In this document: positions 1 through 64,000 of the stretch, piece after piece | Numbering within the stretch: the first letter of the stretch is position 1 | Layout of the letters: each line of letters begins with the position of its first letter | NCBI RefSeq assembly: GCF_056746865.1 | Contig: NZ_CM163382.1 | Length of the DNA stretch: 64,000 bases | Strand: one strand, 5' to 3' | The notes under the pieces: generated by a model | What the model was told of the DNA's origin: nothing | What the model saw: only the letters and a program-made list of their open reading frames with translations | The model's database searches: none | Made by a program: the position numbers and the translations under genes

Positions 1-75
1 AGCCGCAGTACCACCAGCTTGAGTTCGACACCCGGCTGTGGCTAACGCAGTTGTCGCTTGGGCAGGACAAAATCT
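1..75 (+). CDS. 3' end of an upstream CDS entering the window (frame 3, stop TGA at 73-75); by synteny possibly ygjP
   Basis: Only frame open from position 1 to a stop at 73-75; the other two forward frames hit stops at 20-22 and 43-45. Identity is by gene order only, not by sequence recognition. Confidence 0.35.
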
Positions 76-153
76 GAAAATGATGTCAGGCGTTATCTTT
101 TCTTCCTATAGCGCCTAAAATCGACCTCCCCCCTTTCGTTAAGGATAACGACC

Positions 154-837
154 ATGCAGCCCCGCCTTCTTCTCCGTATTTGTTTTTCTCGCCGGACTCT
201 TAAGATTGGCTGTTTATTGTTGCTTATAGCAGGAGCGACCATTTTTATTGCCGATCGCGTTATGGTCAACACCAGCAAGCAGCTGACCTGGAGCGATGTC
301 AACGCAGTTCCGGCGCGTAACGTGGGTTTATTGCTGGGGGCGAGGCCGGGTAATCGCTACTTTACCCGACGTATTGATACCGCAGCAGCGTTGTACCACG
401 CCGGAAAAGTGAAATGGCTACTGGTAAGTGGCGATAACGGACGTAAAAATTACGATGAAGCCTCAGGTATGCAGCAGGCTTTGATCGCTAAAGGCGTACC
501 GGCGAAAGTGATCTTCTGCGACTATGCCGGATTCTCAACGCTTGATTCCGTGGTGCGTGCCAAAAAGGTGTTTGGTGAAAACCATATCACCATTATTTCG
601 CAAGAATTTCATAACCAACGCGCCATCTGGCTGGCAAAACAGTACGGCATCGACGCTATCGGCTTTAACGCGCCAGACCTCAATATGAAGCACGGTTTTT
701 ATACTCAGTTACGGGAGAAACTCGCCAGAGTCAGCGCGGTGATTGACGCCAAAATCCTCCATCGCCAGCCGAAATATCTCGGGCCATCGGTCATGATTGG
801 GCCGTTTAGTGAGCATGGCTGTCCGGCGCAGAAATAA
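154..837 (+). CDS. ygjQ: DUF218/SanA-like inner-membrane protein YgjQ
   Basis: 227-aa ORF with an N-terminal hydrophobic segment; AAGGA Shine-Dalgarno about 7 nt upstream of the ATG; protein recognised and synteny with ygjR/alx. Confidence 0.85.
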
Positions 838-915
838 TGCGTATCTGCGCACGTCGAAGATGAAAAAGGCGTGCTACATTGACGGCAGAATCCCTTTATG
901 GAGTATCCACGCGTT

Positions 916-1902
916 ATGATACGTTTCGCTGTGATTGGTACGAACTGGATCACTCGCCAGTTCGTCGAGGCCGCCCATGAGAGCGGTAAATACAAGTTAA
1001 CCGCCGTATATTCCCGCAGCCTTGAACAGGCCCAGCACTTTGCCAATGATTTTTCTGTCGAGCATCTGTTTACGTCGCTGGAAGCGATGGCAGAAAGCGA
1101 TGCCATTGACGCGGTGTATATTGCCAGCCCGAATGCCCTGCACTTTTCCCAGACACAACTTTTCCTTAGCCACAAAATTCATGTGATTTGCGAGAAGCCG
1201 CTGGCATCGAATCTGGCGGAAGTGGATGCCGCCATTGCCTGTGCGCGGGAAAATCAGGTGGTGCTGTTTGAGGCATTTAAAACCGCCAGCCTGCCGAACT
1301 TTCATCTGTTACGCCAGGCACTGCCGAAAGTCGGCAAACTGCGTAAAGTCTTTTTCAACTATTGCCAGTATTCCTCGCGGTATCAACGTTACCTGGATGG
1401 TGAGAATCCCAACACCTTTAATCCGGCATTCTCTAACGGTTCAATTATGGATATCGGCTTTTACTGCCTGGCGTCGGCGGTGGCATTATTCGGTGAACCG
1501 AAAAGCGTGCAGGCAACCGCCAGTTTGCTGGCAAGCGGTGTGGATGCCCACGGCGTGGTGGTGATGGATTACGGTGATTTCAGCGTTACGTTGCAGCACT
1601 CAAAAGTGAGCGATTCTGTCCTGGCAAGCGAGATTCAGGGCGAAGCAGGATCGCTGGTGATTGAAAAACTGTCTGAATGCCAGAAAGTTTGCTTTGTTCC
1701 GCGTGGCAGCCAGATGCAGGATCTCACCCAACCGCAGCATATTAATACCATGCTCTACGAAGCAGAGCTGTTTGCTGAACTGGTGGATGAACATCTGGTG
1801 GATCATCCAGGGCTGGCGGTCAGTCGCATCACCGCCAAACTGCTGACCGAGATCCGCCGCCAGACTGGGGTGATTTTTCCGGCAGATAGCGTAAAACTAT
1901 AA
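916..1902 (+). CDS. ygjR: Gfo/Idh/MocA-family NAD(P)-binding oxidoreductase YgjR
   Basis: ORF track 898..1902; N-terminal Rossmann-like MIRFAVIGTNWITRQF; start moved to the second in-frame ATG to give the remembered 328 aa. Confidence 0.85.
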   Translation: MIRFAVIGTNWITRQFVEAAHESGKYKLTAVYSRSLEQAQHFANDFSVEHLFTSLEAMAESDAIDAVYIASPNALHFSQTQLFLSHKIHVICEKPLASNLAEVDAAIACARENQVVLFEAFKTASLPNFHLLRQALPKVGKLRKVFFNYCQYSSRYQRYLDGENPNTFNPAFSNGSIMDIGFYCLASAVALFGEPKSVQATASLLASGVDAHGVVVMDYGDFSVTLQHSKVSDSVLASEIQGEAGSLVIEKLSECQKVCFVPRGSQMQDLTQPQHINTMLYEAELFAELVDEHLVDHPGLAVSRITAKLLTEIRRQTGVIFPADSVKL

Positions 1903-1974
1903 TTGCCAAAGTAAAGCAGTGTAAAAGGCATGTAACAGACCATTGACTGACTGAATGGTCTGTCATACTTTGTT

Positions 1975-2133
1975 ACCTGCAAAGGGGAGTAACTTCATTG
2001 CCGGTCGATCGTCATTACGATGTGTGAAAAACCACATCCGGTCACCGGGCAACCCGAAAGGAATACGCAGACGTATTCCTTTTTTGTTGTAAGTGAGACC
2101 TTGCCGGAAGGCGAGGTCTATGCATAAAAAGCA
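1975..2133 (+). promoter_or_regulatory. sraF: alx 5' leader: yybP-ykoY-type (Mn2+/alkaline-pH responsive) riboswitch element, also known as SraF
   Basis: Conserved-looking motifs aaaggggagta (about 1981) and gtgagaccttgccgg (about 2094) directly upstream of alx; family assignment is from established knowledge of the alx leader. Confidence 0.6.
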
Positions 2134-2167
2134 GCGGCTGACGTCTTCCGACGTTGGCCGTTTTTTT
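2134..2167 (+). terminator. Leader attenuator hairpin followed by a T7 run, upstream of the alx start codon
   Basis: Imperfect GC-rich inverted repeat (cggctgacgtc ... gacgttggccg) followed by ttttttt at 2161-2167, 18 nt before the alx ATG. Confidence 0.55.
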
Positions 2168-2184
2168 ATGTGTAAGGAACTTCT

Positions 2185-3150
2185 ATGAATACTGTCGGCA
2201 CGCCGTTGCTATGGGGCGGATTCGCTGTTGTTGTCGCCATTATGCTGGCTATCGACCTGTTGTTGCAGGGGCGTCGTGGGGCACATGGCATGACCATGAA
2301 ACAGGCTGCGGCCTGGTCGCTGGTCTGGGTGACGCTGTCGTTACTGTTTAACGCCGCTTTCTGGTGGTATCTGGTGCAAACCGAAGGTCGCGCCGTTGCC
2401 GATCCACAGGCACTGGCCTTTCTCACGGGTTATCTGATTGAGAAATCGCTGGCGGTCGATAACGTCTTTGTCTGGCTGATGTTGTTCAGCTATTTCTCTG
2501 TTCCGGCGGCGTTACAACGGCGCGTGCTGGTGTATGGCGTGCTCGGGGCGATTGTTCTGCGTACCATCATGATCTTCACTGGCAGCTGGCTGATTTCGCA
2601 GTTCGACTGGATCCTGTATATCTTCGGTGCCTTCCTGCTGTTTACCGGCGTGAAGATGGCGCTGGCCCATGAAGATGAATCAGGCATTGGCGACAAGCCG
2701 CTGGTGCGCTGGCTACGCGGTCATTTGCGCATGACCGACACCATCGACAACGAGCATTTCTTTGTGCGTAAGAATGGCTTGCTGTATGCCACGCCGCTGA
2801 TGCTGGTGCTGATTCTGGTGGAATTGAGCGACGTGATTTTCGCCGTGGATAGCATTCCGGCTATCTTCGCCGTGACCACTGACCCGTTCATTGTGCTGAC
2901 CTCAAACCTGTTTGCGATCCTCGGCCTGCGTGCGATGTATTTCCTGCTGGCGGGCGTAGCAGAACGTTTCTCGATGCTCAAATATGGCCTGGCGGTGATT
3001 CTGGTGTTTATCGGTATCAAGATGCTGATTGTCGACTTCTACCATATTCCAATCGCCGTCTCGCTGGGCGTGGTGTTTGGCATTCTGGTGATGACGTTTA
3101 TTATCAACGCCTGGGTGAATTATCGGCATGATAAGCAGCGGGGAGAATGA
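2185..3150 (+). CDS. alx: TerC-family inner-membrane protein Alx (putative Mn2+ exporter)
   Basis: 321-aa multi-pass membrane ORF; sequence recognised; sits downstream of the riboswitch leader. Confidence 0.93.
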
Positions 3151-3249
3151 TTCGCTGTATATTAAGCCATTACTAGAGATAACTCATTCCAGACAAAGGT
3201 GAGCTATTAATTATGTAATCGGCTTATAGCTCTTTACAAAAAGACCGCA

Positions 3250-3530
3250 CGGGTGTTGGTGGCGTCAAAATCGCCGAAGCGTTCCCTGGAGGCCGGGGCG
3301 ACGCGCATGGATGCGCGGCGAGGGCGCATCTTACAGGGACGTTCCCTTGCGCCCGACCCGGTAGCCGCAAGGGATAAGCTGAGGGAACCGCGCAGCGGCG
3401 ATTTTGTTCGCCAGAGCCTGGGGGTGCAGGGGGCGGCGGCGATTGGCCGCCCCCTGCGCGCTCCCTGCGGCATTGACTTTATATGGCATAGCACATTAAA
3501 GGAGCGCAACCGTTCTCATATTCCAAATAG
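3250..3530. repeat. GC-rich structured intergenic element with nested inverted repeats (unclassified repeat family)
   Basis: Arm gtcaaaatcgccgaagcg (about 3263-3281) pairs with cgcagcggcgattttg (about 3391-3406); separate 9-bp G/C stem gggggcggc...gccgccccc at about 3430-3455. The ORFs called here have no RBS and repeat-like composition. Confidence 0.4.
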
Positions 3531-3765
3531 TTTTGCCCATATGTTATCTAATCAGCCTTAGTAGCCAGTCCTTCCCTCTGTTTATGTCAAATAAATGTAA
3601 CCATGAAGTTGCAAAATATGACCTCTCTTTAAAATCCAGCATTTTTCGCTTCCCGAAGCTGTAACTTTCCTTATACTCGACCTTGCAAACACTTTGTTAC
3701 ATCCTGAAAGATGCGTCGACAGAACGCACCAGGGATGTGCGACAACACAATGAAAGGATCGAAAA

Positions 3766-5010
3766 ATGACTACGCAACGTTCACCGGGGCTATTCCGGCG
3801 TCTGGCTCATGGCAGCCTGGTAAAACAAATCCTGGTCGGCCTTGTTCTGGGGATTCTTCTGGCATGGATCTCAAAACCCGCGGCGGAAGCTGTTGGTCTG
3901 TTAGGTACTTTGTTCGTCGGCGCACTGAAAGCCGTTGCCCCCATCCTGGTGTTGATGCTGGTAATGGCGTCTATTGCTAACCACCAGCACGGGCAGAAAA
4001 CCAATATCCGTCCTATTTTGTTCCTCTATCTACTGGGCACCTTCTCTGCTGCTCTGGCCGCAGTAGTCTTCAGCTTTGCCTTCCCTTCTACCCTGCACTT
4101 GTCCAGTAGCGCGGGTGATATTTCGCCGCCGTCAGGCATTGTCGAAGTGATGCGCGGGCTGGTAATGAGCATGGTTTCCAACCCCATCGACGCGCTGCTG
4201 AAAGGTAACTACATCGGGATTCTGGTGTGGGCAATTGGCCTCGGTTTCGCACTGCGTCACGGTAACGAGACCACCAAAAACCTGGTCAACGATATGTCGA
4301 ATGCCGTCACCTTTATGGTGAAACTGGTCATTCGCTTCGCACCGATCGGTATTTTTGGTCTGGTTTCTTCTACCCTGGCAACCACCGGTTTCTCCACACT
4401 GTGGGGCTACGCGCAACTGCTGGTCGTGCTGGTTGGCTGTATGCTGCTGGTGGCGCTGGTGGTTAACCCCTTGCTGGTGTGGTGGAAAATTCGTCGTAAC
4501 CCGTTCCCGCTGGTGCTGCTGTGCCTGCGCGAAAGCGGCGTGTACGCCTTCTTCACCCGCAGCTCTGCGGCGAACATTCCGGTGAATATGGCGCTGTGTG
4601 AAAAGCTGAATCTGGATCGCGATACCTATTCCGTTTCTATTCCGCTGGGTGCCACCATCAATATGGCGGGCGCAGCAATCACCATTACCGTGTTGACGCT
4701 GGCTGCGGTTAATACGCTGGGTATTCCGGTCGATCTGCCCACAGCGCTGCTGTTGAGCGTAGTGGCTTCTCTGTGTGCCTGTGGCGCATCCGGCGTGGCG
4801 GGGGGTTCTCTGCTGCTGATCCCACTGGCCTGTAATATGTTCGGTATTTCGAACGATATCGCCATGCAGGTGGTTGCCGTCGGCTTTATCATCGGCGTAT
4901 TGCAGGACTCTTGCGAAACCGCGCTGAACTCTTCAACTGACGTGCTGTTCACTGCGGCAGCTTGCCAGGCAGAAGACGATCGTCTGGCAAATAGCGCCCT
5001 GCGTAATTAA
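3766..5010 (+). CDS. sstT: Na+-coupled serine/threonine symporter SstT
   Basis: 414-aa membrane ORF; sequence recognised (DAACS family); GAAAGGA RBS upstream. Confidence 0.93.
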
Positions 5011-5014
5011 TTGT

Positions 5015-5566
5015 TTAACCCCTTTCGTCTACGGCGGAAGGGGTTTTCTCTACTTTAAACGGATCAATTCCCCTTTTCTGCATCCGCCAGAAACGAATGA
5101 TATTCAGACCATTCATCAGCAGAAAACTCCCCTCAATCATCGTGCCGCCTATCGACCCCGCCCAGAAGTTGTGAATCACCCAGCAACACGTTGAAAACCA
5201 CATTACGCAGCGCATGGTCAGCCCTTTACAGCGGAACAGCGCCCAGGTACTGACAATCGTGCCGATTACCGGCAGTAGTTCGACAGGATGATGGAACTTC
5301 GCGAGGCCAATTCCGCCAGTCAGCACAATAAAAATCGCCATTACCCATAAGCTGCGCGTGCGTAAAGTAATCAGCGTACGAATGGCATTAAGGATGGCAC
5401 TGGCACCAGCGGGATAGGTGCCCAGAAGAAAAAAATGTACGCCAATAACGGCGCTATAGACCGAAAGCTGCTTTTTGAAGCGACGTTCGTCACGATTGAA
5501 AAATGTTGTGATACCGATCAGAAAGGCGATGACACCCACGCCCTGGGCCAGCCAATACGCGGTCAT
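5015..5566 (-). CDS. ygjV: Inner-membrane protein YgjV
   Basis: 183-aa hydrophobic ORF, recognised; convergent with sstT. Confidence 0.85.
   Translation of the reverse strand: MTAYWLAQGVGVIAFLIGITTFFNRDERRFKKQLSVYSAVIGVHFFLLGTYPAGASAILNAIRTLITLRTRSLWVMAIFIVLTGGIGLAKFHHPVELLPVIGTIVSTWALFRCKGLTMRCVMWFSTCCWVIHNFWAGSIGGTMIEGSFLLMNGLNIIRFWRMQKRGIDPFKVEKTPSAVDERG
5017..5046. terminator. Stem-loop between convergent sstT and ygjV, lying inside the last codons of ygjV
   Basis: cccctt...aagggg inverted repeat (about 5019-5044) followed by ttttctc, starting 7 nt after the sstT stop. Confidence 0.5.
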
Positions 5567-5648
5567 GATAAATCCTTAGCAGGTATGGAAAAGCAAACGG
5601 CGCTTCACATTATGAAACGCCGTTTTTTATTAACAACTCATTTCGACT

Positions 5649-7136
5649 TTATAGCGTTACGCCGCTTTTGAAGATCGCCAGTTCGCGGAAGTCGTTACGC
5701 TCGTTGCAGGTTTGTTTACCATTGGCAAACTCAACGATGGTATCGATAAATTCTTCCAGCAACTGCGGCATCGCTTTACCGTGGATCAGCTGACCCGCGT
5801 CAAAGTCGATCCAGTGTTTTTTCTTCGCCGCCAGTTCACTGTTGGTGGCGATTTTCACCGTCGGCACAAATCCACCATACGGCGTGCCACGACCAGTACT
5901 GAACAGCACCATATGGCAGCCCGCACCCGCCAGGGCGCTGGTCGCTACGGCATCGTTACCCGGCGCACTTAACAAGTTCAGCCCCGGTGTTTTCAGACGC
6001 TCACCGTAACGCAGCACGTCAACCACGACGCTGGAACCCGCTTTCTGGGTACAGCCAAGTGATTTGTCTTCCAGCGTGGTGATACCGCCCGCTTTGTTCC
6101 CCGGCGATGGGTTTTCATAGATCGGCTGGTCATGGGCAATAAAGTACTGCTTGAAGTCATTGACCATGGTGACCAGTTTTTCAAACGTTGCTTCGTCGCG
6201 GCAATGGTCCATCAGCAACTGCTCTGCGCCAAACATCTCCGGCACTTCGGTCAGTACGGTAGTACCGCCGTTAGCAATCACGTAGTCAGAGAAACGCCCC
6301 AGCATCGGGTTAGCAGTAATACCAGAAAGACCGTCAGAACCACCGCACTCCAGACCAAACTTCAGTTCGCTGAGTTTGCCTGGCTCGCGCTTGTCGTTGC
6401 GCATCACGTTATACAGCTGATGCAGATGCTCGATCCCGGCTTCGATCTCATCATCCTGCTGTTGGCAGATCATGAAATGAACGCGTTCAGGATCGATATC
6501 GCCCAGCGTTTCACGGAATGCGGTAACCTGGTTGTTTTCACAGCCCAGACCAATCACCAGCACTGCGCCTGCGTTCGGGTGGCGCACCATGTTTTGCAGC
6601 ATGGTGCGGGTATTAATGTGATCGTCGCCCAGCTGTGAGCAGCCGTAGGTGTGGCTGAAGAGGAACACGCCGTCGGTACCTTCAGCGTTGTTGGTCTCTT
6701 TCAGAAAACGGTTCTGGATCTGCCGCGCGATGCCGTTAACACAGCCCACGGTTGGCAGGATCCACAGCTCATTGCGCACCCCGACATCGCCGTTAGCGCG
6801 ACGATAGATCTGCACTTCACGATCTGCCGCTTGCGCAGGCAGATCCTGAAAATCAGGTTGATAGCGATACTGATCCAGATCGCTCAGATTCGTGCGCGTA
6901 TTGTGGGCGTGAACGTGTTCCCCCGCCGCAATATCCGCCAATGCATAACCAATCGGCAGGCCATATTTGATGACGTTGGCCCCTTTTGCGATATCCGTTA
7001 ACGCAAATTTATGTCCACGAGCAACATCCTGGCGCAGCGTAACAGTCTGGTTGTCGACACTGACTTCTGTGCCTTCCGCCAAATCTGCTAAAGCGACCGC
7101 GACGTTATCCAGCGCATGGATCTTGATGTATTGCAT
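5649..7136 (-). CDS. uxaA: Altronate dehydratase UxaA
   Basis: 495-aa ORF; N-terminal SAF-like region and conserved dehydratase core recognised; immediately downstream of uxaC on the same strand. Confidence 0.95.
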   Translation of the reverse strand: MQYIKIHALDNVAVALADLAEGTEVSVDNQTVTLRQDVARGHKFALTDIAKGANVIKYGLPIGYALADIAAGEHVHAHNTRTNLSDLDQYRYQPDFQDLPAQAADREVQIYRRANGDVGVRNELWILPTVGCVNGIARQIQNRFLKETNNAEGTDGVFLFSHTYGCSQLGDDHINTRTMLQNMVRHPNAGAVLVIGLGCENNQVTAFRETLGDIDPERVHFMICQQQDDEIEAGIEHLHQLYNVMRNDKREPGKLSELKFGLECGGSDGLSGITANPMLGRFSDYVIANGGTTVLTEVPEMFGAEQLLMDHCRDEATFEKLVTMVNDFKQYFIAHDQPIYENPSPGNKAGGITTLEDKSLGCTQKAGSSVVVDVLRYGERLKTPGLNLLSAPGNDAVATSALAGAGCHMVLFSTGRGTPYGGFVPTVKIATNSELAAKKKHWIDFDAGQLIHGKAMPQLLEEFIDTIVEFANGKQTCNERNDFRELAIFKSGVTL

Positions 7137-7150
7137 ATCAACCCCAGACC

Positions 7151-8665
<1,515 letters not shown>

Positions 8666-8776
8666 TCAATAAACGTAGTTAAAAAAATTACTCTCAAAGT
8701 GGTAAATCTCGCTGCAGGCCGCGCCAGTACTGGCCTCGCTGTCGTCAGGTAATGTCCCTACAAATATTCCCACATT

Positions 8777-8792
8777 TGTGATGGCTCTCACC
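8777..8792. promoter_or_regulatory. Candidate CRP site in the uxaCA / exuT divergent control region
   Basis: tgtgatggctctcacc approximates TGTGA-N6-TCACA in the about 480-bp divergent intergenic region; role inferred from known cAMP-CRP control of hexuronate genes. Confidence 0.4.
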
Positions 8793-9045
8793 TTTTAAAG
8801 TTGTATGACAAGTTATCTTTCTGCCGTCGCAAATCATAAGTCGACGGAATGCAAATTGCCGATTCATTCATTTGTTAGATGAATCGGGTTAACCGGTACG
8901 GAAGCCGAATTAGCACGAAACTTTCATGGCAACGTTCGGGGCGTGCCGGTTTTTTTTCGGTTACCCGGTCGTAACTAACATCTTCAGCCTCTGGCGGGAT
9001 GATGGCCGCGCTTCCTGCGGATATAACAAAACGATGAGGTTTTAC

Positions 9046-10344
9046 ATGCGTAAAATTAAAGGGTTACGTTGGTATATGATCGCACTGGTGACGCTCGGCA
9101 CCGTGCTTGGTTACCTGACGCGTAACACTGTGGCGGCAGCTGCGCCAACTCTGATGGAAGAGTTAAACATCTCCACCCAACAGTATTCCTATATCATCGC
9201 AGCCTATTCTGCTGCTTATACGGTCATGCAACCGGTAGCGGGTTATGTACTGGATGTGCTGGGTACGAAAATCGGTTACGCAATGTTTGCTGTACTGTGG
9301 GCCGTATTCTGTGGTGCAACCGCGCTGGCAGGTAGCTGGGGTGGCCTGGCGATTGCTCGTGGTGCGGTCGGTGCCGCGGAAGCAGCGATGATCCCGGCGG
9401 GTCTGAAAGCCAGCTCCGAATGGTTCCCGGCGAAAGAGCGTTCCATCGCAGTAGGCTACTTTAACGTAGGTTCTTCTATTGGTGCGATGATTGCGCCGCC
9501 GCTGGTTGTATGGGCAATCGTGATGCACAGCTGGCAGATGGCATTTATCATCTCCGGTGCATTGAGCTTTATCTGGGCAATGGCATGGCTGATTTTCTAT
9601 AAACATCCGCGCGACCAGAAGCATCTGACCGATGAAGAACGCGACTACATTATTAATGGTCAGGAAGCCCAGCACCAGGTGAGCACGGCGAAGAAAATGT
9701 CCGTTGGTCAGATCCTGCGTAACCGTCAGTTCTGGGGTATTGCACTGCCGCGTTTCCTGGCAGAACCGGCCTGGGGTACTTTTAACGCGTGGATCCCGCT
9801 GTTCATGTTTAAAGTTTACGGCTTTAACCTGAAAGAGATCGCGATGTTTGCCTGGATGCCGATGCTGTTTGCTGACCTCGGTTGTATCCTCGGTGGTTAC
9901 CTGCCGCCGCTGTTCCAGCGTTGGTTTGGTGTTAACCTGATCGTTTCTCGTAAGATGGTCGTAACGCTGGGTGCTGTGCTGATGATTGGCCCGGGTATGA
10001 TCGGTCTGTTCACCAACCCGTATGTCGCAATTATGCTGCTGTGTATCGGTGGTTTTGCTCACCAGGCACTGTCTGGCGCGCTGATTACGCTCTCTTCTGA
10101 CGTGTTCGGTCGTAACGAAGTGGCAACGGCAAACGGTTTAACCGGGATGTCCGCATGGCTGGCAAGTACGCTGTTTGCGCTGGTTGTCGGTGCACTGGCT
10201 GACACCATCGGCTTCAGCCCGCTGTTCGCAGTTCTGGCAGTATTTGACCTGCTGGGTGCGCTGGTTATCTGGACGGTGTTGCAGAACAAACCGGCGATTG
10301 AGGTGGCGCAGGAAACACATAACGATCCTGCACCGCAACATTAA
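9046..10344 (+). CDS. exuT: Hexuronate (galacturonate/glucuronate):H+ symporter ExuT (MFS)
   Basis: ORF track 8926..10344; start set at MRKIKGLRWYM (432 aa) with GAGG 8 nt upstream; 12-TM MFS pattern. Confidence 0.93.
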   Translation: MRKIKGLRWYMIALVTLGTVLGYLTRNTVAAAAPTLMEELNISTQQYSYIIAAYSAAYTVMQPVAGYVLDVLGTKIGYAMFAVLWAVFCGATALAGSWGGLAIARGAVGAAEAAMIPAGLKASSEWFPAKERSIAVGYFNVGSSIGAMIAPPLVVWAIVMHSWQMAFIISGALSFIWAMAWLIFYKHPRDQKHLTDEERDYIINGQEAQHQVSTAKKMSVGQILRNRQFWGIALPRFLAEPAWGTFNAWIPLFMFKVYGFNLKEIAMFAWMPMLFADLGCILGGYLPPLFQRWFGVNLIVSRKMVVTLGAVLMIGPGMIGLFTNPYVAIMLLCIGGFAHQALSGALITLSSDVFGRNEVATANGLTGMSAWLASTLFALVVGALADTIGFSPLFAVLAVFDLLGALVIWTVLQNKPAIEVAQETHNDPAPQH

Positions 10345-10373
10345 GGCTTCGTGTAAGTTTTAGTTTCCCTTCA

Positions 10374-10399
10374 AAGCCGCCTTCTCAGGCGGCTTTTTC
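10374..10399 (+). terminator. Rho-independent terminator downstream of exuT
   Basis: aaagccgcc-ttctc-aggcggc stem-loop followed by ttttt. Confidence 0.8.
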
Positions 10400-10473
10400 A
10401 TCACTGTGAGTAGAGCTAAACTCGCAAAAGTGGTATAACAAATATAGTCTGCCGTATCATGCCTGGAGCGCAT

Positions 10474-11250
10474 ATGGAAATCACTGAACCACGCCGTTTG
10501 TATCAACAACTTGCCGCTGATCTGAAAGAGCGCATCGAACAGGGCGTCTATCTGGTGGGTGATAAACTGCCTGCTGAGCGCTTTATTGCCGATGAAAAGA
10601 ACGTCAGCCGTACGGTAGTTCGTGAAGCCATCATCATGCTGGAAGTTGAAGGCTATGTGGAGGTGCGTAAAGGTTCAGGTATTCACGTGGTTTCCAACCA
10701 GCCGCGTCATCAGCAGGCGGCGGACAATAATATGGAATTCGCCAATTACGGTCCGTTTGAGTTGCTCCAGGCTCGCCAGCTCATCGAAAGTAATATTGCC
10801 GAGTTCGCGGCAACTCAGGTAACGAAACAGGACATCATGAAACTGATGGCCATCCAGGAGCAGGCGCGCGGCGAACAATGCTTCCGTGATTCCGAGTGGG
10901 ATTTGCAGTTCCACATTCAGGTAGCCCTGGCGACGCAGAACTCCGCCCTGGCGGCTATCGTTGAAAAAATGTGGACCCAACGTAGCCATAACCCGTACTG
11001 GAAAAAACTACACGAACACATTGATGCCCGTACTGTCGATAACTGGTGCGATGACCACGATCAGATCCTCAAGGCGTTAATTCGCAAAGATCCTCATGCT
11101 GCCAAGCTGGCAATGTGGCAGCATCTGGAAAACACCAAAATCATGTTATTTAACGAAACCAGCGACGATTTCGAGTTCAATGCCGACCGCTATCTGTTCG
11201 CAGAAAACCCGGTAGTGCATCTCGATACGGCCACCAGCGGCAGCAAATGA
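10474..11250 (+). CDS. exuR: GntR/FadR-family hexuronate regulon repressor ExuR
   Basis: ORF track 10459..11250; start at [13 protein letters not shown] (258 aa); N-terminal winged-HTH and FCD-like C-terminal domain. Confidence 0.93.
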
Positions 11251-11594
11251 AATTTCCATCCGACAGGCGCTGCAATGCGCCTGTTTGCTTCGTCGGTAAG
11301 CGAAAAGTATAAAGTGTCAGCCTGTGTAAATCCTCTCGCCACCCTCCCCTGCAATCAGCAAAATCAGACTCCACGGACATGTAATTTTGATAACGAACAA
11401 CGTTGACCTTTGTTACAATTAGATTCAATTTGAATTTATGCTTTTGAATGCTTTCTTATCTCACGATTTAACAGGGAATAGTTCAGGCTGTGTTGATGTA
11501 TCAAACCCGCAAAACATACCAAAACAGCAATAACATTGCGGTAGTGCATCTTTTAAAACCAGCGTGGCGTTAACCGATTCACCAGGAATAATGA

Positions 11595-12257
11595 ATGGAA
11601 CTTTTGACCCAATTGCTGCAAGCCCTGTGGGCGCAGGATTTTGAAACCCTGGCCAATCCGTCGATGATTGGCATGTTGTATTTTGTCTTGTTTGTAATTT
11701 TGTTCCTTGAAAACGGCTTGCTTCCGGCGGCCTTTTTACCGGGCGACAGTTTACTGGTGTTGGTCGGCGTATTGATTGCGAAAGGCGCGATGGGCTATCC
11801 GCAAACGATTCTGCTGCTGACCGTTGCCGCCAGCCTCGGTTGCTGGGTCAGCTATATTCAGGGGCGATGGTTGGGCAATACCCGCACTGTACAAAACTGG
11901 CTATCTCATTTACCCGCGCATTATCATCAACGCGCACACCATCTTTTTCATAAACACGGTTTATCGGCGCTGTTAATTGGTCGCTTTATTGCATTTGTCA
12001 GAACACTGCTGCCGACGATTGCCGGATTATCAGGGCTGAATAACGCGCGCTTTCAGTTCTTCAACTGGATGAGCGGTCTGCTGTGGGTATTGATCCTGAC
12101 AACTCTGGGTTACATGCTCGGCAAAACGCCGGTATTTTTAAAGTACGAGGACCAGCTGATGTCATGCCTGATGCTGCTCCCGGTGGTGCTGCTGGTGTTT
12201 GGCCTGGCAGGTTCTCTGGTCGTGTTATGGAAAAAGAAATATGGAAATCGGGGGTAA
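11595..12257 (+). CDS. yqjA: DedA-family inner-membrane protein YqjA
   Basis: 220-aa ORF, recognised. Confidence 0.9.
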
Positions 12258-12260
12258 GGG

Positions 12261-12644
12261 ATGCAAATACCTCGCATGTCGCTTCGCCAGCTAGCCTGGT
12301 CCGGCGCTGTTTTACTTCTGGTCGGCACACTGTTGCTGGCCTGGTCCGCGGTTCGCCAGCAAGAGTCTACGCTGGCGATTCGTGCCGTTCATCAAGGGAC
12401 AACGATGCCAGACGGTTTTTCAATCTGGCATCACCTTGACGCTCACGGCATTCCTTTCAAAAGTATCACCCCCAAAAATGACACTCTGTTAATTACCTTT
12501 GACTCCAGCGACCAGAGTGCCGCCGCAAAAGCGGTCCTCGACAGAACATTGCCCCATGGCTACATCATCGCGCAGCAGGACAATAATAGTCAGGCTATGC
12601 AGTGGCTGACCCGGTTGCGGGATAACTCTCATCGCTTCGGATAA
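12261..12644 (+). CDS. mzrA: MzrA (YqjB), membrane modulator of the EnvZ/OmpR two-component system
   Basis: 127-aa ORF with a single N-terminal TM segment, starting 4 nt after the yqjA stop (likely co-transcribed). Confidence 0.88.
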
Positions 12645-12790
12645 CTTCCTGTTATCCGAAACATATCACTGACTTTGGTGATTTCACCGTAACTGTCTAT
12701 GATTAATGAGGCGGTGGTTAACACTACCGCTTCGTTGTCTGGACAATCGTTCCTTTGTAATAGGTCCGAATCACAATGGAAGGTTCAAGA

Positions 12791-13159
12791 ATGAAATACC
12801 GCATCGCTTTAGCTGTTTCTCTCTTTGCTCTTAGTGCCGGTAGTTATGCCACTACCCTGTGTCAGGAAAAGGAGCAAAATATCCTTAAGGAGATCAGCTA
12901 TGCCGAAAAACACCAAAACCAGAATCGTATTGACGGTCTGAATAAAGCCCTGAGTGAAGTCCGGGCCAACTGTTCAGATAGCCAGCTGCGTGCCGATCAT
13001 CAGAAGAAAATCGCAAAGCAGAAAGATGAGGTGGCGGAACGCCAGCAAGATTTAACCGAGGCGAAGCAAAAAGGCGATGCCGATAAGATTGCCAAACGCG
13101 AACGGAAACTGGCAGAAGCGCAGGAAGAGCTGAAAAAGCTGGAAGCGCGCGACTACTAA
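12791..13159 (+). CDS. yqjC: DUF1090 periplasmic protein YqjC (signal peptide, coiled-coil rich)
   Basis: ORF track 12776..13159; start at MKYRIALAVSLFALSAGSYA (signal-peptide-like); Lys/Glu/Ala/Gln-rich helical body. Confidence 0.85.
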   Translation: MKYRIALAVSLFALSAGSYATTLCQEKEQNILKEISYAEKHQNQNRIDGLNKALSEVRANCSDSQLRADHQKKIAKQKDEVAERQQDLTEAKQKGDADKIAKRERKLAEAQEELKKLEARDY

Positions 13160-13196
13160 CTCACAATAGTCACTACTTACTCACCTGGAGAAAACT

Positions 13197-13502
13197 ATGT
13201 CGAAAGAACACACTACGGAACATCTGCGTGCTGAGTTGAAATCCCTTTCCGATACGCTGGAAGAGGTGCTTAGCTCATCTGGCGAGAAGTCGAAAGAAGA
13301 GTTGAGTAAGATTCGTAGCAAAGCGGAGCAGGCACTGAAACAGAGCCGTTATCGCCTGGGTGAAACCGGTGATGCCATCGCCAAACAAACCCGTGTCGCG
13401 GCGGCGCGTGCCGATGAGTATGTGCGTGAAAATCCATGGACGGGCGTGGGCATTGGCGCTGCAATCGGTGTAGTGCTCGGCGTTCTGCTATCGCGTCGTT
13501 AA
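13197..13502 (+). CDS. yqjD: Ribosome- and membrane-associated stationary-phase protein YqjD (ElaB/YgaM family)
   Basis: 101-aa ORF with a C-terminal TM anchor (GVGIGAAIGVVLGVLLSRR); GGAGA RBS upstream. Confidence 0.88.
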   Translation: MSKEHTTEHLRAELKSLSDTLEEVLSSSGEKSKEELSKIRSKAEQALKQSRYRLGETGDAIAKQTRVAAARADEYVRENPWTGVGIGAAIGVVLGVLLSRR

Positions 13503-13504
13503 TT

Positions 13505-13909
13505 ATGGCGGACACTCATCACGCGCAAGGGCCCGGTAAAAGCGTTCTGGGCATCGGGCAGCGAATTGTTTCCATCATGGTTGAAATGGTGGAAACACGT
13601 CTGCGGCTGGCGGTGGTGGAGCTGGAAGAGGAAAAAGCGAATCTCTTTCAACTTTTACTGATGCTGGGCCTGACGATGCTTTTCGCTGCATTTGGTCTTA
13701 TGAGCCTGATGGTGCTGATTATTTGGGCGGTTGATCCGCAATATCGCCTGAATGCGATGATTGCCACCACCGTGGTGTTGCTGCTACTGGCACTGATTGG
13801 CGGTATCTGGACGTTACGTAAATCGCGTAAATCCACCTTGCTGCGCCATACACGCCATGAGCTGGCAAACGATCGGCAGCTGCTCGAGGAGGAGTCCCGT
13901 GAGCAGTAA
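13505..13909 (+). CDS. yqjE: Inner-membrane protein YqjE (DUF1469)
   Basis: ORF track 13436..13909; start set at MADTHHAQGPG, 3 nt after the yqjD stop; two hydrophobic segments. Confidence 0.85.
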   Translation: MADTHHAQGPGKSVLGIGQRIVSIMVEMVETRLRLAVVELEEEKANLFQLLLMLGLTMLFAAFGLMSLMVLIIWAVDPQYRLNAMIATTVVLLLLALIGGIWTLRKSRKSTLLRHTRHELANDRQLLEEESREQ

Positions 13910-14198
13910 AGTCGAACGTGAACGACGTAAGGCGCAACTGCTTAGCCAGATCCAGCAACAACGGCTGGATCTTTCTGCCAGTCGTCGTGAATGGCTGGAG
14001 GCAACAGGCGCTTACGATCGTCGCTGGAATATGCTGCTAAGTCTGCGCTCCTGGGCGCTGGTTGGCAGTAGCGTGATGGCGATCTGGACGATTCGCCATC
14101 CTAATATGCTGGTCCGCTGGGCCAGACGCGGTTTTGGCTTATGGAGCGCCTGGCGTCTGGTTAAAACGACCCTCAAGCAGCAACAGCTTCGCGGTTAA
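13899..14198 (+). CDS. yqjK: Small protein YqjK
   Basis: ORF track 13797..14198; GTG start at 13899 inside a GGAGGAG RBS-like stretch, overlapping the yqjE 3' end by 11 nt; 99 aa. Confidence 0.75.
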   Translation: MSSKVERERRKAQLLSQIQQQRLDLSASRREWLEATGAYDRRWNMLLSLRSWALVGSSVMAIWTIRHPNMLVRWARRGFGLWSAWRLVKTTLKQQQLRG

Positions 14199-14384
14199 TA
14201 ACCTCTCTGGCCGGAGCCATTCCGGCCTTATCCCTCAAATTTTTTGAAGATTTTTGACAGTTTTCCTTGCTAACAATCATCATTCACCACGTTTATGATT
14301 CTCTCCATCGACAGCAACGACGCTAATACCGCGCCCTTGCACAAAAAAACAATCAGCAGCCTGAGTGGCGCAGTGGAGAGTATG

Positions 14385-14777
14385 ATGAAAAAATTAGAAG
14401 ATGTTGGTGTACTGGTAGCGCGCATTTTAATGCCGATTCTGTTTATTACCGCAGGCTGGGGAAAAATTACTGGCTACGCGGGTACCCAACAATATATGGA
14501 AGCGATGGGTGTCCCAGGCTTTATGCTGCCGCTGGTGATTCTGCTTGAGTTTGGTGGTGGTCTGGCAATCCTGTTCGGTTTCCTGACTCGCACCACAGCC
14601 CTGTTTACTGCGGGCTTTACGCTGCTGACGGCATTTTTATTTCACAGCAACTTTGCTGAAGGCGTCAACTCGCTGATGTTCATGAAAAACCTGACAATTT
14701 CTGGCGGATTCCTGCTGCTGGCAATTACCGGTCCGGGCGCGTATAGCATCGACCGCCTGCTGAATAAAAAGTGGTAA
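14385..14777 (+). CDS. yqjF: DoxX-family inner-membrane protein YqjF
   Basis: ORF track 14295..14777; start at MMKKLEDVG (130 aa); multi-TM. Confidence 0.85.
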   Translation: MKKLEDVGVLVARILMPILFITAGWGKITGYAGTQQYMEAMGVPGFMLPLVILLEFGGGLAILFGFLTRTTALFTAGFTLLTAFLFHSNFAEGVNSLMFMKNLTISGGFLLLAITGPGAYSIDRLLNKKW

Positions 14778-14846
14778 GCACGCGCTATACTTAACGATAA
14801 AAAACGAGGAGGAAGCTCCTCGTTTTTGCTATTGGAGGAGAGAAAT

Positions 14847-15833
14847 ATGGGTCAACTGATTGACGGCGTCTGGCATGACACCTGGTACGATACCAAATCT
14901 ACCGGCGGTAAATTTCAACGTTCAGCTTCCGCATTTCGTAACTGGCTCACTGCCGATGGCGCGCCAGGCCCCACTGGCACAGGCGGTTTTATCGCAGAGA
15001 AAGATCGTTATCATCTCTATGTTTCACTCGCCTGCCCGTGGGCGCACCGCACGCTGATCATGCGTAAACTCAAAGGACTGGAACCGTTTATTTCCGTTTC
15101 CGTAGTGAACCCGCTGATGCTGGAAAACGGCTGGACCTTTGATGACAGTTTTCCGGGTGCAACCGGCGATACACTCTATCAACATGAATTTTTGTATCAG
15201 CTTTATCTCCACGCCGATCCACACTACAGCGGACGAGTTACTGTTCCCGTGCTGTGGGACAAAAAGAACCACACCATCGTCAGCAACGAATCAGCAGAAA
15301 TCATCCGCATGTTCAATACCGCGTTTGATGCGCTGGGCGCGAAAGCTGGTGATTACTACCCATCAGCCCTGCAAACGAAAATTGACGAACTTAACGGCTG
15401 GATTTATGACACCGTTAACAATGGCGTGTATAAAGCCGGTTTTGCCACCAGCCAGCAAGCCTACGACGAGGCGGTAGTGAAAGTGTTTGAATCGCTGGCG
15501 CGACTGGAGCAGATTTTAGGCCAGCATCGTTACCTGACCGGCAACCAGCTAACCGAAGCCGATATTCGCCTGTGGACCACGCTGGTGCGTTTTGATCCGG
15601 TGTATGTCACCCACTTCAAGTGTGATAAGCACCGCATCAGCGATTACCTGAATCTGTATGGTTTCCTGCGCGATATCTACCAGATGCCGGGGATTGCCGA
15701 AACTGTCAATTTCGATCACATCCGTAATCACTACTTCCGCAGCCATAAGACCATCAACCCTACGGGGATTATTTCAATTGGTCCGTGGCAGGATCTCGAT
15801 GAACCGCATGGACGAGATGTTCGCTTCGGTTAA
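14847..15833 (+). CDS. yqjG: Glutathionyl-hydroquinone reductase YqjG (Xi-class GST)
   Basis: ORF track 14826..15833; start at MGQLIDGVW (328 aa) with GGAGGAG RBS; CPWAHR active-site motif present. Confidence 0.92.
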   Translation: MGQLIDGVWHDTWYDTKSTGGKFQRSASAFRNWLTADGAPGPTGTGGFIAEKDRYHLYVSLACPWAHRTLIMRKLKGLEPFISVSVVNPLMLENGWTFDDSFPGATGDTLYQHEFLYQLYLHADPHYSGRVTVPVLWDKKNHTIVSNESAEIIRMFNTAFDALGAKAGDYYPSALQTKIDELNGWIYDTVNNGVYKAGFATSQQAYDEAVVKVFESLARLEQILGQHRYLTGNQLTEADIRLWTTLVRFDPVYVTHFKCDKHRISDYLNLYGFLRDIYQMPGIAETVNFDHIRNHYFRSHKTINPTGIISIGPWQDLDEPHGRDVRFG

Positions 15834-15858
15834 AAAAAGGCACCTTACGAGGTGCCTC
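15833..15858. terminator. Stem-loop terminator downstream of yqjG
   Basis: aggcacc-ttacg-aggtgcct hairpin immediately after the yqjG stop, flanked by an A-run upstream and T-rich sequence downstream. Confidence 0.6.
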
Positions 15859-15885
15859 TGATTATTAGCTAAGTGCGTGTTATTT

Positions 15886-15985
15886 ATGTCGGATGCGGCG
15901 TGAACGTTTTCTCCAACTTACAAAACGTTTATATTCAATATGTTACAATGCCGCGTAGGCCAGATAAGCGTAGCGCATCTGGCGA
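15886..15985. repeat. REP/BIME-like palindromic repeats
   Basis: gtcggatgcggcgtgaacg and gccgcgtaggccagataagcgtagcgcatctggcg resemble the REP consensus (GCCGGATGCGGCG... / ...CTTATCCGGCCTAC). Confidence 0.55.
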
Positions 15986-16124
15986 TTTTGCGCTTGTCAT
16001 CAGTCTTAGCGCGCCTTCACGGCACTTTATTAATTCCTTGAACGAATATTTACTGCCATTTCATTCACGTCTATTCTTAATTTGCTGCTTTAAAAACAAG
16101 TGATTGAGCAAAATTGAGGCAAAA

Positions 16125-16490
16125 ATGGACTGGTATCTGAAAGTACTAAAAAATTATGTCGGTTTCCGGGGTCGTGCGCGGCGCAAAGAGTACTGGATGT
16201 TTATTCTGGTCAACATCATCTTTACGTTCGTGCTGGGGCTGCTGGATAAAATGTTAGGCTGGCAACGCGCTGGTGGCGAAGGCATCCTGACAACAATCTA
16301 CGGTATTCTGGTGTTTTTACCGTGGTGGGCGGTTCAGTTCCGCCGCCTGCACGACACCGACCGCTCGGCGTGGTGGGCACTGCTGTTCTTAATCCCGTTT
16401 ATCGGCTGGCTTATTATCATCGTCTTTAACTGCCAGGCGGGTACGCCAGGCGAAAACCGCTTTGGACCTGATCCAAAACTGGAACCTTAA
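16125..16490 (+). CDS. yhaH: DUF805-family inner-membrane protein YhaH
   Basis: ORF track 16104..16490; start at MDWYLKVLKNYVGF (121 aa); paralogous to the next gene, yhaI. Confidence 0.88.
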   Translation: MDWYLKVLKNYVGFRGRARRKEYWMFILVNIIFTFVLGLLDKMLGWQRAGGEGILTTIYGILVFLPWWAVQFRRLHDTDRSAWWALLFLIPFIGWLIIIVFNCQAGTPGENRFGPDPKLEP

Positions 16491-16731
16491 AACAAATCTG
16501 CTCGCCGGATGTCTGACTCATCCGGCTTTTATCATCATGTTGATGAATGAATAATTTACTAATGTTTAGTTAAAATATTTCAATGTCGTTATATAAATTA
16601 CATATAAAAAACAACCATATATTTATCTTAAATATTAAAACCTTTATAACATCCGAAAAAGAAAGATACGAATAGCATTTACACAATACCCGGAATAGAC
16701 TTTCGTCACTTTTAATTAAAGGGATGTTTTT

Positions 16732-17034
16732 ATGCAGTGGTATTTATCCGTATTAAAAAATTATGTTGGTTTCTCTGGTCGCGCACGTCGTAAAGAGTAC
16801 TGGATGTTTACTCTGATTAACGCCATCGTCGGCGCTATTATCAATGTCATTCAATTGATTTTAGGTTTAGAGTTTCCGTTCCTTTCTCTCATTTACCTGG
16901 CAGCAACAATCATTCCGGTCATTGCTCTGTGCGTTCGTCGTCTGCATGATACTGACCGTTCAGGTGCGTGGGCGCTTCTCTATCTGGTACCGATCATTGG
17001 CTGGTTAGTTCTGTTTGTATTTGCCTGTTGGTAA
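16732..17034 (+). CDS. yhaI: DUF805-family inner-membrane protein YhaI, 3' end disrupted by IS1 (reading frame ends ...FVFACW* with the stop inside IS1)
   Basis: ORF runs into the IS1 end at 17030; N-terminus MQWYLSVLKNYVGFSGRARRKEYWMF is paralogous to YhaH; removing IS1 and one TSD copy restores a 118-aa frame. Confidence 0.85.
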   Translation: MQWYLSVLKNYVGFSGRARRKEYWMFTLINAIVGAIINVIQLILGLEFPFLSLIYLAATIIPVIALCVRRLHDTDRSGAWALLYLVPIIGWLVLFVFACW

Positions 17035-17044
17035 TGACTCCAAC

Positions 17045-17548
17045 TTATTGATAGTGTTTTATGTTCAGATAATGCCCGATGACTTTGTCATGCAGCTCCA
17101 CCGATTTTGAGAACGACAGCGACTTCCGTCCCAGCCGTGCCAGGTGCTGCCTCAGATTCAGGTTATGCCGCTCAATTCGCTGCGTATATCGCTTGCTGAT
17201 TACGTGCAGCTTTCCCTTCAGGCGGGATTCATACAGCGGCCAGCCATCCGTCATCCATATCACCACGTCAAAGGGTGACAGCAGGCTCATAAGACGCCCC
17301 AGCGTCGCCATAGTGCGTTCACCGAATACGTGCGCAACAACCGTCTTCCGGAGCCTGTCATACGCGTAAAACAGCCAGCGCTGGCGCGATTTAGCCCCGA
17401 CGTATCCCCACTGTTCGTCCATTTCCGCGCAGACGATGACGTCACTGCCCGGCTGTATGCGCGAGGTTACCGACTGCGGCCTGAGTTTTTTAAATGGCGG
17501 AAAATCGTGTTGAGGCCAACGCCCATAATGCGGGCGGTTGCCCGGCAT
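17045..17548 (-). CDS. insB: IS1 transposase InsB (expressed as an InsAB' fusion by -1 frameshifting)
   Basis: 167-aa ORF recognised as IS1 InsB ([16 protein letters not shown]...). Confidence 0.95.
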
Positions 17549-17742
17549 CCAACGCCATTCATGGCCATATCAATGATTTTCTGGTGCGTACCGGGTTGAG
17601 AAGCGGTGTAAGTGAACTGCAGTTGCCATGTTTTACGGCAGTGAGAGCAGAGATAGCGCTGATGTCCGGCAGTGCTTTTGCCGTTACGCACCACCCCGTC
17701 AGTAGCTGAACAGGAGGGACAGCTGATAGAAACAGAAGCCAC
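17467..17742 (-). CDS. insA: IS1 InsA (zinc-finger/HTH transposition inhibitor)
   Basis: 91-aa ORF with CPSC...CSHC zinc-finger motif; canonical IS1 InsA sequence. Confidence 0.95.
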
Positions 17743-17805
17743 TGGAGCACCTCAAAAACACCATCATACACTAAATCAGTAAGTTGGCAGCATCACCTTG
17801 CCTGT

Positions 17806-17865
17806 TTAGAGGGCAATTCTGGCAGCAATCGTTACGGAAACGATCCGAAATTTGGTTCAAATTAA
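17806..17865 (+). pseudogene. yhaI: Displaced 3' fragment of yhaI (would encode the C-terminal LEGNSGSNRYGNDPKFGSN*), separated from the gene body by IS1
   Basis: In-frame continuation of the yhaI reading frame once IS1 and one TSD copy are removed. Confidence 0.75.
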
Positions 17866-17875
17866 TATTAAAATT

Positions 17876-17893
17876 GGGGCGATATTTCGCCCC
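17876..17893. terminator. Bidirectional stem-loop terminator between convergent yhaI and yhaJ
   Basis: ggggcgatatttcgcccc perfect hairpin flanked by A/T-rich sequence on both sides. Confidence 0.65.
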
Positions 17894-17915
17894 TTGTTAT
17901 TAACAATAACAAATA

Positions 17916-18812
17916 TTATTTTCCGCTAAAAAGTTTGGGAATTTCCCGCAGACACCAGGATTTCGCTTCCCCCATACTGTCACGACGCCAGGCCATAATA
18001 ATATCGATCTCGCTGGTCGATTCCGGGCTGACGACACGCAACCGCCCTTCCGCAATATCTTTTTCGACCATCGGATACGGCATCGTCGCCACGCCAAGCC
18101 CCGCCAGTAATGCCTGACGTTTATCTTCAATCGTGCTCACCGTTAAGCGCGGCTGTTTGTCCAGCAGCTGTACGGTCAACACCGGGCGCTCACGAGCGGT
18201 ATCCGCCACCGCAATTCCACGATATTTCACGCGCGTCACTTCAGATAACGGTTCCGGCTCCTGATGAATCGGGTGATCAGGCGCGGCAACGTAGACGTTC
18301 ATTAACGTATAGAGCTTGCGCGAGTTGATCTCCGACGAGGAACGAAAATGCATATCCGGCGCGATAACAATATCCGCCCGCCCCTGCTCCAGCCGTTCCC
18401 ACGCCCCCGCCAGCACTTCGGTGATAATTGCCAGTTGGGTATTGGCTTTTGCCGCCAGTTTGTCGATTAACGGGAAAAAGGCAGGTGTCGGTACCAGCGC
18501 CTCGGTCACAATGGTGAGATGCGTTTCCCAACCGCGCGCGAGAGCTTCCGCATCGGTAGTCAGTTTATCTGCGGCTTCCAGCAAAACGCGCCCTCGCTCC
18601 AGCAACATCCTCCCGACATTGGTGAATTTGGTGCGATGGCCCGAGCGGTCAAACAGCACCACATCCAGCTCTTCTTCCAGTTTTTGCATGGTGTAGCTAA
18701 GTGCGGAAGGCACGCGTCCCAGCTCATCCGCCGCCGCCGCAAAACTGCCCCGGCGATCGATCGCATCCATAACCCGTAGTGCTTCCAGCGTTAATGCCCT
18801 TTCTTTGGCCAT
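17916..18812 (-). CDS. yhaJ: LysR-family transcriptional regulator YhaJ
   Basis: 298-aa ORF; N-terminal HTH (LTLEALRVMDAIDRRGSFAAAADELGRVPSALSYTMQKLE) plus LysR substrate-binding domain. Confidence 0.92.
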   Translation of the reverse strand: MAKERALTLEALRVMDAIDRRGSFAAAADELGRVPSALSYTMQKLEEELDVVLFDRSGHRTKFTNVGRMLLERGRVLLEAADKLTTDAEALARGWETHLTIVTEALVPTPAFFPLIDKLAAKANTQLAIITEVLAGAWERLEQGRADIVIAPDMHFRSSSEINSRKLYTLMNVYVAAPDHPIHQEPEPLSEVTRVKYRGIAVADTARERPVLTVQLLDKQPRLTVSTIEDKRQALLAGLGVATMPYPMVEKDIAEGRLRVVSPESTSEIDIIMAWRRDSMGEAKSWCLREIPKLFSGK

Positions 18813-18916
18813 TTCGTTCTCATTCAGGAAATTTGAACATACCGGGCAGAATATCTGGCTAACAATGTAGCGTCCAGCCCCTTACCATAAAAGGAAGTAA
18901 AGAGAGGTCAAGAATT

Positions 18917-19618
18917 ATGATTACTACCCGAACTGCCAGGCAGTGTGGACAAGCAGACTACGGATGGTTGCAGGCCCGGTATACTTTTTCCTTTGGACAC
19001 TACTTCGACCCGAAATTGTTAGGCTATGCCTCCCTGCGCGTGCTTAACCAGGAAGTGCTGGCCCCAGGTGCCGCCTTTCAGCCGCGAACCTATCCCAAAG
19101 TCGATATTTTAAATGTGATTCTGGATGGAGAAGCAGAGTATCGCGACAGCGAAGGCAATCATGTTCAGGCCAGCTCCGGTGAGGCGTTGCTGCTCTCTAC
19201 CCAGCCGGGTGTCAGCTATAGCGAACACAATCTCAGCAAAGACAAACCGTTAACGCGAATGCAGCTTTGGCTGGATGCCTGCCCGCAGCGAGAGAATCCG
19301 CTGATTCAAAAGCTGGCGCTTAATATGGACAAGCAGCAATTAATCGCCTCGCCAGAGGGTGCGATGGGAAGCCTGCAATTACGCCAACAAGTGTGGCTGC
19401 ACCATATCGTGCTCGACAAAGGCGAAAGTGCGAATTTCCAGTTGCATGGGCCACGCGCGTATTTGCAATCGATTCACGGGAAATTTCATGCGCTTACGCA
19501 TCATGAAGAGAAAGCGGCGCTAACCTGCGGTGATGGGGCGTTTATTCGTGACGAGGCTAACATTACGCTGGTTGCCGATTCCCCACTGCGCGCTTTGCTG
19601 ATAGATTTGCCTGTCTAG
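18917..19618 (+). CDS. yhaK: Pirin-like bicupin protein YhaK
   Basis: 233-aa ORF recognised; divergent from yhaJ. Confidence 0.9.
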   Translation: MITTRTARQCGQADYGWLQARYTFSFGHYFDPKLLGYASLRVLNQEVLAPGAAFQPRTYPKVDILNVILDGEAEYRDSEGNHVQASSGEALLLSTQPGVSYSEHNLSKDKPLTRMQLWLDACPQRENPLIQKLALNMDKQQLIASPEGAMGSLQLRQQVWLHHIVLDKGESANFQLHGPRAYLQSIHGKFHALTHHEEKAALTCGDGAFIRDEANITLVADSPLRALLIDLPV

Positions 19619-19640
19619 TTGTTTTTACAGGGAGATGATG

Positions 19641-19805
19641 ATGAGTAAAAAATCGGCCAAAAAGCGTCAGCCAGTGAAGCCCGTGGTGGCGAAAGAACCT
19701 GCTCGCACCGCCAATAATTTTGGCTATGAAGAGATGTTGAGCGAGCTGGAAGCCATCGTCGCGGATGCTGAAACGCGTTTAGCCGAGGATGAAGCTACCG
19801 CGTAA
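19641..19805 (+). CDS. yhaL: Small protein YhaL (54 aa)
   Basis: Short ORF MSKKSAKKRQPVKPVVAKEP... with GGAGA RBS, 22 nt after yhaK; below the ORF-track length cutoff; remembered as annotated in K-12. Confidence 0.6.
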   Translation: MSKKSAKKRQPVKPVVAKEPARTANNFGYEEMLSELEAIVADAETRLAEDEATA

Positions 19806-19810
19806 AGACA

Positions 19811-19920
<110 letters not shown>

Positions 19921-19937
19921 TACCCAAAACCTGGCGT

Positions 19938-21248
19938 TTATCTGGCCTTGCTCGCCATAATCTCGATAATCTGCCGATCCGTTTGCTGCATCGAATGGCT
20001 TGCTAACGCACACAGGTTGGCAATCGACTGCTCAACATCATGCGCCACAATCCCTTCATTGCCGGTCACGGCGGTATCATCCAGCGCCATTAACACCGCT
20101 TTCCACGCAGCCGAAGCACTGGTCGAAACCTTCATCGCGCAGCTGTTCGACGCACCATCGCAAATCATGCCGCTGACATCGCCGATCATACTGCTGATCG
20201 CCATCGAAATGGTTTCATAACGCCCATCCACCAGCCATGCCATCCCGGCGGCGGCCCCCATTGCTGCGGTCGTTGCGGCACAAAGCGCAGACAAACGCGG
20301 TAACTGGTTATGGATGTAAATCGCGCTCAAATGCGAAAGCATCAGCGCACGCGCCAGCCGTTCATCATCCGCTCCGAAGTGTTCTGCTACCACCACCACA
20401 GGCATTGTTGCGGTGATCCCTTGGTTACCCGAGCCGGAGTTACTCATTGCCGGAAGCGTAGCGCCGCCCATACGCGCATCGGATGCCGCGCTGGTACGAA
20501 TCACAATGGATGAAGAGAGATCTTTCGCCAGCAAACCGCGCGCGCACTGTTTTTCCAGCGTCGCACCAATATGCAGCCCCCAGTTACCGCTCAAACCTTC
20601 CTGCGATAACGCACAATTTAACTTCGCAGAATCGAGAATAAAGCGGATCGCCGCAAACGGGACTTCATTGACGAACTTCAGGATCTCAGCCAGCGTCGTC
20701 CTGGAAAGCACCGTCAGCGGCGACTCTTGCTCGCCCTCTGTCACACACGCCTGCTGGGTAAACACCACACCATTGTGCGTCTCAATATGCACAATGTTGG
20801 TATGCCCGCCGACAATGGTGACACACGCCCACTTCTCACCGTTCCAGACTTTGGCGCGTGAGAAGAGGATTTCATCGCAAGGTTCCTGGATCTTAACTGA
20901 GACTTTCCCCGCCGCCAGCAGTGCTTTGGCATCGGCAATTGCCTGCGCAGTTGCATCTTTCAGCACTTCCAGCCCGGCGTTAGCATTTCCACCTAACGCT
21001 CCCAGCGCCGCCGCAATCGGCAGCCCCACCATTCCCGTGCCGGGAACGGTGACGCCCAGACCGTTCTTCATCAGATTTGGCGAAACCCAGGCTTCTACAC
21101 GTTCAACCGGACCTTCCAGTTCAGCCGCAGCAACCGCCGCTGCCAGCGCCAGTGAAATCGGTTCAGTACACCCCAGCGCCGGTTTTACCTCCTCCTGAAC
21201 GGCGAGGATGTAACGCTGCCATAACGGATTTAAAGTCGAATCAAACAT
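19938..21248 (-). CDS. cyuA: L-cysteine desulfidase CyuA (YhaM)
   Basis: 436-aa ORF recognised (serine dehydratase-like/UPF0597 family). Confidence 0.9.
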
Positions 21249-21275
21249 ATTAAAAACCTTAAAATTTCAGGTAAA

Positions 21276-34716: not shown

Positions 34717-35862
34717 TCACCCCACGTTGCGCATTCCAATCGCCAGTGTCGCGGCGATATTACGTGAAGCACGGTAAATATTGTCATAAGCCCCGCGGAA
34801 TGCTTCGTCCAACGTACCAATACTGGTCAATACGCTGAAGACCGCATCAATGCCATGCTGATGTACAACGCCAACATCATTGGTCAGGCTACCCGCAATG
34901 CCAATCACCGGTTTATGGTACTTTTTCGCCACGTTTGCGACGCCAATCGGAACCTTGCCGTGAATACTCTGGCTGTCAATACGCCCTTCACCGGTGATCA
35001 CCAGTGTACAATCGTGAATATGTTCCTCCAGATTCAGCGCCGTAGTGACGATTTCAATACCACTTTTCAGTTCCGCACCAAGAAACGCCATTAGCGCCGC
35101 GCCCATACCACCCGCAGCTCCTGCGCCGGGGACATCTTTCACATCAACATGCAGCGCTTTTTTAATGACATCGGCATAGTGAGAGAGGTTATTGTCCAGC
35201 TCAACAATCATCGCTTCACTGGCTCCCTTTTGTGGGCCAAAGATGCGCGATGCACCGTTATCGCCCACCAGCGGATTGGTGACATCACAAGCGACGCGAA
35301 TGACGCAATCTTTTAAGCGCGGATCGAGGCCGGAAATATCAATATCATTCAGAGTATTAAGACTACCGCCGCCAAAACCAATTTCATTGCCGTTGGCGTC
35401 GCATAATTTCGCCCCCAGCGCCTGTACCATGCCTGCACCGCCATCATTTGTAGCGCTACCGCCAATGCCGATAATAATGTTTGTCGCGCCGCTCTCCAGC
35501 GCCTGCAGGATTAACTCGCCTGTGCCACGTGAAGTGGTCACGAGTGGATCGCGTTTTTCCGCAGGTACCAGCTCCAGCCCACTGGCCGCCGCCATTTCAA
35601 TAAACGCGGTTTTGCCATCGCCGGAGATCCCCCAACTGGCATTCACCTTCTCGCCCAGCGGCCCTGTAACCCAGGCGTGACGTTCGGAACCCTGGGTGGC
35701 TGCAATCATCGCTTCCACCGTTCCTTCGCCACCGTCGGCAACCGGAACAGAAACGTACTGTGCATCAGGAAAAATTTCCCGAAATCCTTTTTCTATCGCC
35801 TGCGCAACCTCGCTGGCAGATAAACTTTCTTTATAAGAGTCTGGGGCGATTACGATTTTCAT
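34717..35862 (-). CDS. garK: Glycerate 2-kinase GarK
   Basis: ORF track 34717..35943; start at MKIVIAPDSYKESLSA (381 aa); the upstream extension overlaps a REP-like element. Confidence 0.92.
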   Translation of the reverse strand: MKIVIAPDSYKESLSASEVAQAIEKGFREIFPDAQYVSVPVADGGEGTVEAMIAATQGSERHAWVTGPLGEKVNASWGISGDGKTAFIEMAAASGLELVPAEKRDPLVTTSRGTGELILQALESGATNIIIGIGGSATNDGGAGMVQALGAKLCDANGNEIGFGGGSLNTLNDIDISGLDPRLKDCVIRVACDVTNPLVGDNGASRIFGPQKGASEAMIVELDNNLSHYADVIKKALHVDVKDVPGAGAAGGMGAALMAFLGAELKSGIEIVTTALNLEEHIHDCTLVITGEGRIDSQSIHGKVPIGVANVAKKYHKPVIGIAGSLTNDVGVVHQHGIDAVFSVLTSIGTLDEAFRGAYDNIYRASRNIAATLAIGMRNVG

Positions 35863-35883
35863 ACCTATGCCTGTTACCACATG

Positions 35884-35957
35884 ACGCCGGAGGGCGTTTC
35901 TCTTATTCGGCCTGGATTCCAGGCCCGGATTGCAATACGCCATCCGGGCACGACGTC
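35884..35957. repeat. REP-like palindromic elements between garR and garK
   Basis: ggcctggattccaggcc and gcccggattgcaatacgccatccgggc palindromes. Confidence 0.45.
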
Positions 35958-35958
35958 A

Positions 35959-36843
35959 TTAACGAGTAACTTCGACTTTCGCCAGTTTTTCGTAGTAGCA
36001 CGCCAGGGCGCTATGATCTGCCGTTCCTAAACCATCTGCTCGCACTGCCTGCATCATCTCCATAACCGCAGCTGTGAGCGGCAGTTGCGCGCCGACGCCG
36101 TGGGAAGTATCCAGCGCATTTGCCAGATCCTTAATATGCAGATCAATACGGAAGCCCGGCTTGAAGTTGCGGTCCATCACCATCGGCGCTTTGGCATCCA
36201 GCACGGTACTGCCCGCCAGTCCACCGCGAATTGCCTGATACACCAAATCCGGGTTAACGCCCGCTTTGGTTGCCAGCGTTAACGCTTCTGACATCGCGGC
36301 AATATTCAGCGCCACAATGACCTGATTTGCCAGTTTGGTGACGTTACCTGCACCGATTTCCCCGGTATGCACCACGGAACCCGCCATCGCTTTCATCAAA
36401 TCATAGTATTTGTCGAAAATAGCCTTGTCGCCGCCCACCATCACTGACAGCGTACCGTCGATAGCTTTCGGTTCACCGCCGCTCACCGGAGCATCCAGCA
36501 TATCAATGCCTTTCGCTTTCAGCGCTTCGCTGATTTCACGGCTTGCCAGCGGTGCGATAGAACTCATATCGATCAATACCGTACCTGGCTTCGCGCCTTC
36601 AATAATGCCATTCTCACCCAGCGCCACCTCTTTCACATGAGGGGAGTTTGGTAGCATGGTTATGATGACGTCGCACTGTTCAGCGATCGCTTTAGCCGTA
36701 GAGGCTGTTTCTGCACCTGCAGCAATCACGTCAGCAATAGCTTCTGGGTTACGGTCAGCAACCACCAGCGAGTAACCTGCTTTCAGAAGGTTTTTACTCA
36801 TTGGTTTACCCATAATCCCCAGGCCAATAAAACCAACTTTCAT
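35959..36843 (-). CDS. garR: Tartronate semialdehyde reductase GarR (2-hydroxy-3-oxopropionate reductase)
   Basis: ORF track 35959..36858; NAD-binding GFIGLGIMG motif; start at MKVGFIGLG (294 aa), with two further in-frame ATGs upstream. Confidence 0.92.
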   Translation of the reverse strand: MKVGFIGLGIMGKPMSKNLLKAGYSLVVADRNPEAIADVIAAGAETASTAKAIAEQCDVIITMLPNSPHVKEVALGENGIIEGAKPGTVLIDMSSIAPLASREISEALKAKGIDMLDAPVSGGEPKAIDGTLSVMVGGDKAIFDKYYDLMKAMAGSVVHTGEIGAGNVTKLANQVIVALNIAAMSEALTLATKAGVNPDLVYQAIRGGLAGSTVLDAKAPMVMDRNFKPGFRIDLHIKDLANALDTSHGVGAQLPLTAAVMEMMQAVRADGLGTADHSALACYYEKLAKVEVTR

Positions 36844-36878
36844 AGTCATATCAATCATCTCTCTTGTTGCGGTGGTGG

Positions 36879-37649
36879 TTATTTTTTAAAGGTATCAGCC
36901 AGTTTCTGAGTGGCAGAGCGGAAGACGCCGAGATCGCTGCCGACAGCCACAAACGTCGCACCCCATTCCAGATAACGACGCGCATCGGCTTCGACCGGTG
37001 CGAGGATACCGCTGGGTTTGCCGTGCGCACTGGCACGGTTAAAAATATGCTGAATTGCTTTTTGTACATCCGGGTGCGAGGCATTGCCGAGATGGCCTAA
37101 TGCCGCAGCCAGATCGCTGGGGCCGACGAAGATACCGTCTACGCCTTCGGTAGCGGCAATGGCATCGACGTTATCTACGCCCTGCTGACTTTCTATCTGG
37201 ACCAGAATGGTGATGTTCTTGTTCGACTGAGCGAAATAATCCGCCACGGTGCCAAACATATTGGCGCGGTGAGAAACGGAGACGCCGCGAATGCCTTCCG
37301 GTGGGTAACGGGTTGATGCCACCGCCTGCTCTGCTTCCTCTTTTGTTTCTACAAAAGGAATCAGGAAGTTATAGAAACCGATATCCAGAAGACGCTTAAT
37401 AATTACCGGCTCGTTGGTCGGCACTCGCACTACTGGCGCGCTGGCGCTGCCTTTCAGGGCCATTAACTGCGGAATAAACGTGGAGATATCGTTTGGCGCA
37501 TGTTCGCCATCCAGCACCAGCCAGTCAAACCCAGCCAAACCAAGAACTTCAGTGCTAATCGGGTTAGAGAGTGCTGACCAGCAACCAATTTGTACCTGTT
37601 TCGCAGCCAGTGCGGCTTTGAATTTATTCGGGAAAACATCGTTATTCAT
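36879..37649 (-). CDS. garL: 5-keto-4-deoxy-D-glucarate aldolase GarL
   Basis: 256-aa ORF recognised (HpcH/HpaI aldolase family). Confidence 0.93.
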
Positions 37650-37664
37650 CGCTTATACCTTTGC

Positions 37665-38999
37665 TTATTTCTGCAATTCCATACGTTTAATGTCGCCAAC
37701 TACAAAGAGGTAGCAGACCATCGCCATCAGCGCTGAACATCCCACGAAAACCAGTGCTGCATTGAAGGAGTGCAGTTCACTTACCAGATAGCCAATCACC
37801 AGTGGAGTGACAATGGAGGCAACATTGCCAAAGACGTTAAAGACGCCGCCGCAGAGGCCAACAATCTCTTTCGGCGCGGTGTCAGAAATTACCGGCCAGC
37901 CCAGCGCACCAAATCCTTTGCCAAAGAAAGCCAGCGCCATCAGCATGACCACCAGCGTGGTGTTGTTGGTGTAGTTACATAAGATGATGGTGGAAGCCAG
38001 CAACATTCCCAGCACAATCGGTAGCTTACGTGCCAGGGTCAGGGACAAACCGCGTTTGATCAGATAATCCGAGAAGACACCTCCCAGCACGCCGCCCGCA
38101 AAGCCACACAGTGCCGGAATCGAGGCGACCAGACCCACTTTCAGAATCGACATGCCTTTTTCCTGCACCAGATAAATTGGGAACCAGGTGAGGAAAAACC
38201 AGGTGATGGTGTTGATAAAATATTGTCCGAAAAATACGCCCAGCATCATGCGGTTAGAGAGCAATTGCTTGATGTAATGCAGTTTGGGACCGCTTGCTGC
38301 CGCACTGCCCGGCTTTTTATGGTCCATATCGACCACCGCGCCATTTTCTGAGATAAACTTCAGCTCTTCCGCAGACATACGTGGGTGATCTGTCGGGTTA
38401 TGAATCAACTTGATCCACAGCGCCGTCAGCACAAAACCAATTACCCCCATAACGGTAAAGACGTGCTCCCAGCCCCAGGCGAAAGTCAGCCAGCCAAGCA
38501 GCGGCGAAAAGAGCGCCAGCGAGAAATATTGCGCCGAGTTAAAGATGGCGGAGGCAGTACCACGTTCTTTCGTCGGGAACCAGGCGGCGACAATACGGGC
38601 GTTCGCCGGGAATGATGGCGCTTCCGAGAACCCCAGCATAAAGCGCATAAAGAACATGGAGATCCCTGCCCAGGCCAACGGGAACATATCAACAAAGCCT
38701 TGCAGGAAGGTGAACAGCGACCAGAAAAAGAGGCTGTAGGTGTAAACTTTTTTCGAGCCAAACTTATCAAGCAACCAGCCGCCGGGGATTTGCATCAGCA
38801 GGTAGGCCCAGCCAAAAGCGGAGAAGATGTAACCCATCGAAACCGCACTTAACTGCAACTCTTTTGCCACTTCGGTACCAGCAATAGACAGCGTTGCACG
38901 ATCGGCGTAGTTAACGGCGGTAACAATAAAAATAATCAGTAATATTAAATAGCGGGTATGCACGCCTTTCTTTTTTACGTCAACGGTGTCCAGAATCAT
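37665..38999 (-). CDS. garP: Galactarate/glucarate/glycerate transporter GarP (MFS)
   Basis: 444-aa 12-TM ORF recognised; first gene of garPLRK. Confidence 0.93.
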   Translation of the reverse strand: MILDTVDVKKKGVHTRYLILLIIFIVTAVNYADRATLSIAGTEVAKELQLSAVSMGYIFSAFGWAYLLMQIPGGWLLDKFGSKKVYTYSLFFWSLFTFLQGFVDMFPLAWAGISMFFMRFMLGFSEAPSFPANARIVAAWFPTKERGTASAIFNSAQYFSLALFSPLLGWLTFAWGWEHVFTVMGVIGFVLTALWIKLIHNPTDHPRMSAEELKFISENGAVVDMDHKKPGSAAASGPKLHYIKQLLSNRMMLGVFFGQYFINTITWFFLTWFPIYLVQEKGMSILKVGLVASIPALCGFAGGVLGGVFSDYLIKRGLSLTLARKLPIVLGMLLASTIILCNYTNNTTLVVMLMALAFFGKGFGALGWPVISDTAPKEIVGLCGGVFNVFGNVASIVTPLVIGYLVSELHSFNAALVFVGCSALMAMVCYLFVVGDIKRMELQK

Positions 39000-39373
39000 T
39001 TTATTTACCTCGGGTACTTATGCTGATTTTTATTATTATGGGGAAGGTGTTATTTATGAGTTTTATTTATGCCGTTACGGCAATGAACTCGGGAATTAGT
39101 ATAAGCAGCGCGAGAATAATAATCATTGTGCAAATGCTAATTTAATTAATACTATTTAAATATTATTTTGAGCATATGCACATAAGGTTGCGCGCTAAAG
39201 CACAGATTTGCGCTTTACCTTACCGTGCGGCACTGCAATCCCTGAAATGATTGACATTGATCACATTTCTGCGTTTAAACTCCTGACATTCTTATTTCAC
39301 CCAATGAAGTCATTTATTTTTAAATGAGACCAGGTCCTCATTTTAATAACCCCTGGCTGGAGAATATTGCACA

Positions 39374-40945
39374 ATGGCCAACATCGAAATCAGACAAGAA
39401 ACGCCAACTGCGTTTTATATAAAAGTTCACGACACAGATAATGTGGCAATTATTGTTAATGATAATGGCCTGAAAGCAGGAACGCGTTTTCCGGATGGGC
39501 TGGAATTAATTGAACATATTCCCCAGGGGCATAAAGTCGCATTGCTGGACATTCCGGCTAATGGTGAAATTATTCGTTATGGCGAAGTGATTGGTTACGC
39601 CGTGCGCGCAATCCCACGCGGAAGCTGGATCGACGAATCAATGGTTGTACTACCGGAAGCGCCGCCGTTACACACGCTGCCACTGGCAACCAAAGTCCCG
39701 GCCCCCTTACCGCCACTGGAAGGATACACCTTTGAGGGCTATCGCAATGCCGATGGCAGCGTGGGCACCAAAAACCTGCTCGGCATCACCACCAGCGTCC
39801 ACTGTGTGGCAGGCGTGGTGGACTATGTAGTAAAAATCATTGAACGCGATCTGCTACCGAAATACCCGAACGTCGATGGCGTGGTGGGGCTGAATCATTT
39901 GTACGGTTGTGGCGTGGCGATTAACGCACCGGCGGCAGTTGTGCCTATTCGTACCATTCACAATATTTCGCTGAACCCTAACTTTGGCGGCGAAGTAATG
40001 GTGATTGGTCTGGGTTGTGAAAAGTTGCAGCCTGAACGCCTGCTGACTGGAACGGATGATGTGCAAGCTATTCCAGTAGAAAGCGCCAGCATTGTCAGTT
40101 TGCAGGATGAAAAGCATGTCGGTTTTCAGTCCATGGTCGAGGATATTTTGCAGGTCGCCGAACGCCATTTGCACAAACTGAATCAACGGCAGCGAGAAAC
40201 CTGTCCGGCTTCAGAACTGGTTGTCGGCATGCAGTGCGGCGGTAGCGATGCGTTTTCTGGCGTAACGGCAAACCCGGCGGTTGGGTATGCGTCTGATCTA
40301 CTGGTGCGCTGCGGCGCAACGGTGATGTTTTCAGAAGTCACGGAAGTGCGTGACGCGATCCATCTGCTGACACCACGCGCAGTGAACGAAGAGGTCGGCA
40401 AACGGCTGCTGGAGGAGATGGAGTGGTACGATAACTATCTCAATATGGGAAAAACCGACCGCAGCGCCAACCCTTCGCCGGGCAACAAGAAAGGCGGTCT
40501 GGCAAACGTGGTGGAGAAAGCGCTCGGCTCCATTGCTAAATCGGGTAAAAGTGCAATTGTTGAAGTGCTGTCGCCCGGTCAACGCCCGACTAAACGCGGA
40601 TTAATTTACGCCGCGACGCCAGCCAGTGATTTTGTCTGTGGCACACAACAGGTGGCTTCAGGGATTACCGTGCAAGTGTTTACGACCGGTCGCGGTACGC
40701 CGTACGGCCTGATGGCGGTACCCGTCATTAAAATGGCGACCCGCACCGAGCTGGCGAACCGCTGGTTTGATTTAATGGATATTAATGCGGGCACCATCGC
40801 TACCGGCGAAGAAACTATTGAAGAGGTGGGCTGGAAGTTGTTCCACTTTATTCTCGACGTCGCCAGCGGGAAGAAGAAAACCTTCTCAGATCAATGGGGA
40901 CTGCATAACCAGCTGGCGGTGTTTAACCCGGCACCGGTGACCTGA
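39374..40945 (+). CDS. garD: Galactarate dehydratase GarD
   Basis: 523-aa ORF paralogous to UxaA (SAF N-domain plus dehydratase core); divergent from garP across an AT-rich control region. Confidence 0.95.
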
Positions 40946-40965
40946 TTTCTTTTGGAACGTCCCTC

Positions 40966-40996
40966 GCAAAACATGGCCTTAGTGCCATGTTTTTAT
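40966..40996 (+). terminator. Rho-independent terminator downstream of garD
   Basis: aaaacatggc-cttagt-gccatgtttt hairpin followed by T-rich sequence. Confidence 0.75.
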
Positions 40997-41093
40997 TGTT
41001 TAAAGTCCCCACGTCCATTAATAATGCATTTGCATTACCTTAGTTCAAGCTTATAATTTGAGCAGAAAACAGGCTGTAAAAGGACAGTGAATC

Positions 41094-41429
41094 ATGCCCG
41101 CTAATGCTCGCTCTCACGCTGTACTGACCACTGAATCAAAGGTCACGATACGCGGACAAACAACTATCCCCGCGCCAGTGCGTGAGGCCTTAAAACTGAA
41201 GCCAGGCCAGGACAGCATTCATTACGAAATTCTGCCTGGTGGGCAAGTATTTATGTGCCGACTGGGAGATGAACAGGAGGATCATACTATGAATGCATTT
41301 TTGCGTTTTCTGGATGCAGATATCCAGAACACCCCGCAAAAAACTCGTCCATTCAACATTCAACAAGGAAAGAAACTTGTCGCTGGCATGGACGTCAACA
41401 TTGATGATGAGATTGGCGACGACGAATAA
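41094..41429 (+). CDS. prlF: Type II antitoxin PrlF (SohA), AbrB/SpoVT-like fold
   Basis: 111-aa ORF recognised; stop overlaps the yhaV start by 1 nt. Confidence 0.92.
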   Translation: MPANARSHAVLTTESKVTIRGQTTIPAPVREALKLKPGQDSIHYEILPGGQVFMCRLGDEQEDHTMNAFLRFLDADIQNTPQKTRPFNIQQGKKLVAGMDVNIDDEIGDDE

Positions 41430-41893
41430 TGGATTTTCCACAAAGGGTTAATGGTTGGGCGCTATATGCTCATCCCTGTTTTCAGGAAACCTACGACGCT
41501 TTAGTTGCCGAAGTCGAGACATTAAAGGGAAAAGATCCTGAAAATTATCAGAGAAAAGCCGCCACAAAGTTATTGGCGGTAGTCCATAAAGTGATTGAGG
41601 AGCATATCACGGTCAATCCATCATCACCGGCATTCCGTCATGGCAAGTCGTTAGGCTCTGGGAAAAATAAAGACTGGTCACGGGTAAAATTTGGTGCTGG
41701 TCGTTATCGTCTCTTCTTTCGTTATAGTGAAAAAGAGAAAGTCATCATTCTGGGATGGATGAACGATGAAAACACTCTGCGCACCTACGGTAAAAAAACA
41801 GATGCTTATACCGTATTCAGCAAAATGTTAAAAAGAGGACATCCTCCTGCCGACTGGGAAACCCTCACCCGAGAGGCAGAAGAAACCCATTGA
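41429..41893 (+). CDS. yhaV: Type II toxin YhaV (ribosome-dependent mRNA endonuclease)
   Basis: 154-aa ORF recognised; translationally coupled to prlF. Confidence 0.92.
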   Translation: MDFPQRVNGWALYAHPCFQETYDALVAEVETLKGKDPENYQRKAATKLLAVVHKVIEEHITVNPSSPAFRHGKSLGSGKNKDWSRVKFGAGRYRLFFRYSEKEKVIILGWMNDENTLRTYGKKTDAYTVFSKMLKRGHPPADWETLTREAEETH

Positions 41894-41947
41894 TGGTGTT
41901 CACAATGCCCGCCGAACGCATTCGTGTTGACCAGCGGGCACCCTTTC

Positions 41948-42757
41948 TCACTCCCCGACCAGAATCACTTCAACCCCAGCCTTTCGCAGGCCTTCCAGAC
42001 TATCCGCAGGAATGCCTTCATCAACAATGATCATGTCGATACGTTGAGTATCAATGATCTTATGTAAACTGGAACGATTGAACTTACTGGAATCGGTGAC
42101 CACGATGATCCGTTCCGCAACTTCGCACATCCGGCGGTTTAAACGGGCTTCATCTTCATTATGCGTACTGACGCCGCGCTCCAGATCGATCGCATCTACG
42201 CCAAGAAACAGCATATCGAAGTGGTAATTTTGCAGCGATTGTTCAGCCTGATCGCCGTAAAAAGATTGCGACTGACGGCGCAAATGCCCGCCGGTCATCA
42301 GCAGCTCAACGCCTTCCGCTTCCAGCAACGCATTAGCCACGTTCATACCGTTGGTCATCGCAATTACGTCAGTGTGCTTGCGCATCAGACGAGCAATCTC
42401 AAAAGTGGTGGTCCCGGAATCGAGGATCACCCGATGACCTGGCTGAATCAACTCAACGGCAGCTTTCGCAACGCTGCGTTTCATCGCGGTGTTCAGCGCG
42501 CTTTTATCTTCCACTGATGGCTCGACTGACGGCGTGGTGCTATCGCAGATCAACGCGCCGCCATAGGCACGCACAGCGATCCCCTGCTTTTCCAGAAACG
42601 CCAGATCGTTGCGGATCGTCACAGTAGATACGCCATACAATGCCGACAGATCGTTAACCTGCACACTCCCTTGCTGTCGCAGACGCTGAATGATCTGTTC
42701 TCGTCGCTCGCTGGTGCCTGTCATTCGCTTCTCACCTGAAGCGTCGGTATTACTCAT
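41948..42757 (-). CDS. agaR: DeoR-family repressor AgaR of the aga/kba cluster
   Basis: 269-aa ORF with N-terminal HTH and DeoR C-terminal sugar-phosphate-binding domain. Confidence 0.93.
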
Positions 42758-43005
42758 AGTAAGTCCTTTCGTAAAACTTTCGTTTCATTTCGTTTTGCCT
42801 ATTAACGCCTTTCTATTAAGCAAATGCAAGCCCACCTTACCCATTGGCGCAAGCTACTCTCGTTTCAGTGGCTTTCATTATGTTTCTTTTGTGAATCAGA
42901 TCAGAAAACTATTATCTTTCGTTTTATTTTTATCTCACCATGGCGCAGTATCAACTGAAACAAAACGAAAGATTAATATCGCAGTAATCTGAACTGGAGA
43001 GGAAA
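42758..43005. promoter_or_regulatory. agaR / kbaZ divergent control region with repeated CTTTCGTTT-type AgaR operator motifs
   Basis: Several copies of tttcgttt / aaacgaaag (e.g. ctttcgtttcatttcgtttt near 42776, tctttcgttttatt near 42917, caaaacgaaag near 42961). Confidence 0.6.
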
Positions 43006-44286
43006 GTGAAACATCTGACAGAAATGGTGAGACAGCACAAAGCGGGCAAAACAAATGGGATTTATGCCGTTTGTTCCGCACATCCGCTGGTGCTGGAAGC
43101 TGCAATCCGCTACGCCAGTGCAAACCAAACGCCGTTACTGATTGAAGCGACCTCCAATCAGGTGGACCAGTTCGGCGGTTATACCGGAATGACGCCCGCC
43201 GATTTTCGCGGCTTTGTTTGTCAGCTCGCCGACTCGTTGAATTTCCCACAGGATGCGTTGATTCTGGGTGGCGACCATCTGGGTCCAAATCGCTGGCAAA
43301 ACCTGCCTGCCGCTCAGGCAATGGCCAATGCCGATGATTTGATTAAAAGCTACGTGGCGGCAGGATTCAAAAAAATTCACCTTGATTGCAGCATGTCCTG
43401 TCAGGACGATCCGGTTCCCTTAACTGATGACATCGTGGCTGAACGCGCCGCACGTCTGGCGAAAGTGGCGGAAGAAACCTGTCGTGAACACTTTGGCGAA
43501 GCCGATCTGGTGTATGTCATTGGTACCGAAGTACCGGTACCTGGCGGCGCGCATGAAACCTTAAGCGAGCTGGCGGTCACCACGCCGGATGCCGCCCGCG
43601 CCACGCTGGAAGCCCATCGTCACGCCTTTGAAAAGCAAGGTCTGAGTGCCATCTGGCCACGCATCATTGCTCTGGTGGTTCAACCCGGCGTCGAATTCGA
43701 TCACACCAACGTTATTGATTATCAGCCCGTCAAAGCGACCGCCTTAAGCCAGATGGTCGAAAACTACGAAACGCTGATTTTCGAAGCGCACTCTACCGAT
43801 TACCAAACGCCGCAATCGTTGCGCCAGCTAGTGATTGACCACTTTGCCATTCTGAAAGTTGGCCCGGCGCTGACCTTCGCCCTGCGTGAAGCTCTGTTCT
43901 CTCTGGCAGCGATTGAAGAAGAACTGGTGCCAGCAAAAGCCTGTTCTGGTCTGCGTCAGGTGCTGGAAAACGTGATGCTCGACCGCCCGGAATACTGGCA
44001 AAGCCACTACCACGGTGACGGCAACGCGCGTCGTCTGGCGCGTGGTTATAGCTACTCGGATCGCGTGCGCTATTACTGGCCGGACAGCCAGATTGATGAC
44101 GCTTTCGCTCATCTGGTTCGTAATCTGGCGGATTCACCAATTCCGCTACCGCTCATCAGCCAGTATTTGCCGCTGCAATACGTGAAAGTTCGCTCCGGCG
44201 AGCTGCAGCCAACACCACGGGAACTCATTATCAACCATATTCAGGACATCCTGGCGCAGTACCACACAGCCTGTGAAGGCCAATAA
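43006..44286 (+). CDS. kbaZ: Tagatose-bisphosphate aldolase non-catalytic subunit KbaZ
   Basis: 426-aa ORF with GTG start and GGAGAGG RBS; recognised. Confidence 0.92.
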
Positions 44287-44308
44287 GCAAAACAAAGAGG
44301 AACACGCT

Positions 44309-44782
44309 ATGCCAAATATTGTTTTAAGCCGGATTGATGAGCGTTTGATTCACGGTCAGGTCGGCGTTCAGTGGGTCGGATTTGCGGGGGCAAATCTGGT
44401 GCTGGTAGCCAACGATGAGGTTGCCGAAGATCCGGTACAACAAAACCTGATGGAAATGGTACTGGCAGAAGGGATCGCCGTACGTTTCTGGACGCTGCAA
44501 AAAGTTATCGACAACATCCACCGCGCCGCCGATCGACAGAAAATCCTGCTGGTTTGTAAAACACCTGCCGATTTCCTGACGCTGGTGAAAGGTGGCGTTC
44601 CGGTGAATCGCATTAACGTTGGCAATATGCACTACGCCAATGGCAAGCAACAAATCGCCAAAACGGTTTCTGTGGATGCGGGCGATATCGCAGCATTTAA
44701 CGACCTGAAAGCCGCTGGGGTGGAATGCTTCGTTCAGGGCGTCCCGACAGAGCCTGCTGTGGACCTCTTTAAATTACTTTGA
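44309..44782 (+). CDS. agaV: PTS N-acetylgalactosamine-specific IIB component AgaV
   Basis: ORF track 44273..44782; start at MPNIVLSRIDERLIHGQ (157 aa); mannose-family IIB with active-site His. Confidence 0.92.
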   Translation: MPNIVLSRIDERLIHGQVGVQWVGFAGANLVLVANDEVAEDPVQQNLMEMVLAEGIAVRFWTLQKVIDNIHRAADRQKILLVCKTPADFLTLVKGGVPVNRINVGNMHYANGKQQIAKTVSVDAGDIAAFNDLKAAGVECFVQGVPTEPAVDLFKLL

Positions 44783-44792
44783 GGGATTCATC

Positions 44793-45572
44793 ATGGAAAT
44801 CAGTCTGTTGCAGGCATTCGCGTTGGGCATTATCGCCTTTATCGCTGGCCTGGATATGTTTAACGGCTTAACCCATATGCACCGCCCGGTGGTCCTCGGC
44901 CCGTTAGTCGGGCTGGTACTTGGCGATCTGCATACCGGTATTTTAACCGGCGGTACGCTGGAACTGGTGTGGATGGGGCTGGCCCCGCTGGCAGGCGCAC
45001 AACCGCCTAACGTGATTATCGGTACTATCGTCGGCACGGCGTTTGCCATTACTACTGGCGTGAAACCCGATGTCGCGGTCGGTGTCGCCGTACCTTTCGC
45101 TGTCGCAGTACAGATGGGGATTACCTTCCTGTTCTCGGTGATGTCTGGCGTAATGTCCCGCTGCGACCGGATGGCGGAGAACGCCGATACTCGCGGCATT
45201 GAACGCGTGAACTATCTGGCACTGCTGGCACTCGGCACTTTCTATTTTCTCTGCGCTTTCCTGCCTATCTACTTCGGCGCGGAACATGCAAAAACCATCA
45301 TTGATGTCCTGCCGCAACGATTAATCGACGGCCTCGGCGTCGCGGGCGGCATCATGCCAGCAATCGGTTTTGCCGTGCTGCTGAAAATCATGATGAAAAA
45401 CGTCTACATCCCCTACTTCATCCTGGGCTTTGTTGCCGCAGCCTGGCTCAAGTTACCGGTGCTGGCTATTGCTGCCGCCGCGCTGGCGATGGCGCTGATC
45501 GACCTGCTGCGTAAATCTCCTGAACCGACTCAACCTGCGGCACAGAAAGAGGAATTTGAAGATGGCATCTAA
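44793..45572 (+). CDS. agaW: PTS N-acetylgalactosamine-specific IIC component AgaW (full length)
   Basis: 259-aa multi-TM ORF, paralogous to AgaC. Confidence 0.9.
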   Translation: MEISLLQAFALGIIAFIAGLDMFNGLTHMHRPVVLGPLVGLVLGDLHTGILTGGTLELVWMGLAPLAGAQPPNVIIGTIVGTAFAITTGVKPDVAVGVAVPFAVAVQMGITFLFSVMSGVMSRCDRMAENADTRGIERVNYLALLALGTFYFLCAFLPIYFGAEHAKTIIDVLPQRLIDGLGVAGGIMPAIGFAVLLKIMMKNVYIPYFILGFVAAAWLKLPVLAIAAAALAMALIDLLRKSPEPTQPAAQKEEFEDGI

Positions 45573-46440
45573 TCAAACCACCCTGCCGAACGTCAGTGAA
45601 AACGAAGAAACACTGCTGACTGGCGTCAATGAAAACGTGTATGAAGATCAGAGCATTGGCGCAGAGCTGACAAAAAAAGATATCAACCGCGTCGCCTGGC
45701 GTTCCATGCTGTTACAAGCGTCTTTTAACTACGAACGTATGCAGGCTTCCGGCTGGTTGTACGGTCTGCTGCCTGCTCTGAAAAAGATCCACACTAATAA
45801 ACGCGACCTGGCGCGCGCCATGAAGGGGCATATGGGTTTCTTCAATACCCATCCGTTTCTGGTGACGTTTGTTATCGGCATTATCCTTGCGATGGAGCGT
45901 TCTAAGCAGGACGTTAACAGTATTCAGAGCACCAAAATTGCCGTCGGTGCGCCGCTCGGCGGGATTGGCGATGCAATGTTCTGGCTGACGCTACTGCCGA
46001 TTTGTGGCGGGATTGGTGCAAGCCTCGCGCTACAAGGCTCTATTCTTGGCGCTGTCGTCTTTATTGTGCTGTTCAACGTGGTACACCTGGGGCTGCGTTT
46101 TGGTCTGGCGCATTATGCTTATCGCATGGGCGTGGCGGCGATTCCACTCATTAAAGCGAATACCAAAAAAGTCGGCCATGCTGCGTCAATCGTTGGGATG
46201 ACGGTAATCGGCGCGCTGGTAGCAACCTATGTTCGTTTAAGCACCACGCTGGAAATCACCGCTGGCGATGCAGTGGTTAAGTTACAGGCTGATGTTATCG
46301 ACAAACTGATGCCTGCCTTCTTACCGCTGGTCTACACCCTGACCATGTTCTGGCTGGTACGCCGCGGCTGGAGTCCGCTGCGCCTGATTGCAGTTACCGT
46401 GGTTCTCGGTATCGTCGGTAAATTCTGTCATTTCCTTTAA
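45556..46440 (+). CDS. agaE: PTS N-acetylgalactosamine-specific IID component AgaE
   Basis: 294-aa ORF, paralogous to AgaD (shared ...SFNYERMQA... motif); start may be 2 codons downstream. Confidence 0.88.
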   Translation: MKMASNQTTLPNVSENEETLLTGVNENVYEDQSIGAELTKKDINRVAWRSMLLQASFNYERMQASGWLYGLLPALKKIHTNKRDLARAMKGHMGFFNTHPFLVTFVIGIILAMERSKQDVNSIQSTKIAVGAPLGGIGDAMFWLTLLPICGGIGASLALQGSILGAVVFIVLFNVVHLGLRFGLAHYAYRMGVAAIPLIKANTKKVGHAASIVGMTVIGALVATYVRLSTTLEITAGDAVVKLQADVIDKLMPAFLPLVYTLTMFWLVRRGWSPLRLIAVTVVLGIVGKFCHFL

Positions 46441-46457
46441 ATACAATGAGGTATTAG

Positions 46458-46892
46458 ATGTTAAGTATTATTTTGACAGGGCATGGCGGATTTGCCAGCG
46501 GCATGGAAAAAGCAATGAAGCAAATCCTCGGCGAGCAATCGCAGTTTATCGCCATCGATTTTCCGGAAACCTCAAGCACCGCGCTGCTTACATCGCAGCT
46601 TGAAGAGGCCTTCGCCCAACTGGATTGTGAAGACGGCATTGTTTTTCTGACAGATTTGCTGGGCGGCACGCCGTTTCGCGTAGCTTCAACGCTGGCGATG
46701 CAAAAACCGGGCTGTGAAGTGATCACCGGCACCAATTTGCAACTGCTACTGGAGATGGTGCTGGAGCGCGAAGGGTTAAGCGGTGAAGAGTTCCGTGTGC
46801 AGGCGCTGGAGTGTGGACACCGTGGGCTGACCAGTTTGGTGGACGAGTTAGGCCGCTGCCATGAAGAATGTCCGGTCGAGGAAGGAATATGA
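46458..46892 (+). CDS. agaF: PTS IIA component AgaF (mannose family)
   Basis: 144-aa ORF with GGAGA-like RBS; IIA fold pattern (ILTGHGGFASG). Confidence 0.88.
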   Translation: MLSIILTGHGGFASGMEKAMKQILGEQSQFIAIDFPETSSTALLTSQLEEAFAQLDCEDGIVFLTDLLGGTPFRVASTLAMQKPGCEVITGTNLQLLLEMVLEREGLSGEEFRVQALECGHRGLTSLVDELGRCHEECPVEEGI

Positions 46893-48022
46893 CACACGTT
46901 CTGCGCGCCAGAAGGCTGCTGACTGAAGAGGGATGGCTCGATGACCATCAGTTGCGTATTGCTGACGGTGTAATCGCAGCAATCGAACCGATTCCAGTGG
47001 GCGTGACTGAACGCGATGCGGAACTGCTCTGCCCCGCTTACATCGACACCCATGTACACGGTGGTGCGGGCGTTGATGTAATGGATGACGCGCCGGATGT
47101 GCTCGACAAGCTGGCAATGCACAAGGCACGCGAAGGTGTCGGCAGTTGGTTACCGACCACCGTAACCGCGCCGCTTAATACCATTCATGCGGCGCTGAAA
47201 CGTATTGCTCAACGTTGCCAACGCGGCGGACCTGGTGCGCAAGTGCTGGGGAGTTATCTCGAAGGACCATACTTCACGCCGCAGAATAAAGGCGCGCATC
47301 CGCCGGAGCTGTTTCGCGAGCTGGAAATTGCCGAGCTGGATCAGTTGATTGCCGTTTCTCAGCACACCTTGCGCGTGGTAGCGCTGGCACCGGAAAAAGA
47401 AGGGGCATTGCAGGCCATCCGCCATCTTAAACAGCAAAACGTACGGGTGATGCTGGGGCATAGCGCGGCGACCTGGCAACAAACCCGTGCCGCGTTTGAC
47501 GCTGGTGCCGACGGCCTGGTGCATTGCTATAACGGGATGACAGGTTTACATCACCGCGAACCGGGAATGGTTGGCGCGGGATTAACGGACAAGCGCGCCT
47601 GGCTGGAACTGATAGCCGATGGTCATCATGTGCATCCGGCGGCGATGTCGCTGTGTTGTTGCTGTGCAAAAGAGAGAATCGTGCTCATCACCGACGCGAT
47701 GCAGGCAGCAGGGATGCCGGATGGTCGCTATACGTTATGTGGTGAAGAAGTGCAGATGCACGGTGGCGTTGTCCGTACCGCGTCCGGTGGGCTGGCGGGC
47801 AGTACGCTGTCTGTCGATGCGGCAGTGCGCAACATGGTTGAGTTGGCGGGTGTAACGCCTGCCGAAGCCATCCATATGGCGTCGCTGCATCCGGCGCAAA
47901 TGCTGGGTGTTGATGATGTTCTGGGATCGCTTAAACCGGGCAAACGCGCCAGCATCGTTGCGCTGGATAGCGGGCTGCATGTGCAACAAATCTGGATTCA
48001 GGGTCAATTAGCTTCGTTTTGA
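46889..48022 (+). CDS. agaA: N-acetylgalactosamine-6-phosphate deacetylase AgaA (full length, NagA homologue)
   Basis: ORF track 46868..48022; start at MTHVLRAR (377 aa) overlapping the agaF stop; metal-binding HxH motif (DTHVHGG). Confidence 0.9.
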   Translation: MTHVLRARRLLTEEGWLDDHQLRIADGVIAAIEPIPVGVTERDAELLCPAYIDTHVHGGAGVDVMDDAPDVLDKLAMHKAREGVGSWLPTTVTAPLNTIHAALKRIAQRCQRGGPGAQVLGSYLEGPYFTPQNKGAHPPELFRELEIAELDQLIAVSQHTLRVVALAPEKEGALQAIRHLKQQNVRVMLGHSAATWQQTRAAFDAGADGLVHCYNGMTGLHHREPGMVGAGLTDKRAWLELIADGHHVHPAAMSLCCCCAKERIVLITDAMQAAGMPDGRYTLCGEEVQMHGGVVRTASGGLAGSTLSVDAAVRNMVELAGVTPAEAIHMASLHPAQMLGVDDVLGSLKPGKRASIVALDSGLHVQQIWIQGQLASF

Positions 48023-48094
48023 TGGTTTGCTCCTTTATTGGGCCTTCACTTCCCCCGTAAGGCCTTTCTTTTTCTTTCGTTGTGCTCTGTGCAG

Positions 48095-48160
48095 GGTATC
48101 GGATGCGACGCTGACGCGTCTTCTTTGACCTACGGTACGCCGCATCCGGCAATCGGTGAA
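48095..48160. repeat. REP/BIME element downstream of agaA
   Basis: atcggatgcgacgctgacgcgtcttctttgacctac plus inverted partner cgccgcatccggc. Confidence 0.65.
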
Positions 48161-48371
48161 CATAGCAACGTCATCACGCCATCCTTTAATCTTCCCTTGT
48201 CTTTTCTTTCAACGATCACAAATTTCGTTTTATTTCTTTTTTCTCCATTGAACTTTCAGTTTCTTTTCTATAGATTTTAATCAACGAAAGACATCACCAA
48301 GTGAAATGAAACGAAAGGTAAGCGAAAGCGACAACGCCCGACGTCAAGTTCATCAGACTAAGGATTGAGTT
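48161..48371 (+). promoter_or_regulatory. agaS upstream control region with AgaR-operator-like CGAAAG/CTTTCG repeats
   Basis: ttcgttttatttc, caacgaaagacatcacc and tgaaatgaaacgaaaggtaagcgaaagcg motifs upstream of the agaS ATG. Confidence 0.55.
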
Positions 48372-49526
48372 ATGCCAGAAAATTACACCCCTGCTGCTGC
48401 CGCAACCGGTACATGGACTGAAGAAGAGATCCGCCATCAGCCTCGCGCATGGATCCGTTCACTCACCAACATCGACGCGCTACGTTCCGCGCTCAATAAC
48501 TTCCTTGAACCGTTACTGCGCAAAGAGAATCTGCGGGTAATCCTGACCGGAGCCGGAACCTCGGCATTTATCGGTGACATCATCGCGCCGTGGCTCGCCA
48601 GCCATACAGGTAAAAACTTCAGCGCCGTACCGACCACCGATCTGGTCACCAATCCGATGGACTACCTGAATCCAGCTCATCCACTGCTGTTGATCTCCTT
48701 CGGTCGATCCGGCAACAGCCCGGAAAGCGTCGCCGCCGTGGAACTGGCAAATCAATTTGTACCCGAGTGCTATCACCTGCCGATCACCTGCAACGAAGCG
48801 GGCGCTCTTTACCAAAACGCGATCAACAGCGACAACGCGTTTGCCCTGCTGATGCCCGCAGAAACGCACGACCGCGGCTTTGCGATGACCAGCAGCATTA
48901 CCACCATGATGGTCAGCTGCCTCGCGGTTTTCGCACCTGAGACGATCAACAGCCAGAGCTTCCGCGACGTGGCGGATCGTTGCCAGGCGATCCTGACCTC
49001 ACTGGGCGATTTCAGCGAAGGTGTGTTTGGTTACGCACCGTGGAAACGGATCGTTTATCTCGGCAGCGGTGGCTTACAGGGCGCAGCACGCGAGTCGGCG
49101 CTGAAAGTACTGGAACTGACGGCGGGTAAACTGGCGGCCTTTTATGATTCCCCGACCGGATTCCGTCATGGCCCGAAATCGCTGGTCGATAACGAAACGC
49201 TGGTGGTGGTATTTGTCTCCAGCCACCCTTACACCCGTCAGTATGATCTTGATCTACTGGCTGAACTTCGCCGCGATAACCAGGCAATGCGCGTAATCGC
49301 CATCGCCGCGGAAAGCACAGACATCGTTGCTGCCGGTCCACATATTATCCTGCCGCCGTCCCGTCACTTTATCGACGTTGAGCAGGCATTTTGCTTCCTG
49401 ATGTACGCCCAGACGTTTGCACTTATGCAGTCGCTGCACATGGGCAATACGCCGGATACCCCATCAGCCAGCGGCACCGTTAACCGCGTGGTGCAAGGCG
49501 TAATCATTCATCCGTGGCAGGCATAA
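48372..49526 (+). CDS. agaS: Galactosamine-6-phosphate deaminase/isomerase AgaS (tandem SIS domains)
   Basis: 384-aa ORF recognised; AGGA RBS. Confidence 0.93.
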   Translation: MPENYTPAAAATGTWTEEEIRHQPRAWIRSLTNIDALRSALNNFLEPLLRKENLRVILTGAGTSAFIGDIIAPWLASHTGKNFSAVPTTDLVTNPMDYLNPAHPLLLISFGRSGNSPESVAAVELANQFVPECYHLPITCNEAGALYQNAINSDNAFALLMPAETHDRGFAMTSSITTMMVSCLAVFAPETINSQSFRDVADRCQAILTSLGDFSEGVFGYAPWKRIVYLGSGGLQGAARESALKVLELTAGKLAAFYDSPTGFRHGPKSLVDNETLVVVFVSSHPYTRQYDLDLLAELRRDNQAMRVIAIAAESTDIVAAGPHIILPPSRHFIDVEQAFCFLMYAQTFALMQSLHMGNTPDTPSASGTVNRVVQGVIIHPWQA

Positions 49527-50399
<873 letters not shown>

Positions 50400-50565
50400 T
50401 CATTAGTTTTTTATGATTTATCCCAATGTACTTCCCGATTAATATCGGGGAGTGCCTTAATGGTAAAGGAGATAACTAAACCTTAATAAATACATCAGTA
50501 CAATATCGCAACAATAATATATTTAAAAAAATTATATTATTCAACTTTATGGTGAGGATTACACA

Positions 50566-51042
50566 ATGAGCAGTCCAAATATTCTCTTAACCCGTATTGA
50601 TAACCGTCTGGTTCACGGTCAGGTTGGCGTGACCTGGACATCTACCATCGGTGCAAATCTGCTGGTAGTCGTGGATGATGTTGTCGCTAACGATGATATT
50701 CAACAGAAATTAATGGGTATTACCGCGGAAACCTACGGCTTTGGCATTCGTTTCTTTACTATCGAAAAAACCATTAATGTCATCGGCAAAGCTGCACCGC
50801 ATCAAAAGATCTTCCTGATTTGCCGTACGCCACAAACGGTACGTAAATTGGTAGAAGGTGGCATTGACCTGAAAGATGTCAACGTCGGCAATATGCATTT
50901 CTCGGAAGGGAAAAAGCAAATCAGCAGTAAAGTTTATGTCGATGACCAGGATCTCACGGACTTACGTTTTATTAAACAACGTGGCGTGAATGTTTTCATT
51001 CAGGACGTCCCTGGCGATCAAAAAGAACAAATCCCTGACTAA
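50566..51042 (+). CDS. agaB: PTS galactosamine-specific IIB component AgaB
   Basis: 158-aa ORF paralogous to AgaV (LTRIDNRLVHGQVGVTW). Confidence 0.92.
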   Translation: MSSPNILLTRIDNRLVHGQVGVTWTSTIGANLLVVVDDVVANDDIQQKLMGITAETYGFGIRFFTIEKTINVIGKAAPHQKIFLICRTPQTVRKLVEGGIDLKDVNVGNMHFSEGKKQISSKVYVDDQDLTDLRFIKQRGVNVFIQDVPGDQKEQIPD

Positions 51043-51080
51043 ATCTAAAATCGCCTTAATATTGGTTTGAGGTAATAAAA

Positions 51081-51884
51081 ATGCATGAAATAACCCTACT
51101 CCAAGGATTATCCCTGGCGGCGTTAGTTTTCTTTCTGGGGATTGATTTTTGGCTGGAAGCCTTATTTTTATTCCGCCCGATAATCGTTTGTACCCTAACT
51201 GGCGCTATTCTCGGTGATATTCAGACTGGCTTAATTACCGGTGGTCTGACAGAGTTGGCTTTCGCCGGATTAACCCCTGCAGGTGGTGTTCAGCCGCCCA
51301 ACCCGATTATGGCGGGTCTGATGACCACCGTCATTGCATGGTCTACGGGCGTTGATGCCAAAACGGCAATTGGTCTTGGCCTGCCGTTTAGTTTGTTAAT
51401 GCAGTACGTCATTCTGTTCTTCTATTCCGCTTTCTCATTATTTATGACCAAAGCCGATAAATGCGCGAAAGAAGCGGATACGGCAGCGTTTTCCCGACTT
51501 AACTGGACAACGATGCTCATCGTCGCTTCAGCGTATGCGGTGATTGCTTTCCTCTGTACTTACCTGGCACAAGGGGCGATGCAGGCGCTGGTGAAAGCGA
51601 TGCCCGCCTGGCTGACCCACGGCTTTGAAGTGGCTGGCGGTATTCTGCCTGCCGTTGGTTTTGGCTTGCTGCTGCGCGTAATGTTCAAAGCGCAATATAT
51701 CCCTTACCTGATCGCCGGTTTCCTGTTTGTTTGCTACATCCAGGTCAGCAACCTGTTGCCGGTTGCCGTACTGGGCGCAGGCTTTGCGGTGTATGAGTTT
51801 TTCAATGCGAAATCCCGGCAGCAAGCGCAACCGCAGCCCGTTGCCAGTAAAAATGAAGAAGAGGACTACAGCAATGGGATCTGA
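51081..51884 (+). CDS. agaC: PTS galactosamine-specific IIC component AgaC
   Basis: 267-aa multi-TM ORF paralogous to AgaW. Confidence 0.92.
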   Translation: MHEITLLQGLSLAALVFFLGIDFWLEALFLFRPIIVCTLTGAILGDIQTGLITGGLTELAFAGLTPAGGVQPPNPIMAGLMTTVIAWSTGVDAKTAIGLGLPFSLLMQYVILFFYSAFSLFMTKADKCAKEADTAAFSRLNWTTMLIVASAYAVIAFLCTYLAQGAMQALVKAMPAWLTHGFEVAGGILPAVGFGLLLRVMFKAQYIPYLIAGFLFVCYIQVSNLLPVAVLGAGFAVYEFFNAKSRQQAQPQPVASKNEEEDYSNGI

Positions 51885-52665
51885 AATCAGTAAAAAAGAT
51901 ATCACCCGTCTGGGCTTTCGTTCGTCACTGCTACAAGCAAGCTTTAACTACGAAAGGATGCAGGCGGGCGGTTTTACCTGGGCGATGTTGCCGATCCTGA
52001 AAAAGATTTATAAGGACGACAAACCGGGCCTAAGCGCGGCGATGAAAGATAACCTCGAATTTATTAATACCCACCCGAATCTGGTCGGATTCCTGATGGG
52101 GTTATTAATTTCGATGGAAGAAAAAGGAGAAAACCGCGACACCATTAAAGGCCTCAAAGTGGCACTGTTTGGCCCAATCGCCGGGATTGGCGATGCGATT
52201 TTCTGGTTTACCTTATTGCCGATTATGGCGGGAATTTGCTCATCATTTGCCAGCCAGGGAAACTTGCTGGGGCCGATTCTATTTTTCGCCGTTTACCTGC
52301 TTATCTTCTTCCTGCGCGTCGGCTGGACCCACGTCGGTTATTCAGTCGGCGTGAAGGCGATCGATAAAGTGCGAGAGAACTCGCAGATGATTGCTCGTTC
52401 GGCAACCATCCTCGGGATCACGGTAATCGGCGGGCTGATCGCTTCGTATGTGCATATTAACGTGGTGACATCGTTTGCCATCGACAGTACCCACAGCGTC
52501 GCGCTGCAGCAGGATTTCTTCGATAAAGTCTTCCCGAATATTTTACCGATGGCCTACACCCTGCTGATGTATTACTTCCTGCGGGTGAAAAAAGCGCATC
52601 CGGTGCTGTTAATCGGCGTGACGTTTGTTCTTTCTATTGTTTGTTCTGCATTCGGCATTTTGTAA
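51874..52665 (+). CDS. agaD: PTS galactosamine-specific IID component AgaD
   Basis: ORF track 51727..52665; start at MGSEISKKD (263 aa) overlapping the agaC stop. Confidence 0.92.
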   Translation: MGSEISKKDITRLGFRSSLLQASFNYERMQAGGFTWAMLPILKKIYKDDKPGLSAAMKDNLEFINTHPNLVGFLMGLLISMEEKGENRDTIKGLKVALFGPIAGIGDAIFWFTLLPIMAGICSSFASQGNLLGPILFFAVYLLIFFLRVGWTHVGYSVGVKAIDKVRENSQMIARSATILGITVIGGLIASYVHINVVTSFAIDSTHSVALQQDFFDKVFPNILPMAYTLLMYYFLRVKKAHPVLLIGVTFVLSIVCSAFGIL

Positions 52666-53433
52666 ATGGAACGAGGCACCGCGTCTGGCGGTGCCTCTTT
52701 ACTTAAGGAATTTCATCCTGTGCAAACCCTTCAACAAGTTGAAAACTATACGGCGTTAAGTGAACGTGCCAGCGAATATTTATTGGCCGTGATCCGTAGC
52801 AAACCGGATGCCGTGATTTGCCTGGCGACCGGAGCCACGCCATTACTGACGTATCATTATCTGGTAGAAAAAATCCACCAGCAGCAGGTTGATGTCAGCC
52901 AGCTCACCTTCGTGAAGCTCGACGAATGGGTGGATCTGCCATTAACGATGCCTGGCACCTGCGAAACTTTCCTGCAACAGCATATCGTGCAGCCGCTGGG
53001 GCTACGTGAAGACCAACTCATCAGCTTTCGCTCCGAAGAGATAAATGAGACAGAGTGCGAACGGGTAACGAACCTGATTGCGCGCAAAGGCGGTCTGGAT
53101 TTATGCGTTCTCGGATTGGGGAAAAACGGTCATCTTGGGCTGAACGAACCGGGAGAAAACCTGCAACCGGCCTGCCATATCAGTCAACTTGATGCCAGAA
53201 CACAGCAACATGAGATGTTAAAAACCGCGGGCCGTCCTGTGACTCGTGGGATCACCTTAGGCCTGAAGGATATTCTCAATGCCCGCGAAGTTTTGTTACT
53301 GGTGACTGGCGAAGGAAAGCAGGATGCGACAGAACGTTTTCTCACGGCTAAAGTCTCTACCGCTATCCCGGCTTCATTTTTATGGCTGCATAACCATTTC
53401 ACATGCGTGATTGATGAAATGTGTCGTCGTTAA
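52666..53433 (+). CDS. agaI: Putative galactosamine-6-phosphate deaminase/isomerase AgaI (NagB-like)
   Basis: ORF recognised; start uncertain (ATG at 52666 without RBS, or GTG at 52720 with AAGGAA RBS); a hairpin aggcaccgc...gcggtgcct lies at 52673-52697. Confidence 0.85.
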   Translation: MERGTASGGASLLKEFHPVQTLQQVENYTALSERASEYLLAVIRSKPDAVICLATGATPLLTYHYLVEKIHQQQVDVSQLTFVKLDEWVDLPLTMPGTCETFLQQHIVQPLGLREDQLISFRSEEINETECERVTNLIARKGGLDLCVLGLGKNGHLGLNEPGENLQPACHISQLDARTQQHEMLKTAGRPVTRGITLGLKDILNAREVLLLVTGEGKQDATERFLTAKVSTAIPASFLWLHNHFTCVIDEMCRR

Positions 53434-53482
53434 CTCGCCAGGTAAAGGCGTTGTAGCGCTATTCCTGCTGCGACGCCTGTAA

Positions 53483-54346
53483 TCACTCTCCCTGCTGCTC
53501 CAGCGCATACTTATACAGCGCATTTTTCTTCACGCCGTGAATTTCTGCGGCCAGCGCCGCCGCTTTTTTCAGCGGCAGTTCTGCCTGTAGCAGCGCCAGC
53601 GTGCGCAGGGCATCAGCAGGCAGGTCATCTTCCTGCGCTTTATGGCCTTCGACAATCAGTACCATTTCGCCTTTGCGACGGTTTTCATCTTCTTTGACCC
53701 ACGCCAGCAGCTCGCCAACGGGCGCGCCGTGAATGGTTTCCCAGGTTTTGGTTAGCTCACGCGCCAGAACCACGTAGCGGGATTCGCCTAATACCGCAAC
53801 GATATCTTCCAGGCTATCTAACAGACGGTGGGTAGATTCATAAAAAATCAGCGTGCGCGGCTCCGCTTCAATGGCTTTTAGCGCATCACGGCGGCCTTTT
53901 GATTTGGCAGGTAAAAAGCCTTCATAACAAAAACGATCGGATGGTAAACCCGCGGCGCTTAACGCAGTGATAGCAGCACACGGCCCGGGTAGCGGCACCA
54001 CGCGAATCCCCGCTTCACGGCAGGTACGCACCAGATGGTAGCCAGGATCGTTAATTAGCGGCGTTCCGGCATCGGAAACCAGCGCAATGTTTTGCCCCTC
54101 TTGCAGCTTCGCCAGCAGCGTTTCGGCTTTTTGTTGTTCGTTATGGTCGTGCAGCGCAAACAACCGAGCATTAATCCCAAAATGTTGCAGCAATAAACCG
54201 GTGTGACGCGTATCCTCGGCGGCAATCAGATCAACGGCCTGTAATACCTCCAACGCACGCTGGGTGATATCCGCCAGATTGCCGATTGGCGTCGGTACAA
54301 TGTAAAGCTGGCCCTGAGAATTATCCGCCGATTGGTGTTGTTTCAT
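53483..54346 (-). CDS. rsmI: 16S rRNA (cytidine1402-2'-O)-methyltransferase RsmI (YraL)
   Basis: 287-aa ORF recognised (tetrapyrrole-methylase fold, [14 protein letters not shown]). Confidence 0.92.
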
Positions 54347-54410
54347 TGTGTCGTCCGTATTGCCGATTTAATATTGAGCATTGCGTAAAAAAAATATCAC
54401 TGGATACATT

Positions 54411-56447
54411 ATGGTACCCTCAACATTTTCTCGTTTGAAAGCCGCGCGTTGTCTGCCTGTTGTTCTGGCAGCCCTGATTTTCGCCGGTTGTGGCACCCAT
54501 ACTCCCGATCAGTCCACTGCTTATATGCAGGGCACGGCGCAGGCTGATTCTGCCTTTTACCTGCAACAGATGCAGCAAAGTTCTGATGATACCAGGATCA
54601 ACTGGCAATTACTCGCCATTCGTGCACTGGTGAAAGAAGGTAAAACCGGACAGGCGGTGGAGTTGTTTAACCAACTACCGCAAGAACTGAACGATTCTCA
54701 GCGTCGCGAGAAAACACTGCTGGCGGCAGAGATTAAACTGGCGCAGAAAGATTTTGCTGGCGCGCAAAACTTGCTGGCGAAAATCACACCTGCAGATTTA
54801 GAACAAAACCAGCAAGCGCGTTACTGGCAGGCAAAAATCGATGCCAGCCAGGGGCGTCCTTCCATTGATTTACTGCGCGCGTTAATTGCTCAGGAACCGC
54901 TGCTCGGTGCGAAAGAAAAGCAGCAGAATATTGACGCCACCTGGCAGGCGCTCTCCTCCATGACTCAGGAACAGGCGAATACGCTGGTGATCAATGCCGA
55001 CGAAAATATTCTGCAAGGCTGGCTGGATCTGCAGCGCGTCTGGTTTGATAACCGTAACGATCCCGACATGATGAAAGCCGGGATCGCCGACTGGCAGAAA
55101 CGTTATCCGAACAACCCGGGCGCGAAAATGCTGCCAACGCAGTTGGTTAACGTAAAAGCGTTTAAACCCGCATCGACCAACAAAATCGCCCTGATGTTGC
55201 CACTGAATGGCCAGGCAGCGGTATTTGGTCGCACTATTCAGCAAGGCTTTGAAGCGGCGAAAAATATCGGCACTCAGCCAGTGGCGGCTCAGGTAGCTGC
55301 CGCACCTGCCGCAGACGTAGCAGAACAACCTCAGCCGCAAACCGTGGATGGCGTTGCCAGCCCGGCACAAGCCTCGGTTAGCGATCTGACCGGTGAACAA
55401 CCTGCGGCCCAGCCGGTGCCTGTAAGCGCCCCGGCGGCAACCACCGCAGCGGTAAGCGCACCCGCGAATCCATCCGCAGAGCTGAAAATCTACGATACAT
55501 CATCACAACCACTTAGCCAGATCTTAAGCCAGGTTCAACAGGATGGCGCGAGTATTGTGGTCGGTCCGTTGCTGAAAAATAACGTTGAAGAGTTGCTGAA
55601 GAGCAACACCCCGCTGAACGTGCTGGCACTGAACCAGCCGGAGAACATCGAAAACCGCGTCAATATTTGTTACTTCGCGCTTTCACCGGAAGACGAAGCG
55701 CGCGATGCAGCGCGTCATATTCGTGACCAGGGTAAACAAGCGCCGCTGGTGCTGATCCCACGCAGTTCATTGGGCGATCGCGTAGCCAATGCGTTTGCGC
55801 AAGAGTGGCAGAAACTGGGTGGCGGCACCGTTCTGCAACAAAAATTTGGTTCCACCAGCGAATTACGCGCGGGTGTTAACGGCGGTTCTGGTATTGCTTT
55901 AACGGGTAGCCCGATTACTCCCAGAGCGACAACCGACTCCGGCATGACGACCAACAATCCAACGCTGCAAACCACGCCAACCGATGACCAGTTCACCAAT
56001 AATGGCGGTCGTGTCGATGCGGTGTACATTGTGGCAACGCCGGGTGAAATCGCTTTTATCAAACCGATGATCGCCATGCGTAACGGCAGTCACAGCGGTG
56101 CGACGCTGTACGCCAGCTCCCGCAGTGCGCAAGGGACCGCTGGCCCGGATTTCCGCCTGGAGATGGAAGGCTTGCAGTACAGCGAAATCCCGATGCTGGC
56201 AGGCGGTAATCTGCCGTTAATGCAGCAGGCGCTCAGCGCGGTGAACAACGATTATTCGCTGGCTCGCATGTATGCGATGGGCGTTGATGCCTGGTCGTTG
56301 GCAAATCATTTCTCACAAATGCGCCAGGTTCAGGGTTTTGAAATCAACGGTAATACCGGAAGTCTGACGGCTAACCCGGATTGCGTGATTAACAGGAAGT
56401 TATCATGGCTACAGTACCAACAAGGTCAGGTAGTCCCCGCCAGTTAA
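54411..56447 (+). CDS. lpoA: Outer-membrane lipoprotein LpoA, activator of PBP1A
   Basis: ORF track 54381..56447; start at [14 protein letters not shown]...AGCG (lipobox; 678 aa); TPR N-domain and Ala/Pro/Gln-rich linker. Confidence 0.92.
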
Positions 56448-56800
56448 CCACCAAACAGACCGGCGATGCGTGGGAAGTACAAGCGCGTCGCTGGCTGGAA
56501 GGCAAAGGACTGCGGTTTATCGCCGCTAACGTGAACGAGCGTGGCGGCGAGATCGATCTGATAATGCGTGAAGGCCGGACCACCGTTTTTGTCGAGGTGC
56601 GTTACCGCCGCTCTGCGCTTTATGGCGGCGCGGCAGCCAGTGTGACCCGCAGCAAACAACACAAATTATTACAGACTGCCCGCTTGTGGCTCGCGCGTCA
56701 TAATGGGAGTTTTGATACTGTGGATTGCCGGTTCGATGTGGTAGCCTTCACCGGGAATGAGGTTGAGTGGATTAAGGATGCCTTTAATGACCACTCATAA
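56405..56800 (+). CDS. yraN: UPF0102 protein YraN (predicted endonuclease-like)
   Basis: 131-aa ORF recognised; overlaps the lpoA 3' end by 43 nt. Confidence 0.85.
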
Positions 56801-56819
56801 TTAAGGTTTAAGGATTAGC

Positions 56820-57410
56820 GTGCAAGAAAGAATTAAAGCTTGCTTCACTGAAAGCATTCAAACTCAAATTGCGGCGGCAGAGGCGCTTCCGGATGCCATC
56901 TCCCGTGCAGCCATGACGCTGGTTCAGTCTCTGCTCAATGGCAACAAAATCCTCTGTTGTGGTAATGGAACTTCCGCTGCCAATGCACAGCATTTTGCTG
57001 CCAGCATGATCAACCGTTTCGAAACGGAGCGGCCCAGCTTACCTGCCATTGCACTAAATACTGATAATGTTGTCTTAACGGCGATTGCCAACGATCGCTT
57101 ACATGATGAAGTGTATGCAAAACAGGTGCGGGCGCTGGGTCATGCGGGAGATGTATTGTTAGCCATTTCCACCCGTGGCAACAGCCGCGATATTGTAAAA
57201 GCGGTAGAAGCTGCCGTTACGCGTGATATGACCATTGTGGCATTAACCGGCTATGACGGCGGTGAACTTGCAGGTTTGTTAGGGCCACAGGATGTGGAGA
57301 TCCGCATTCCTTCGCATCGTAGTGCTCGCATTCAGGAGATGCATATGCTGACGGTAAATTGCCTGTGCGATCTGATCGATAACACGCTTTTCCCTCACCA
57401 GGATGTTTAA
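56820..57410 (+). CDS. diaA: DnaA initiator-associating protein DiaA (SIS domain)
   Basis: 196-aa ORF recognised. Confidence 0.92.
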
Positions 57411-57419
57411 GGAGAATAC

Positions 57420-57995
57420 ATGAAGGCATTATCGCCAATCGCAGTCCTTCTTTCCGCGCTGCTGTTGCAAGGTTGTGTTGCCGCTGCCGTAGTGGGTACC
57501 GCTGCTGTGGGTACCAAAGCCGCAACTGATCCACGCAGTGTCGGCACCCAGGTGGACGATGGTACCCTGGAAGTGCGCGTAAACAGCGCATTGTCGAAAG
57601 ACGAACAGATTAAGAAAGAAACCCGTATTAATGTCACGGCTTATCAGGGCAAAGTGCTGCTGGTTGGGCAGTCACCAAACGCTGAACTTTCGGCTCGCGC
57701 TAAACAAATTGCGATGGGCGTCGACGGTGCCAACGAAGTGTATAACGAGATTCGTCAGGGCCAGCCGATTGGTCTGGGCGAAGCGTCTAACGATACGTGG
57801 ATCACCACCAAAGTGCGTTCGCAGCTGTTAACCAGCGACCTGGTGAAATCGTCCAACGTGAAAGTGACCACCGAAAACGGTGAAGTGTTCCTGATGGGGC
57901 TAGTGACTGAACGTGAAGCGAAAGCGGCGGCAGATATTGCCAGCCGGGTAAGCGGCGTGAAGCGGGTAACCACAGCGTTTACGTTTATTAAATAA
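57420..57995 (+). CDS. dolP: Outer-membrane lipoprotein DolP (YraP), dual BON domain
   Basis: 191-aa ORF with lipoprotein signal (LLQGC) recognised; GGAGA RBS. Confidence 0.92.
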   Translation: MKALSPIAVLLSALLLQGCVAAAVVGTAAVGTKAATDPRSVGTQVDDGTLEVRVNSALSKDEQIKKETRINVTAYQGKVLLVGQSPNAELSARAKQIAMGVDGANEVYNEIRQGQPIGLGEASNDTWITTKVRSQLLTSDLVKSSNVKVTTENGEVFLMGLVTEREAKAAADIASRVSGVKRVTTAFTFIK

Positions 57996-58057
57996 GCCAT
58001 TGATCGGTCGTTGAAGTAAATATTCACACCTTAGCCGACCTGTTCCCCTCACCCTAA

Positions 58058-64000: not shown

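What the first reader, a model, noticed from the sequence alone, without database searches (positions are those of the whole stretch)
1975..2184. alx leader: yybP-ykoY-type riboswitch with a downstream attenuator hairpin and U-run
The roughly 200-nt untranslated leader ahead of alx carries motifs reminiscent of the Mn2+-sensing yybP-ykoY riboswitch (also described as a pH-responsive element, SraF). A hairpin with a T7 tract at 2134-2167 sits just before the alx ATG, consistent with transcription attenuation control. It is a known element, but one of the few cis-regulatory RNAs in the window and easily missed by ORF-only annotation.
Basis: partly seen in the sequence, partly recalled or inferred. 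Interest (0 to 1): 0.35.

Follow-up and report, generated by a model that had tools for sequence, protein, structure and literature searches.

The report
Known alx manganese/pH riboswitch leader
This is the well-studied E. coli alx leader, an atypical three-way-junction member of the yybP-ykoY manganese riboswitch family that also responds to alkaline pH; it is already known, and the only new point is that the standard Rfam model and RefSeq annotation miss it.

Summary
Window 1978-2184 is the 207-nt 5' leader of E. coli alx (TerC-family Mn2+ exporter). It holds the yybP-ykoY L1 core GGGGAGUA, its 3' partner GAGACC, an L3 loop, and a 13-bp hairpin (2133-2162) with a T7 run (2161-2167) 18 nt before the ATG.

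The identity is right and already published: SraF, PRE, alx Mn2+/pH riboswitch, aptamer crystal structure PDB 9JGM. Published nucleotide numbers map exactly with +1 = 1978.

Rfam RF00080 gives no hit at E<=10 here or in 20 orthologous loci, and scores the sister mntP aptamer only 41.6 bits (gathering 45). alx lacks P2 and has a shorter L3.

Independent support comes from 67 enterobacterial leaders. P3.1, P3.2 and the P4 base covary. The terminator P6 covaries. The P5 and P6 loops covary with each other, which supports a mutually exclusive antiterminator (ON) helix.

The hairpin is the mapped intrinsic terminator D. Published reporters show translation as the main output (68x pH, 21x Mn) and transcription as minor (5x, 2.7x).

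Verdict: already known, low interest.

The parts
1943..1971 (+). alx promoter: -35 TTGACT (1943-1948), 17-nt spacer, -10 TACTTT (1966-1971)
   Evidence: TTG of the -35 box and the T, A and final T of the -10 box are invariant in 74 orthologous upstream regions. The spacing fits +1 at 1978. The consensus scan did not call it because the -10 matches only 3 of 6. Inferred, not mapped here.
1978..1978 (+). Transcription start (+1) implied by the published numbering
   Evidence: With +1 = 1978, published A11, U17, U18, C19, A20, G23, A37, A114, A115, G134 and A137 fall on the matching bases. Termination products of about 108 and 190 nt then end in the T-runs 2080-2085 and 2161-2167.
1979..2105 (+). 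Mn2+-sensing aptamer, alx-type three-way junction
   Evidence: Own covariance model R1, built from 66 orthologues, scores 128.8 bits here and has no other match in the window. It also finds 61-111-bit matches in loci not used for training. 99% of cells are paired, with 16 pairs changed on both sides against 2-8 in slid controls.
1982..1995 (+). 5' strand of the right leg: P1.1 (1982-1985), L1 5' GGAGUA (1986-1991, A11 = 1988), P1.2 (1992-1995)
   Evidence: Invariant in 67 leaders. It pairs with 2099-2102 and 2091-2094. The same GGGGAGUA core is found in mntP.
1996..2000 (+). L2 capping loop CAUUG, which replaces helix P2
   Evidence: Only 5 nt separate P1.2 from P3.1, so there is no room for a P2 helix. 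Published C19.G23 pair and 3-nt cap. The sequence varies among species.
2001..2048 (+). Left leg: P3.1 (2001-2005 and 2007-2011 with 2039-2048), L3 UCAUUAC (2012-2018, A37 = 2014), P3.2 hairpin (2019-2038)
   Evidence: P3.1 has 5 of 10 pairs with compensatory changes and P3.2 has 5 of 6; 98-99% of cells are paired. L3 is UCAUUAC in 70 of 80 enterobacterial leaders.
2050..2089 (+). P4 hairpin, which is intrinsic terminator B (stem 2056-2083, T-run 2080-2085)
   Evidence: Terminator-like site. The base CAAC/GUUG covaries at 3 of 4 pairs. The interior varies greatly in length and often has no U-run in other genera. About 46% termination in vitro at about 108 nt.
2090..2105 (+). 3' switch strand UAAGUGAGACCUUGCC: P1.2 3' (2091-2094), L1 3' (2095-2098), P1.1 3' (2099-2102)
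   Evidence: Invariant in all aligned leaders. It pairs either with 1982-1995 in the aptamer or with 2110-2119 in P5.
2096..2119 (+). P5 hairpin (OFF state): 2096-2105 with 2110-2119, loop GGAA
   Evidence: Inverted repeat I4. 91.5% paired across species with no compensatory changes, because the 5' arm is fixed by the aptamer. -17.7 kcal/mol. The published G134A mutation (2111) locks the active form.
2105..2150 (+). ON-state antiterminator helix: 2105-2113 pairs with 2142-2150. It is mutually exclusive with P5 and P6.
   Evidence: Inverted repeat I6. 98.8% paired, with 3 pairs changed on both sides. The P5-loop and P6-loop haplotypes covary: GGAA/UUCC, GAAU/AUUC, GAAA/UUUC, GGCA/UGUC. It corresponds to the published P5/P6 helix.
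2133..2167 (+). P6 hairpin (2133-2145 with 2150-2162) plus T7 run (2161-2167). This is intrinsic terminator D and the 3' end of SraF.
   Evidence: 13 pairs, 7 G-C. Present with a U-run in every aligned leader, 94.4% paired, 3 pairs with compensatory changes. -19.8 kcal/mol. Mapped termination at about 190 nt, 13% and 10%.
2174..2187 (+). Shine-Dalgarno AAGGAA (2174-2179) and alx start codon (2185-2187)
   Evidence: In the E. coli MFE, 1986-1995 pairs with 2174-2183. That pairing is only 69% conserved in the E. coli register and is not above shuffles across species.
2185..3150 (+). alx CDS, a TerC-family Mn2+ exporter and the regulated gene
   Evidence: Pfam TerC PF03741, E = 1.3e-53. RefSeq annotation 'Mn(2+) exporter Alx'.

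Best explanation
Window 1978-2184 is the 5' leader of E. coli alx. It is a kinetically acting ON-riboswitch of the yybP-ykoY (Mn2+) family with an unusual three-way-junction aptamer.

When Mn2+ docks the L1 and L3 loops, the P1.1/P1.2 clamp holds the 3' switch strand (2091-2102). Alkaline pH makes this docking more sensitive. P5 then cannot form. Its downstream arm (2105-2113) pairs instead with 2142-2150, which prevents the P6 terminator and keeps the L1 5' strand away from the RBS. The result is read-through and translation of the Mn2+ exporter Alx.

Without Mn2+, P5 (-17.7 kcal/mol) strips the switch strand out of the 4-bp P1.1. P6 folds and some polymerases terminate at the T7 run, producing the ~190-nt SraF RNA. 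In the read-through transcripts the freed L1 strand occludes the RBS.

Shown here: the anatomy, conservation and covariation of the aptamer stems, of P6 and of the ON helix, and the mutual exclusivity of the helices. Taken from the literature: Mn2+ binding, the pH effect, the termination sites and the reporter fold-changes. Inferred: the order of events.
For: Locus identity. Alx is a TerC-family protein, the family of B. subtilis YkoY (the YkoY assignment is established knowledge).

Motifs: the L1 clamp pattern is unique in the window (0 of 100 shuffles) and is shared with mntP.

Covariation over 67 leaders: P3.1 at 5 of 10 pairs, P3.2 at 5 of 6, P4 base at 3 of 4, ON helix at 3 of 9, P6 at 3 of 13. 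Overall 99% of cells are paired against 27-43% in slid controls.

Mutually exclusive inverted repeats I4, I5 and I6.

Energetics: by secondary structure alone, OFF beats ON by about 24 kcal/mol at 190 nt, so ON needs ligand and a kinetic window. Equilibrium folding does not reproduce the switch.

Literature: 3WJ aptamer, P5, P6 and P5/P6 models and co-transcriptional probing. Crystal structure 9JGM, and A37 and L2 mutants. Terminators B and D. Reporters at 5x and 2.7x transcriptional against 68x and 21x translational.
Against: Rfam RF00080 does not detect the element at any threshold tried. My alx-type model gives the mntP aptamer only 2.5 bits at E = 0.66. Family membership therefore cannot be shown by covariance models, and rests on short motifs, context and published structures.

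P1.1, P1.2 and the 5' arm of P5 are invariant, so covariation says nothing for or against them.

The RBS:L1 occlusion helix is not conserved: 69% paired in the E. coli register, with a mean duplex z of -0.36 over 65 species.

Published probing finds only modest Mn-dependent differences in the expression platform in vitro.
Confidence: 0.9

Rival explanations
1. It is primarily a transcription attenuator. Ligand binding mainly decides whether P6 and the T7 run terminate transcription, and RBS control is incidental.
For: P6 plus a U-run is present in every aligned leader and covaries, and so does the mutually exclusive antiterminator helix. The RBS:L1 pairing is not conserved across species. The transcriptional reporter rises 5x with pH and 2.7x with Mn, which the authors attribute to hairpin D. 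SraF accumulates as a discrete RNA.
Against: In E. coli the translational reporter responds 68x and 21x, far more than the transcriptional one. Termination at D is only about 13% against 10% in vitro and is hardly pH-dependent. Constitutive termination at B (about 46%) dominates transcript loss.
Confidence: 0.12
2. It is a ligand-free pH sensor, the original PRE model. Alkaline pH lengthens RNA polymerase pauses and so redirects folding, with no metal involved.
For: This is the historical model from lacZ fusions and DMS probing, summarised. The switch is clearly kinetic.
Against: Pauses are shorter, not longer, at alkaline pH. The A37U mutation abolishes the pH response, and alkaline pH raises cytoplasmic Mn2+. 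The invariant L1 and L3 metal-site residues argue for ligand binding.
Confidence: 0.04
3. The leader chiefly encodes a trans-acting small RNA: SraF, the ~190-nt product terminated at D.
For: It was discovered as an sRNA. It ends at a conserved strong hairpin plus U-run.
Against: No target or trans phenotype appears in any paper read here. All conserved blocks are explained by the cis aptamer and platform. This reading is not exclusive with the riboswitch role.
Confidence: 0.03
4. It is not a yybP-ykoY relative at all. The motifs are a chance resemblance, as the null Rfam result would suggest.
For: RF00080 gives no hit at E<=10. P2 is absent. The reciprocal covariance model is not significant.
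Against: The clamp pattern matches 0 of 100 shuffles and is shared with mntP. The helix order P1-P3(L3)-P4 is the same and is supported by covariation. The downstream gene is a TerC-family exporter. Published crystal structure and Mn response.
Confidence: 0.01

Closest known systems
E. coli alx riboswitch / PRE / SraF (literature; aptamer structure PDB 9JGM)
   Same: It is the same element. The sequence is 100% identical to many E. coli chromosomes, and every published nucleotide number maps with +1 = 1978.
   Different: Nothing differs. The analysis here only adds comparative covariation for the ON helix and P6, the non-conservation of the P4 terminator and of the RBS:L1 pairing, and the Rfam false negative.
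E. coli mntP yybP-ykoY riboswitch (canonical 4WJ; Rfam RF00080)
   Same: Both share the GGGGAGUA L1 core, the GAGACC 3' L1 strand, a P3 helix with an asymmetric L3 loop, a P4 hairpin, a P1.1 switch helix and an Mn2+-exporter gene downstream.
   Different: mntP has a P2 helix, where alx has a 5-nt L2 cap. The mntP L3 is ACAUACU in context UCAACAUAC, and the alx L3 is UCAUUAC, 2 nt shorter. mntP has no terminators in its leader and no pH response. RF00080 scores mntP at 41.6 bits and alx at nothing.
B. subtilis / L. lactis yybP-ykoY transcriptional Mn2+ riboswitches
   Same: They have the same terminator, antiterminator and P1.1 logic. Holding the P1.1 3' strand in the aptamer prevents terminator formation (the family mechanism is established knowledge).
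   Different: In those the terminator is the main output. In E. coli alx, termination at D is weak and translation dominates. An extra helper hairpin, P5, sits between the aptamer and the terminator.

Membership tests
yybP-ykoY Mn2+ riboswitch (Rfam RF00080) | Covariance-model score at or above the Rfam gathering threshold (45 bits) | tested here: not met
   No RF00080 match at gathering over the whole window, or at E<=10 on 381 nt and on 135 nt. None in 20 orthologous loci. Positive control: mntP scores 41.6 bits, E = 6e-10. The Rfam 15 consensus shown has no P1 pairs and no 3' GAGACC strand, and it requires P2.
yybP-ykoY Mn2+ riboswitch (Rfam RF00080) | Conserved L1 internal loop: 5' GGGGAGUA opposite 3' GAGACC, flanked by P1.1 and P1.2 | tested here: met
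   1984-1991 and 2095-2100. Invariant in 67 leaders. Unique in the window with 0 of 100 shuffles, and shared with mntP. It is the only segment my covariance model aligns to mntP.
yybP-ykoY Mn2+ riboswitch (Rfam RF00080) | P3 helix interrupted by an L3 loop that carries the Mn-coordinating adenosine | tested here: met
   P3.1 and P3.2 covary at 10 of 16 pairs. L3 UCAUUAC at 2012-2018 is nearly invariant, in 70 of 80 leaders. A2014 is the published A37. The sequence differs from the family consensus ACAUACU.
yybP-ykoY Mn2+ riboswitch (Rfam RF00080) | Four-way junction with helices P1-P4 | tested here: not met
   Only 5 nt (1996-2000) lie between P1.2 and P3.1 in all leaders, so P2 is absent and the junction is three-way. 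This agrees with the published 3WJ.
yybP-ykoY Mn2+ riboswitch (Rfam RF00080) | The 3' strand of P1.1 pairs alternatively with the expression platform | tested here: met
   2096-2105 is complementary to 2110-2119 (P5), 91.5% paired across species. P5 is mutually exclusive with P1.1.
yybP-ykoY Mn2+ riboswitch (Rfam RF00080) | Lies upstream of a metal-exporter gene (TerC/YkoY, MntP/YebN, YybP and similar) | tested here: met
   The downstream ORF matches TerC PF03741, E = 1.3e-53. It is annotated as Mn(2+) exporter Alx.
yybP-ykoY Mn2+ riboswitch (Rfam RF00080) | Binds Mn2+ and activates expression in response | not testable with these tools
   Literature only: 21x translational induction by Mn2+, Mn-bound crystal structure 9JGM, and loss of response in A37U.
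Intrinsic terminator / attenuator | G+C-rich hairpin immediately followed by a U-run, conserved, with a competing antiterminator | tested here: met
   2133-2162 plus T7. Present in all aligned leaders with 3 covarying pairs. The competing helix 2105-2113/2142-2150 covaries.
Intrinsic terminator / attenuator | Termination efficiency changes with the signal | not testable with these tools
   Literature: 13% against 10% in vitro at pH 7.2 and 8.5. Transcriptional reporter 5x with pH and 2.7x with Mn.
Translational (RBS-sequestering) riboswitch | An anti-RBS segment complementary to the SD or start region, released in the ligand-bound state | tested here: inconclusive
   In E. coli, 1986-1995 pairs with 2174-2183 in the MFE, with a duplex of -10.4 kcal/mol and z = -1.7. 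Across species the register is 69% paired with no covariation, and the mean z is -0.36. Published probing and reporters support it in E. coli.

The most novel reading that the evidence does not exclude
Across Enterobacterales, the conserved and selected output of the alx-type riboswitch may be the P6 terminator and antiterminator decision, that is transcription attenuation. The L1:RBS occlusion that dominates in E. coli would then be a lineage-specific addition. Separately, the alx-type three-way-junction aptamers form a subclass that the Rfam RF00080 model cannot see, so surveys based on Rfam mis-state where it occurs.
Probability: 0.2. Interest if true: 0.35.

Novelty: already known. Interest (0 to 1): 0.15.

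Why it matters
The element has been characterised for more than 15 years, so its biology is not news.

The useful outcome is practical. The curated Rfam model and PGAP annotation miss this riboswitch in E. coli, and the Rfam model also misses it in 20 other enterobacterial species tested. Pipelines that rely on covariance models therefore leave it unannotated, and family-wide surveys that start from Rfam sequences omit the true alx orthologues.

One such survey reports the alx L3 loop as restricted to Bacillales. Here it is present in 70 of 80 enterobacterial alx leaders. A dedicated alx-type model would fix both problems. A 122-position model built here scores 61-129 bits on the matches it reported.

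Tried and rejected
1. Rfam scans at gathering and at E<=10 on 64 kb, 381 nt and 135 nt found nothing for RF00080. The low-scoring hits (STnc370, STnc240, RydC and others) are just the terminator-like hairpins and were rejected as chance.

2. A reciprocal test with my own alx-type covariance model against the mntP aptamer was not significant: 2.5 bits, E = 0.66. Homology between the two E. coli elements cannot be shown this way.

3. Equilibrium folding with P1 enforced was meant to predict the ON state, but P6 stays folded and SD accessibility does not rise. Thermodynamic modelling is not informative for this kinetic switch.

4. The test for conservation of RBS:L1 pairing, in the alignment register and per species by duplex energy, gave no support.

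5. Dambach et al. 2015 could not be retrieved. Its content is cited only through later papers.

6. The outer arm of the promoter-spanning inverted repeat (1928-1934/1974-1980) is only 43% paired across species and was rejected.

Full report
**Locus and observation.** The window is E. coli chromosome. The interval 1880-2260 is 100% identical to many E. coli genomes and lies between ygjR (898-1902) and alx (2185-3150), both on the + strand. Alx matches Pfam TerC at E = 1.3e-53.

GGGGAGTA is at 1984-1991. A 13-bp hairpin is at 2133-2162, followed by T7 at 2161-2167. The SD AAGGAA is at 2174-2179 and the ATG at 2185. The leader folds at -96.3 kcal/mol, z = -6.9 against shuffles. It is >=99% identical in 5119 of 5419 E. 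coli genomes.

**The proposed decisive test fails, but as a false negative.** Rfam 15 at gathering thresholds finds only RNase P RNA in the window. RF00080 is absent from the leader even at E<=10 on 381 nt and on 135 nt. It is also absent from 20 orthologous loci from other genera. PGAP and the MG1655 record annotate nothing there.

As a control, the sister E. coli mntP aptamer scores 41.6 bits (E = 6e-10), which is itself below the gathering score of 45. The consensus printed has a P2 hairpin, a longer L3 (UCAACAUAC), no P1 pairing and no 3' GAGACC strand. Those are the features in which alx differs, or the only ones it shares. This is my inference for why the model misses it.

**What the literature says.** This is the SraF / PRE / alx riboswitch. 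Stephen et al. (NAR 2025, PMC12153347) describe a yybP-ykoY aptamer with a three-way junction (no P2), an intrinsic termination site in P4 and a divergent L3. They describe a translational expression platform with helices P5 and P6 in the OFF state, where P6 is an intrinsic terminator and the RBS pairs with the freed L1/P1.1 strand. An alternative P5/P6 helix forms in the ON state.

[quoted passage not shown] It shows that the L2 cap and the L3 loop couple pH to Mn2+ sensing.

In vitro transcription maps termination at about 108 nt (site B, about 46%) and about 190 nt (site D, about 13% at pH 7.2 and 10% at pH 8.5). Reporters give 5x (pH) and 2.7x (Mn) at the transcriptional level, against 68x and 21x at the translational level. 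The authors attribute the transcriptional part to hairpin D.

All published nucleotide numbers (A11, U17, U18, C19, A20, G23, A37, A114, A115, G134, A137) map onto the window with +1 = T1978. The two termination products then end in the two T-runs.

**Independent comparative evidence.** I fetched 80 alx orthologue loci from Escherichia to Pantoea, Erwinia and Winslowiella. GGGGAGTA is exact in 78 of 81 leaders.

In an alignment of 67 normal-length leaders (A1), three blocks are invariant or nearly so: L1/P1 5' (GCAAAGGGGAGTAACTT), the L3 core, and the 3' switch strand (GTAAGTGAGACCTTGCCG).

Pair counts on an explicit structure:

| Helix | Pairs with compensatory change | Cells paired |
|---|---|---|
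| P3.1 | 5 of 10 | 99.1% |
| P3.2 | 5 of 6 | 97.9% |
| P4 base | 3 of 4 | 99.3% |
| ON helix 2105-2113/2142-2150 | 3 of 9 | 98.8% |

Overall 99% of cells are paired, against 27-43% when partners are slid. P1.1 and P1.2 never vary, so they are uninformative.

For the OFF state, P6 is 94.4% paired with 3 covarying pairs and a U-run in every aligned leader. P5 is 91.5% paired without covariation, because its 5' arm is fixed by the aptamer.

The covarying ON-helix positions lie in the loops of P5 and P6. The haplotypes are GGAA/UUCC, GAAU/AUUC, GAAA/UUUC and GGCA/UGUC. These positions are unconstrained in the OFF hairpins, so the signal speaks specifically for the alternative helix. The published G134A (2111) up-mutation fits: it weakens P5 and turns a G.U pair of the ON helix into A-U.

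**What is not conserved.** The interior of P4 ranges from a 4-bp stem with a short loop to more than 60 nt. In many genera it has no U-run, so terminator B is lineage-specific.

The E. coli RBS:L1 pairing is only 69% paired in register and shows no covariation. Per-species duplex energies between the L1/P1 strand and the RBS region are not better than shuffles: mean z is -0.36, 4 of 65 have z < -2, and E. coli is -10.4 kcal/mol at z = -1.7.

Equilibrium folding does not reproduce the switch. By secondary structure alone, OFF is about 24 kcal/mol more stable than ON at 190 nt. This fits a kinetic, ligand-assisted decision made while nt 2106-2119 emerge.

**Membership.** Covariance-model criteria fail in both directions, and the four-way junction criterion is not met.

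The criteria that are met:
- the L1 clamp (unique in the window, 0 of 100 shuffles, shared with mntP)
- the P3/L3/P4 order with covariation
- the switch-strand logic
- the TerC gene context

Mn2+ binding cannot be tested here, but it is published together with a crystal structure. I therefore file it as a bona fide but architecturally atypical family member, as the literature does.

The hairpin plus T7 is a real, conserved terminator with a conserved antiterminator, so 'consistent with attenuation' is correct. In E. coli, however, the measured transcriptional effect is small compared with the translational one. My best account is therefore a dual-output ON switch dominated by translation, at least in E. 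coli. The comparative pattern leaves open that attenuation is the more widely conserved output: the terminator and antiterminator covary, while RBS occlusion does not (probability about 0.2).

**By-product.** My 122-position alx-type model (R1) scores 128.8 bits in the window with no other hit. It scores 61-111 bits on loci it was not trained on. L3 UCAUUAC is present in 70 of 80 enterobacterial leaders. A preprint that sampled only Rfam RF00080 sequences reports that L3 as restricted to Bacillales. The Rfam blind spot shown here is the likely cause.

**Verdict.** The mechanism is partly right. The element is already known, and interest is low.

Noticed in passing
window 34308-34684 (-): Bacterial RNase P class A RNA (rnpB): 318.6 bits, E = 1.7e-103. 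It is the only Rfam gathering-level hit in the window.
   Followed up: no
window 1935-1963 (and 1928-1980): A perfect 10-bp inverted repeat, ACAGACCATT/AATGGTCTGT, straddles the alx -35 box just downstream of the ygjR stop. The inner stem is 69% paired over 74 species, against 31-37% in slid controls, with double changes at 8 of 10 pairs. The outer arm is not supported. It could be a ygjR 3' hairpin or an operator.
   Followed up: partly
L003 (Escherichia albertii) 905-1085: A REP/BIME-like insertion of about 190 nt sits inside the P4 hairpin of the aptamer, with a duplicated P4 arm. It has weak Rfam hits to the REP-derived naRNA4 and ES036. The rest of the riboswitch is intact.
   Followed up: partly
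L030 (Atlantibacter sp. RC6) 1085-1203: This is a natural deletion of the aptamer core, from P3 through the 3' switch strand. The junction is at the repeated CTTGCCG. The L1 5' strand, the P5 3' arm, terminator P6 and the SD are kept. The sister species A. hermannii (L033) is intact.
   Followed up: partly
L014, L015, L024, L058, L055, L028, L057, L071: These leaders are 245-400 nt long, with extra DNA between the aptamer and the ATG (Siccibacter, Superficieibacter, Erwinia persicina and others). The aptamer itself is still detected at 62-104 bits.
   Followed up: no
L017:1020-1065 and L077:1015-1060 (approximate): There are 35-45-nt insertions in the apical loop of P3.2 in Phytobacter massiliensis and Winslowiella iniecta, so that loop tolerates large insertions.
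   Followed up: no
window 2123-2130 and 2163-2170: The A-tract CATAAAAA upstream of P6 is perfectly complementary to TTTTTATG after it. In the MFE this extends P6 into a long helix, an arrangement typical of bidirectional terminators.
   Followed up: no
literature versus loci L003-L082: Preprint PMC12934788 states that the alx L3 sequence UCAUUAC is restricted to Bacillales, based on Rfam RF00080 sequences. Here it is in 70 of 80 enterobacterial alx leaders, and RF00080 detects none of those tested.
   Followed up: yes

Follow-up and report, generated by a model that had tools for sequence, protein, structure and literature searches.

What is the GC-rich sequence that separates alx from sstT in some Escherichia coli strains, and does it have a function of its own? 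The question is raised by an E. coli window of 64,000 nucleotides (contig NZ_CM163382.1 of the RefSeq assembly GCF_056746865.1), in which the genes ygjR, alx, sstT and ygjV follow each other in this order. A first-pass annotation, made from the letters alone, had noticed nested inverted repeats at 3230–3560 in the alx-sstT intergenic region, and had proposed that they belong to a repeated intergenic family, to a remnant of a small mobile element or to an unannotated structured RNA. The length that it gave for this region, 615 bp, is correct, the alx stop codon ending at 3150 and the sstT ATG starting at 3766.

The alx-sstT Spacer Carries TRIP1d, a Known Repeat

The element located at 3247–3510 is TRIP1d, one of the five locus-specific copies of the E. 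coli TRIP1 intergenic repeat. TRIP1 (TRIP1a-e) is a K-12 family that goes back to Rudd (1999, Res Microbiol 150:653) and has been surveyed in 6725 genomes by Li et al. (2024, Genes 15:236, PMC10888264). The latter authors have named TRIP1d as a new copy, present in 23% of the surveyed genomes, always in forward orientation, 264 bp in length and located 96 bp past the alx stop codon and 255 bp ahead of the sstT start codon (PMC10888264). Counted from the alx stop (3150) and from the sstT ATG (3766), these published offsets place TRIP1d at 3247–3510, and the element found there has the expected position, the expected length of 264 bp and the same strand as alx. Its G+C content is 0.66, close to the 62–65% reported for TRIP1, and its fold is very stable, as is the published one, whose ensemble energy is -145.4 kcal/mol (PMC10888264). 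As position, length, G+C content and folding energy (about -145 kcal/mol) all agree and no sequence difference is seen, both are the same element. Consistently, the TRIP1a and TRIP1c loci of K-12 MG1655 are found by nhmmer with E-values of 2e-60 and 3e-59, respectively, and the best K-12 match (strain KLY), between dusC and yohP, which is the TRIP1c locus, is 87.4% identical over 3230–3510; an identity of 89% between TRIP1d and TRIP1a has been published (PMC10888264).

The element was thus well positioned by the first-pass annotation, but its width of 3230–3560 was too large, since the conserved unit spans 3247–3510, or 3243–3512 when it is delimited by our covariance model R1 (see below), which matches there with 306.7 bits. 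Similarity between copies stops at the terminal AAC (3508–3510). On the left side, the ~17 nt adjoining the repeat (from ~3230) are the only part of the flank that is common to the K-12 TRIP1c copy. The alx-sstT spacer of K-12 is shorter and of unrelated sequence, and that of ATCC 25922 is shorter still. The K-12 allele, which is presumably a BoxC-like sequence, gives no alignment with 3151–3570. The two open reading frames of the region, 3253–3561 (+) and 3234–3509 (-), are, as first thought, non-coding: neither has a match in NCBIfam, and both contain 1-nt indels among paralogous copies and are thus not conserved reading frames.

The repeated intergenic family that the first-pass annotation had considered is therefore real, with 1–5 places per E. 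coli genome, and it is the published TRIP1 family. The same annotation had named a match to a well-annotated repeat of the REP or BoxC type as a result that would speak against its proposal, and a named family does exist here, TRIP1, which is neither REP nor BoxC. TRIP1 has in common with REP/BIME, BoxC and ERIC/IRU elements that it is dispersed, GC-rich, palindromic, intergenic and variable between strains, but it shares no sequence similarity with them, is far longer, is present in low copy number and has a branched multi-helix fold instead of a single imperfect palindrome. The REP-derived Rfam model naRNA4 finds matches elsewhere in the loci that were fetched, and none in TRIP1.

Having been described before as TRIP1d, the element is of low novelty. 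A "double-Y" RNA fold has been predicted for TRIP1, both orientations have been reported for TRIP1a and TRIP1c, and the role of TRIP1 is given as unknown (PMC10888264). In that paper, TRIP1 is handled as a DNA repeat of E. coli, and a search of its text finds no mention of other genera, including Klebsiella, nor of covariation, Rfam or CsrA, which are what the present analysis adds. Literature searches with sequence strings found no paper containing them. In RefSeq, TRIP1 loci carry no annotation or, in some genomes, a "hypothetical protein".

TRIP1 Is Variable Within E. coli and Present in Other Genera

Of 5426 complete E. coli genomes, 5425 give megablast matches to 3230–3560, at a median of 3 places and a maximum of 5. 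These paralogues are 85–90% identical and the copies other than TRIP1d lie between dusC and yohP, aqpZ and lysO, efeU and putP, or copA and ybaP. The filled allele of the alx-sstT spacer, which contains TRIP1d, is present in 1668 of the 5426 genomes, including BL21-AI, and is thus missing from ~70% of strains. In K-12, just two copies are full-length, TRIP1a (NC_000913.3, 915013–915281, + strand) and TRIP1c (2229122–2229391, - strand), TRIP1b having lost the two-hairpin domain. Orientation is variable as well: in K-12, TRIP1a has its sense strand antisense to both aqpZ and lysO, and the copy between dusC and yohP is found in opposite orientations in different strains.

Other genera were surveyed by scanning a collection with one genome per species for the invariant 19-mer CCGCGCAGCGGCGATTTTG. 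Copies are found in several Escherichia species, Klebsiella (at least 13 places in one chromosome), Kluyvera, Citrobacter freundii, Atlantibacter, Mangrovibacter, Raoultella, Enterobacter and Entomohabitans. One full copy is also present in a metagenome-assembled genome labelled only "Proteobacteria bacterium" (L015). For the 19-mer matches in records named as non-enterobacterial, no further similarity is detected by nhmmer.

The + Strand Fold Is Kept by Compensatory Changes

As shown by comparison of its copies, TRIP1 is a unit of ~270 nt, read on the + strand, whose ten predicted helices comprise P1, a three-way junction with two hairpins, P5 and P6, followed by AAC (Table 1).

TABLE 1. Position of the TRIP1d repeat, of its flanks and of its predicted helices in the window.
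Feature	Position	Strand	Pairing or basis
TRIP1d repeat, 264 bp	3247–3510	+	Published position and length; model R1
Left flank of the TRIP1d allele, allele-specific	3151–3246		Without homology to the K-12 or ATCC 25922 alx-sstT spacers
Right flank of the TRIP1d allele, allele-specific	3511–3570		Other alleles homologous again from ~3571
P1, long closing helix, 5′ strand (TGGCG, C, AAAATCGCCG)	3260–3276	+	Pairs with 3396–3413
P1c and P1d, 5′ strands (AGC; TCCCT)	3278–3287	+	3278–3280 with 3378–3380; 3283–3287 with 3370–3374
P2, junction helix, 5′ strand (GGC CGGG)	3291–3297	+	Pairs with 3357–3360 and 3364–3366
Hairpin 1, apex CAUGGAUG (CA-UGGA-UG)	3299–3320	+	Stem 3299–3307/3312–3320; GGA 3309–3311
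Hairpin 2, apex ACAGGGACGU	3322–3354	+	Stems 3322–3328/3348–3354 and 3333–3334/3341–3342; GGA 3337–3339
P1d and P1c, 3′ strands, within the conserved AGGGATAAGCT segment	3370–3380	+	Covariation
P1, 3′ strand (CGGCGATTTT, G, CGCCA), within the near-invariant block ACCGCGCAGCGGCGATTTTG	3396–3413	+	Comparison of copies
P5, 12-bp G+C hairpin, loop GGCGATTG	3426–3457	+	3426–3437/3446–3457
P6, enclosing a variable 34-nt segment	3458–3507	+	GCGCTCCC (3458–3465) with AGGAGCGC (3500–3507); then AAC 3508–3510

Both inverted repeats that the first-pass annotation had picked out belong to this unit. The arms of the outer one, 3266–3281 and 3391–3406, are 16 nt long, 88% complementary and 109 nt apart, and the helix in its full extent is P1 (3260–3276 with 3396–3413). 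The 9-bp all-G/C stem, in which GGGGGCGGC (3429–3437) pairs with GCCGCCCCC (3446–3454), extends to the 12 perfect pairs of P5. When 3243–3512 is folded as RNA on the + strand, the minimum free energy is -144.4 kcal/mol and the ensemble energy is -148.5 kcal/mol, the latter being close to the value published for TRIP1d. Dinucleotide-preserving shuffles (n = 200) give -120.4 ± 5.6 kcal/mol (z = -4.3) and none of the 200 folds as well.

The conservation of the fold was assessed on two alignments. In the first one, made of 40 copies aligned by plain MAFFT and given the RNAalifold structure, 96.4% of the cells pair, versus 37–51% when partners are slid, and compensatory changes are found in 23 of 45 pairs, a number that is reached by none of 500 shuffles. 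The covariance model R1, built on 25 copies that align well and on a structure checked by hand, detects 48 full-length copies in the DNA examined. When these 48 copies are aligned to R1, 95.4% of the cells pair, versus 38–42% with slid partners, and 50 of 69 pairs, spread across all ten helices, are compensatory, these figures being inflated as the alignment is fitted to the model itself. The MAFFT alignment and the single-sequence folds are independent of R1; the latter, performed separately on each copy, yield P5 for most of them and P6 for many, the complementary stems being specific to each lineage.

Helix by helix, compensatory changes affect 11 of the 16 pairs of P1 (helix 1; 95.7% of cells paired), 2/3 and 5/5 pairs of P1c and P1d (helices 2 and 3), 8 of the 9 pairs of hairpin 1 (98.6% of cells paired), 5/7 and 1/2 pairs of hairpin 2 (helices 7 and 8), 11 of the 12 pairs of P5 (helix 9; 98.5% of cells paired) and 5 of the 8 pairs of P6 (helix 10). 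P2 (helices 4 and 5) is mostly invariant, with 86% and 99% of its cells paired. In P6, the complementary strands are lineage-specific (GCGCUCC/GGAGCGC, CGUUCGC/GCGAACG, CGUUCAC/GUGAACG, GCGCCG/CGGCGC). P5 is not followed by a U-run and is thus not an intrinsic terminator.

Conservation is not limited to pairing. GGA is present in loop 1 in 46 of 48 copies and in loop 2 in 47 of 48, and the stems beneath both loops covary. The block ACCGCGCAGCGGCGATTTTG is unchanged in 39–40 of 40 copies and its pairing partner varies; the most conserved parts of TRIP1 also include ACCGCGCAGCGGCGAUUUUG, a block in the 3′ half of P1 that is invariant although its partner varies, and AGGGAUAAG.

All these results show, by comparison of copies, that the fold is kept by compensatory substitutions in at least eight Enterobacteriaceae genera, and that the TRIP1 family is more than a GC-rich palindrome. 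Such conservation suggests that TRIP1 acts as a structured RNA. The inverted repeats, whose conservation in related genomes the first-pass annotation had named as decisive, are indeed kept as helices in other copies and genera, and its proposal of an unannotated structured RNA gains from strong covariation and from the asymmetry described below, a support that is comparative in nature.

This asymmetry concerns the wobbles. G-U is found in 111 cells and A-C in 12, a bias that indicates that the constraint acts on the + strand as a single strand and that this is the folded strand. In P1, U-G wobbles are found on the 5′ strand only, one pair being CG in 21 copies and UG in 18.

Two further pairings were considered and left out of the structure. 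An additional outer helix between the 5′ leader (3250–3254) and 3420–3425 appears in the single-sequence fold, and was discarded because its two sides do not co-vary on inspection of the alignment A8. The pairing of UUCCCU with GAGGGAA was dropped for the AGGGA register, which covaries. It can also be observed that G-T wobbles are tolerated in single-stranded DNA hairpins too, so that an asymmetry between strands is not a strict proof of RNA.

The 5′ Domain Resembles TwoAYGGAY at a Sub-threshold Level

When Rfam is searched at E ≤ 1, TwoAYGGAY (RF01731) is the sole family matching the region. According to its description, this family has AYGGAY in each of two loops and a P1 that is very long (Rfam RF01731). 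Its whole model (positions 1–168) aligns to 3254–3419 with 33.1 bits (E = 0.008), and other TRIP1 copies give comparable scores, 30.9 bits for K-12 and 32.7–34.6 bits for Atlantibacter and Mangrovibacter. An Rfam scan of the window in gathering mode returns nothing in the region, and as all scores stay below the RF01731 gathering score of 43, TRIP1 is not filed as a member of TwoAYGGAY.

The likeness is nevertheless found at several levels. Like TwoAYGGAY, TRIP1 has a long closing P1 (16 pairs, extended by P1c and P1d, with covariation) and two adjacent hairpins with A-Y/G-GGA-Y loops, is present in multiple copies and is not tied to a given gene. Hairpin 1 aligns to the first AYGGAY hairpin of the Rfam family, and its loop, AUGGAU, fits AYGGAY. 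Loop 2 of TRIP1d is AGGGAC, with G instead of Y, and AUGGAU or AUGGAC are found at this position in other copies. The apex of hairpin 2 (ACAGGGACGU, UACAGGGACGU) is identical in a Psychromonas TwoAYGGAY sequence of Weinberg's 2010 alignment. The Psychromonas TwoAYGGAY sequences are multi-copy too, and sited among other repeats.

Two differences have to be set against these similarities: loop 2 is AGGGAY and not AYGGAY in most E. coli copies, and the 3′ domain of TRIP1 (P5, P6 and AAC), which is conserved, lies outside the Rfam model. Six enterobacterial reference accessions are absent from the sequences listed in the portion of Weinberg's 2010 alignment that was examined. The 5′ domain of TRIP1 thus appears to have the TwoAYGGAY architecture, as judged from a sub-threshold match of 31–35 bits.

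A Possible GGA-Loop RNA and the Alternative Readings

Both TRIP1 loops are of the CA-N-GGA-NG form, with GGA triplets 28 nt apart. This form matches that of the optimal hairpin bound by CsrA/RsmE, and a spacing of 28 nt is within the range that one CsrA dimer can bridge. One CsrA dimer could therefore bind both loops. The resemblance of TwoAYGGAY loops to the CsrA binding motif has already led Gardner and Eldai to propose CsrA sequestration (PMC4333381).

One possibility is therefore the following. The + strand would be transcribed, and the RNA would fold and present two invariant GGA in hairpin loops, to which a single CsrA dimer would bind, making of this RNA a CsrA-binding or CsrA-titrating element; alternatively, it might be the ligand of another protein that reads GGA loops. 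We infer both steps, transcription of the + strand and binding by CsrA or another protein, from the comparison of copies and motifs. As the first ~18 positions of the model are not conserved, the repeat has no conserved promoter, and transcription would then need either to enter from a neighbouring gene or to use a promoter provided by the flank. As a side effect, the dispersed copies, as DNA, recombine homologously and give the large chromosomal inversions that have been published. Taken as a whole, that 3247–3510 is TRIP1d, has a conserved + strand fold and works as a GGA-loop RNA bound by CsrA, or as a ligand of another protein, is the reading that we tentatively favour and that we hold to be somewhat short of probable.

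Such an RNA would resemble the CsrA-sequestering RNAs CsrB, CsrC and RsmX/Y/Z in presenting GGA in loops, in the CA-N-GGA-NG context, with a spacing that would allow bridging by one CsrA dimer. It differs from them in several respects. These RNAs carry up to ~20 sites, have their own regulated promoter and terminator and show little other structure; TRIP1 has two such loops, plus GGA in AGGGAUAAG and in P6, set in a large conserved fold. A promoter scan reveals no sigma-70 promoter and no promoter-like site facing the element, and in a terminator scan no hairpin at the element has a clear U-run behind it; with nothing convincing in either scan and a 5′ end that is not conserved, TRIP1 shows neither the promoter nor the Rho-independent terminator of an independent gene. 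In a Cappable-seq supplement, no transcription-start entry is present at the expected coordinates. In the part examined of the gene table of a published E. coli CsrA CLIP-seq study, from which multi-mapping reads were possibly discarded, dusC and ybjE are not flagged, and no peak coordinates were found for these loci. Against the proposed mechanism, it also has to be considered that the copies are dispensable and that they do not lie in the same direction with respect to adjacent genes at all loci or in all strains.

In a second, unlikely reading, TRIP1 would be a selfish, non-autonomous element, its fold, in single-stranded DNA or in an RNA intermediate, being recognised by an enzyme supplied in trans that copies or moves it, and selection acting for propagation and not for a function in the host. 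The presence of TRIP1 varies between strains, its copy number, 1–5 in E. coli, reaches at least 13 in a Klebsiella chromosome, and it can lie in either orientation in one spacer. Head-to-head pairs and alternating arrays are found in Kluyvera, Atlantibacter, Mangrovibacter and an uncultured enterobacterium, and one Atlantibacter genome has the ~650-bp composite at two of its loci. A sharp 3′ end (AAC) without a conserved promoter, together with the Psychromonas TwoAYGGAY sequences, multi-copy among repeats, would also fit an element of this kind. Like MITEs, TRIP1 is small, non-coding and polymorphic in presence and orientation, with inverted pairs in some genera. Solo copies, however, lack terminal inverted repeats, and no target-site duplication, parent element or transposase was found. 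At the three pairs of filled and empty loci that were compared (alx-sstT, dusC-yohP and copA-ybaP), there is neither a target-site duplication nor a clean empty site; filled and empty alleles differ by the replacement of a whole spacer segment with its own flanks, which resembles allele exchange by homologous recombination. Moreover, no transposase, integrase or reverse transcriptase adjoins any copy examined, and every E. coli copy is bound to one fixed locus.

Mobile carriers do not help this reading either. No TRIP1 match was found in the phage genomes searched. Plasmid and viral matches are mainly mislabelled chromosomes, chromosome-derived segments or host flanks of a prophage and an IS. 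A scan of IMG/VR gave three stretches, one being a chance match and the two others host DNA, adjoining in one case the junction of a prophage in TRIP1c and in the other an IS that has inserted into TRIP1a, and TRIP1 is thus not phage-borne.

TRIP1 could also be a cis-acting block, in a 3′ UTR or intergenic RNA that follows transporter genes (alx, aqpZ, dusC, copA), and shield the transcript from 3′ exonucleases or stop read-through, as REP/BIME elements act as mRNA stabilisers or read-through blocks. The -144 kcal/mol fold would suit this role, and so would the location of the element, 96 nt past alx on the same strand here, and behind a co-oriented gene at several other loci (aqpZ in the locus L003, dusC in K-12). 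We nevertheless consider such a role to be distinctly unlikely: the element does not keep a constant orientation with respect to the gene upstream, the same spacer is without the element in most strains, and a stable hairpin would suffice, leaving the invariant GGA loops, the invariant 20-nt block and the ten-helix architecture unexplained.

That TRIP1 acts only as double-stranded DNA, as a cruciform-forming GC-rich repeat without RNA role and with homologous recombination as its only consequence, is very improbable. This reading agrees with the 156 chromosomal rearrangements reported between TRIP1 copies, including a 1.3-Mb inversion, with the cruciform potential for which Rudd is cited (PMC10888264) and with the fact that no sign of a transcript was found, but a cruciform needs a simple palindrome, whereas TRIP1 has ten helices, branched junctions and asymmetric internal loops, an excess of G-U over A-C that is not expected from a symmetric constraint on duplex DNA, and loop sequences that are conserved more strongly than the stems.

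The reading of TRIP1 as a structured RNA, whose GGA loops would be recognised by CsrA or by another protein, can be carried one step further. TRIP1 might be the enterobacterial branch of TwoAYGGAY, the latter motif being the 5′ domain of a ~270-nt, ten-helix RNA that would be made in K-12 and would bind CsrA or another GGA-loop protein. We regard this more specific version as possible but rather unlikely. As far as we have searched, the link between TRIP1, TwoAYGGAY and CsrA is new, and we put it forward as a hypothesis built on a sub-threshold similarity and on a resemblance between motifs.

Significance

The main documented effect of TRIP1 is to promote chromosomal inversions. The combination of a covarying fold found across genera, a strand bias, a sub-threshold match to TwoAYGGAY and two invariant GGA loops leads to a specific RNA hypothesis for a DNA repeat that had none to explain it. 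If this hypothesis is true, a function would be assigned both to TRIP1, which has lacked one since 1999, and to TwoAYGGAY, which has been an Rfam family without one since 2010, and both would become testable in the best-studied bacterium.

RNA Features and Alternative Pairing

At gathering thresholds, Rfam matches the window at a single place, rnpB, the class A bacterial RNase P RNA (318.6 bits). The alx leader (window 1903-2184) matches no Rfam family at E <= 1; a match was expected there, as the region upstream of alx carries the pH-responsive element, a manganese riboswitch of the yybP-ykoY type.

Within TRIP1d, the motif GCGGCGATT has one copy in the P1 3' strand (window 3396-3403) and another in the P5 loop (3437-3444). 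Both occurrences are complementary to AATCGCCG of the P1 5' strand (3269-3276), and an alternative pairing is therefore possible. The P5-loop occurrence is retained in Escherichia, Klebsiella and Atlantibacter, and is missing in Mangrovibacter.

Arrangement and Integrity of TRIP1 Copies

Outside E. coli, TRIP1 often occurs in head-to-head pairs, with 5' ends 26-125 nt apart, or in arrays of alternating orientation (see the table). In one Atlantibacter genome, an entire pair of about 650 bp, including its AT-rich centre, is found at two loci with 92% identity. One to three short palindromes (GGAAYWRTTCC) lie just beyond the 3' end of each TRIP1 copy in Atlantibacter; beyond the Psychromonas TwoAYGGAY loci of Weinberg's alignment there are likewise repeats of a hairpin unit about 30 nt long.

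Other copies are incomplete. TRIP1b consists of both unit ends only: the two-hairpin domain is wholly deleted, which leaves P5 and P6 immediately after the P1 5' strand; this form is also carried by a 243-kb plasmid bearing a copy of the efeUOB-putPA region. Truncated copies are found in two IMG/VR contigs. L064 has a TRIP1c that breaks off at ...ACCCGGTAGCC beside phage-like genes. In L065, TRIP1a is broken within the P5 stem by a sequence beginning CTGAGGAATCCCCAG, which resembles an IS10-type end. TRIP1 may be an insertion target.

Coordinates of TRIP1 copies and associated features (L handles, compared loci or contigs from other genomes, in their own coordinates)
Feature	Locus	Coordinates	Strand
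Head-to-head pair	L055	4-270 / 297-564	- / +
Head-to-head pair	L038	1444-1710 / 1836-2103	- / +
Head-to-head pair, Atlantibacter	L041	1822-2089 / 2180-2445	- / +
3' palindromes, Atlantibacter	L041	1780-1835, 2436-2470	
Array, four copies	L023	61-1319	- + - +
Multi-copy stretch (pair or array)	L026	4482-6349	
Truncated TRIP1c	L064	3246-3427	
Truncated TRIP1a	L065	766-953	
Deleted TRIP1b, K-12 putP-efeU	L058	2854-2998	
Deleted TRIP1b	L007	3943-4087	
dusC-yohP repeat, K-12	L002	3013-3282	
dusC-yohP repeat, AZ161	L006	2492-2759	
rnpB	window	34308-34684	-

Alternative Alleles of the Host Spacers

The alx-sstT spacer of K-12 and ATCC 25922 contains a sequence unrelated to TRIP1d (in K-12, L001 about 2090-2250, compared with window 3151-3570), which reads CCCTCTCCC...GGGAGAGGG...GGGGTGAGGG. 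It resembles a BoxC repeat, of which K-12 has the whole and ATCC 25922 a part; with TRIP1d, three alternative repeat alleles therefore occupy one spacer.

K-12 has an antitoxin-like gene, ybaQ, between ybaP and copA; genomes with TRIP1e lack it (L060 5219-5560 compared with L061 and L062). A third allele, with neither ybaQ nor TRIP1e, carries about 115 bp of REP-like sequence.

In the dusC-yohP spacer, the repeat has opposite orientations in K-12 and strain AZ161. The flanks adjacent to the repeat are unrelated between the two strains, and homology is again 100% identical on the yohP side. The opposite orientations look like the outcome of allele replacement rather than of inversion in place.

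Follow-up and report, generated by a model that had tools for sequence, protein, structure and literature searches.

In Escherichia coli, the gene for the ribosome-inactivating membrane protein YqjD is preceded by yqjC and followed by yqjE and yqjK, which raises the question of which of these small genes belong together, and of what YqjK and YqjE, the latter carrying the family label of a phage holin, contribute beside YqjD. The locus was analyzed within a window of 64,000 nucleotides (the whole stretch of DNA under study, from contig NZ_CM163382.1 of assembly GCF_056746865.1), in which positions 12791-14198 correspond to E. coli yqjC, yqjD, yqjE and yqjK according to ORF positions and comparison with RefSeq (Table 1). 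The same four coding sequences with identical boundaries are annotated in RefSeq for a strain that is 100% identical; several non-K-12 strains share 100% identity with the window, and the segment is found in 5422 of 5426 complete E. coli genomes. These numbers, together with tight junctions in 80/80 Enterobacteriaceae species genomes, place the four-gene segment far beyond chance.

All four genes lie on one strand with successive gaps of 37, 2 and -11 nt, i.e., head-to-tail as described in a first-pass annotation of this DNA, whose 11-nt overlap between yqjE and a GTG-initiated yqjK is exact (13899-13909). The distance of 3 nt that it gave between the yqjD stop and the yqjE start has to be corrected to 2 nt (TT), with yqjD ending at 13502 and the yqjE ATG at 13505; the earlier figure is the coordinate difference. 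Gene identities and small-protein descriptions agree with hydropathy and with the Pfam family assignments, which are above the cut-offs for all four proteins. The locus is already known: it is the well-annotated, tightly coupled yqjCDEK operon of E. coli. An Rfam scan of positions 11000-15500 returned no RNA family, and a sequence search against solved structures gave no real homologue of YqjC, YqjD, YqjE or YqjK. PADLOC defense-system models gave no match for YqjC, YqjE or YqjK; membership in an anti-phage defense system was rejected, the sole similarity being a weak one between YqjD and LeoC (21 bits, E 7e-5). A GC-rich hairpin beyond yqjK folds as RNA at -15 kcal/mol (z = -2.8 vs. shuffled sequences) and is a possible operon terminator; no T-run directly follows it, and a terminator scan did not call it.

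Table 1. Genes and regulatory elements of the yqjCDEK locus (window coordinates).
Feature	Position	Strand	Description
yqjC sigma-S promoter	12697..12709	+	-10 region CTATGATT (12697-12704); start A 12709, 82 nt before yqjC ATG
CsrA site BS1	12774..12783	+	AAUGGAAGGU; GGA 12778-12780, at -13 from yqjC ATG; overlaps yqjC Shine-Dalgarno sequence
yqjC	12791..13159	+	ATG 12791, TAA 13159; 122 aa; DUF1090 (PF06476, E 8.6e-35); RefSeq CDS
Internal sigma-S promoter for yqjDEK	13084..13096	+	within yqjC coding region; -10-like TAAGAT 13084-13089; start sites CCAAA 13092-13096, -105 to -101 from yqjD ATG
CsrA sites BS2-BS4	13123..13189	+	BS2 GGA 13123-13125 (-74), BS3 GGA 13141-13143 (-56), BS4 GGA 13187-13189 (-10, on yqjD Shine-Dalgarno sequence); positions match published sites
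yqjD	13197..13502	+	101 aa; DUF883 helical N-domain and glycine-zipper TM segment 81-99
yqjE	13505..13909	+	134 aa; two-TM protein, PF07332; start 2 nt past yqjD stop
Shine-Dalgarno-like sequence for yqjK	13886..13894	+	GAGGAGGAG; within last yqjE codons, upstream of GTG 13899
yqjK	13899..14198	+	GTG 13899, TAA 14198; 99 aa; PF13997, E 3.6e-25
GC-rich hairpin	14209..14227	+	GGCCGGA-GCCAU-UCCGGCC; 11 nt past yqjK stop; possible operon terminator

The stationary-phase character proposed for the locus is well founded, as dependence of the yqjCDEK operon on RpoS (sigma-S) has been shown experimentally (PMC10746276). A second sigma-S promoter inside yqjC drives yqjD, which is regulated differently from yqjC, the two genes even showing opposite responses to some stresses (PMC10746276). 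[quoted passage not shown] All of these published promoter and CsrA elements were recovered in the window at their reported offsets: the -10-like sequence of the yqjC promoter with its upstream C is present at the published position, and the published yqjDEK start sites CCA/AA match exactly. A simple sigma-70 scan missed the yqjC promoter, its sole match between mzrA and yqjC being located just downstream (12718-12747). The operon is a stationary-phase locus with sigma-S as activator and CsrA as repressor.

For YqjD itself, a mechanism has been described. The protein encoded in the window is the same as the experimentally studied E. coli YqjD; it matches PF05957 (E 4e-13) and PF19029 (DUF883_C, E 1.4e-15), both above cut-off, and shows only sub-threshold matches to the models of its paralogues, ElaB and PRK10132. 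An N-terminal DUF883 domain is combined with an anchor that ends the protein (Kyte-Doolittle window 81-99 of 101 residues), which bears out the earlier description of a C-terminally anchored member of the ElaB/YgaM family, and yqjE-like and yqjK-like genes follow downstream, as expected for the YqjD subtype. According to the literature, YqjD inserts into the inner membrane through its C-terminal glycine-zipper helix and dimerizes. The tail-anchored protein tethers and inactivates ribosomes via the 50S subunit, near and inside the exit tunnel, which is contacted by the N-terminal part, so that ribosomes are silenced and parked at the membrane; both YqjD and ElaB bind 50S and inhibit in vitro translation in a dose-dependent manner (bioRxiv 10.1101/2024.08.16.608256). 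Deletion of yqjD delays regrowth (bioRxiv 10.1101/2025.11.04.686544). The first-pass view that the mechanism of the cluster is largely undescribed is therefore outdated for YqjD; the regulation of the operon has also been mapped, and the conserved synteny of yqjE and yqjK with yqjD has been published. In short, annotation, regulation and the YqjD mechanism are all in the literature. YqjD alone inhibits translation in vitro, and ribosomes are reportedly also inactivated by its paralogues ElaB and YgaM, whose genes have no yqjE or yqjK beside them (bioRxiv 10.1101/2024.08.16.608256); YqjE and YqjK are therefore not required for the core activity.

Which genes form the evolutionary unit can be answered by comparing loci at increasing distance. 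Within the Enterobacteriaceae, gene order is kept in all 80 species genomes, with a gap of -1 to 2 nt between yqjD and yqjE and a spacing between yqjE and yqjK that varies between an overlap of 11 nt and a gap of 6 nt; yqjC lies upstream of yqjD in 80/80 of these loci wherever the contig extends that far. However, the genome scan with the YqjE alignment covered closer sequences and returned Enterobacteriaceae only, where the yqjA-yqjF block is conserved as a whole, so that it documents family-level synteny and says little about functional linkage. More telling are the neighborhoods of 10 distant YqjK representatives (23-35% identity): a PF07332-type gene is found directly upstream of yqjK in 10/10 and is itself preceded by a DUF883-type gene in 9/10. 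At one locus (L087), the YqjE-type gene has no Pfam match on record, yet aligns with YqjE. Among 80 metagenome loci seeded on YqjE, yqjD lies upstream of yqjE in 78/78 with room for it and yqjK downstream in 73/73, a count that includes one YqjK identified by eye with a sub-threshold Pfam score. In the sampled loci, YqjK never occurs without a YqjE-type gene directly upstream, and adjacency with near-zero spacing persists at 25-35% identity in otherwise unrelated neighborhoods. The cassette is retained even in a 513-kb genome, while another reduced, AT-rich genome has kept yqjE-yqjK and lost the adjacent yqjD. The evolutionary unit is thus yqjD-yqjE-yqjK, whose genes almost always abut or overlap in proteobacterial lineages with identities as low as about 25%.

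The position of yqjC is different. It is present in 55/80 metagenome loci, is missing from 16 loci that have room for it and retain the other three genes, and is restricted to closer relatives among the loci sampled. Given this absence and a regulation that differs from that of yqjD, yqjC is a later, separately regulated addition to the cassette; it encodes a DUF1090 protein that is predicted to be periplasmic and has two conserved cysteines (Cys24 and Cys61, retained in 98-100% of 124 unique sequences). The signal peptide and coiled-coil body ascribed to YqjC are compatible with its sequence: read by eye, the N-terminus shows K/R followed by a hydrophobic stretch ending in SYA|TT, with putative cleavage after SYA at residue 20, and the body is helical and charged. 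The first-pass annotation treated the four genes as one uniform module and named independent transcription and lack of co-conservation as observations that would speak against it. The cluster indeed splits into one plus three genes in this way, because yqjD has its own sigma-S promoter and differs in regulation, and because yqjC is missing from the 16 loci; co-occurrence across genomes holds for yqjD, yqjE and yqjK, which are essentially always together, and fails for yqjC.

The two proteins encoded with YqjD are both small and largely helical. YqjE matches PF07332 (Phage_holin_3_6) with 75.8 bits (E 3.5e-21, cut-off 28.4), and hydropathy places its hydrophobic segments at residues 58-76 and 84-102, in line with the two-TM protein described before. 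Its invariant columns comprise a juxtamembrane motif (ETRL...ELEEE), a loop arginine (Arg81) and Asp123, and its AlphaFold2 helices reach block-mean pLDDT values of 69-86. YqjK, assigned to PF13997 by sequence and located right behind a YqjE-type gene, is as basic and as long as previously stated (net charge +13, 99 aa, GTG start); longer proteins containing YqjK have no second domain. Modeled alone, it is predicted with a pLDDT of 92 to fold into a hairpin of one long and one short helix (residues 4-66 and 68-98), bent at His67/Pro68. Its middle segment is only marginally hydrophobic (hydropathy maximum 1.35, with Arg50 inside), too weakly for a confident membrane helix by itself, so that the protein may depend on a partner in the membrane.

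Translational coupling of the three genes, as proposed in the first-pass annotation, is plausible: junctions are near-abutting in every lineage sampled, and the 25 nt upstream of yqjE contain no purine-rich Shine-Dalgarno sequence. In such a scheme, ribosomes completing yqjD would go on to translate yqjE, and yqjK would be translated from the Shine-Dalgarno sequence within the end of yqjE; similar GGAGGA or GGAAGAGGA strings precede yqjK in other Enterobacteriaceae. Because yqjE lacks a site of its own and that of yqjK lies inside yqjE, we infer that the three proteins are made together at the membrane in linked amounts. YqjE, with two TM segments and a juxtamembrane helix that is acidic and invariant, and YqjK, a very basic hairpin, most likely make up a complex in the inner membrane that serves YqjD as a partner. 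This complex would control the insertion, oligomeric state or release of YqjD and thereby tune the strength and reversibility of ribosome silencing. We regard it as moderately probable that the locus is a sigma-S- and CsrA-controlled operon in which the cassette proteins are co-made, YqjE and YqjK form a complex that tunes ribosome silencing by YqjD, and YqjE is no holin.

The search for signs of such a complex has given no direct evidence of one. A fused D-linker-E-linker-K model (AlphaFold2, paired alignment of 35 rows) yielded confident helices with a pTM of 0.41 and a weak YqjD TM segment (pLDDT 61-68); structure prediction, put forward in the first-pass annotation as a way to examine interactions, hence supports the helical hairpins and provides no readable evidence of a complex. 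An argument from pLDDT was rejected: in a control with the same rows, YqjK alone reached 92, compared to block means of 72-87 in the fusion, and its higher confidence alone means that the modeling shows no sign of YqjK needing YqjE or YqjD. Co-variation of evolutionary rates among 77 Enterobacteriaceae was highest for YqjE-YqjK (0.58), but does not single out the cassette, since mzrA-yqjC scored as high (0.56). Candidate Rosetta-stone fusions of D-E and E-K were also discarded as apparent frameshift artifacts; their identity to the E. coli protein is 87-100%, in most cases 98-100%. The sole published “interaction” evidence is a PREDDIMER prediction.

A more far-reaching version of this reading can be put forward tentatively: YqjE and YqjK might be obligate co-translated partners of YqjD that act as a gate or release switch, forming a three-part device that couples membrane state to ribosome parking, with “holin” as a misnomer. 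Membrane state here refers to potential, lipid or envelope stress, and the plugging of ribosomes would be reversible. It also regards the cassette as important enough to survive in reduced genomes of roughly 0.5 Mb.

Alternatively, the cassette might primarily serve envelope stress or membrane homeostasis, stabilizing or remodeling the inner membrane in stationary phase, with ribosome binding as a secondary property. Expression of the homologous operon PA3040-PA3042 of Pseudomonas aeruginosa rises under cell-envelope stress, on phage exposure and in stationary phase, and the operon affects biofilm formation and tobramycin tolerance (PMC11302039). Moreover, the neighbors are repeatedly envelope or lipid genes: those for DedA/YqjA and MzrA flank the cassette in Enterobacterales, and six loci of another gamma-proteobacterial clade have a gene for the phospholipase PldA immediately upstream. 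A DoxX gene also occurs nearby. YqjC is predicted to be periplasmic, and a link between ElaB and resistance to oxidative and heat stress has been reported. The envelope stress module of the first-pass annotation thus has indirect support, from the P. aeruginosa response and the adjoining genes. However, gene neighborhood inside one family is ordinary synteny, the literature found holds no membrane phenotype for E. coli yqjE or yqjK mutants, and the dose-dependent block of translation by 50S-bound YqjD and ElaB (bioRxiv 10.1101/2024.08.16.608256) speaks against it, so that we consider a primary envelope function unlikely.

The holin label has led to a different idea, namely that YqjE is a holin-like depolarizing toxin, restrained by YqjK or YqjD, which would induce dormancy mainly through collapse of the membrane potential; silencing of ribosomes by YqjD is treated as a parallel arm. 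YqjE matches a family placed in the holin superfamily, and a Salmonella phage holin with a PF07332 domain label has been reported (PMC12774745). Overproduction of YqjE is described as causing growth arrest and raised persistence (Chowdhury et al., 2016, as cited in PMC10746276 and PMC11302039). The overlap of yqjK with yqjE is also of a kind often seen in antitoxin and antiholin genes. However, small membrane proteins are commonly toxic when overproduced. A core gene present in 5422/5426 E. coli genomes and kept in strongly reduced ones would be unusual for a toxin, and the P. aeruginosa homologues are non-toxic when overexpressed (PMC11302039).

Nor do phages provide a home for YqjE, for which HMM, tblastn and viral-contig searches gave no phage relatives. 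PHROG contains no family for YqjE or 10 diverse relatives, and a search of 50,697 phage records yielded no true phage homologue, but two matches only, to a 1.9-kb record lacking annotation and to a contig of a Salmonella genome, both of which we read as host DNA. Among 2.9 million viral contigs, no relative was found with the patterns used, and structural comparison with viral and PDB structures gave no match at E <= 0.001. In loci with annotated or called genes, yqjE adjoins yqjD, yqjK and housekeeping genes, and no endolysin. A role as functional phage holin was rejected for want of a phage or prophage home and an adjacent endolysin; YqjE is thus probably not a working phage holin, and the depolarizing toxin appears quite improbable.

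That the four genes are functionally unrelated and packed by chance, their overlaps reflecting genome compaction, is highly improbable: separate promoters and opposite stress responses of yqjC and yqjD (PMC10746276), the lack of co-conservation of yqjC and the synteny of the whole region in Enterobacteriaceae, where adjacency proves little, agree with it, but the co-occurrence counts, with near-zero spacing at 25-35% identity in unrelated neighborhoods and YqjK never lacking its upstream partner, contradict it for the cassette, so that it survives only for yqjC versus the other three.

Tuning of YqjD by YqjE and YqjK, the reading that we prefer, has a wider bearing. The cassette is found alongside ribosome hibernation factors of a widespread class, and its homologues influence persistence, biofilm formation and aminoglycoside tolerance; knowing the role of YqjE and YqjK would thus reveal how ribosome silencing at the membrane is turned on and off. 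The present counts sharpen this question without answering it: the unit is yqjD-yqjE-yqjK with tight junctions, YqjK is never seen without a YqjE-type gene, and the “holin” has no phage link.

Four known systems invite comparison. With the phage holins of “holin superfamily III” (PF07332), YqjE shares a score above the gathering threshold and two TM helices, as in class II holins; in contrast to these, it is a chromosomal core gene fixed beside a ribosome hibernation factor and has no known lysis function. Compared to the yqjCDEK operon of E. coli K-12 (b3097-b3100; PMC10746276), genes, order and boundaries are alike, the same sigma-S promoter sequences and four CsrA GGA sites occur at the published offsets, and there is no difference of substance. 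Among the DUF883 proteins YqjD, ElaB and YgaM (Yoshida et al., 2012; bioRxiv 10.1101/2024.08.16.608256), the YqjD of the window shares the N-domain and glycine-zipper anchor and represents the archetype of ribosome inactivators that keep yqjE and yqjK as neighbors, unlike ElaB and YgaM, which are Enterobacteriaceae-level duplicates reported without them. A further parallel is the P. aeruginosa operon PA3040-PA3042, whose three genes, encoding a DUF883 protein, a protein similar to YqjE and a third, small protein, are spaced by <15 bp and induced in stationary phase like yqjCDEK; it differs in its reported role in the envelope-stress response, its biofilm and tobramycin phenotypes and its lack of toxicity on overexpression (PMC11302039). 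These phenotypes are mostly attributable to the third gene and do not obviously involve ribosomes, and its product, PA3042, has been described without a recognized domain (PMC11302039). Since the third gene was recognized as PF13997 in distant loci wherever tested, PA3042 may be a divergent YqjK.

The yqjCDEK cluster is a known, published operon, of modest interest for what YqjE and YqjK may do. The window comes from the Escherichia coli chromosome: over positions 12600-14300 it matches several sequenced strains at 100% identity, and of 5426 complete E. coli genomes 5422 carry this segment. RefSeq annotates the order exuR-yqiM-yqjA-mzrA-yqjC-yqjD-yqjE-yqjK-yqjF-yqjG. The first-pass annotation, which took the four tightly coupled genes for a probable envelope stress module, was correct at the level of sequence: the genes are real, their names are exactly those of RefSeq, and the 11-nt yqjE/yqjK overlap is exact. 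The 3 nt quoted between yqjD and yqjE, however, is a coordinate difference, the true gap from stop to ATG being 2 bases (TT). All four proteins score well over the Pfam cut-off: YqjC as DUF1090, YqjD as DUF883 plus DUF883_C, YqjE as PF07332 (Phage_holin_3_6) and YqjK as PF13997 (YqjK). By hydropathy, YqjD has a single C-terminal transmembrane segment (residues 81-99) and YqjE has two (58-76 and 84-102); YqjK, with a net charge of +13, has only a marginal hydrophobic stretch (top 19-residue window 1.35, containing Arg50). YqjC may be an exported, disulfide-bonded helical protein, since its N-terminus is signal-peptide-like (ending SYA|TT) and its two cysteines are conserved (98-100% among 124 unique relatives).

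Features of the operon and its surroundings, and compared loci (positions in the window unless a locus handle is given)
Feature	Position	Strand	Remark
yqiM	11490-11573	+	27-codon GTG-initiated ORF between exuR and yqjA (RefSeq)
yqjA/mzrA junction	12255-12263		yqjA stop 12255-12257, mzrA ATG 12261
yqjC promoter	12697-12704	+	-10-like CTATGATT; start A 12709; match to PMC10746276
CsrA GGA motifs	12778, 13123, 13141, 13187	+	match to PMC10746276
yqjC	12791-13159	+	122 aa; read from sequence, annotated in RefSeq
Promoter inside yqjC	13084-13089, 13092-13096	+	TAAGAT, CCAAA; match to PMC10746276
yqjD	13197-13502	+	101 aa; read from sequence, annotated in RefSeq
yqjE	13505-13909	+	134 aa; read from sequence, annotated in RefSeq
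yqjK	13899-14198	+	GTG start, 99 aa; read from sequence, annotated in RefSeq
Sigma-70-like element	14254-14283		TTGACA-18-CATCAT, near-consensus, close to yqjF
yqjF start	14295 or 14385		longest ORF (160 aa) or RefSeq (130 aa)
yqjG-yhaH gap	15834-16103		270 nt; IS1 in strain 7/2 (L001:6235-7322)
yhaH, yhaI-like	16104-16490, 16732-17034		adjacent DUF805-type paralogues
Reduced genome, CP145872.1	L090:2795-3785		513 kb, 32% GC
Reduced genome, GCA_002933335.1	L085:2812-3803		27% GC
PldA-type neighbour loci	L003:945-2936, L089:1521-2717, L092:1696-2613, L093:893-2086, L094:593-2086, L109:1027-2070

Just upstream of the operon, yqjA and mzrA form a tight pair (gap 3 nt), and downstream the start of yqjF is ambiguous. 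In strain 7/2, whose sequence does not differ from the window in 12600-14300, an IS1 lies between yqjG and yhaH, a place where the window shows just a gap. The DUF805-type paralogues beyond this gap have a common N-terminal motif, YLxVLKNYVGFxGRARRKEYWMF.

The "yqjCDEK operon" has been dissected experimentally (mBio 2023; PMC10746276): one sigma-S-dependent transcription start lies 82 nt upstream of yqjC and a second within yqjC, 101-105 nt ahead of yqjD, while CsrA has one site on the yqjC Shine-Dalgarno sequence and three on the yqjD leader. All of these elements were located in the window at the published offsets. The same study reports unequal abundance of yqjC and yqjD and opposite responses to some stresses. 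YqjD-type DUF883 proteins inhibit translation in vitro, touch the proteins surrounding the exit tunnel and go into the tunnel (bioRxiv 10.1101/2024.08.16.608256), and deletion of yqjD delays regrowth (2025 preprint, bioRxiv 10.1101/2025.11.04.686544). Control by sigma-S and CsrA has been shown by others, and so has the action of YqjD, which as a tail-anchored dimer plugs the exit tunnel of the 50S subunit.

Across 80 species-representative Enterobacteriaceae genomes, the order yqjA-mzrA-yqjC-D-E-K-yqjF is kept wherever the contig is long enough, with a D-E gap of -1 to 2 nt and an E/K spacing from 11-nt overlap to 6-nt gap (each 80/80) and a variable C-D gap (12-85 nt). Synteny at the family level alone says little, and therefore distant lineages were sampled too. 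At the loci of 10 distant YqjK representatives (23-35% identity), a PF07332-type gene lies immediately 5' of yqjK in every case and a DUF883-type gene next upstream in nine; no DUF1090 gene was found, the upstream sequence being sufficient to judge in six. Among 80 metagenome loci seeded from a different YqjE clade, YqjD precedes YqjE in 78/78 loci with room and YqjK follows in 73/73 (72 plus one by eye), and YqjC is present in 55 of 80 and absent despite room in 10. The YqjC-bearing loci are the closer relatives (at least 52% concatenated identity to E. coli), and the conserved unit is therefore yqjD-yqjE-yqjK, a near-invariant, nearly abutting cassette; yqjC, an add-on confined to certain lineages, is regulated separately. 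The four-gene module first proposed is better described as the yqjDEK cassette plus yqjC.

Two strongly reduced, AT-rich genomes bear on the same genes. One (CP145872.1) retains yqjD-yqjE-yqjK; the other (GCA_002933335.1) retains yqjA, yqjE and yqjK, a 294-nt AT-rich non-coding remnant occupying the place of mzrA, yqjC and yqjD, and YqjE-YqjK may therefore be useful without adjacent YqjD. At six loci of a single clade outside the enterobacteria, the gene immediately 5' of yqjD-E-K encodes a PldA-type outer-membrane phospholipase A1 (PF02253); two of these loci (L093 and L094) are near-identical, with the same coordinates and scores for the D, E and K ORFs. The upstream neighbour in Enterobacterales is the DedA-family yqjA, and both types are membrane or lipid genes.

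The 25 nt upstream of the yqjE ATG, which encode the C-terminus of YqjD, are free of any purine-rich ribosome-binding site, and yqjK is preceded by GAGGAGGAG, embedded in the final yqjE codons. Together with the conserved spacing, these signals fit putative termination-reinitiation at yqjE and overlap-assisted initiation at yqjK. The hairpin 3' of yqjK is stable, but without an adjoining T-run. Several public gene calls (P0002, P0003, P0014, P0034, P0039, P0060) fuse YqjD with YqjE or YqjE with YqjK at 87-100% identity to E. coli YqjE (most 98-100%); frameshifts or assembly errors at the 2-nt gap and 11-nt overlap are their most likely origin, rather than natural fusion. Evolutionary-rate co-variation is 0.58 for E-K but nearly as high, 0.56, for mzrA-yqjC.

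What YqjE and YqjK do may be explained as follows: they would be synthesised along with YqjD and constitute its membrane partner complex, which would tune YqjD assembly or release. We put the chances of this reading at about even. DUF883 genes are adjoined by yqjE-/yqjK-like genes across the family (bioRxiv 10.1101/2024.08.16.608256), and YqjE and YqjK are said to "form complexes" (PMC10746276), the sole basis being the PREDDIMER server. No solved homologue was found for YqjC, YqjD, YqjE or YqjK. A YqjD-linker-YqjE-linker-YqjK chain, modelled on a 35-row paired alignment (25-84% identity), is all-helical (mean pLDDT 71.6, pTM 0.41), with lowest confidence in the YqjD transmembrane segment (pLDDT 61-68). 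In the modelled YqjE, one 66-residue helix spans both the acidic juxtamembrane stretch and the first transmembrane segment; after a loop of five residues come the second transmembrane helix and a further helix at the C-terminus. YqjK has a long helix (residues 2-66) that bends at His67/Pro68 into an amphipathic Trp/Arg-rich second helix. Folded alone from the same rows as a control, YqjK gave the same hairpin at higher confidence (pLDDT 92), and the models are therefore silent on a D-E-K complex, neither supporting nor excluding it. The invariant acidic helix of YqjE (ETRL...ELEEE) and the YqjK hairpin, strongly basic and only weakly hydrophobic, would go well together in a complex, as compatibility rather than evidence.

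Alternatively, and with lower probability, the cassette could encode a holin-like toxin that depolarises the membrane, together with a partner that restrains it. One Salmonella phage holin is reported to carry a PF07332-type domain label via CDD (PMC12774745), which makes remote kinship of YqjE with phage holins conceivable. The holin label itself is without phage support: neither YqjE nor 10 diverse relatives match a PHROG holin family, tblastn of 50,697 phage records returned only two matches, one to a 1.9-kb record without annotation and one to a contig of a Salmonella genome, read as host DNA, the patterns scanned against 2.9 million viral contigs brought up no relative, and the fused D-E-K model, YqjE included, has no viral or solved-structure match at E <= 0.001. 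YqjE is not placed as a holin in the defining context either, being a chromosomal core gene that adjoins a ribosome hibernation factor. A role mainly in envelope homeostasis is likewise a less probable rival, and mere adjacency survives for yqjC only.

No Rfam family was found in window 11000-15500, and no defence-system match except a weak similarity of YqjD residues 3-96 to the C-terminal region of LeoC, a PADLOC model (E 7e-5, 21 bits). Among known systems, the homologous operon of P. aeruginosa, PA3040-3042, reacts to stationary phase, to contact with phage and to envelope stress, and affects biofilm and tobramycin tolerance (PMC11302039).

Follow-up and report, generated by a model that had tools for sequence, protein, structure and literature searches.

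Inner-membrane factors for phage DNA entry include ManYZ for lambda, PtsG for HK97 and NfrB for N4. In Escherichia coli, the inner-membrane protein YhaH resembles these host factors in that it is needed for infection by particular phages, namely the myoviruses PhiWec188 and PhiWec190, and in that complementation of the mutant restores sensitivity, as described in one preprint (2024-25). YhaH is, however, far smaller (121 aa, three helices) and unrelated to them in sequence and fold, and the likeness concerns an infection phenotype rather than a mechanism and covers YhaH, not its neighbor YhaI. Another described system is the bgl regulatory region of E. coli, H-NS-silenced, AT-rich and a target of IS1 and IS5, which shares with the yhaH/yhaI locus the repeated independent insertion of IS1 into AT-rich, probably H-NS-bound DNA (PMC9678765). 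The bgl insertions are selected for operon activation, whereas most insertions at yhaH/yhaI would inactivate the genes and none is known to confer an activating phenotype; moreover, bgl is silenced by H-NS, whereas H-NS binding at yhaH/yhaI is something that we infer. A further comparison is with the Ler/H-NS-controlled non-LEE genes of EHEC, where Ler raises yhaI 36-fold, making it the most strongly Ler-activated non-LEE gene (PMC3891560). Strong Ler activation and an AT-rich upstream region are common to yhaI and these genes, beside which yhaI is placed by expression and composition, not by Ler or H-NS binding.

Both genes are already known and annotated (K-12 b3103 and b3104; "DUF805 domain-containing protein" in RefSeq). 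Taken alone, two annotated y-genes and a routine IS1 insertion add nothing; what goes beyond the known genes is an IS1 hot spot and the existence of three yhaI states in E. coli. Together with a recurrent deletion of a yhaH loop, these population data reveal an unusually dynamic locus, which, combined with the phage report on YhaH, offers a cheap and concrete experimental route to the function of DUF805, a family very widespread and highly conserved, yet lacking both a known function and structural relatives. Furthermore, the locus is a clean natural test bed for IS1 targeting of H-NS-coated DNA versus retention of insertions where loss is harmless. An old gene pair, a silenced yhaI, an IS1 hot spot and the protein-level reading given below make up the explanation that we consider best and, taken jointly, likely.

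The yhaH/yhaI pair and its IS1 insertion

In the window (the whole 64-kb stretch of DNA analyzed), yhaH and yhaI lie head to tail with a gap of 241 bp, in the gene order of E. coli K-12 (yqjF-yqjG-yhaH-yhaI-yhaJ-yhaK), and the encoded YhaH is 100% identical to that of K-12 (Table 1). When the two parts of yhaI were joined across the insertion, a 118-aa DUF805 protein was obtained, identical to E. coli proteins of the allele termed A below. Against PF05656 (DUF805; Pfam gathering cut-off of 25.7 bits), YhaH scored 120.9 bits, reconstructed YhaI 109.1 bits and truncated YhaI 86.9 bits. A sequence-only reading of this DNA had proposed tandem DUF805 paralogues sharing an N-terminal motif and an RRLHDTDRS loop; indeed, the genes are adjacent, in the same orientation and both members of PF05656, the motif and the loop were found in both proteins, and all gene and spacer coordinates proved correct. 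In the pairwise alignment that this reading had proposed (BLASTP), low identity outside the N-terminal motif was not seen: homology extends over the full length, with 63 of 118 residues identical (53%; 66% positives; E 2e-44), so that the similarity is not limited to the N-terminus.

Table 1. Features of the yhaH/yhaI locus, in window coordinates.
Feature	Position	Strand	Details
yhaH	16125..16490	+	Intact DUF805 gene, conserved copy; ATG at 16125, stop ends at 16490; 121 aa
Direct repeats CGTGGTGGGC, two copies inside yhaH	16321..16388	+	48 bp apart; repeat search
Terminator-like hairpin of yhaH, GCCGGATG...CATCCGGC plus TTTT	16504..16535	+	Hairpin 16504-16526, then T run; 8 pairs, 6 of them G-C; terminator scan
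AT-rich control region upstream of yhaI	16531..16731	.	76.6% A+T; candidate H-NS-silenced promoter region
CpxR-box-like direct repeat CTAAACATTAGTAAA	16555..16569	-	1 mismatch; weak lead only
yhaI 5' part, allele A	16732..17029	+	Codons 1-99 plus 1 nt; ATG at 16732; ORF list, Pfam, reconstruction
Target-site duplication TTGCCTGTT, left copy	17021..17029	.	9 bp; repeat search, mapping
IS1 element	17030..17797	-	768 bp; insA 17467-17742, insB' 17045-17548, minus strand
Target-site duplication TTGCCTGTT, right copy	17798..17806	.	9 bp
yhaI orphan 3' end	17807..17865	+	Codons 100-118 plus stop; encodes invariant N-x-x-G-x-x-P tail
Terminator-like hairpin GGGGCGATATTTCGCCCC, bidirectional	17876..17893	.	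Between yhaI and convergent yhaJ; two-strand terminator scan, homologous-locus annotation
yhaJ	17916-18812	-	Convergent to yhaI

In this context, yhaH and yhaI would be an old paralogue pair, flanked by yqjG on one side and by the convergent yhaJ on the other, that forms two separate transcription units, since a terminator-like hairpin follows yhaH. In addition, yhaH has been described as a separate target of the SdsR sRNA, with its own 5' end (PMC5137417). Of the two, yhaH is the conserved copy and yhaI the fast-evolving, dispensable one. YhaH identity within Enterobacteriaceae is 78-88%, compared with only 61-64% between YhaI and the orthologues in Citrobacter, Superficieibacter and Intestinirhabdus; moreover, the GC3 of yhaI is 0.42, vs 0.62 for yhaH.

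The claim that IS1 had struck the downstream copy was confirmed, a complete element with its duplication TTGCCTGTT being located within yhaI. The terminal inverted repeats (23-nt arms) are 78% complementary, the ORFs carry the Zn_ribbon_InsA, HTH_Tnp_IS1 and DDE_Tnp_IS1 domains (PF03811, PF12759 and PF03400; 75-261 bits), and no other IS1 ends were found in the 64-kb window. The truncated yhaI ORF is closed by a stop within the IS1 end (at 17034), and its 100-aa product consists of 99 native residues followed by W. YhaI loses its C-terminal 19 residues, among them three family-invariant positions, and with them the N-x-x-G-x-x-P tail; the insertion probably inactivates yhaI. A search of 5,426 complete E. 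coli genomes found no IS1 at this exact site.

Recurrent IS1 insertion and natural variants across E. coli

The yqjG-yhaJ interval is a recurrent target of IS1 in E. coli. In or near it, IS1 was present in 239 of 5,426 genomes (158 plus 81), a count of genomes and not of events that is inflated by clonal expansion, as a single event accounts for at least 30 of the records, which form one nearly identical group. At three control loci surveyed with the same design, in one orientation only, 6, 1 and 29 genomes had IS1. Mapping of 21 loci yielded 20 distinct sites, in both orientations, with IS1 variants 91-100% identical and duplications of 7-9 bp, which were also found at the 19 mapped sites other than that of the window. 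These sites are scattered across the entire 1.9-kb interval, with only one in the most AT-rich core of the spacer (16550-16650, 101 bp, 85% A+T); 13 of the 20 fall within the two coding sequences and 7 are intergenic, the density per bp being similar in genes and spacers. Furthermore, an identical target, AAAAAATTA, was struck in codon 11 of both yhaH and yhaI. It has been reported that IS1 prefers AT-rich targets of 8-9 bp (PMC10359306). Nevertheless, the sites are widely spread and the tdcR-yhaB control, more AT-rich than this locus, had five-fold fewer genomes with IS1, so that AT content alone does not account for the hot spot.

Regarding yhaI itself, three states were identified in E. coli: allele A, which is carried by the window and is not the K-12 allele, allele B, and the lack of the gene (1,055 of 5,426 genomes, 19%). 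Alleles A and B differ only in a 183-bp patch, with 69% nucleotide identity and 17 amino-acid changes. Gene conversion from yhaH was rejected as the origin of this patch, which is 50-55% identical to yhaH in either allele, and an origin in the sampled yhaI orthologues (C. rodentium, Superficieibacter) was unsupported, with 58-61% identity. A T7 coding homopolymer is present in allele B only, hence not in this window; its frameshift forms (P0055 on 345 contigs and P0073 on 190) do not exceed 5% of finished genomes, and assembly errors may account for some of them. Phase variation at this tract was unsupported, since among 2,082 complete genomes with allele B, 1,980 have exactly T7.

Outside E. 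coli, yhaI is absent from Salmonella, Klebsiella, Enterobacter and E. marmotae. Where yhaI is missing in E. coli, the junction is homologous to the one in E. marmotae, and the yhaI-bearing arrangement is common to E. coli and Citrobacter. The single DUF805 gene of yhaI-less E. coli was also considered as a yhaH/yhaI crossover chimera, which was rejected, as it is a full yhaH with different last few codons and a different hairpin. A scan of genome contigs with 8-residue patterns returned no Escherichia, Salmonella or Klebsiella, probably because yhaI is missing from the species representatives and yhaH does not fit the patterns; enterobacterial gene context was taken instead from contigs encoding matching proteins.

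The conserved copy varies as well. Recombination between the two CGTGGTGGGC repeats of yhaH is predicted to produce a deletion and a duplication, which correspond to the natural alleles P0217 and P0121, with a 16-aa deletion and duplication, respectively, of the YhaH RRLHD loop. The 48-bp in-frame deletion, which removes this invariant loop, was detected on 193 contigs, and 369 collection blocks contain it as well.

The AT-rich spacer and competing explanations

According to the sequence-only reading, the spacer (16491-16731) was nearly all A/T and typical of curved or H-NS-bound promoter DNA. Its length of 241 bp and the presence of unusually AT-rich DNA upstream of the second copy were upheld; however, the description of its composition was overstated, since the whole spacer is 72.2% A+T and its first 40 bp, which are the yhaH terminator, are 50% A+T. 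Positions 16531-16731 are the most AT-rich 201 bp of the 64-kb window (mean, 49% A+T), where intergenic regions elsewhere reach 70-75% A+T. Curvature was unsupported: a simple test gave no helically phased AA/TT at ~10-11 bp in the spacer (score of 1.77 vs a shuffle mean of 3.14, with 82% of shuffles at or above the observed value), so that only the AT-richness holds. A spacer scan with the published high-affinity H-NS motif gave nothing notable, a sigma-70 promoter scan of the spacer gave no good match, and an Rfam scan of 15700-18000 gave no family at E <= 1 in yhaH, yhaI or the DNA between them. The sole match of the latter scan was a sub-threshold one to isrD at 15833-15877, outside the feature. 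The CpxR-box pattern (GTAAA-N5-GTAAA, 1 mismatch) had 10 matches in the window vs 3.3 expected. The region upstream of yhaI is comparably AT-rich in C. rodentium, with 29.6% GC, and in Superficieibacter, with 20% GC across 100 bp; this composition is kept in three genera, although the sequence itself differs.

In a published expression study, CpxR overproduction raised yhaI 3.2-fold in arrays and 40.3-fold in qPCR, and yhaH 1.9-fold (PMC2731931). The newly found CpxR-responsive genes were without CpxR boxes according to those authors (PMC2731931), and the effect on yhaI may therefore be indirect. From the AT-richness and the published induction by CpxR and by Ler, an H-NS antagonist, H-NS silencing of yhaI is plausible. 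The AT-rich region would hold yhaI silent through H-NS-type binding, and counter-silencing through Ler or envelope stress through Cpx would turn the gene on, in which case the two copies would differ mainly in regulation.

As judged by sequence comparison, the duplication appears to be old and not recent, since the mutual distance of the paralogues is about that to other phyla (53% identity, within the range of 45-61% to other-phyla homologues) and their sister grouping in the NJ tree has a bootstrap of only 44, compared with 100 for the YhaH clade and 70 for the YhaI clade. Recent gene conversion at the 5' end of the two paralogues was considered, as conserved codons differ less often within codons 1-32 (27%) than in the 3' half (66%; Fisher p = 0.007); however, low 5' codon divergence also occurs in other pairs, and W, M and two-fold codons abound in the 5' region. 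An alternative to local duplication, which we consider unlikely, is that yhaI arrived by horizontal transfer as a DUF805 cassette, made up of an AT-rich promoter, the gene and a terminator, that inserted beside a resident yhaH or was exchanged there and is silenced as foreign DNA. Such an acquisition would agree with the low GC3 and the AT-rich upstream region, with the patchy distribution among genera and the presence/absence inside E. coli, with locus states that both cross species boundaries (yhaI-less with E. marmotae, yhaI-bearing with Citrobacter), with an A/B patch for which no donor was found, and with the identity of YhaI to Bacillota and Streptomyces proteins (52-58%), which is the same as to YhaH. 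However, the NJ tree sets the YhaI clade beside enterobacterial YhaH and not beside other phyla, albeit with the support of 44%, position and orientation are constant in three genera, mobility genes or repeats flanking the cassette were not found, and E. coli yhaI has, over its first 96 nt, more in common with yhaH genes (76-80%) than with its own orthologues (71-72%). Even less probable, in our view, is that the spacer is a terminator plus an ordinary weak promoter, its AT-richness being the usual enterobacterial intergenic bias, with no silencing or architectural role. The scans for phased A-tracts, a strong H-NS motif and Rfam families fit this, as do the other AT-rich intergenic regions of the window, but the spacer is the AT extreme of the window, its AT-richness has been kept in three genera despite sequence turnover, and the published 36-fold (Ler) and 40-fold (CpxR) inductions argue for a strongly repressed basal state.

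Returning to an old pair with a silenced yhaI, IS1 would build up at this locus through its preference for AT-rich, probably H-NS-coated DNA, and a second cause would be that loss of YhaH/YhaI is tolerated or even favored. That the clustering reflects selection for such loss (e.g., phage resistance) and not IS1 target preference is, in our view, less likely than not. Indeed, a yhaH mutant is resistant to PhiWec188 and PhiWec190 and regains sensitivity upon complementation, most sites (13/20) fall within the two coding sequences, and other loss-type alleles circulate, including the yhaH loop deletion and the 19% of genomes missing yhaI. On the other hand, seven sites are intergenic with gene and spacer densities per bp alike, the shared AAAAAATTA target in codon 11 of both paralogues points to sequence preference, and the AT-rich control locus was enriched over the GC-normal controls (29 vs 1-6 genomes). 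Moreover, pure selection predicts that other IS families accumulate too, and the survey covered IS1 only. Selection and target preference are not mutually exclusive.

DUF805 proteins and phage infection

The function of the DUF805 family had been described as unknown in the sequence-only reading, which stands for the biochemistry of YhaH and YhaI (y-ome review 2024) and no longer for phenotype, as YhaH has since been reported to be necessary for PhiWec188 and PhiWec190, in a single preprint that concerns YhaH and not YhaI. From this sole known phenotype, we take YhaH to be, probably, a factor of the inner membrane that phages exploit for entry. A broader proposal, which we regard as doubtful, is that YhaH, and by extension YhaI, is needed by certain phages, and that long-term selection, both diversifying and loss-favoring, acts on the locus as a site of interaction with phages. 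Under such selection, E. coli would keep the locus in several states, namely two ancient yhaI alleles distinguished only by a TM2-loop-TM3 patch, a yhaI-less haplotype in common with E. marmotae, a yhaH loop-deletion allele and dozens of independent IS1 knock-outs. If true, this would be the first functional handle on DUF805.

No solved structures match the predicted fold, no PADLOC-DB anti-phage defence model gave a family at E <= 0.1, and NCBIfam gave matches only far below cut-off. The AlphaFold model (pLDDT 91.3; helices 2-13, 20-44, 54-77, 82-89 and 93-103) has three long TM helices (20-44, 54-77 and a kinked 82-103) in addition to an N-terminal amphipathic helix. In an alignment of 41 sequences, the invariant motifs G-R-x-x-R-x-E-x-W ahead of helix 1, R-R-x-H-D following helix 2 and the N-x-x-G-x-x-P tail were found in both YhaH and reconstructed YhaI. 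The predicted topology has the N-terminus in and the C-terminus out, and the charge distribution fits N-in; a conserved charged cluster (G16, R17, R20, E22 and W24 with R73, R74, H76 and D77) would lie on the cytoplasmic face, and the conserved tail would be periplasmic.

The family as a whole, which comprises inner-membrane proteins of ~120 residues with three helices, has 17 invariant positions and is found in Bacillota, Actinomycetota, Bacteroidota and Pseudomonadota. Some phages, Stx phages among them, have a DUF805 copy of their own.

The yhaH–yhaI pair and its spacer

The gene order around 16–18 kb (yqjF-yqjG-yhaH-yhaI-yhaJ-yhaK, with yhaJ convergent) is that of the E. coli locus. YhaH and the reconstructed YhaI aligned from end to end (63 of 118 residues identical, 66% similar, E 2e-44), and their Pfam DUF805 scores were 4–5 times the gathering threshold. 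The shared N-terminal motif and RRLHDTDRS loop, from which the sequence-only reading proposed a tandem duplicate, were present in both proteins. Since the likeness covers motif, loop and also a C-terminal N-R-[FY]-G-x-D-P-K tail, identity is not low beyond the N-terminal motif, and the proposal held in the pairwise alignment. Moreover, 17 positions were invariant in an alignment of 41 sequences from several phyla (Y11, F14, G16, R17, R20, E22, W24, F26, L28, P66, R73, R74, H76, D77, N111, G114, and P117).

Features of the yhaH–yhaI locus, in window coordinates
Feature	Position	Strand	Details
yhaH	16125-16490	+	121 aa
Terminator-like hairpin and T run	16504-16535		formed by first 40 bp of spacer (50% A+T)
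yhaI, 5' part	16732-17029	+	298 nt before IS1
Direct repeat TTGCCTGTT flanking IS1	17021-17029 and 17798-17806
IS1	17030-17797	transposase ORFs on -	768 bp, 23-nt inverted ends
yhaI, remainder	17807-17865	+	beyond IS1

YhaH is 78–88% identical across Enterobacteriaceae, and YhaI only 61–64% identical to its Citrobacter, Superficieibacter, and Intestinirhabdus orthologues. The yhaH-yhaI-yhaJ arrangement also occurs in C. rodentium, Superficieibacter carries three consecutive DUF805 genes, and the yqjG-yhaJ interval of Salmonella, Klebsiella, Enterobacter, and E. marmotae holds yhaH only. In a neighbor-joining tree, the YhaH and YhaI clades had bootstrap values of 100 and 70, with their sister grouping at only 44%, and single-copy homologues from Bacillota, Streptomyces, Pasteurellaceae, and Bacteroidota were 45–61% identical to YhaH or YhaI. 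Taken together, these identities, the genus distribution, the tree, and the distant homologues argue for an old duplication. A less likely origin of yhaI is horizontal transfer (GC3 of 0.42 vs 0.62 for yhaH). The third DUF805 gene of Superficieibacter electus (locus L089, 2619-3056; 145 aa) is divergent and lies upstream of the homologues of yhaH and yhaI; DUF805 genes are likewise arrayed in tandem in Polaribacter (L048, with three copies), Aquimarina (L055), and Hafnia (L069). Over their first 96 nt, yhaH (16125-16220) and yhaI (16732-16827) share 78% identity, and this part of E. coli yhaI is 76–80% identical to yhaH genes vs 71–72% to yhaI orthologues, which may reflect an old gene conversion at the 5' end or constraint at the nucleotide level, in a comparison confounded by codon composition.

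The 241-bp spacer had been described as nearly all A/T, an overstatement for a sequence with 72% A+T overall and an unexceptional first 40 bp (see table). Its last 201 bp reach 76.6% A+T (85% in the 16550-16650 core), the window's maximum among 201-bp stretches. Curved DNA had been proposed as well; AA/TT phasing at 9.5–11.5 bp was weaker than in shuffled sequence, and intrinsic curvature is therefore unsupported. Nothing informative came from scans of the spacer for Rfam families, sigma-70 promoters, or the high-affinity motif of H-NS, and the CpxR-like box found at 16555-16569 is a near-match of a common kind. Upstream of yhaH, which the y-ome review describes as "surrounded by repeat sites", a REP-like palindromic stretch (15876-15975) is 78% identical to K-12, with flanks at 96–100%. 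AT-rich stretches also precede yhaI in C. rodentium (29.6% GC over 223 bp) and Superficieibacter (20% GC in the last 100 bp); neither these nor the E. coli stretch can be aligned with each other, and AT-richness before yhaI is conserved as a property, not as a sequence.

Ler acts by displacing H-NS. In EHEC, yhaI was activated 36-fold by Ler, the highest value among non-LEE genes (PMC3891560). Overproduction of CpxR raised yhaI 3.2-fold in array data and 40.3-fold in qPCR, as strongly as spy, and yhaH 1.9-fold (PMC2731931); furthermore, targeting of yhaH mRNA by SdsR has been validated in Salmonella, where this mRNA has a 5' end of its own, 43 nt ahead of the AUG (PMC5137417). Together, these data agree with separate control of the two genes and tight repression of yhaI. 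Both were still uncharacterised in the 2024 y-ome review.

IS1 insertions in the yqjG-yhaJ interval

The window holds one IS1 only, whose two minus-strand ORFs had hits to the Pfam families for InsA and the IS1 transposase. This element splits the downstream copy, as the sequence-only reading had indicated, and the end coordinate assigned there, 17034, is the stop of the interrupted yhaI ORF, one codon into the IS1 end. Residues 100–118 of YhaI, among them the last three invariant positions, are lost, and the 100-aa product is therefore probably inactive. The exact insertion site was found in none of 5,426 complete E. coli genomes. Strains 118UI, 2017C-4173W12, and CFSAN061770 are 100% identical to the window's flanks (12000-13273, 16271-16418, and 25000-26273) and carry intact yhaI of the window's type (allele A); thus, relative to the 5,426 genomes, the codon-100 insertion is private to the window's strain. 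The earlier observation was accurate and its interpretation is supported, apart from A+T content and curvature; the genes were already known and an IS1 knock-out is routine. What deserves follow-up is the population-level behaviour of the locus, taken together with the phage phenotype newly described for YhaH.

When the 5,426 genomes were queried with the locus plus IS1, 239 carried IS1 in or near it (158 in the window's orientation, 81 in the opposite), and control loci of the same design, queried in one orientation only, gave 6 genomes for tdcE, 1 for yqjA-yqjD, and 29 for the more AT-rich tdcA-tdcR-yhaB, all figures counting genomes and not insertion events. Junctions were mapped in 20 fetched genomes (L001-L003, L094-L110) and the window, and these 21 loci yielded 20 distinct sites between 16016 and 17899 (IS-less window coordinates), all with a 7–9-bp duplication, in both orientations and with IS1 variants 91–100% identical. 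Six sites fall within yhaH (at codons 11, 15, 15, 31, 34, and 89) and seven within yhaI (at codons 11, 26, 27, 32, 49, 100, and 116); the others are intergenic, with one between yhaI and yhaJ, two between yqjG and yhaH, and four between yhaH and yhaI. The 9-mer AAAAAATTA, present in codon 11 of both paralogues (16148-16156 and 16755-16763), served as target in each, in different strains (yhaH of L003, yhaI of L002).

The yqjG-yhaJ interval is a regional IS1 hot spot. IS1 favours AT-rich 8–9-bp targets (PMC10359306); however, since the sites are scattered throughout the interval and five-fold fewer genomes were counted for the AT-richer control, base composition alone does not account for the excess, and a credible alternative is that loss is selected for or tolerated.

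The tdcA-tdcR-yhaB control (window 31500-32773, 64% A+T) stood, in its single orientation, well above the GC-normal controls, an enrichment that agrees with the AT preference of IS1. E. coli ECN24 (L096, 2464-2652), with IS1 in the spacer, also carries ISApl1 directly downstream of yhaI, at the usual yhaJ position.

yhaI states and variant alleles

Among the complete E. coli genomes, 2,290 carried allele A, 2,081 allele B (the K-12/O157 type), and 1,055 (~19%) neither. Alleles A and B are 98–100% identical over the locus, spacer included, except at yhaI codons 45–105, a 183-bp patch (window 16864-17029 and 17807-17823) with 69% nucleotide identity, where 26 codons differ synonymously only and 17 change the amino acid; no intermediate forms were found in these genomes. 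The patch is not closer to yhaH or to the sampled yhaI orthologues, and both were discarded as its source.

Genomes without yhaI also lack the terminator and AT-rich spacer (window 16484-17915; L084, 2860-2903); directly after yhaH (ending KLEQE) come hairpin TTAAGCACCTTGTAAAAGGTGCTTAA, unlike the window's, and the stop codon of yhaJ. E. marmotae has a homologous junction, and the flanking genes of these genomes are typical of E. coli; therefore, yhaI-bearing and yhaI-less arrangements both cross species boundaries.

Within yhaH, 10-bp direct repeats CGTGGTGGGC (16321-16330 and 16369-16378), 48 bp apart, predict two products, one lacking the invariant RRLHD loop through an in-frame loss of 48 bp and, reciprocally, one with a duplication. 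Natural proteins match both exactly: P0217 (105 aa; on 193 contigs and in 369 collection blocks) has the deletion and P0121 (137 aa; 19 contigs) the duplication. Allele B carries a T7 tract at codons 95–97 (L085, 2786-2792), absent from the window, with -1 and +1 frameshift proteins on 345 (P0055) and 190 (P0073) contigs. Because 1,980 of 2,082 finished allele-B genomes (95%) keep the exact tract, with variation in at most 5%, it is not regarded as phase-variable; part of the variation may be assembly error.

Predicted topology and phage connection

AlphaFold, run with the 41-sequence alignment, gave a confident model (pLDDT 91.3, pTM 0.79), with an N-terminal amphipathic helix (2–13), long helices at 20–44 and 54–77, and a kinked third (82–89 and 93–103). 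Lysine or arginine occupies 7 of the 23 N-terminal residues, which, with the RRLHD loop, is consistent with an N-in, C-out arrangement; the charged residues among the invariant positions would then face the cytoplasm and the conserved tail the periplasm.

The sole recorded phenotype of the pair is that of a yhaH mutant, resistant to phages PhiWec188 and PhiWec190 and sensitive again upon complementation; the authors of that study consider YhaH a required inner-membrane protein. PADLOC returned no match, and PHROGs a single family, phrog_12855, described as a membrane-protein moron. DUF805 is rare in phages (15 of 50,697 phage genome records). Stx phages 75/02 and POCJ13 harbor an intact, unannotated 129-aa DUF805 ORF with all family motifs (in Shigella phage 75/02 Stx, NC_029120.1 about 16334-16723, complement; L111, 2471-2860), located in the nin region and encoded on the other strand from its neighbours, a moron-like position.

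Follow-up and report, generated by a model that had tools for sequence, protein, structure and literature searches.

The window (the whole stretch of DNA that was analysed, 64 kb in length) contains the convergent genes yhaI and yhaJ, the former of which is interrupted by a complete copy of IS1. The interrupted yhaI open reading frame occupies positions 16732..17034 on the plus strand and ends just within the element (17030..17797), whose insA and insB are encoded by the minus strand; the severed 3' remnant of yhaI is found on the other side, at 17807..17865 on the plus strand. A bidirectional terminator-like hairpin (17876..17893) lies between this remnant and yhaJ (17916..18812, minus strand), which encodes a LysR-type regulator of 298 aa and is intact according to the list of open reading frames and the annotation of collinear genomes. 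The gene order yqjG-yhaH-yhaI-yhaJ-yhaK is the same in E. coli 118UI and in K-12 MG1655. The gene yhaI is an uncharacterised member of the y-ome (PMC11551758), and yhaI, yhaH and yhaJ have been reported as CpxR-modulated (PMC2731931). No paper that combines yhaI with IS1 was found in a search of the literature. When the entire window was scanned with Rfam for RNA genes that the insertion might affect, the only family reaching its gathering score was rnpB (RNase P RNA, RF00010; 34308-34684, minus strand, 318.6 bits), 16.5 kb away.

The IS1 copy and its target site

The element measures 768 bp, with its IRR end at 17030 and its IRL end at 17797. The terminal inverted repeats are GGTAATGACTCCAACTTATTGAT (IRR, 17030..17052, plus strand) and GGTGATGCTGCCAACTTACTGAT (IRL, 17775..17797, read on the minus strand, where it overlaps an inward-reading promoter-like site); 18 of their 23 bases were found to be complementary by script. 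All frames are located on the minus strand. The insA gene (17467-17742) is open and encodes, from a GTG start, a zinc-finger/HTH repressor of 91 aa, and the insB frame (17045-17548) is open in the ORF list. The A6C motif occupies IS positions 307-313, i.e., window positions 17491-17485. When the -1 frameshift is applied at this motif, the transframe gene insAB' (17045..17742) encodes a transposase of 232 aa, which matched the NCBIfam equivalog model NF033558 (transpos_IS1) over profile positions 1-199 of 199 with a score of 243.8 bits (cut-off 100). The ORFs of this copy are undegraded, and every sequence part of IS1 is intact in it. The frame organisation of IS1 (insA, insB, -1 frameshift at A6C, InsAB') and a weak promoter overlapping IRL have been described previously, together with the observation that only some of the IS1 sequence types of K-12 transpose appreciably (PMC12428005). 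The target-site duplication (TSD) of IS1 is 8-9 bp (PMC5009759, PMC12428005).

On the basis of its length, ends, frames, transposase model, TSD and nucleotide near-identity, the segment 17030-17797 is confirmed as a member of the IS1 family. It shares with the IS1 known from K-12 (the IS1A/IS1E 'consensus') and from plasmids the same length, IRL and IRR, insA and insB, A6C motif, InsAB' of 232 aa and TSD of 9 bp. Compared with IS1A of K-12, 760 of the 768 nucleotides are identical; the 8 differences include two that are seen in InsAB' as amino acid replacements (L81F and S130R). Identity is 100% over all 768 bp to copies carried by many conjugative plasmids of Escherichia, Salmonella, Klebsiella, Enterobacter and Citrobacter, a plasmid-common type that is labelled 'IS1-like element IS1B family' by PGAP. 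The element itself is therefore already known, and only its location, codon 100 of yhaI, is new. This copy probably came from a plasmid resident in the strain or from another IS1 on the chromosome.

The element is flanked by two copies of the 9-bp repeat TTGCCTGTT, at 17021..17029 on the left and at 17798..17806 on the right. The repeat is exact and, as determined by script, not extendable by one base on either side; no further copy of this 9-mer occurs on either strand of the 64-kb window. The chance of an exact match of nine bases at two fixed positions is approximately 4^-9, i.e., about 4e-6. The 40-mers across the junctions of yhaI::IS1 read GTTCTGTTTGTATTTGCCTGTT then GGTAATGACTCCAACTTATTG on one side and GTAAGTTGGCAGCATCACC then TTGCCTGTTTAGAGGGCAATTCTG on the other. 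Within +/-10 to 50 bp of the target, the GC content is 40-44%, as compared with 51% across the window; such an AT-rich target fits the regional preference reported for IS1 (PMC5009759). The initial annotation had proposed a complete 768-bp IS1 with insA, insB and A6C at this place, framed by an intact 9-bp duplication. Its account of length, ends, frames and motif was borne out in full, and the duplication proved to be exact and unique in the window.

Consequences for yhaI and transcription of the region

The interrupted yhaI frame consists of 99 native codons, a TGG (Trp) codon spanning the junction between target and IS, and a TAA stop codon contributed by IRR, and thus encodes 100 aa. The remnant beyond the element holds the last 19 codons (LEGNSGSNRYGNDPKFGSN) and the original stop. 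Removal in silico of IS1 and one copy of the repeat restores a YhaI ORF of 118 aa, in agreement with the earlier reading that the last 19 codons had been replaced by Trp and a stop. The restored protein matched Pfam DUF805 (PF05656) with residues 11-110 at model positions 1-110 of 111 (E=2.8e-31), so that the proposed identity of YhaI as a DUF805 membrane protein was upheld as well; it corresponds to the domain from end to end, and its closest known counterparts are the DUF805 inner-membrane proteins YhaI and YhaH of the E. coli y-ome.

Truncation at residue 99 removes the last 11 or so positions of the DUF805 model. The cut falls directly behind the last hydrophobic segment, and the three hydrophobic segments of YhaI are kept. 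The lost tail carries the motif G..G.NR.G.DPK, which is invariant across both YhaI alleles (see below) and the paralogue YhaH. Loss of this conserved motif makes it plausible, and as judged from the sequence probable, that the function of the truncated YhaI is lost or reduced.

The stop codon of yhaJ is located 118 bp from the IRL end of IS1, and the intervening 118 bp are otherwise unchanged. They include the terminator-like hairpin at 17876-17893 (7-bp stem with 6 GC pairs, found on both strands), which was not altered by the insertion. A consensus scan of positions 16400-18100 gave a single sigma-70-like match, CTGCCA-16-TATGAT (17790..17763, minus strand), which reads inward from IRL and sits where the weak IRL-overlapping promoter of IS1 has been described (PMC12428005); neither an outward promoter at the IRL end nor a new hybrid promoter facing yhaJ was detected in the same scan. 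Because both genes adjacent to IS1 point towards the element, no gene is positioned to be transcribed in the sense direction from the IS outward. The initial annotation had emphasized outward-reading IS1 sequence beside the 3' end of yhaJ. The adjacency stands, but no support was found for a functional effect, as the promoter-like site at IRL reads inward and the terminator lies in between; yhaJ is probably unaffected by the insertion.

A weak terminator-like hairpin of 5 pairs was also seen at 17027-17044, across the new junction of yhaI and IRR (GTTGGTAATGACTCCAAC then TTATTG). It is probably a chance match to the consensus.

Distribution, source lineage and other IS insertions

A search of 5,426 complete RefSeq E. 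coli genomes for the left junction (16880-17180) gave no hit. In an index of 153 billion genes the truncated YhaI (100 aa) had no exact match, nor did a junction 43-mer have one in the JGI metagenome contigs. The reconstructed empty site, used as a query of 600 bp, was covered to at least 80% in 4,358 genomes, many of them at 100% identity. Within these three collections the insertion appears to be private to the strain, as the initial annotation had presumed.

When IS1 and one copy of the repeat are left out, the window is collinear with the chromosome of E. coli 118UI; the 63,223 bp contain 1 mismatch and no gaps, and the alignment of the whole window falls into two blocks whose overlap is the 9-bp repeat. 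The claim of a simple insertion free of flanking rearrangement is thereby substantiated. The single difference in the 63.2 kb of non-IS sequence is found at window position 7915 in uxaC, which is T here and C in 118UI. Strain 118UI has been assigned to ST69 and phylogroup D (PMC8900328). The 24 kb downstream of the insertion are 100.0% identical to many chromosomes that do not carry it. Absence of the insertion from the nearest relatives that have been sequenced dates it to after their divergence from this strain. Two other assignments of the source were considered and rejected: the ST131 lineage, which had been guessed from strain names (contradicted by the assignment of 118UI to ST69), and an origin from Shigella (the flanks are 100% identical to those of ST69-like E. 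coli chromosomes).

As anticipated, the site is empty in K-12: yhaI of MG1655 is uninterrupted and encodes 118 aa. The K-12 allele, which reads TTTTCTGCA in place of TTGCCTGTT, lacks the target 9-mer, so that the proper comparators are the ST69-like genomes, which are also empty at the site.

Several genomes with identical flanks carry IS elements of their own. MS 198-1, GN04592 and GN02270, whose flanks are 100% identical, contain a separate IS1 located 93 bp downstream, in the spacer between yhaI and yhaJ (positions 3385-4170 of the extracted loci L001, L002 and L003). Its TSD is CCCTTGTTA (9 bp, window 17891-17899), at the 3' edge of the terminator hairpin. In contrast to the copy in yhaI, this IS1 is inserted in the opposite orientation, differs by 2 nt (R36H in InsA) and leaves yhaI intact at 118 aa. 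The flanks in these three genomes are split by exactly 777 bp, and the same insertion was considered for them; this was rejected on account of the other site and the opposite orientation, and the spacer IS1 is an independent event. Among further genomes with 100%-identical flanks, EECO1006 carries IS1 at the 5' end of cyuP (L008, 6304-7001; roughly window 22.6 kb) and WP7-S17-ESBL-01 carries IS5 splitting tdcA (L009, 15408-16388; roughly window 31.7 kb). The presence of these other private insertions in sister genomes indicates that IS elements are active in the lineage, in which IS polymorphism is routine.

In sixteen records the 600-bp empty-site query matched at two separate places; their yhaI-yhaJ region may contain a larger insertion or a duplication.

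Origin of the insertion

Very probably, an intact IS1 entered codon 100 of yhaI by a recent, simple transposition on an ST69-like (phylogroup D) chromosome, and the insertion is private to the strain. The transposase InsAB', made by the -1 frameshift at A6C, would have bound the IRL and IRR ends; the target, which is AT-rich locally, would then have been cut with a 9-bp stagger and joined to the element, and repair of these cuts would have generated the duplication of TTGCCTGTT. Transcription of yhaI would now enter IS1 antisense to insB and would no longer reach its own terminator. We infer that the event was recent and that it is neutral with regard to phenotype.

Three other explanations were weighed against this transposition. 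The IS1 could have been misplaced into yhaI during assembly, by collapse of a repeat or by a mis-join of contigs ending in IS1; multicopy repeats such as this element, for which an E. coli genome has about 10 matching places (median), are classic sources of such errors. A mis-join, however, would produce neither an exact 9-bp duplication nor a perfect restoration of the frame (chance about 4e-6), and both flanks are collinear with the reference genome across the site; an artefact is accordingly regarded as extremely unlikely. The insertion could also be old and lineage-wide, i.e., the fixed marker of a sub-clade, and a sub-clade represented outside the complete genomes (by drafts or non-RefSeq assemblies) could share the junction. 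It is nevertheless missing from all complete genomes, including those with 24 kb of identical flank and the relative that differs by 1 SNP in 63 kb, and its TSD is perfect, its ORFs are undegraded and the IS1 shows no private mutations relative to the plasmid copies, all of which renders great age very unlikely.

The third explanation holds that the site is a selected, recurrent target of IS1 in ST69-like extraintestinal E. coli, where inactivation of YhaI or an altered transcription or termination of yhaJ would be advantageous. Two independent IS1 copies that are 2 nt apart in sequence have indeed been inserted 93 bp from each other, in opposite orientations and between identical flanks. The reported modulation of yhaH-yhaI-yhaJ by CpxR (PMC2731931) and the conservation of the lost tail motif between paralogues also speak for this explanation. 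These are, however, just two events among thousands of genomes, in a region whose AT-richness matches the known preference of IS1, and a rough estimate from the many IS1 copies in 5,426 genomes suggests that two sites less than 100 bp apart are to be expected fairly often by chance. The spacer insertion leaves yhaI intact, so that the two events have no obvious target gene in common; other private IS insertions fall in the unrelated neighbours cyuP and tdcA, and the copy in yhaI has left the terminator in place, with no outward promoter found around it. Selection is therefore considered quite unlikely, and by the same rough estimate the closeness of the two IS1 sites, the one mildly suggestive feature, is most likely coincidental.

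The junction constitutes a unique marker of the source strain or sub-clone, usable as a PCR or k-mer signature, and has little import beyond strain typing. The interrupted gene represents a natural C-terminal truncation allele of yhaI, and the insertion is a further instance of IS elements still moving in ST69-like E. coli; nothing about its element, mechanism or regulatory arrangement is new.

Apart from the insertion, the yhaI allele itself differs from that of K-12. With the IS removed (window 16860-17830), the nucleotide identity to K-12 is 83.5%, and 102 of the 118 aa are identical; the last 19 residues are those cut off in this strain. The divergence is limited to roughly 200 bp, the part that codes for hydrophobic segments two and three, where identity is 70-88% per 100 nt, as compared with about 98% in the flanks. 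In the search with the empty-site query, 1,619 genomes fell into the band of 80-90% identity. Such banding suggests that at least two old classes of yhaI alleles exist in E. coli.

Follow-up and report, generated by a model that had tools for sequence, protein, structure and literature searches.

The prlF-yhaV toxin-antitoxin operon between garD and agaR of Escherichia coli as a probable recombination-spread insertion

The prlF-yhaV pair, which separates garD from agaR in Escherichia coli, raises the question of how a toxin-antitoxin operon came to lie between the gar and aga catabolic genes and whether it does anything for them. The reading that best explains the data, to which we give a probability of roughly 85%, is a joint one: the pair in the window (the whole 64,000-nucleotide stretch of DNA that was analysed) would be a type II toxin-antitoxin operon, orthologous to K-12 b3129-b3130, that sits on a derived insertion spread by recombination, and it would be a passenger with no aga role. 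For annotation the impact of this answer is small, as prlF-yhaV is a textbook locus and its absence from ST95 and ST12 has already been published. The comparison does bear on the debated question of whether toxin-antitoxin loci on chromosomes benefit the host or are selfish passengers, in a way that will not surprise specialists.

The operon, its products and its control signals

The antitoxin gene prlF, also named sohA (41094-41429, plus strand), encodes a protein of 111 aa and is followed by the toxin gene yhaV (41429-41893, plus strand), which encodes one of 154 aa. The stop codon TAA of prlF (41427-41429) and the start codon ATG of yhaV (41429-41431) share one nucleotide in the string TAATG. 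The left flank, outside the module, is garD, the galactarate dehydratase gene (39374-40945, plus strand; TIGR03248, 940 bits), and the right flank is agaR (41948-42757, minus strand; NF007316/NF040755), whose 269-aa product ends in VGE. The stop codons of the two flanking genes are 1,002 bp apart, and the first-pass annotation, which had described a pair with a 1-nt TAATG overlap in a garD-agaR slot of about 1 kb, is exact in its coordinates. The antitoxin gene lies 5' of the toxin gene in a single operon with overlapping stop and start codons, as is characteristic of type II toxin-antitoxin loci.

Judged by their protein families, the two genes are prlF and yhaV, with matches far beyond chance. 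PrlF matches PrlF_antitoxin (PF15937) with E = 2.4e-41 and 140.3 bits (cut-off 32) and the NCBIfam equivalog NF007429 with 167.9 bits (cut-off 125), and YhaV matches Toxin_YhaV (PF11663) with E = 5.9e-54 and 182.3 bits (cut-off 35), covering 137 of the 138 profile positions. E. coli 118UI (NZ_CP032515.1) matches the window at 100% identity, and RefSeq names its four genes prlF, yhaV, garD and agaR. Strain 118UI originated from urine in Mexico City. The locus is the well-known E. coli prlF-yhaV pair at its usual site, and as such it was already known. K-12 carries the same genes (b3129-b3130) in the same order, with the same 1-nt overlap, garD-agaR slot, promoter and palindrome. The 1,005-bp segment that holds the pair in the window is 99.4% identical to that of K-12 (DH5a), in the same position and with the same garD and agaR flanks, and the few point differences leave one amino-acid change in each protein. 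The two strains also differ next door, where the aga cluster is complete in the window strain and incomplete in K-12. Whatever function is ascribed to the window pair rests on orthology to b3129-b3130.

In the literature on K-12, YhaV is a ribosome-dependent mRNA endonuclease of the RelE clade that favours G after the cut (PMC8546651), and it is classed as one of seven ribosome-dependent toxins with a BECR fold (RelE/ParE type) in that strain (PMC11980606). Its toxicity can be rescued by the antitoxin, according to PMC8546651 and to Schmidt et al. (2007, J Mol Biol 372:894) as cited there; the K-12 system is further referenced in that work, again through PMC8546651, and in Choi et al. (2017, FEBS Lett 591:1853). 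By extension, the window toxin would be a RelE/ParE-fold endoribonuclease that cuts mRNA in the ribosomal A site with a preference for G just downstream, would be bound and neutralised by PrlF, and the PrlF-YhaV complex would repress the promoter of its own operon, all three steps being those described for K-12. A fourth step is proposed here: the palindrome TAATGCAttTGCATTA (41022-41037), lying over the -35 hexamer, probably serves as the operator.

The AlphaFold2 model of YhaV (pLDDT 90.2, pTM 0.86) has a RelE-like predicted fold, in which helices pack against an antiparallel sheet. Its best Foldseek matches in the PDB are PfiT (9w3a, E = 1.4e-4), RelE (9g12, 4fxh and 4fxe) and HigB2, with target-normalised TM-scores of 0.6-0.79 against the PDB toxins and Foldseek probabilities of up to 1.00. 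Because phmmer and a 22-sequence profile found no toxin in the PDB that is similar to YhaV in sequence, the kinship with RelE and ParE is visible at the level of the fold only; sequence and profile searches of the PDB also returned no solved structure of YhaV or PrlF. RelE, HigB and PfiT share the fold predicted for YhaV, the protein for which ribosome-dependent mRNA cleavage has been reported (PMC8546651, PMC11980606). YhaV is, however, longer than these toxins, with 154 aa against about 85-110, and its model displays an extra N-terminal pair of strands and long helices. Its partner antitoxin is putatively of the AbrB/MazE type, unlike RelB or HigA. The N-terminus of PrlF resembles AbrB/MazE DNA-binding domains, with residues 15-39 matching PF04014 at 19.5 bits (cut-off 24.7) and TIGR01439 at 27.1 bits (cut-off 28.3), both below threshold, and its C-terminal tail is acidic (DDEIGDDE). 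Neither protein matches any defence model of PADLOC-DB 2.0 at E ≤ 0.01.

Upstream of prlF, a promoter scan located a sigma-70-like promoter at 41029-41057 on the plus strand (TTTGCA and TATAAT separated by 17 nt, with 10 of 12 matches), and a possible ribosome-binding site, AAGGA, was read from the sequence at 41080-41084. The palindrome, an inverted repeat of TAATGCA and TGCATTA around tt, overlaps the predicted -35 hexamer. Its core AATGCAnTTGCA is invariant 5' of prlF in all seven loci that were aligned, which represent four kinds of context (E. coli, E. albertii, two Pseudocitrobacter loci, two ssb-adjacent loci and a Salmonella phage-like contig) and whose surrounding sequences are barely alignable. 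This conservation fits the autoregulatory operator expected of a type II toxin-antitoxin operon.

Two further inverted repeats frame the pair. The first, called by the terminator scan and also found by the inverted-repeat search, is the hairpin AAAACATGGC-cttagt-GCCATGTTTT (40968-40993, plus strand) between garD and prlF, with a perfect 10-bp stem followed by a T run; in E. coli it looks like an ordinary terminator. Pseudocitrobacter has a close counterpart of it, one copy on each side of the cassette. The possibility that the hairpin is a dispersed repeat of the REP or MITE kind was discarded, since it was found solely at this cassette when the window and all 109 loci were searched, and its resemblance to a Xer/dif site, judged by eye, was too weak to claim. 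The second inverted repeat, TGCCCGC and GCGGGCA separated by 21 nt (41906-41940; 7-bp arms, from the inverted-repeat search), lies between yhaV and agaR and may serve as a terminator for both converging genes; the terminator scan made no call on it.

Comparison of E. coli with Pseudocitrobacter gave pN/pS values of 0.18 for prlF and 0.11 for yhaV, which points to long-term purifying selection on both genes. In some lineages the toxin gene is, judging from its reading frame, decaying: strain MIN14 has two nonsense codons in yhaV together with an intact prlF, and near-identical relatives of the window strain have one additional A in the A7 homopolymer at 41792-41798 (plus strand), which leads to a frameshifted YhaV of 200 aa without the invariant C-terminal residues.

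Occupied and empty forms of the garD-agaR interval

The pair, at 80% coverage or more, is present in 5,136 of the 5,426 complete E. coli genomes (94.7%), and the full garD-to-agaR interval in 5,119 of them. Earlier work reported YhaV in at least 60% of the isolates of every ST surveyed, except ST95 and ST12 (2% each; PMC10790755), and a conserved prlF-yhaV synteny in K-12, HS, CFT073 and NRG857c, with absence from HM605 (PMC7232551). In E. coli the pair is near-core but variable, and this variability is real and already published (PMC10790755). At the empty site of NU14, a stretch of 51 bp with a single hairpin separates the garD stop codon from that of agaR. The NU14 junction recurs at 100% identity in UTI89, S88, APEC O1, IHE3034, UM146, APEC O18, the type strain ATCC 11775 and O4:H5 isolates, most of which we take to belong to the ST95 complex. 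The true empty site is estimated to occur in about 187 E. coli genomes of the ST95 type; this number, obtained by subtracting 451 divergent second copies on pathogenicity islands from 638 full-coverage records, is bracketed only, and the ranking of the spread is consistent with it.

The interval was also compared across species, by a GarD scan of one genome per species that yielded 80 loci, in which PrlF, YhaV and AgaR were placed by tblastn; junctions were tabulated for 23 loci. E. fergusonii, E. marmotae and E. ruysiae lay outside this sample. Within the scan, prlF-yhaV lies between garD and agaR only in E. coli and E. albertii, and Pseudocitrobacter L010 has the pair downstream of garD and no agaR on its far side. 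In 21 other Enterobacteriaceae species, which include E. whittamii, Citrobacter, Kluyvera, Enterobacter, Klebsiella indica, Salmonella enterica subsp. arizonae, Phytobacter, Trabulsiella and Pluralibacter, garD and agaR converge directly on a spacer of 36-250 bp, and most of these spacers contain one obvious inverted repeat. The first-pass annotation had regarded the pair as an inserted module of accessory type and had suggested a comparison of the garD-agaR interval across relatives. That comparison found the pair variably present, and universal presence with uniform flanks was not seen. The proposal of an insertion is borne out by the empty sites, which occur in E. whittamii, in 20 further species and in roughly 187 E. 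coli genomes of the ST95 type, but within E. coli the module is near-core.

The junctions indicate what the insertion replaced. Three empty alleles of Escherichia, those of E. whittamii, ST95 and a pathogenicity-island fragment, have a homologous hairpin in common, ATGCCCGATA...TATCGGGCAT; the pathogenicity-island copy is a fossil fragment that spans garD'-agaR and has about 91% identity with the native locus. AgaR has 274 aa and ends in VG(E/D)(H/L)ASSL in the empty Escherichia alleles, against 269 aa and an end in VGE in the occupied ones. Since the empty spacer and the HASSL tail are common to all three copies, the empty allele is old. When the occupied allele is aligned with the empty one of NU14, homology ends right after the garD stop codon and resumes at AgaR codon 269. 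Furthermore, no significant similarity to the empty spacer was found anywhere in the 1,005-bp segment when it was compared with shuffled sequence. The break in homology at these two points, together with a spacer that is unlike the cassette, identifies 40946-41950 (plus strand) as an insertion-replacement, which is missing from the empty-site alleles both in the NU14 alignment and in the table of 23 junctions. The segment took the place of about 70-80 bp, consisting of the ancestral spacer of 51-62 bp and of the last five AgaR codons with the stop codon (18 bp), and it provides the current agaR stop codon (41948-41950).

Other explanations of the junctions fared poorly. Reading 41894-41950 as a remnant of the ancestral hairpin, combined with a separate 15-bp deletion of HASSL, was rejected because the local alignment to the three empty spacers was no better than 58-116 of 500 shuffles. 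A 14-nt direct repeat (GGAAGAAGAAAACC / GGCAGAAGAAACCC), with copies 1,006 bp apart, was considered as the end points of a deletion; it lies about 63 bp inside garD, and it is treated as a chance occurrence because this position conflicts with the observed junctions.

The course of events would be as follows. In the ancestral Enterobacteriaceae layout, a single short spacer with a hairpin lay between the convergent garD and agaR. The segment 40946-41950 would, in Escherichia, have displaced this spacer and the last five codons of agaR, supplying a new garD terminator and a new agaR stop codon, and recombination would then have carried it into about 95% of E. coli and, beyond that species, into E. 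albertii, with the older empty allele persisting in the ST95-type B2 lineages and in E. whittamii. The hairpin at 40968-40993 is, on the sequence, what now acts as the garD terminator, and it would have arrived with the insert and not have been part of the older garD unit. This corrects the earlier statement that each neighbour has a terminator or regulator of its own, as the ancestral layout has one shared hairpin and the current garD terminator came with the insert. What this comparison adds to the published variability is an account of the insertion at the level of single bases, including the sequence that was replaced, the loss of five AgaR residues and the new terminator of garD.

The opposite polarity, in which prlF-yhaV belongs to the ancestral core of Escherichia and was deleted from ST95, ST12 and E. 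whittamii with no insertion at all, is in our view quite improbable. It would readily explain why the pair occurs in 94.7% of E. coli and also in E. albertii, an early-branching Escherichia; however, the cassettes of these two species are 5-30 times less diverged at synonymous sites than the flanks, which excludes vertical inheritance since the E. coli/E. albertii split. The 26-33-bp direct repeats around the Pseudocitrobacter cassette could mediate a precise excision, but nothing in the cassette is significantly similar to the empty spacer of Escherichia, which is therefore not a deletion scar and which is common to lineages that differ by about 9% (E. whittamii, ST95 and the pathogenicity-island copy). 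Likewise, the Pseudocitrobacter cassette occupies the same slot with a divergence like that of the flanks (74-77% identity for the cassette, 75% for agaR and 83% for garD), whereas Citrobacter, Salmonella arizonae, Kluyvera, Enterobacter and others have, as a rule, an empty slot. The last point in favour of an ancestral pair is the occupied AgaR, whose 269 aa are typical of the family. As the 274-aa form is specific to Escherichia, this length hints that the cassette arrived with the agaR end of a donor, and it does not fit quite so well with a junction on the right that is purely illegitimate.

Exchange between species and the means of movement

The insertion with subsequent recombination that we favour is most visible in E. 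albertii. Between the window and this species, DNA identity is 88.9% in garD and 88.8% in agaR, and 97.3% in the left spacer, 98.2% in prlF, 97.0% in yhaV and 96.3% in the right spacer. The corresponding pS values are 0.41 for garD and 0.43 for agaR, against 0.013 for prlF and 0.096 for yhaV. Because the cassette is far more similar than the genes on either side, the species boundary was crossed recently, long after the split of E. coli and E. albertii. The E. albertii cassette falls within the diversity of the E. coli cassettes (96.2-99.9%) and has its nearest relatives (98.8-98.9%) in GPEC1352 and 20AR0479, two B2-like strains; cassettes with flanks of the E. albertii type were found in at least two, and probably three, E. 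albertii strains. At the left edge, the E. coli-like tract extends about 100 bp into the E. albertii garD (2 mismatches in the last 100 bp, versus 10-16 per 100 bp elsewhere), and on the agaR side divergence returns within 7 bp of the boundary. Within B2, alignment of the occupied allele of GPEC1352 with the empty one of NU14 gives 3 mismatches over 1,800 bp on the left side of the boundary and 41 over 1,900 bp on the right side, a contrast that marks a recombination breakpoint at the cassette. The general point that these data add is that a toxin-antitoxin pair on the chromosome, bound to a single slot, crossed species boundaries far later than its neighbours diverged.

The nearest cassette outside Escherichia is that of Pseudocitrobacter (L010 and L094-L096; P. 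corydidari protein P0164), with 74-77% DNA identity to that of E. coli, and no closer donor was found. It occupies the same slot after garD, and in the Pseudocitrobacter-like L094 the order is garD-prlF-yhaV-agaR; the right flank is agaR in L094 and a pfkB-type kinase gene in L010. As with E. albertii, the cassette is more similar between these two genomes (about 98%, pS 0.06-0.07) than garD is (91.6%, pS 0.33). Its left spacer is homologous to that of E. coli, the hairpin being nearly the same and the operator exactly so, and the homology between the two is unbroken from garD into the left spacer, suggesting that the cassette arrived by recombination anchored in garD. Unlike E. coli, Pseudocitrobacter has a second copy of the hairpin after yhaV, so that perfect-hairpin copies of 26-33 bp flank the cassette on both sides as direct repeats, 939-940 bp apart; the C-terminus of YhaV and the right-hand junction differ as well. 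Such direct repeats around the cassette were seen only in Pseudocitrobacter, and the E. coli segment retains the left copy only. This hairpin-flanked version is a further addition to what was known of the locus. The 73-aa proteins of E. coli and E. albertii that were grouped with the Pseudocitrobacter YhaV (P0163 and P0166) proved to be an unrelated small ORF upstream of ftsB, a clustering artefact.

Ordinary homologous recombination through garD and agaR would be the most economical account of the sharp tract edges. The edges could have been sharpened by mismatch correction of the flanking heteroduplex or by a crossover inside a resident cassette. Such an assumption is needed because the return of divergence within 7 bp on the agaR side of E. 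albertii leaves, for a simple crossover with an empty recipient, no donor tract to be seen.

The sharpness of these boundaries, seen in two independent species pairs, might instead reflect a discrete non-autonomous mobile unit, moved as a block by a recombinase that is supplied from outside and recognises the hairpin ends. Movement of this kind would account for the sharing of the cassette between species without its flanks. The Pseudocitrobacter repeats, which bracket the cassette beside a right flank that differs between species, speak for this; the right end of the E. coli cassette, however, has no hairpin, and the hairpin on its left is not a dispersed repeat and resembles an ordinary terminator. 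Furthermore, the 1,005 bp hold prlF and yhaV only, with no recombinase gene, and neither terminal inverted repeats nor a target-site duplication were found at 40946 and 41950. The E. coli-like tract of about 100 bp in the E. albertii garD is what homologous recombination predicts, and the homology of E. coli and Pseudocitrobacter runs from garD into the spacer with no break. Members of the family do occur beside ssb, in a phage-like context and on plasmids, but for the E. coli cassette a mobile unit of this kind has little chance of being the right description. We consider it about as doubtful that the cassette has, beyond ordinary recombination, any dedicated means of movement, either a hairpin-directed recombination provided from outside or selection that favours transfer of the pair. 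If it had, small toxin-antitoxin modules on chromosomes would have a mobility of their own and yet be kept in one slot.

The wider family was surveyed for its contexts. YhaV homologues, mostly less than 60% identical, occur in 328 plasmid records, 175 of which are conjugative. In Salmonella, contigs of about 90 kb have the homologues next to the phage genes ANT and pRha, and in another enterobacterial lineage homologues lie between ssb and a JmjC-family gene. A search of phages for the YhaV family gave one weak match only, with 45% identity.

The module and the neighbouring catabolic genes

The first-pass annotation had proposed that the pair could stabilise the adjacent aga region. The comparison bearing on this consists of a handful of genomes and is not a statistical test, but each of its cases goes against the proposal. 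UTI89 has no prlF-yhaV and a complete aga cluster of 13 genes, and the window strain has both the pair and a complete cluster. K-12 has prlF-yhaV together with truncated agaW and agaA, and it is missing agaE and agaF. In ETEC6, a single IS1-bounded deletion removed the 3' end of garD, prlF-yhaV, the whole aga cluster and part of the yra operon. As background, the joint deletion of a toxin and its antitoxin gene leaves only short-lived proteins behind, and E. coli from which many chromosomal toxin-antitoxin loci have been deleted is viable.

That the module is an addiction device which guards the gar and aga region against deletion is hardly credible: the toxin family is indeed found on the 328 plasmid records (175 conjugative), where stabilisation is its accepted role, and the neighbourhood is indeed variable (the internal aga deletion of K-12, and yraHIJK present or absent), but UTI89 and NU14 have a complete aga cluster and no module, K-12 suffered its internal deletion with the module in place, ETEC6 lost module and aga in one step and is viable, and toxin-null alleles exist beside intact flanks. 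UTI89, K-12, ETEC6 and the lineages with a broken yhaV all count against the proposed stabilisation, and they are specific examples that contradict the view of such modules as guardians of the catabolic genes next to them. The pair behaves like a small passenger, selfish or neutral, with no detectable role in the retention of aga.

The modules associated with plasmids and phages have the same two-gene architecture and operator palindrome as the pair in the window. Their YhaV is less than 70% identical, and they reside on mobile replicons or beside the phage ANT and pRha genes, where they could plausibly act as stabilisers; the copy in the window, unlike them, is chromosomal and fixed in position.

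AgaR length and a second garD-agaR junction

The AgaR protein of Escherichia occurs in two lengths, 269 and 274 aa, and these follow the state of the garD-agaR junction. Every Escherichia allele that carries the prlF-yhaV cassette encodes the 269-aa form, which ends in VGE*, whereas at the empty sites, where garD and agaR converge across a short spacer, the protein is 274 aa long and ends in VGEHASSL* or VGDHASSL*, as judged by comparing window 41948-41962 with 3398-3415 of locus L001 and 7635-7652 of locus L004. In most other genera, AgaR has the same length as the 269-aa form.

A second copy of this region is located inside a pathogenicity island of E. coli PC6 (NZ_CP080253.1; L003 10980-13621), and consists of a fossil garD' pseudogene, an agaR gene that encodes 274 aa, and fragments of kbaZ. 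The copy shares about 91% identity with the native locus, its garD'-agaR junction is of the empty type, and it is adjoined by malX, a MalY/PatB gene, an enterotoxin gene and IS3, IS66 and IS100 elements. Such an island copy of garD'-agaR appears to be present in about 450 E. coli genomes.

Damaged toxin genes and deletion of the locus

The yhaV gene contains a run of seven adenines (window 41792-41798) that is a frameshift site. Relatives of the window strain with 100% identity to the window in garD and agaR (L084, L085 and L087) have one additional A in this run, producing a YhaV of 200 aa whose C-terminus is scrambled and runs into the oppositely oriented agaR. In E. coli O7:H4 MIN14, yhaV (L092 2329-2793) carries two nonsense codons, W10* and Q41*, next to an intact prlF, which is thereby left as an orphan antitoxin.

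A larger loss was found in E. coli ETEC6, where a deletion bounded by IS1A (L002 4775-7122) has removed prlF-yhaV, the entire aga cluster and yraH-yraI, so that a truncated garD is fused to a yraJ fragment. In the window, rsmI directly follows agaI (52666-54346); the yraHIJK fimbrial operon, which separates these two genes in K-12, is absent there, as it is in UTI89.

The cassette in Pseudocitrobacter and homologues elsewhere

In Pseudocitrobacter, the prlF-yhaV cassette is flanked on both sides by direct repeats of a perfect hairpin of 26-33 bp, spaced 939-940 bp apart (L094 3538-3563 and 4477-4502; L010 7596-7628 and 8536-8568). The right flank is not the same in the two loci: agaR follows the cassette in L094, and a gene for a pfkB-type kinase does so in L010. 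Some 73-aa proteins (L101-L104 5001-5222) were considered as YhaV relatives and rejected, as they derive from a small, unrelated ORF that separates a DUF3561 gene from ftsB; their place with the Pseudocitrobacter YhaV in a 90% protein cluster is a clustering artefact of the protein collection.

Homologues of prlF-yhaV also occur outside the garD-agaR slot (L097-L099 3666-4462; L100 2119-2924; L105 3666-4459). In Salmonella they are found on contigs about 90 kb long, next to the phage genes ANT and pRha, and in another enterobacterial lineage they are flanked by ssb on one side and a JmjC-family gene on the other.

Follow-up and report, generated by a model that had tools for sequence, protein, structure and literature searches.

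Positions 41948-53433 of the 64,000-nucleotide stretch of DNA analyzed here (the window) very probably hold a complete chromosomal aga/gam regulon from a phylogroup D (ST69-like) E. coli, in which 44793-48022 corresponds to the ancestral, undeleted agaW-agaE-agaF-agaA segment. The cluster is the ordinary 13-gene E. coli set for the mucin sugars N-acetylgalactosamine (GalNAc) and galactosamine (GalN). Both sugars derive from mucin, and an intact aga/gam cluster serves their use by E. coli in the gut. All 13 genes are present in the order of the E. coli C form, agaR-kbaZ-agaVWEFA-agaS-kbaY-agaBCDI, and neither translation nor comparison with five reference strains revealed a frameshift or internal stop in any of them. 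In a profile search, each of the 13 products scored above the NCBIfam cut-off of its own family. The models passed by AgaV, AgaW, AgaE, AgaF, AgaB, AgaC, AgaD, KbaZ, KbaY, AgaI and AgaR are protein-specific equivalogs; AgaA was judged by the NagA equivalog model TIGR00221 and AgaS by the AgaS subfamily model TIGR02815. All products but AgaI (255 versus 251 aa) have the length of their E. coli C counterparts.

The source of the window is a near-clone of strain 118UI, with which positions 17798-64000 are identical. Strain 118UI is a uropathogenic E. coli of ST69 and phylogroup D (PMC8900328), so that the non-K-12 origin proposed by a sequence-only reading of this DNA is borne out.

Gene content and control regions

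The first gene, agaR (41948-42757, minus strand), reaches 465.9 bits with the AgaR model NF040755 (cut-off 260); it is annotated agaR in 118UI, and its protein is identical in EAEC 042. All other genes lie on the plus strand. The GTG-initiated kbaZ (agaZ; 43006-44286) encodes the 426-aa non-catalytic subunit of tagatose-1,6-bisphosphate aldolase (NF012002 KbaZ, 898 bits, cut-off 707), and agaV (44309-44782) the 157-aa PTS component IIB(Aga) (NF008508, 319.9 bits, cut-off 180), a protein with the same accession in BL21 and 042. They are followed by agaW (44793-45572; IIC(Aga), 259 aa; NF040757 AgaW, 410.8 bits, cut-off 300), with a protein accession shared by O157:H7, BL21, 536 and 042; agaE (45562-46440; IID(Aga), 292 aa; NF040760 AgaE, 617.6 bits, cut-off 500), whose product is identical to that of E. 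coli C; agaF (46458-46892; 144 aa; NF040761 AgaF, 218 bits, cut-off 130), for the PTS IIA common to the Aga and Gam transporters; and agaA (46889-48022; 377 aa; TIGR00221, 289.4 bits, cut-off 225.65), for a GalNAc-6-P deacetylase of the NagA family. The distal part comprises agaS (48372-49526; TIGR02815, 633 bits, cut-off 529.2), for a 384-aa SIS-domain GalN-6-P deaminase/isomerase whose function comes from genetics (PMC3668189); kbaY (agaY; 49539-50399; NF009375, 666.4 bits, cut-off 542), for the 286-aa catalytic subunit of the class II tagatose-1,6-bisphosphate aldolase; agaB (50566-51042; IIB(Gam), 158 aa; NF007288, 281.6 bits, cut-off 180); agaC (51081-51884; IIC(Gam), 267 aa; NF007289, 405.4 bits, cut-off 300); agaD (51874-52665; IID(Gam), 263 aa; NF007359, 456.5 bits, cut-off 400); and agaI (52666-53433; NF007291, 472.2 bits, cut-off 271), for a 255-aa NagB-like protein with a C-terminal tail unlike that of the 251-aa form of K-12 and E. 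coli C. The 255-aa form also occurs in 536 and 042.

The agaWEFA genes had been read as uninterrupted between agaV and agaS, which agrees with both the plus-strand open reading frames and the RefSeq annotation of the identical 118UI sequence. The reading frames span 44793-45572 (259 aa), 45556-46440 (294 aa from a TTG), 46458-46892 (144 aa) and 46868-48022 (384 aa, or 377 aa counted from the ATG at 46889); the annotated genes measure 780 nt (agaW), 879 nt (agaE), 435 nt (agaF) and 1134 nt (agaA, labelled nagA). Frameshifts that might have escaped the eye were sought in these four genes and none was found, the frames being open throughout. The lengths first given for AgaW, AgaF and AgaA (259, 144 and 377 aa) stand; AgaE, first given as 294 aa, is 292 aa long and starts at the ATG at 45562. 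A Shine-Dalgarno sequence, AGAGGA, lies 9 nt upstream of this ATG and just 3 nt upstream of the TTG, and the 292-position NCBIfam model covers residues 1-292, both ends included. Gene agaE overlaps agaW by 11 nt, and agaA overlaps agaF by 4 nt (ATGA). Antisense reading frames in the segment (for example 46454-47122, minus strand, 222 aa) lie opposite well-supported coding genes and were taken as chance occurrences.

At the residue level, all subunit types of the mannose/fructose/sorbose PTS family are represented: IIA by AgaF, IIB by AgaV, IIC by AgaW and IID by AgaE, AgaD being a further IID. In alignments, His9 of AgaF falls on His10 of IIA-Man (1PDO, 1VRC), the phospho-histidine, and both AgaV and AgaB, which match TIGR00854 from end to end, have an RL(I/V)HGQV motif close to their N-termini. 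AgaA aligns over its full length with the NagA structures 7NUT, 2VHL and 9UP6 and conserves the motifs for metal binding and catalysis (HxH, the Glu of LEGP, GHS/T, H-x-(F/Y)N-x-M and TDA); its specificity for GalNAc-6-P rests on published work (PMC3668189).

Two intergenic regions contain putative AgaR operators. Scanning the 64-kb window with an operator consensus attributed to Ray and Larson 2004 gave five matches, with 0-3 mismatches, against 0.13 expected. Three of them (42774-42797, 42869-42892 and 42951-42974) fall in the divergent agaR-kbaZ control region (42774-42974) and two (48219-48242, plus strand, and 48297-48320, minus strand) in the agaS promoter region (48219-48320), so that all five lie within the two intergenic regions that AgaR is reported to bind. 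A simple, crude sigma-70 and terminator scan of 42600-53600 gave fewer promoter-like matches than shuffled sequences, and none on the plus strand ahead of either kbaZ or agaS. An Rfam scan of the whole window detected no RNA element in the cluster, the sole match being rnpB at 34308-34684.

Predicted phenotype and lineage-specific substitutions

The mechanism that we propose was described in published studies of E. coli C and O157:H7 and is transferred to the window by near-identity. AgaR would keep the agaS promoter and the divergent agaR/kbaZ promoters repressed as long as neither GalNAc nor GalN is available. GalNAc would enter as GalNAc-6-P through a mannose-family PTS made of AgaV (IIB), AgaW (IIC) and AgaE (IID), and GalN as GalN-6-P through AgaB, AgaC and AgaD, with a single IIA protein, AgaF, phosphorylating both transporters. 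GalNAc-6-P would be deacetylated by AgaA (or NagA), and GalN-6-P converted by AgaS to tagatose-6-P through deamination and isomerization; tagatose-6-P would be phosphorylated and the resulting tagatose-1,6-bisphosphate cleaved by KbaY/KbaZ. The initial proposal of two parallel PTS systems, AgaVWEF and AgaBCD, needs one qualification: the two systems are not fully parallel, AgaF being the sole IIA for AgaVWE and AgaBCD alike.

Known inactivating lesions were sought in the cluster. In O157:H7 these are AgaF G91S, an amber codon at agaC Q8 and another at agaI Q72 (PMC3668189); to them we added the agaF frameshift of strain 536 and the K-12 deletion. None is present: AgaF has glycine at position 91, codon 8 of agaC is Gln and codon 72 of agaI encodes Q72. 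The absence of these lesions, together with proteins nearly identical to those of E. coli C and EAEC 042, the latter GalNAc-positive in phenotype microarrays (PMC2808357), makes Aga+ Gam+ a well-supported prediction, and the strain probably has this phenotype, judging from its genotype.

Two readings would spoil this prediction. The strain might be Aga+ Gam- like O157:H7, owing to an unrecognized fault in agaBCD galactosamine uptake or in its expression. This is a known natural phenotype that arises from a single point mutation (PMC3668189), and AgaC differs from that of E. coli C by V18F; however, none of agaB, agaC and agaD is shortened, their products exceed the equivalog cut-offs, the agaC amber is absent, V18F also occurs in strain 536, and AgaB and AgaD are identical in 042 and 536. 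We consider this reading unlikely.

The cluster might also be structurally intact, yet GalNAc-defective through lineage-specific missense changes. Five substitutions (KbaZ I137V, KbaZ E169V, AgaF I52F, AgaS A181V and KbaY A111D) occur in none of the strains compared (E. coli C, O157:H7, BL21, 536 and 042). Such changes cannot be dismissed on principle, because AgaF G91S alone abolishes Aga use in O157:H7, as seen in spinach-outbreak isolates (PMC3668189). I52F, the single difference between AgaF and its E. coli C counterpart, nevertheless replaces one hydrophobic residue with another, and the corresponding residue of IIA-Man is Leu. Furthermore, the 61-mer carrying F52 has exact matches in 136 of 5426 complete genomes, and F52 is therefore a fixed lineage allele rather than a fresh lesion. 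A111D is the one residue in 286 that distinguishes KbaY from PDB 1GVF, and homologous active aldolases have D or E at this position. Since every protein also scores far beyond its curated family cut-off, a missense defect (through, for example, AgaF I52F, KbaY A111D, KbaZ E169V or AgaS A181V) appears quite improbable.

There is a slender chance that the ST69 allele set (AgaF I52F, in about 136 of 5426 genomes, with KbaY A111D, KbaZ E169V and AgaS A181V) could measurably alter amino-sugar use in a pandemic uropathogenic clone. If so, GalNAc/GalN uptake would be lost or its kinetics changed, in analogy with AgaF G91S in O157:H7, and the set would be a lineage-specific metabolic marker rather than a neutral polymorphism. 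Returning to the Aga+ Gam+ prediction, the intact cluster offers for the window a lineage and phenotype annotation only: its source is a strain other than K-12, probably Aga+ Gam+.

The K-12 deletion and its frequency in E. coli

Brinkkötter et al. in 2000 are said to have described the loss of 2.3 kb in K-12 and the aga/gam regulon of E. coli C. The sequence-only reading had likewise named a K-12 deletion of about 2.3 kb that takes out agaE and agaF and leaves agaW and agaA truncated, and direct measurement confirms it at 2305 bp; an uninterrupted agaWEFA in MG1655 is excluded by the alignment. Blastn and column-by-column comparison show that K-12 lacks exactly window positions 45169-47473. 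Genes agaE and agaF are gone, agaW is cut at codon 125 (codons 1-125 remain) and agaA has lost its first 195 codons (the last 182 remain). An imperfect direct repeat of 10 bp borders the deletion, with CGCTGCGACC at 45159-45168 and CGCGGCGACC at 47464-47473; K-12 has a single copy of it, carrying the left-hand T. The same boundaries are obtained when K-12 is compared with E. coli C. Recombination or slippage between the two repeat copies, one in agaW and one in agaA, very probably caused the loss.

With this segment, K-12 lost IIC(Aga), IID(Aga) and the IIA that both transporters use. K-12 is Aga- Gam- because of it (PMC3668189 and PMC2808357, each citing Brinkkötter 2000), and it is Gam- despite an intact agaBCD because AgaF is the single IIA for AgaVWE and AgaBCD. 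NagA can stand in for AgaA, so that agaA is not required; nor is agaI, and the true GalN-6-P deaminase is AgaS (PMC3668189). What counts in the K-12 deletion is therefore the loss of agaW, agaE and agaF.

An intact segment is the rule in E. coli: 4930 of 5426 complete genomes of the species (about 91%), across phylogroups, carry it, and 371 have the K-12 junction. Larger deletions also exist, for example in strain 52F4. For this reason, the label 'non-K-12' carries little information. Five junction matches sampled from the 371 show 100% junction identity in genomes of 4.56-4.63 Mb, and three of these are recognizable as the laboratory K-12 strains ER1709, AML003_ev01 and JM83. That the segment was instead an insertion gained by the lineage of the window, the K-12 state being no deletion, has nothing in its favor beyond the bare presence/absence polymorphism; we reject it as next to impossible, given this frequency across phylogroups, the out-of-frame pieces of agaW (5') and agaA (3') that K-12 retains and that its annotation lists as partial pseudogenes, and the 5 nt that separate K-12 from the intact E. 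coli C in 10.6 kb of flanks, next to a 2305-bp gap between direct repeats.

Polymorphism at aga explains the failure of K-12 metabolic models and phenotypes to transfer to wild isolates. The intact cluster, the K-12 deletion, the phenotype and the revised gene roles are already known (Brinkkötter 2000; Hu 2013, PMC3668189), and since all were published in 2000-2013, no new question is opened here.

Comparison with known systems

The K-12 allele is collinear with the window in the flanking agaR, kbaZ, agaV, agaS, kbaY and agaBCDI, at 97.5-98% identity, and differs in lacking agaE and agaF and in having truncated agaW and agaA where the window is intact. E. coli C, which is Aga+ Gam+ (PMC3668189), has the same 13 genes in the same order and orientation, with the same AgaR operator matches in its intergenic regions. 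Its proteins differ from those of the window by 0-7 residues each, the AgaI C-terminal tail aside, and AgaE is identical; over the cluster, this amounts to about 27 amino-acid substitutions, the AgaI tail uncounted. The differences from E. coli C include the alternative AgaI C-terminus (255 versus 251 aa). In both E. coli C and K-12, the yraHIJK fimbrial operon follows agaI, whereas it is absent from the window.

The cluster of EAEC 042, also of phylogroup D, aligns gap-free over 11,486 nt at 98.7% identity. AgaR, AgaV, AgaW, AgaB and AgaD are identical, and 042 likewise has the 255-aa form of AgaI and a direct junction of agaI with rsmI. The two clusters differ by 22 amino acids in total, among them AgaF I52F and KbaY A111D, both specific to the lineage of the window.

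The ManXYZ mannose PTS is a more distant relative. The IIA, IIB, IIC and IID functions are all there, and the alignment of AgaF with IIA-Man covers residues 2-127. Three subfamily models also match: TIGR00854 above its cut-off, and TIGR00822 and TIGR00828 below theirs for AgaW and AgaE. IIA and IIB are fused in ManX but are separate polypeptides in the aga cluster, where one IIA serves two IIBCD sets and the substrates are GalNAc and GalN.

Reading frames and gene order of the aga/gam cluster

The four genes of the agaW-agaE-agaF-agaA segment (44793-48022) are uninterrupted on the plus strand. In the ORF table they appear as agaW (44793-45572, 259 aa), agaE (45556-46440, 294 aa from a TTG), agaF (46458-46892, 144 aa) and agaA (46868-48022, 384 aa; 377 aa when started at the ATG at 46889). 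Searched by megablast against 5426 complete E. coli genomes, 44000-48400 matched strain 118UI at 100%, and the RefSeq annotation of that strain lists agaV, agaW (780 nt), agaE (879 nt, 292 aa), agaF (435 nt), agaA (1134 nt, labeled nagA) and then agaS. The sequence-only reading had placed the segment between agaV and agaS, as this annotation does, and its lengths for AgaW (259 aa), AgaF (144 aa) and AgaA (377 aa) hold; its AgaE of 294 aa has to be shortened to 292 aa. For agaE, the ATG at 45562 is accepted as start codon: the 292 positions of the NCBIfam AgaE model align to residues 1-292 of the shorter protein, and an AGAGGA ribosome-binding sequence lies 9 nt upstream of this ATG versus only 3 nt upstream of the TTG. 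Overlaps of 11 nt between agaW and agaE and of 4 nt (ATGA) between agaF and agaA are the pattern expected where operon genes are translationally coupled.

The segment belongs to a complete 13-gene cluster, in which agaR (41948-42757) lies on the minus strand and kbaZ, agaV, agaW, agaE, agaF and agaA occupy 43006-48022. All 13 products exceed curated NCBIfam cut-offs, 11 of them on protein-specific equivalog models; for AgaA the model is the NagA equivalog, for AgaS the AgaS subfamily. The AgaR operator consensus, reportedly from Ray and Larson 2004, serves as a lead only; across the 64 kb window it matches five times (0.13 expected), with three matches in the agaR-kbaZ intergenic region, two upstream of agaS and none outside these sites. 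Both promoters are reportedly bound by AgaR (PMC3668189). An Rfam search gave no match within the aga/gam cluster. A crude sigma-70 scan of 42600-53600 yielded fewer promoter-like hits than shuffled sequence did, with no plus-strand hit upstream of kbaZ or agaS.

The K-12 deletion and the species norm

Aligned by blastn, the window and the K-12 chromosome form two collinear blocks, 37000-45168 with K-12 locus 1-8169 and 47464-53390 with 8160-14087. Column-by-column comparison gives a K-12 gap of 2305 bp, flanked by an imperfect 10-bp direct repeat whose copies, CGCTGCGACC in agaW (45159-45168) and CGCGGCGACC in agaA (47464-47473), are identical at 9 of 10 positions. E. coli C has this repeat too. 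The single copy left in K-12 carries the left-hand T, which places the crossover within the common GCGACC; such endpoints fit illegitimate recombination or slippage at short repeats. K-12 retains 125 codons of agaW, has wholly lost agaE and agaF, and lacks the first 195 codons of agaA. As 2305 is not divisible by three, the two remnants are out of frame, and both are annotated in RefSeq as partial pseudogenes.

Between E. coli C and K-12 we observed the identical gap and identical repeats, with flanks differing by only 5 nt over 10.6 kb; K-12 thus has an E. coli C-like cluster minus 2305 bp. The deletion of about 2.3 kb described in the sequence-only reading, removing agaE and agaF and truncating agaW and agaA, is therefore real, interrupts agaWEFA in K-12, and measures 2305 bp against both the window and E. 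coli C. It is also stated in PMC3668189 and PMC2808357, each citing Brinkkötter et al. 2000; the polymorphism is a textbook case whose description of 2000 was refined in 2013.

The intact segment, defined as a match covering 80% or more of the 4.4 kb query at one place in the genome, was found by megablast in 4930 of the 5426 complete genomes. A 200-bp probe for the K-12 junction matched end to end in 371/5426, and elsewhere as two split halves. Five full-length matches were sampled: all had 100% junction identity in genomes of 4.56-4.63 Mb, and three were recognizable K-12 strains (ER1709, AML003_ev01 and JM83). The window carries the majority allele. The window is from a non-K-12 lineage, as first proposed, yet this says little, the intact state being the species norm.

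Source lineage and variation among strains

The window is identical to 118UI, a urinary isolate of ST69, phylogroup D (PMC8900328), with zero mismatches over 17798-64000 and one base different in 1-17029. One IS1 insertion separates the two. This 768-bp element (17030-17797) has typical IS1 inverted ends and a 9-bp target duplication, ttgcctgtt (17021-17029 and 17798-17806), and disrupts the second DUF805-domain gene, yhaI-like, which starts near 16732. Its insertion is recent, since the otherwise identical 118UI lacks it.

K-12, E. coli C, BL21 and O157:H7 carry the yraHIJK chaperone-usher fimbrial operon between agaI and rsmI, whereas the window does not. Here agaI has an alternative C-terminus, encoding a 255-aa protein ending ...LHNHFTCVIDEMCRR; the junction area, comprising the agaI 3' end and the agaI-rsmI spacer, is at 53390-53483. 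This yraHIJK-less junction is found in 1821/5426 complete genomes, including 536 and 042. Nearby, garD is intact in the window (39374-40945) and annotated as frameshifted in EAEC 042 (L011 20866-22436), and the toxin gene yhaV is intact (41429-41893) with an internal stop in BL21 (L008 4430-4894).

Other strains have damaged clusters. In 536 (L009 4811-6143), agaF is frameshifted and agaE encodes 298 aa; O157:H7 F7508 (L007 14083-16423) has an amber at agaC codon 8 and an amber internal stop in agaI; 52F4 matches kbaZ and agaS only, which indicates a larger deletion. These are independent natural lesions of other lineages.

Predicted function

Two transporters, AgaVWEF and AgaBCD, are encoded, as the sequence-only reading had it; the two parallel systems it described are not independent, since AgaF is the single IIA protein serving both (PMC3668189). 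For the same reason K-12 is Gam- despite an intact agaBCD. According to the same study, agaA is dispensable because NagA stands in, agaI is dispensable, and GalN-6-P is deaminated and isomerized by AgaS.

None of the inactivating point lesions defined in PMC3668189 occurs in the window: residue 91 of AgaF is Gly, and agaC codon 8 and agaI codon 72 are both Gln. Compared with E. coli C, O157:H7, BL21, 042 and the intact genes of 536, five substitutions are specific to this lineage: KbaZ I137V and E169V, AgaF I52F, AgaS A181V and KbaY A111D. The exact agaF 61-mer bearing F52 occurs in 136 complete genomes, and F52 is therefore a fixed lineage allele; IIA-Man has Leu at this position, and AgaF His9 aligns with its phospho-histidine. 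A111D is the sole difference between KbaY and crystallized E. coli AgaY (1GVF), at a site occupied by D or E in active aldolases homologous to it. In AgaA the metal-binding and catalytic motifs known from solved NagA structures are conserved; at 337 and 343, where its residues depart from those of E. coli C, these NagA homologues themselves have Gln and Asp/Glu.

Nothing in these sequences argues for loss of function, and we infer that the strain would be Aga+ Gam+. Its proteins differ from those of E. coli C, the experimentally characterized Aga+ Gam+ reference, by 0 (AgaE) to 7 (KbaZ) residues, the AgaI tail aside. EAEC 042, a strain of phylogroup D, outperformed MG1655 in GalNAc use on phenotype arrays (PMC2808357); its cluster aligns gap-free with the window's at 98.7% identity, and 22 residues differ in total.

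Follow-up and report, generated by a model that had tools for sequence, protein, structure and literature searches.

A cassette-less agaI–rsmI junction as an allele of the variable slot that holds yraHIJK in Escherichia coli K-12

In the DNA analyzed here, a 64,000-nucleotide stretch of contig NZ_CM163382.1 (GCF_056746865.1; hereafter the window), the genes agaI and rsmI converge on a spacer of exactly 49 bp (53434–53482), as the original prediction had stated, and the yraHIJK fimbrial genes that separate them in E. coli K-12 are absent. We suggest that agaI and rsmI bound, at their convergent 3′ ends, a variable slot of which the window has the cassette-less allele, and that this allele was inherited rather than newly made; it is orthologous to the junction of E. 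albertii. On balance we favor the reading that the cassette-less state was ancestral in E. coli and that the yra block was gained by recombination in phylogroups A, B1, and E. The junction itself is an ordinary, common, and already documented strain polymorphism and not a new system.

The gene encoding galactosamine-6-phosphate isomerase, agaI (52666–53433, plus strand), is an open reading frame of 255 amino acids that scores 472 bits against the NCBIfam equivalog model NF007291 (cut-off 271) and represents a 'long-tail' allele with the C-terminus ...FLWLHNHFTCVIDEMCRR. Facing it is rsmI (53483–54346, minus strand), for the 16S rRNA C1402 2′-O-methyltransferase, an open reading frame of 287 amino acids scoring 629 bits against NF011570 (cut-off 502). 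Both genes are intact, and their limits agree with the RefSeq annotation of strain 118UI, whose complete genome is base-for-base identical to the window from 44600 to 62400. As the length of the spacer is read directly off the sequence, chance plays no part in it. Upstream of agaI lie agaD, agaC, agaB, and kbaY, while on the rsmI side of the slot lpoA (54411–56447, plus strand; annotation transferred from 118UI, 98.7% to K-12 LpoA by tblastn) opens the conserved core block lpoA-yraN-diaA-dolP. Farther from the junction, at about 44793–48022, the N-acetylgalactosamine half of the cluster (agaW, agaE, agaF, and agaA/nagA, again by annotation transfer from 118UI) is complete, and K-12 retains of this half only pseudogene stubs of agaW and agaA; this is probably the other, 'first', sign of a non-K-12 source to which the original prediction alluded.

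In K-12 MG1655 the slot is flanked by the same genes, likewise convergent (b3141–b3146), with agaI ending at 3287025 and the rsmI stop at 3292475, and the intervening gap of 5449 bp holds yraH, yraI, yraJ, and yraK, annotated as putative fimbrial protein, chaperone, usher, and adhesin, respectively. The original prediction gave the operon a size of about 4–5 kb, which is essentially right (about 5.0 kb coding), and K-12 does not have the 49-bp junction. Comparison by blastn places the end of homology at window position 53390, some 14 codons before the agaI stop, and its restart at 53490, 7 nt inside rsmI. Thus, an allele-specific block of 99 bp (53391–53489), in which the spacer is bordered by the terminal 43 nt of agaI and the terminal 7 nt of rsmI, stands where K-12 has 5484 bp comprising its own agaI tail, yraHIJK, and a hairpin. 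The two encoded proteins differ in length, AgaI having 251 residues in K-12 and 255 in the window, and RsmI ending in ...EQQG (286 residues) in K-12 vs ...EQQGE (287) in the window. Searching the whole 64-kb window with K-12 YraH, YraI, YraJ, and YraK by tblastn gave no match at E ≤ 1e-3, and no yraHIJK-type usher (about 840 amino acids), chaperone, major subunit, or adhesin gene lies between agaI and rsmI. The flanks are 97.6–98.3% identical to K-12, with 0–3 differences per 100 bp as far as the breakpoint on either side, beyond which the agaI tails share only about 50%. A divergence rising toward the junction, as would be the signature of long-term balancing selection, was sought in these flanks and rejected, the differences staying at 0–3 per 100 bp.

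The cassette-less junction is common. Of 5426 complete E. coli genomes, 1835 have it uninterrupted according to a 1.8-kb probe, and 1821 match a 200-bp junction-spanning probe at 95.5–100% identity over at least 80% of its length; the carriers include EC958 (ST131) and a strain labelled ST38. The 99-bp block alone occurs at 1754 places in 1754 genomes, once per genome, and K-12-like yra DNA, all of it chromosomal and essentially single-copy, occurs in 3523. The two are mutually exclusive, as a chimeric probe joining the 99 bp to yra matched 5277 genomes, exactly the sum of 1754 and 3523 with an overlap of 0. Since no genome has both, yra has not simply been relocated elsewhere in cassette-less strains. 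The resulting shares, 34% cassette-less and 65% yra-positive, fit the published phylogroup pattern, with the phylogroups taken from strain names and the cited papers. The agaI–rsmI junction sequence also occurs in one record classified as a plasmid, which may represent a chromosomal contig with the wrong label or a segment that was captured.

As for the window itself, positions 30000–54999 match dozens of independently finished genomes at 100% identity, including 'O15:H18 strain ST69'. ST69 is a lineage of phylogroup D. The 25 kb of perfect identity to these genomes, set against flanks of 97.6–98.3% to K-12, bear out the earlier conclusion that the source is not K-12, and make the junction a reliable marker of a non-K-12, yra-negative part of the species, with a best match that is ST69-like. 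The source strain would be unable to make Yra fimbriae, one of the cryptic fimbriae of K-12.

The allele is also old. The spacer is exactly 49 bp in the window, EC958, 20Ec-P-124, MLI106K4, GABEEC10, E69, and E. albertii, and the alignment of these seven alleles has a mean column identity of 95%. In E. albertii and in the divergent 'E. coli' E69, both the spacer and the agaI tail correspond to those of the window at about 89–90% identity, and the roughly 11 in 100 positions at which the E. albertii junction differs are in line with the divergence of the flanking genes. The window has the features of this allele, namely the long AgaI tail (...NHFTCVIDEMCRR, 255 residues), the RsmI end ...QQGE (287 residues), and the 49-bp spacer with its conserved hairpin sequence. 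The same junction in about one-third of genomes, together with an orthologue in E. albertii, shows that the gap is not a fresh deletion, and the word 'absent', as used of yraHIJK in the original prediction, is not to be taken as 'deleted'.

Across Escherichia species the 3′ tail of agaI falls into two classes that follow yra status. The switch between them comes directly after TGGCTGCA, at window position 53390. A tail reading ...GTAACTTTATTTG... accompanies yra in K-12, E. whittamii, and Escherichia sp. MOD1-EC7003, and one reading ...AACCATTTCACATGCGTGATTGATGA... is found without it in the window, EC958, E69, E. albertii, and the strains with other cassettes described below. As both classes encode FLWLH-x-x-[FV]-x-C, a conserved motif of AgaI from other genera, they are diverged homologues (about 50% nucleotide identity) and not the debris of a fusion. 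The yra-bearing allele is old as well. Between K-12 and E. whittamii, in which yraKJIH (83–90% amino acid identity) lies between rsmI and agaI, synonymous divergence (dS) is 0.67–0.88 for the yra genes vs 0.32–0.55 for agaD, agaI, rsmI, and lpoA, which argues against a recent introgression from E. whittamii and makes the yra-bearing allele at least as old as the split of these two species.

Taken together with the published record, these observations lead us to favor the cassette-less state as ancestral within E. coli. The K-12 yra operon and its uneven distribution among phylogroups have been described (PMC3032704; PMC4128348; PMC6896753; PMC8767327); a reconstruction has the E/B1/A lineage as having 'acquired the yra operon' (PMC6896753), and Yra is absent in B2 and rarer in D (PMC8767327). 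It is this reconstruction and this distribution, along with the empty junction of E. albertii, that would make the cassette-less state the most likely starting point. The yra allele of K-12 and of phylogroups A, B1, and E would then have entered as one pre-existing block, consisting of the agaI tail, yraHIJK, and the rsmI tail, by homologous recombination in the flanking genes, with another Escherichia lineage in which the operon already stood at this place as the donor. Both the direction of the change, a gain in E/B1/A as opposed to an older loss, and the recombinational mechanism are what we infer from these patterns.

An older loss is the principal competitor, and it draws on the neighborhood of rsmI in other genera, which was surveyed by an RsmI-anchored scan. 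Klebsiella oxytoca, K. spallanzanii, Citrobacter sp. MGH106, and Superficieibacter each have, immediately 3′ of rsmI, an operon of Yra type with the same four genes in the same order and orientation as yraHIJK, and the ushers of these operons are 58–69% identical to YraJ vs 37–39% to FimD, SfmD, and ElfC of K-12. Past the operon of K. spallanzanii lies a gat operon (HMM scores of 678 bits for gatD, 661 for gatC, and 263 for gatA), and the open reading frames past the operon in the other three loci have near-identical starting sequences. The linkage of rsmI and yra may thus be older than the genus Escherichia, and the empty allele would in that case be a very old loss. According to such a scenario, the Escherichia ancestor had a Yra-type operon between rsmI and a tagatose-pathway sugar operon, the cassette-less form arose once by deletion or replacement before E. 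coli and E. albertii split and was spread by recombination, and the window inherits that loss. We regard this as possible but clearly the less probable course of events.

In its favor are the presence of such operons in four taxa of three genera beside gat genes, and the yra-positive state of the deep-branching E. whittamii and MOD1-EC7003. The yra-linked AgaI tail, moreover, is somewhat nearer the outgroup consensus than the cassette-less tail does, judging from Citrobacter AgaI sequences (LHRNFICLID in E. whittamii vs LHRNVSCLID in Citrobacter). Against it, the 99-bp block holds no yra remnant; local alignment on both strands with the 5.5-kb block of K-12 gave best scores of 19 and 23, compared with a mean of 20.9 (sd 2.7) for shuffled sequences. 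The cassette-less tail also retains F-x-C-[LV]-I-D, which excludes a simple deletion fusion, and in several Citrobacter species an agaI-like gene stands near rsmI with no yra. In MOD1-EC7003, the Yra-type operon at the agaI–rsmI position (L017, 1696–6711) encodes proteins 53–65% identical to those of K-12, and its usher is closer to that of Klebsiella (67%) than to that of E. coli (58%), a hint that cassettes have passed from genus to genus instead of being inherited vertically. Finally, the published reconstruction infers a gain in E/B1/A (PMC6896753).

A broader and quite tentative idea is that the Yra-bearing and cassette-less haplotypes of Escherichia, with their co-diverged AgaI tails, constitute an ancient trans-species polymorphism whose flanks have been homogenized by recombination up to a few bases from the breakpoints, and that the 3′ end of rsmI is a family-wide docking point for Yra. 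If that were true, both haplotypes would have persisted, or have been repeatedly exchanged, across species since before the radiation of the genus, and Yra-type cassettes would have docked beside tagatose-pathway sugar operons.

That the source strain or its clone recently lost yraHIJK by deletion from a K-12-like arrangement is for practical purposes refuted. Nothing specific speaks for it, although IS-linked losses of yra do exist, in EC25, N427, and Ec-042-T5-MAC. Some 1800 genomes from several lineages, as well as E. albertii, have an identical or near-identical junction, the tails of agaI and rsmI in the window are unlike those of K-12, and the tail class to which they belong is common to several species. 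A true secondary loss looks different: EC25 (L095, 5001–6100) keeps the K-12-type agaI tail and 136 bp from the region upstream of yraH and then runs into an IS1. In that strain the IS1 is followed by a truncated gene for an aromatic amino-acid transporter and by deaD, and the arrangement reflects an IS1-linked event, either a rearrangement or a deletion, in which everything from yraH on was lost; rsmI and lpoA are apparently also gone from this position. That the region was collapsed by an artefact of the assembly or of the window is next to inconceivable given its base-for-base identity to 118UI over 44600–62400 and the 100% identity of 30000–54999 to dozens of finished genomes.

The inherited cassette-less allele is one of several natural states of the slot, which is, in the words of the original prediction, an indel hotspot. 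Genomes labelled E. coli show five arrangements here: an empty slot, yraHIJK, a RelE/ParE-family toxin with an HTH antitoxin, a LysR regulator with a metallo-β-lactamase (MBL)-fold hydrolase, and a form in which the aga cluster is absent and garD is nearby, the last represented by the E. coli-labelled GTDB representative SCPM-O-B-8794, where garD is near rsmI. The occurrence of several unrelated contents between the same two stop codons marks the site as a variable cassette slot. Further support comes from other enterobacteria, as almost every genus inspected has a different sequence directly 3′ of rsmI among the 80 loci listed, out of more than 585 in the scan, a set that does not include E. 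fergusonii, E. marmotae, and E. ruysiae.

The toxin–antitoxin insert is present in full in 13 genomes; in CUWW06 it spans 9094–9944 of locus L003, and its RelE/ParE-family toxin has 148 amino acids and no NCBIfam match. A further 64 genomes match only the ends of this insert, and these ends are common to the inspected strains with the LysR/MBL cassette, which has the first 122 bp and the last 66 bp of the toxin–antitoxin insert. The LysR regulator and MBL-fold hydrolase are found in GF4-3 (L088, 7001–9423) and in O145:H28 strain RM12581 (L089, 4975–7066), and the best match of the hydrolase, an AidB-type quorum-quenching lactonase, falls short of the cut-off (202 vs 360 bits). In the O145:H28 strain, the segment from agaB to agaI has additionally been swapped for malX/malY-like genes. 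Both cassette states resemble the window in having its type of agaI and rsmI tails and boundaries at the stop codons, and differ from it in being rare and in having 0.85 kb or 2.4 kb in place of the 49-bp hairpin spacer. Neither the annotation nor the sequence shows an integrase, a tRNA, or a terminal or flanking repeat at the edges of any inspected state, a lack of site-specific integration features that points to the exchange of haplotype blocks through flanking homologous recombination. The slot would thus be a tidy example of such cassette exchange, with at least four natural contents.

Within the spacer, an imperfect 13-bp hairpin (53446–53478, plus strand) is formed by the arms AGGCGTTGTAGCG and TGCTGCGACGCCT around the loop CTATTCC on the aga-sense strand, with a predicted RNA fold of −23.3 kcal/mol (z −3.1). 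The fold of the minus, rsmI-sense, strand is unconvincing (z +0.4). Across the seven alleles 94.9% of the cells are paired, with only 1 compensatory pair, and the covariation does not exceed that of shuffled alignments (94/500). The hairpin may stabilize or end the aga transcript. An intrinsic (Rho-independent) terminator was considered and rejected, as no run of T follows the hairpin on either strand and a scan of the spacer called no terminator; Rfam gave no match for the hairpin, and a REP element was rejected because the 99-bp block is single-copy (1754 in 1754 genomes). A likeness to the hairpin between yraK and rsmI in K-12 (GCGTTG...GCAACGC) was dropped as being at chance level in comparison with shuffled sequences.

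The window is thus a yra-negative instance of the phylogroup-linked Yra polymorphism already reported (PMC6896753; PMC8767327), and what those reports do not give in their excerpted text is the anatomy of the junction, the linked agaI tails, the E. albertii orthologue, and the alternative cassettes. The fimbriae survey of Wurpel et al. (2013; PMC3559732) does not name Yra in its main text. The agaI/rsmI intergenic region is itself known from a different context, having been named as a site for chromosomal integration in E. coli Nissle 1917 (PMC8553829). The Nissle derivative SYNB1934 (L090, 7044–10990) has the cassette-less arrangement, with the first 68 nt of the 99-bp block at 100% identity, and differs from the window, in which the spacer is native, in carrying a lacI-stlA transgene (phenylalanine ammonia-lyase) inside the 49-bp spacer; the Nissle lineage is also different from the ST69-like source of the window. 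Breakpoints sharply at the gene ends, linked tails, and at least four contents help explain why engineered insertions at this site are tolerated in Nissle.

Elsewhere in the window, a 768-bp copy of IS1 (17030–17797) with typical IS1 ends is flanked by a 9-bp target duplication (TTGCCTGTT, at 17021–17029 and 17798–17806) and interrupts a DUF805 gene beside yhaH. This IS1 is absent from the otherwise identical 118UI and is therefore a strain-specific insertion.
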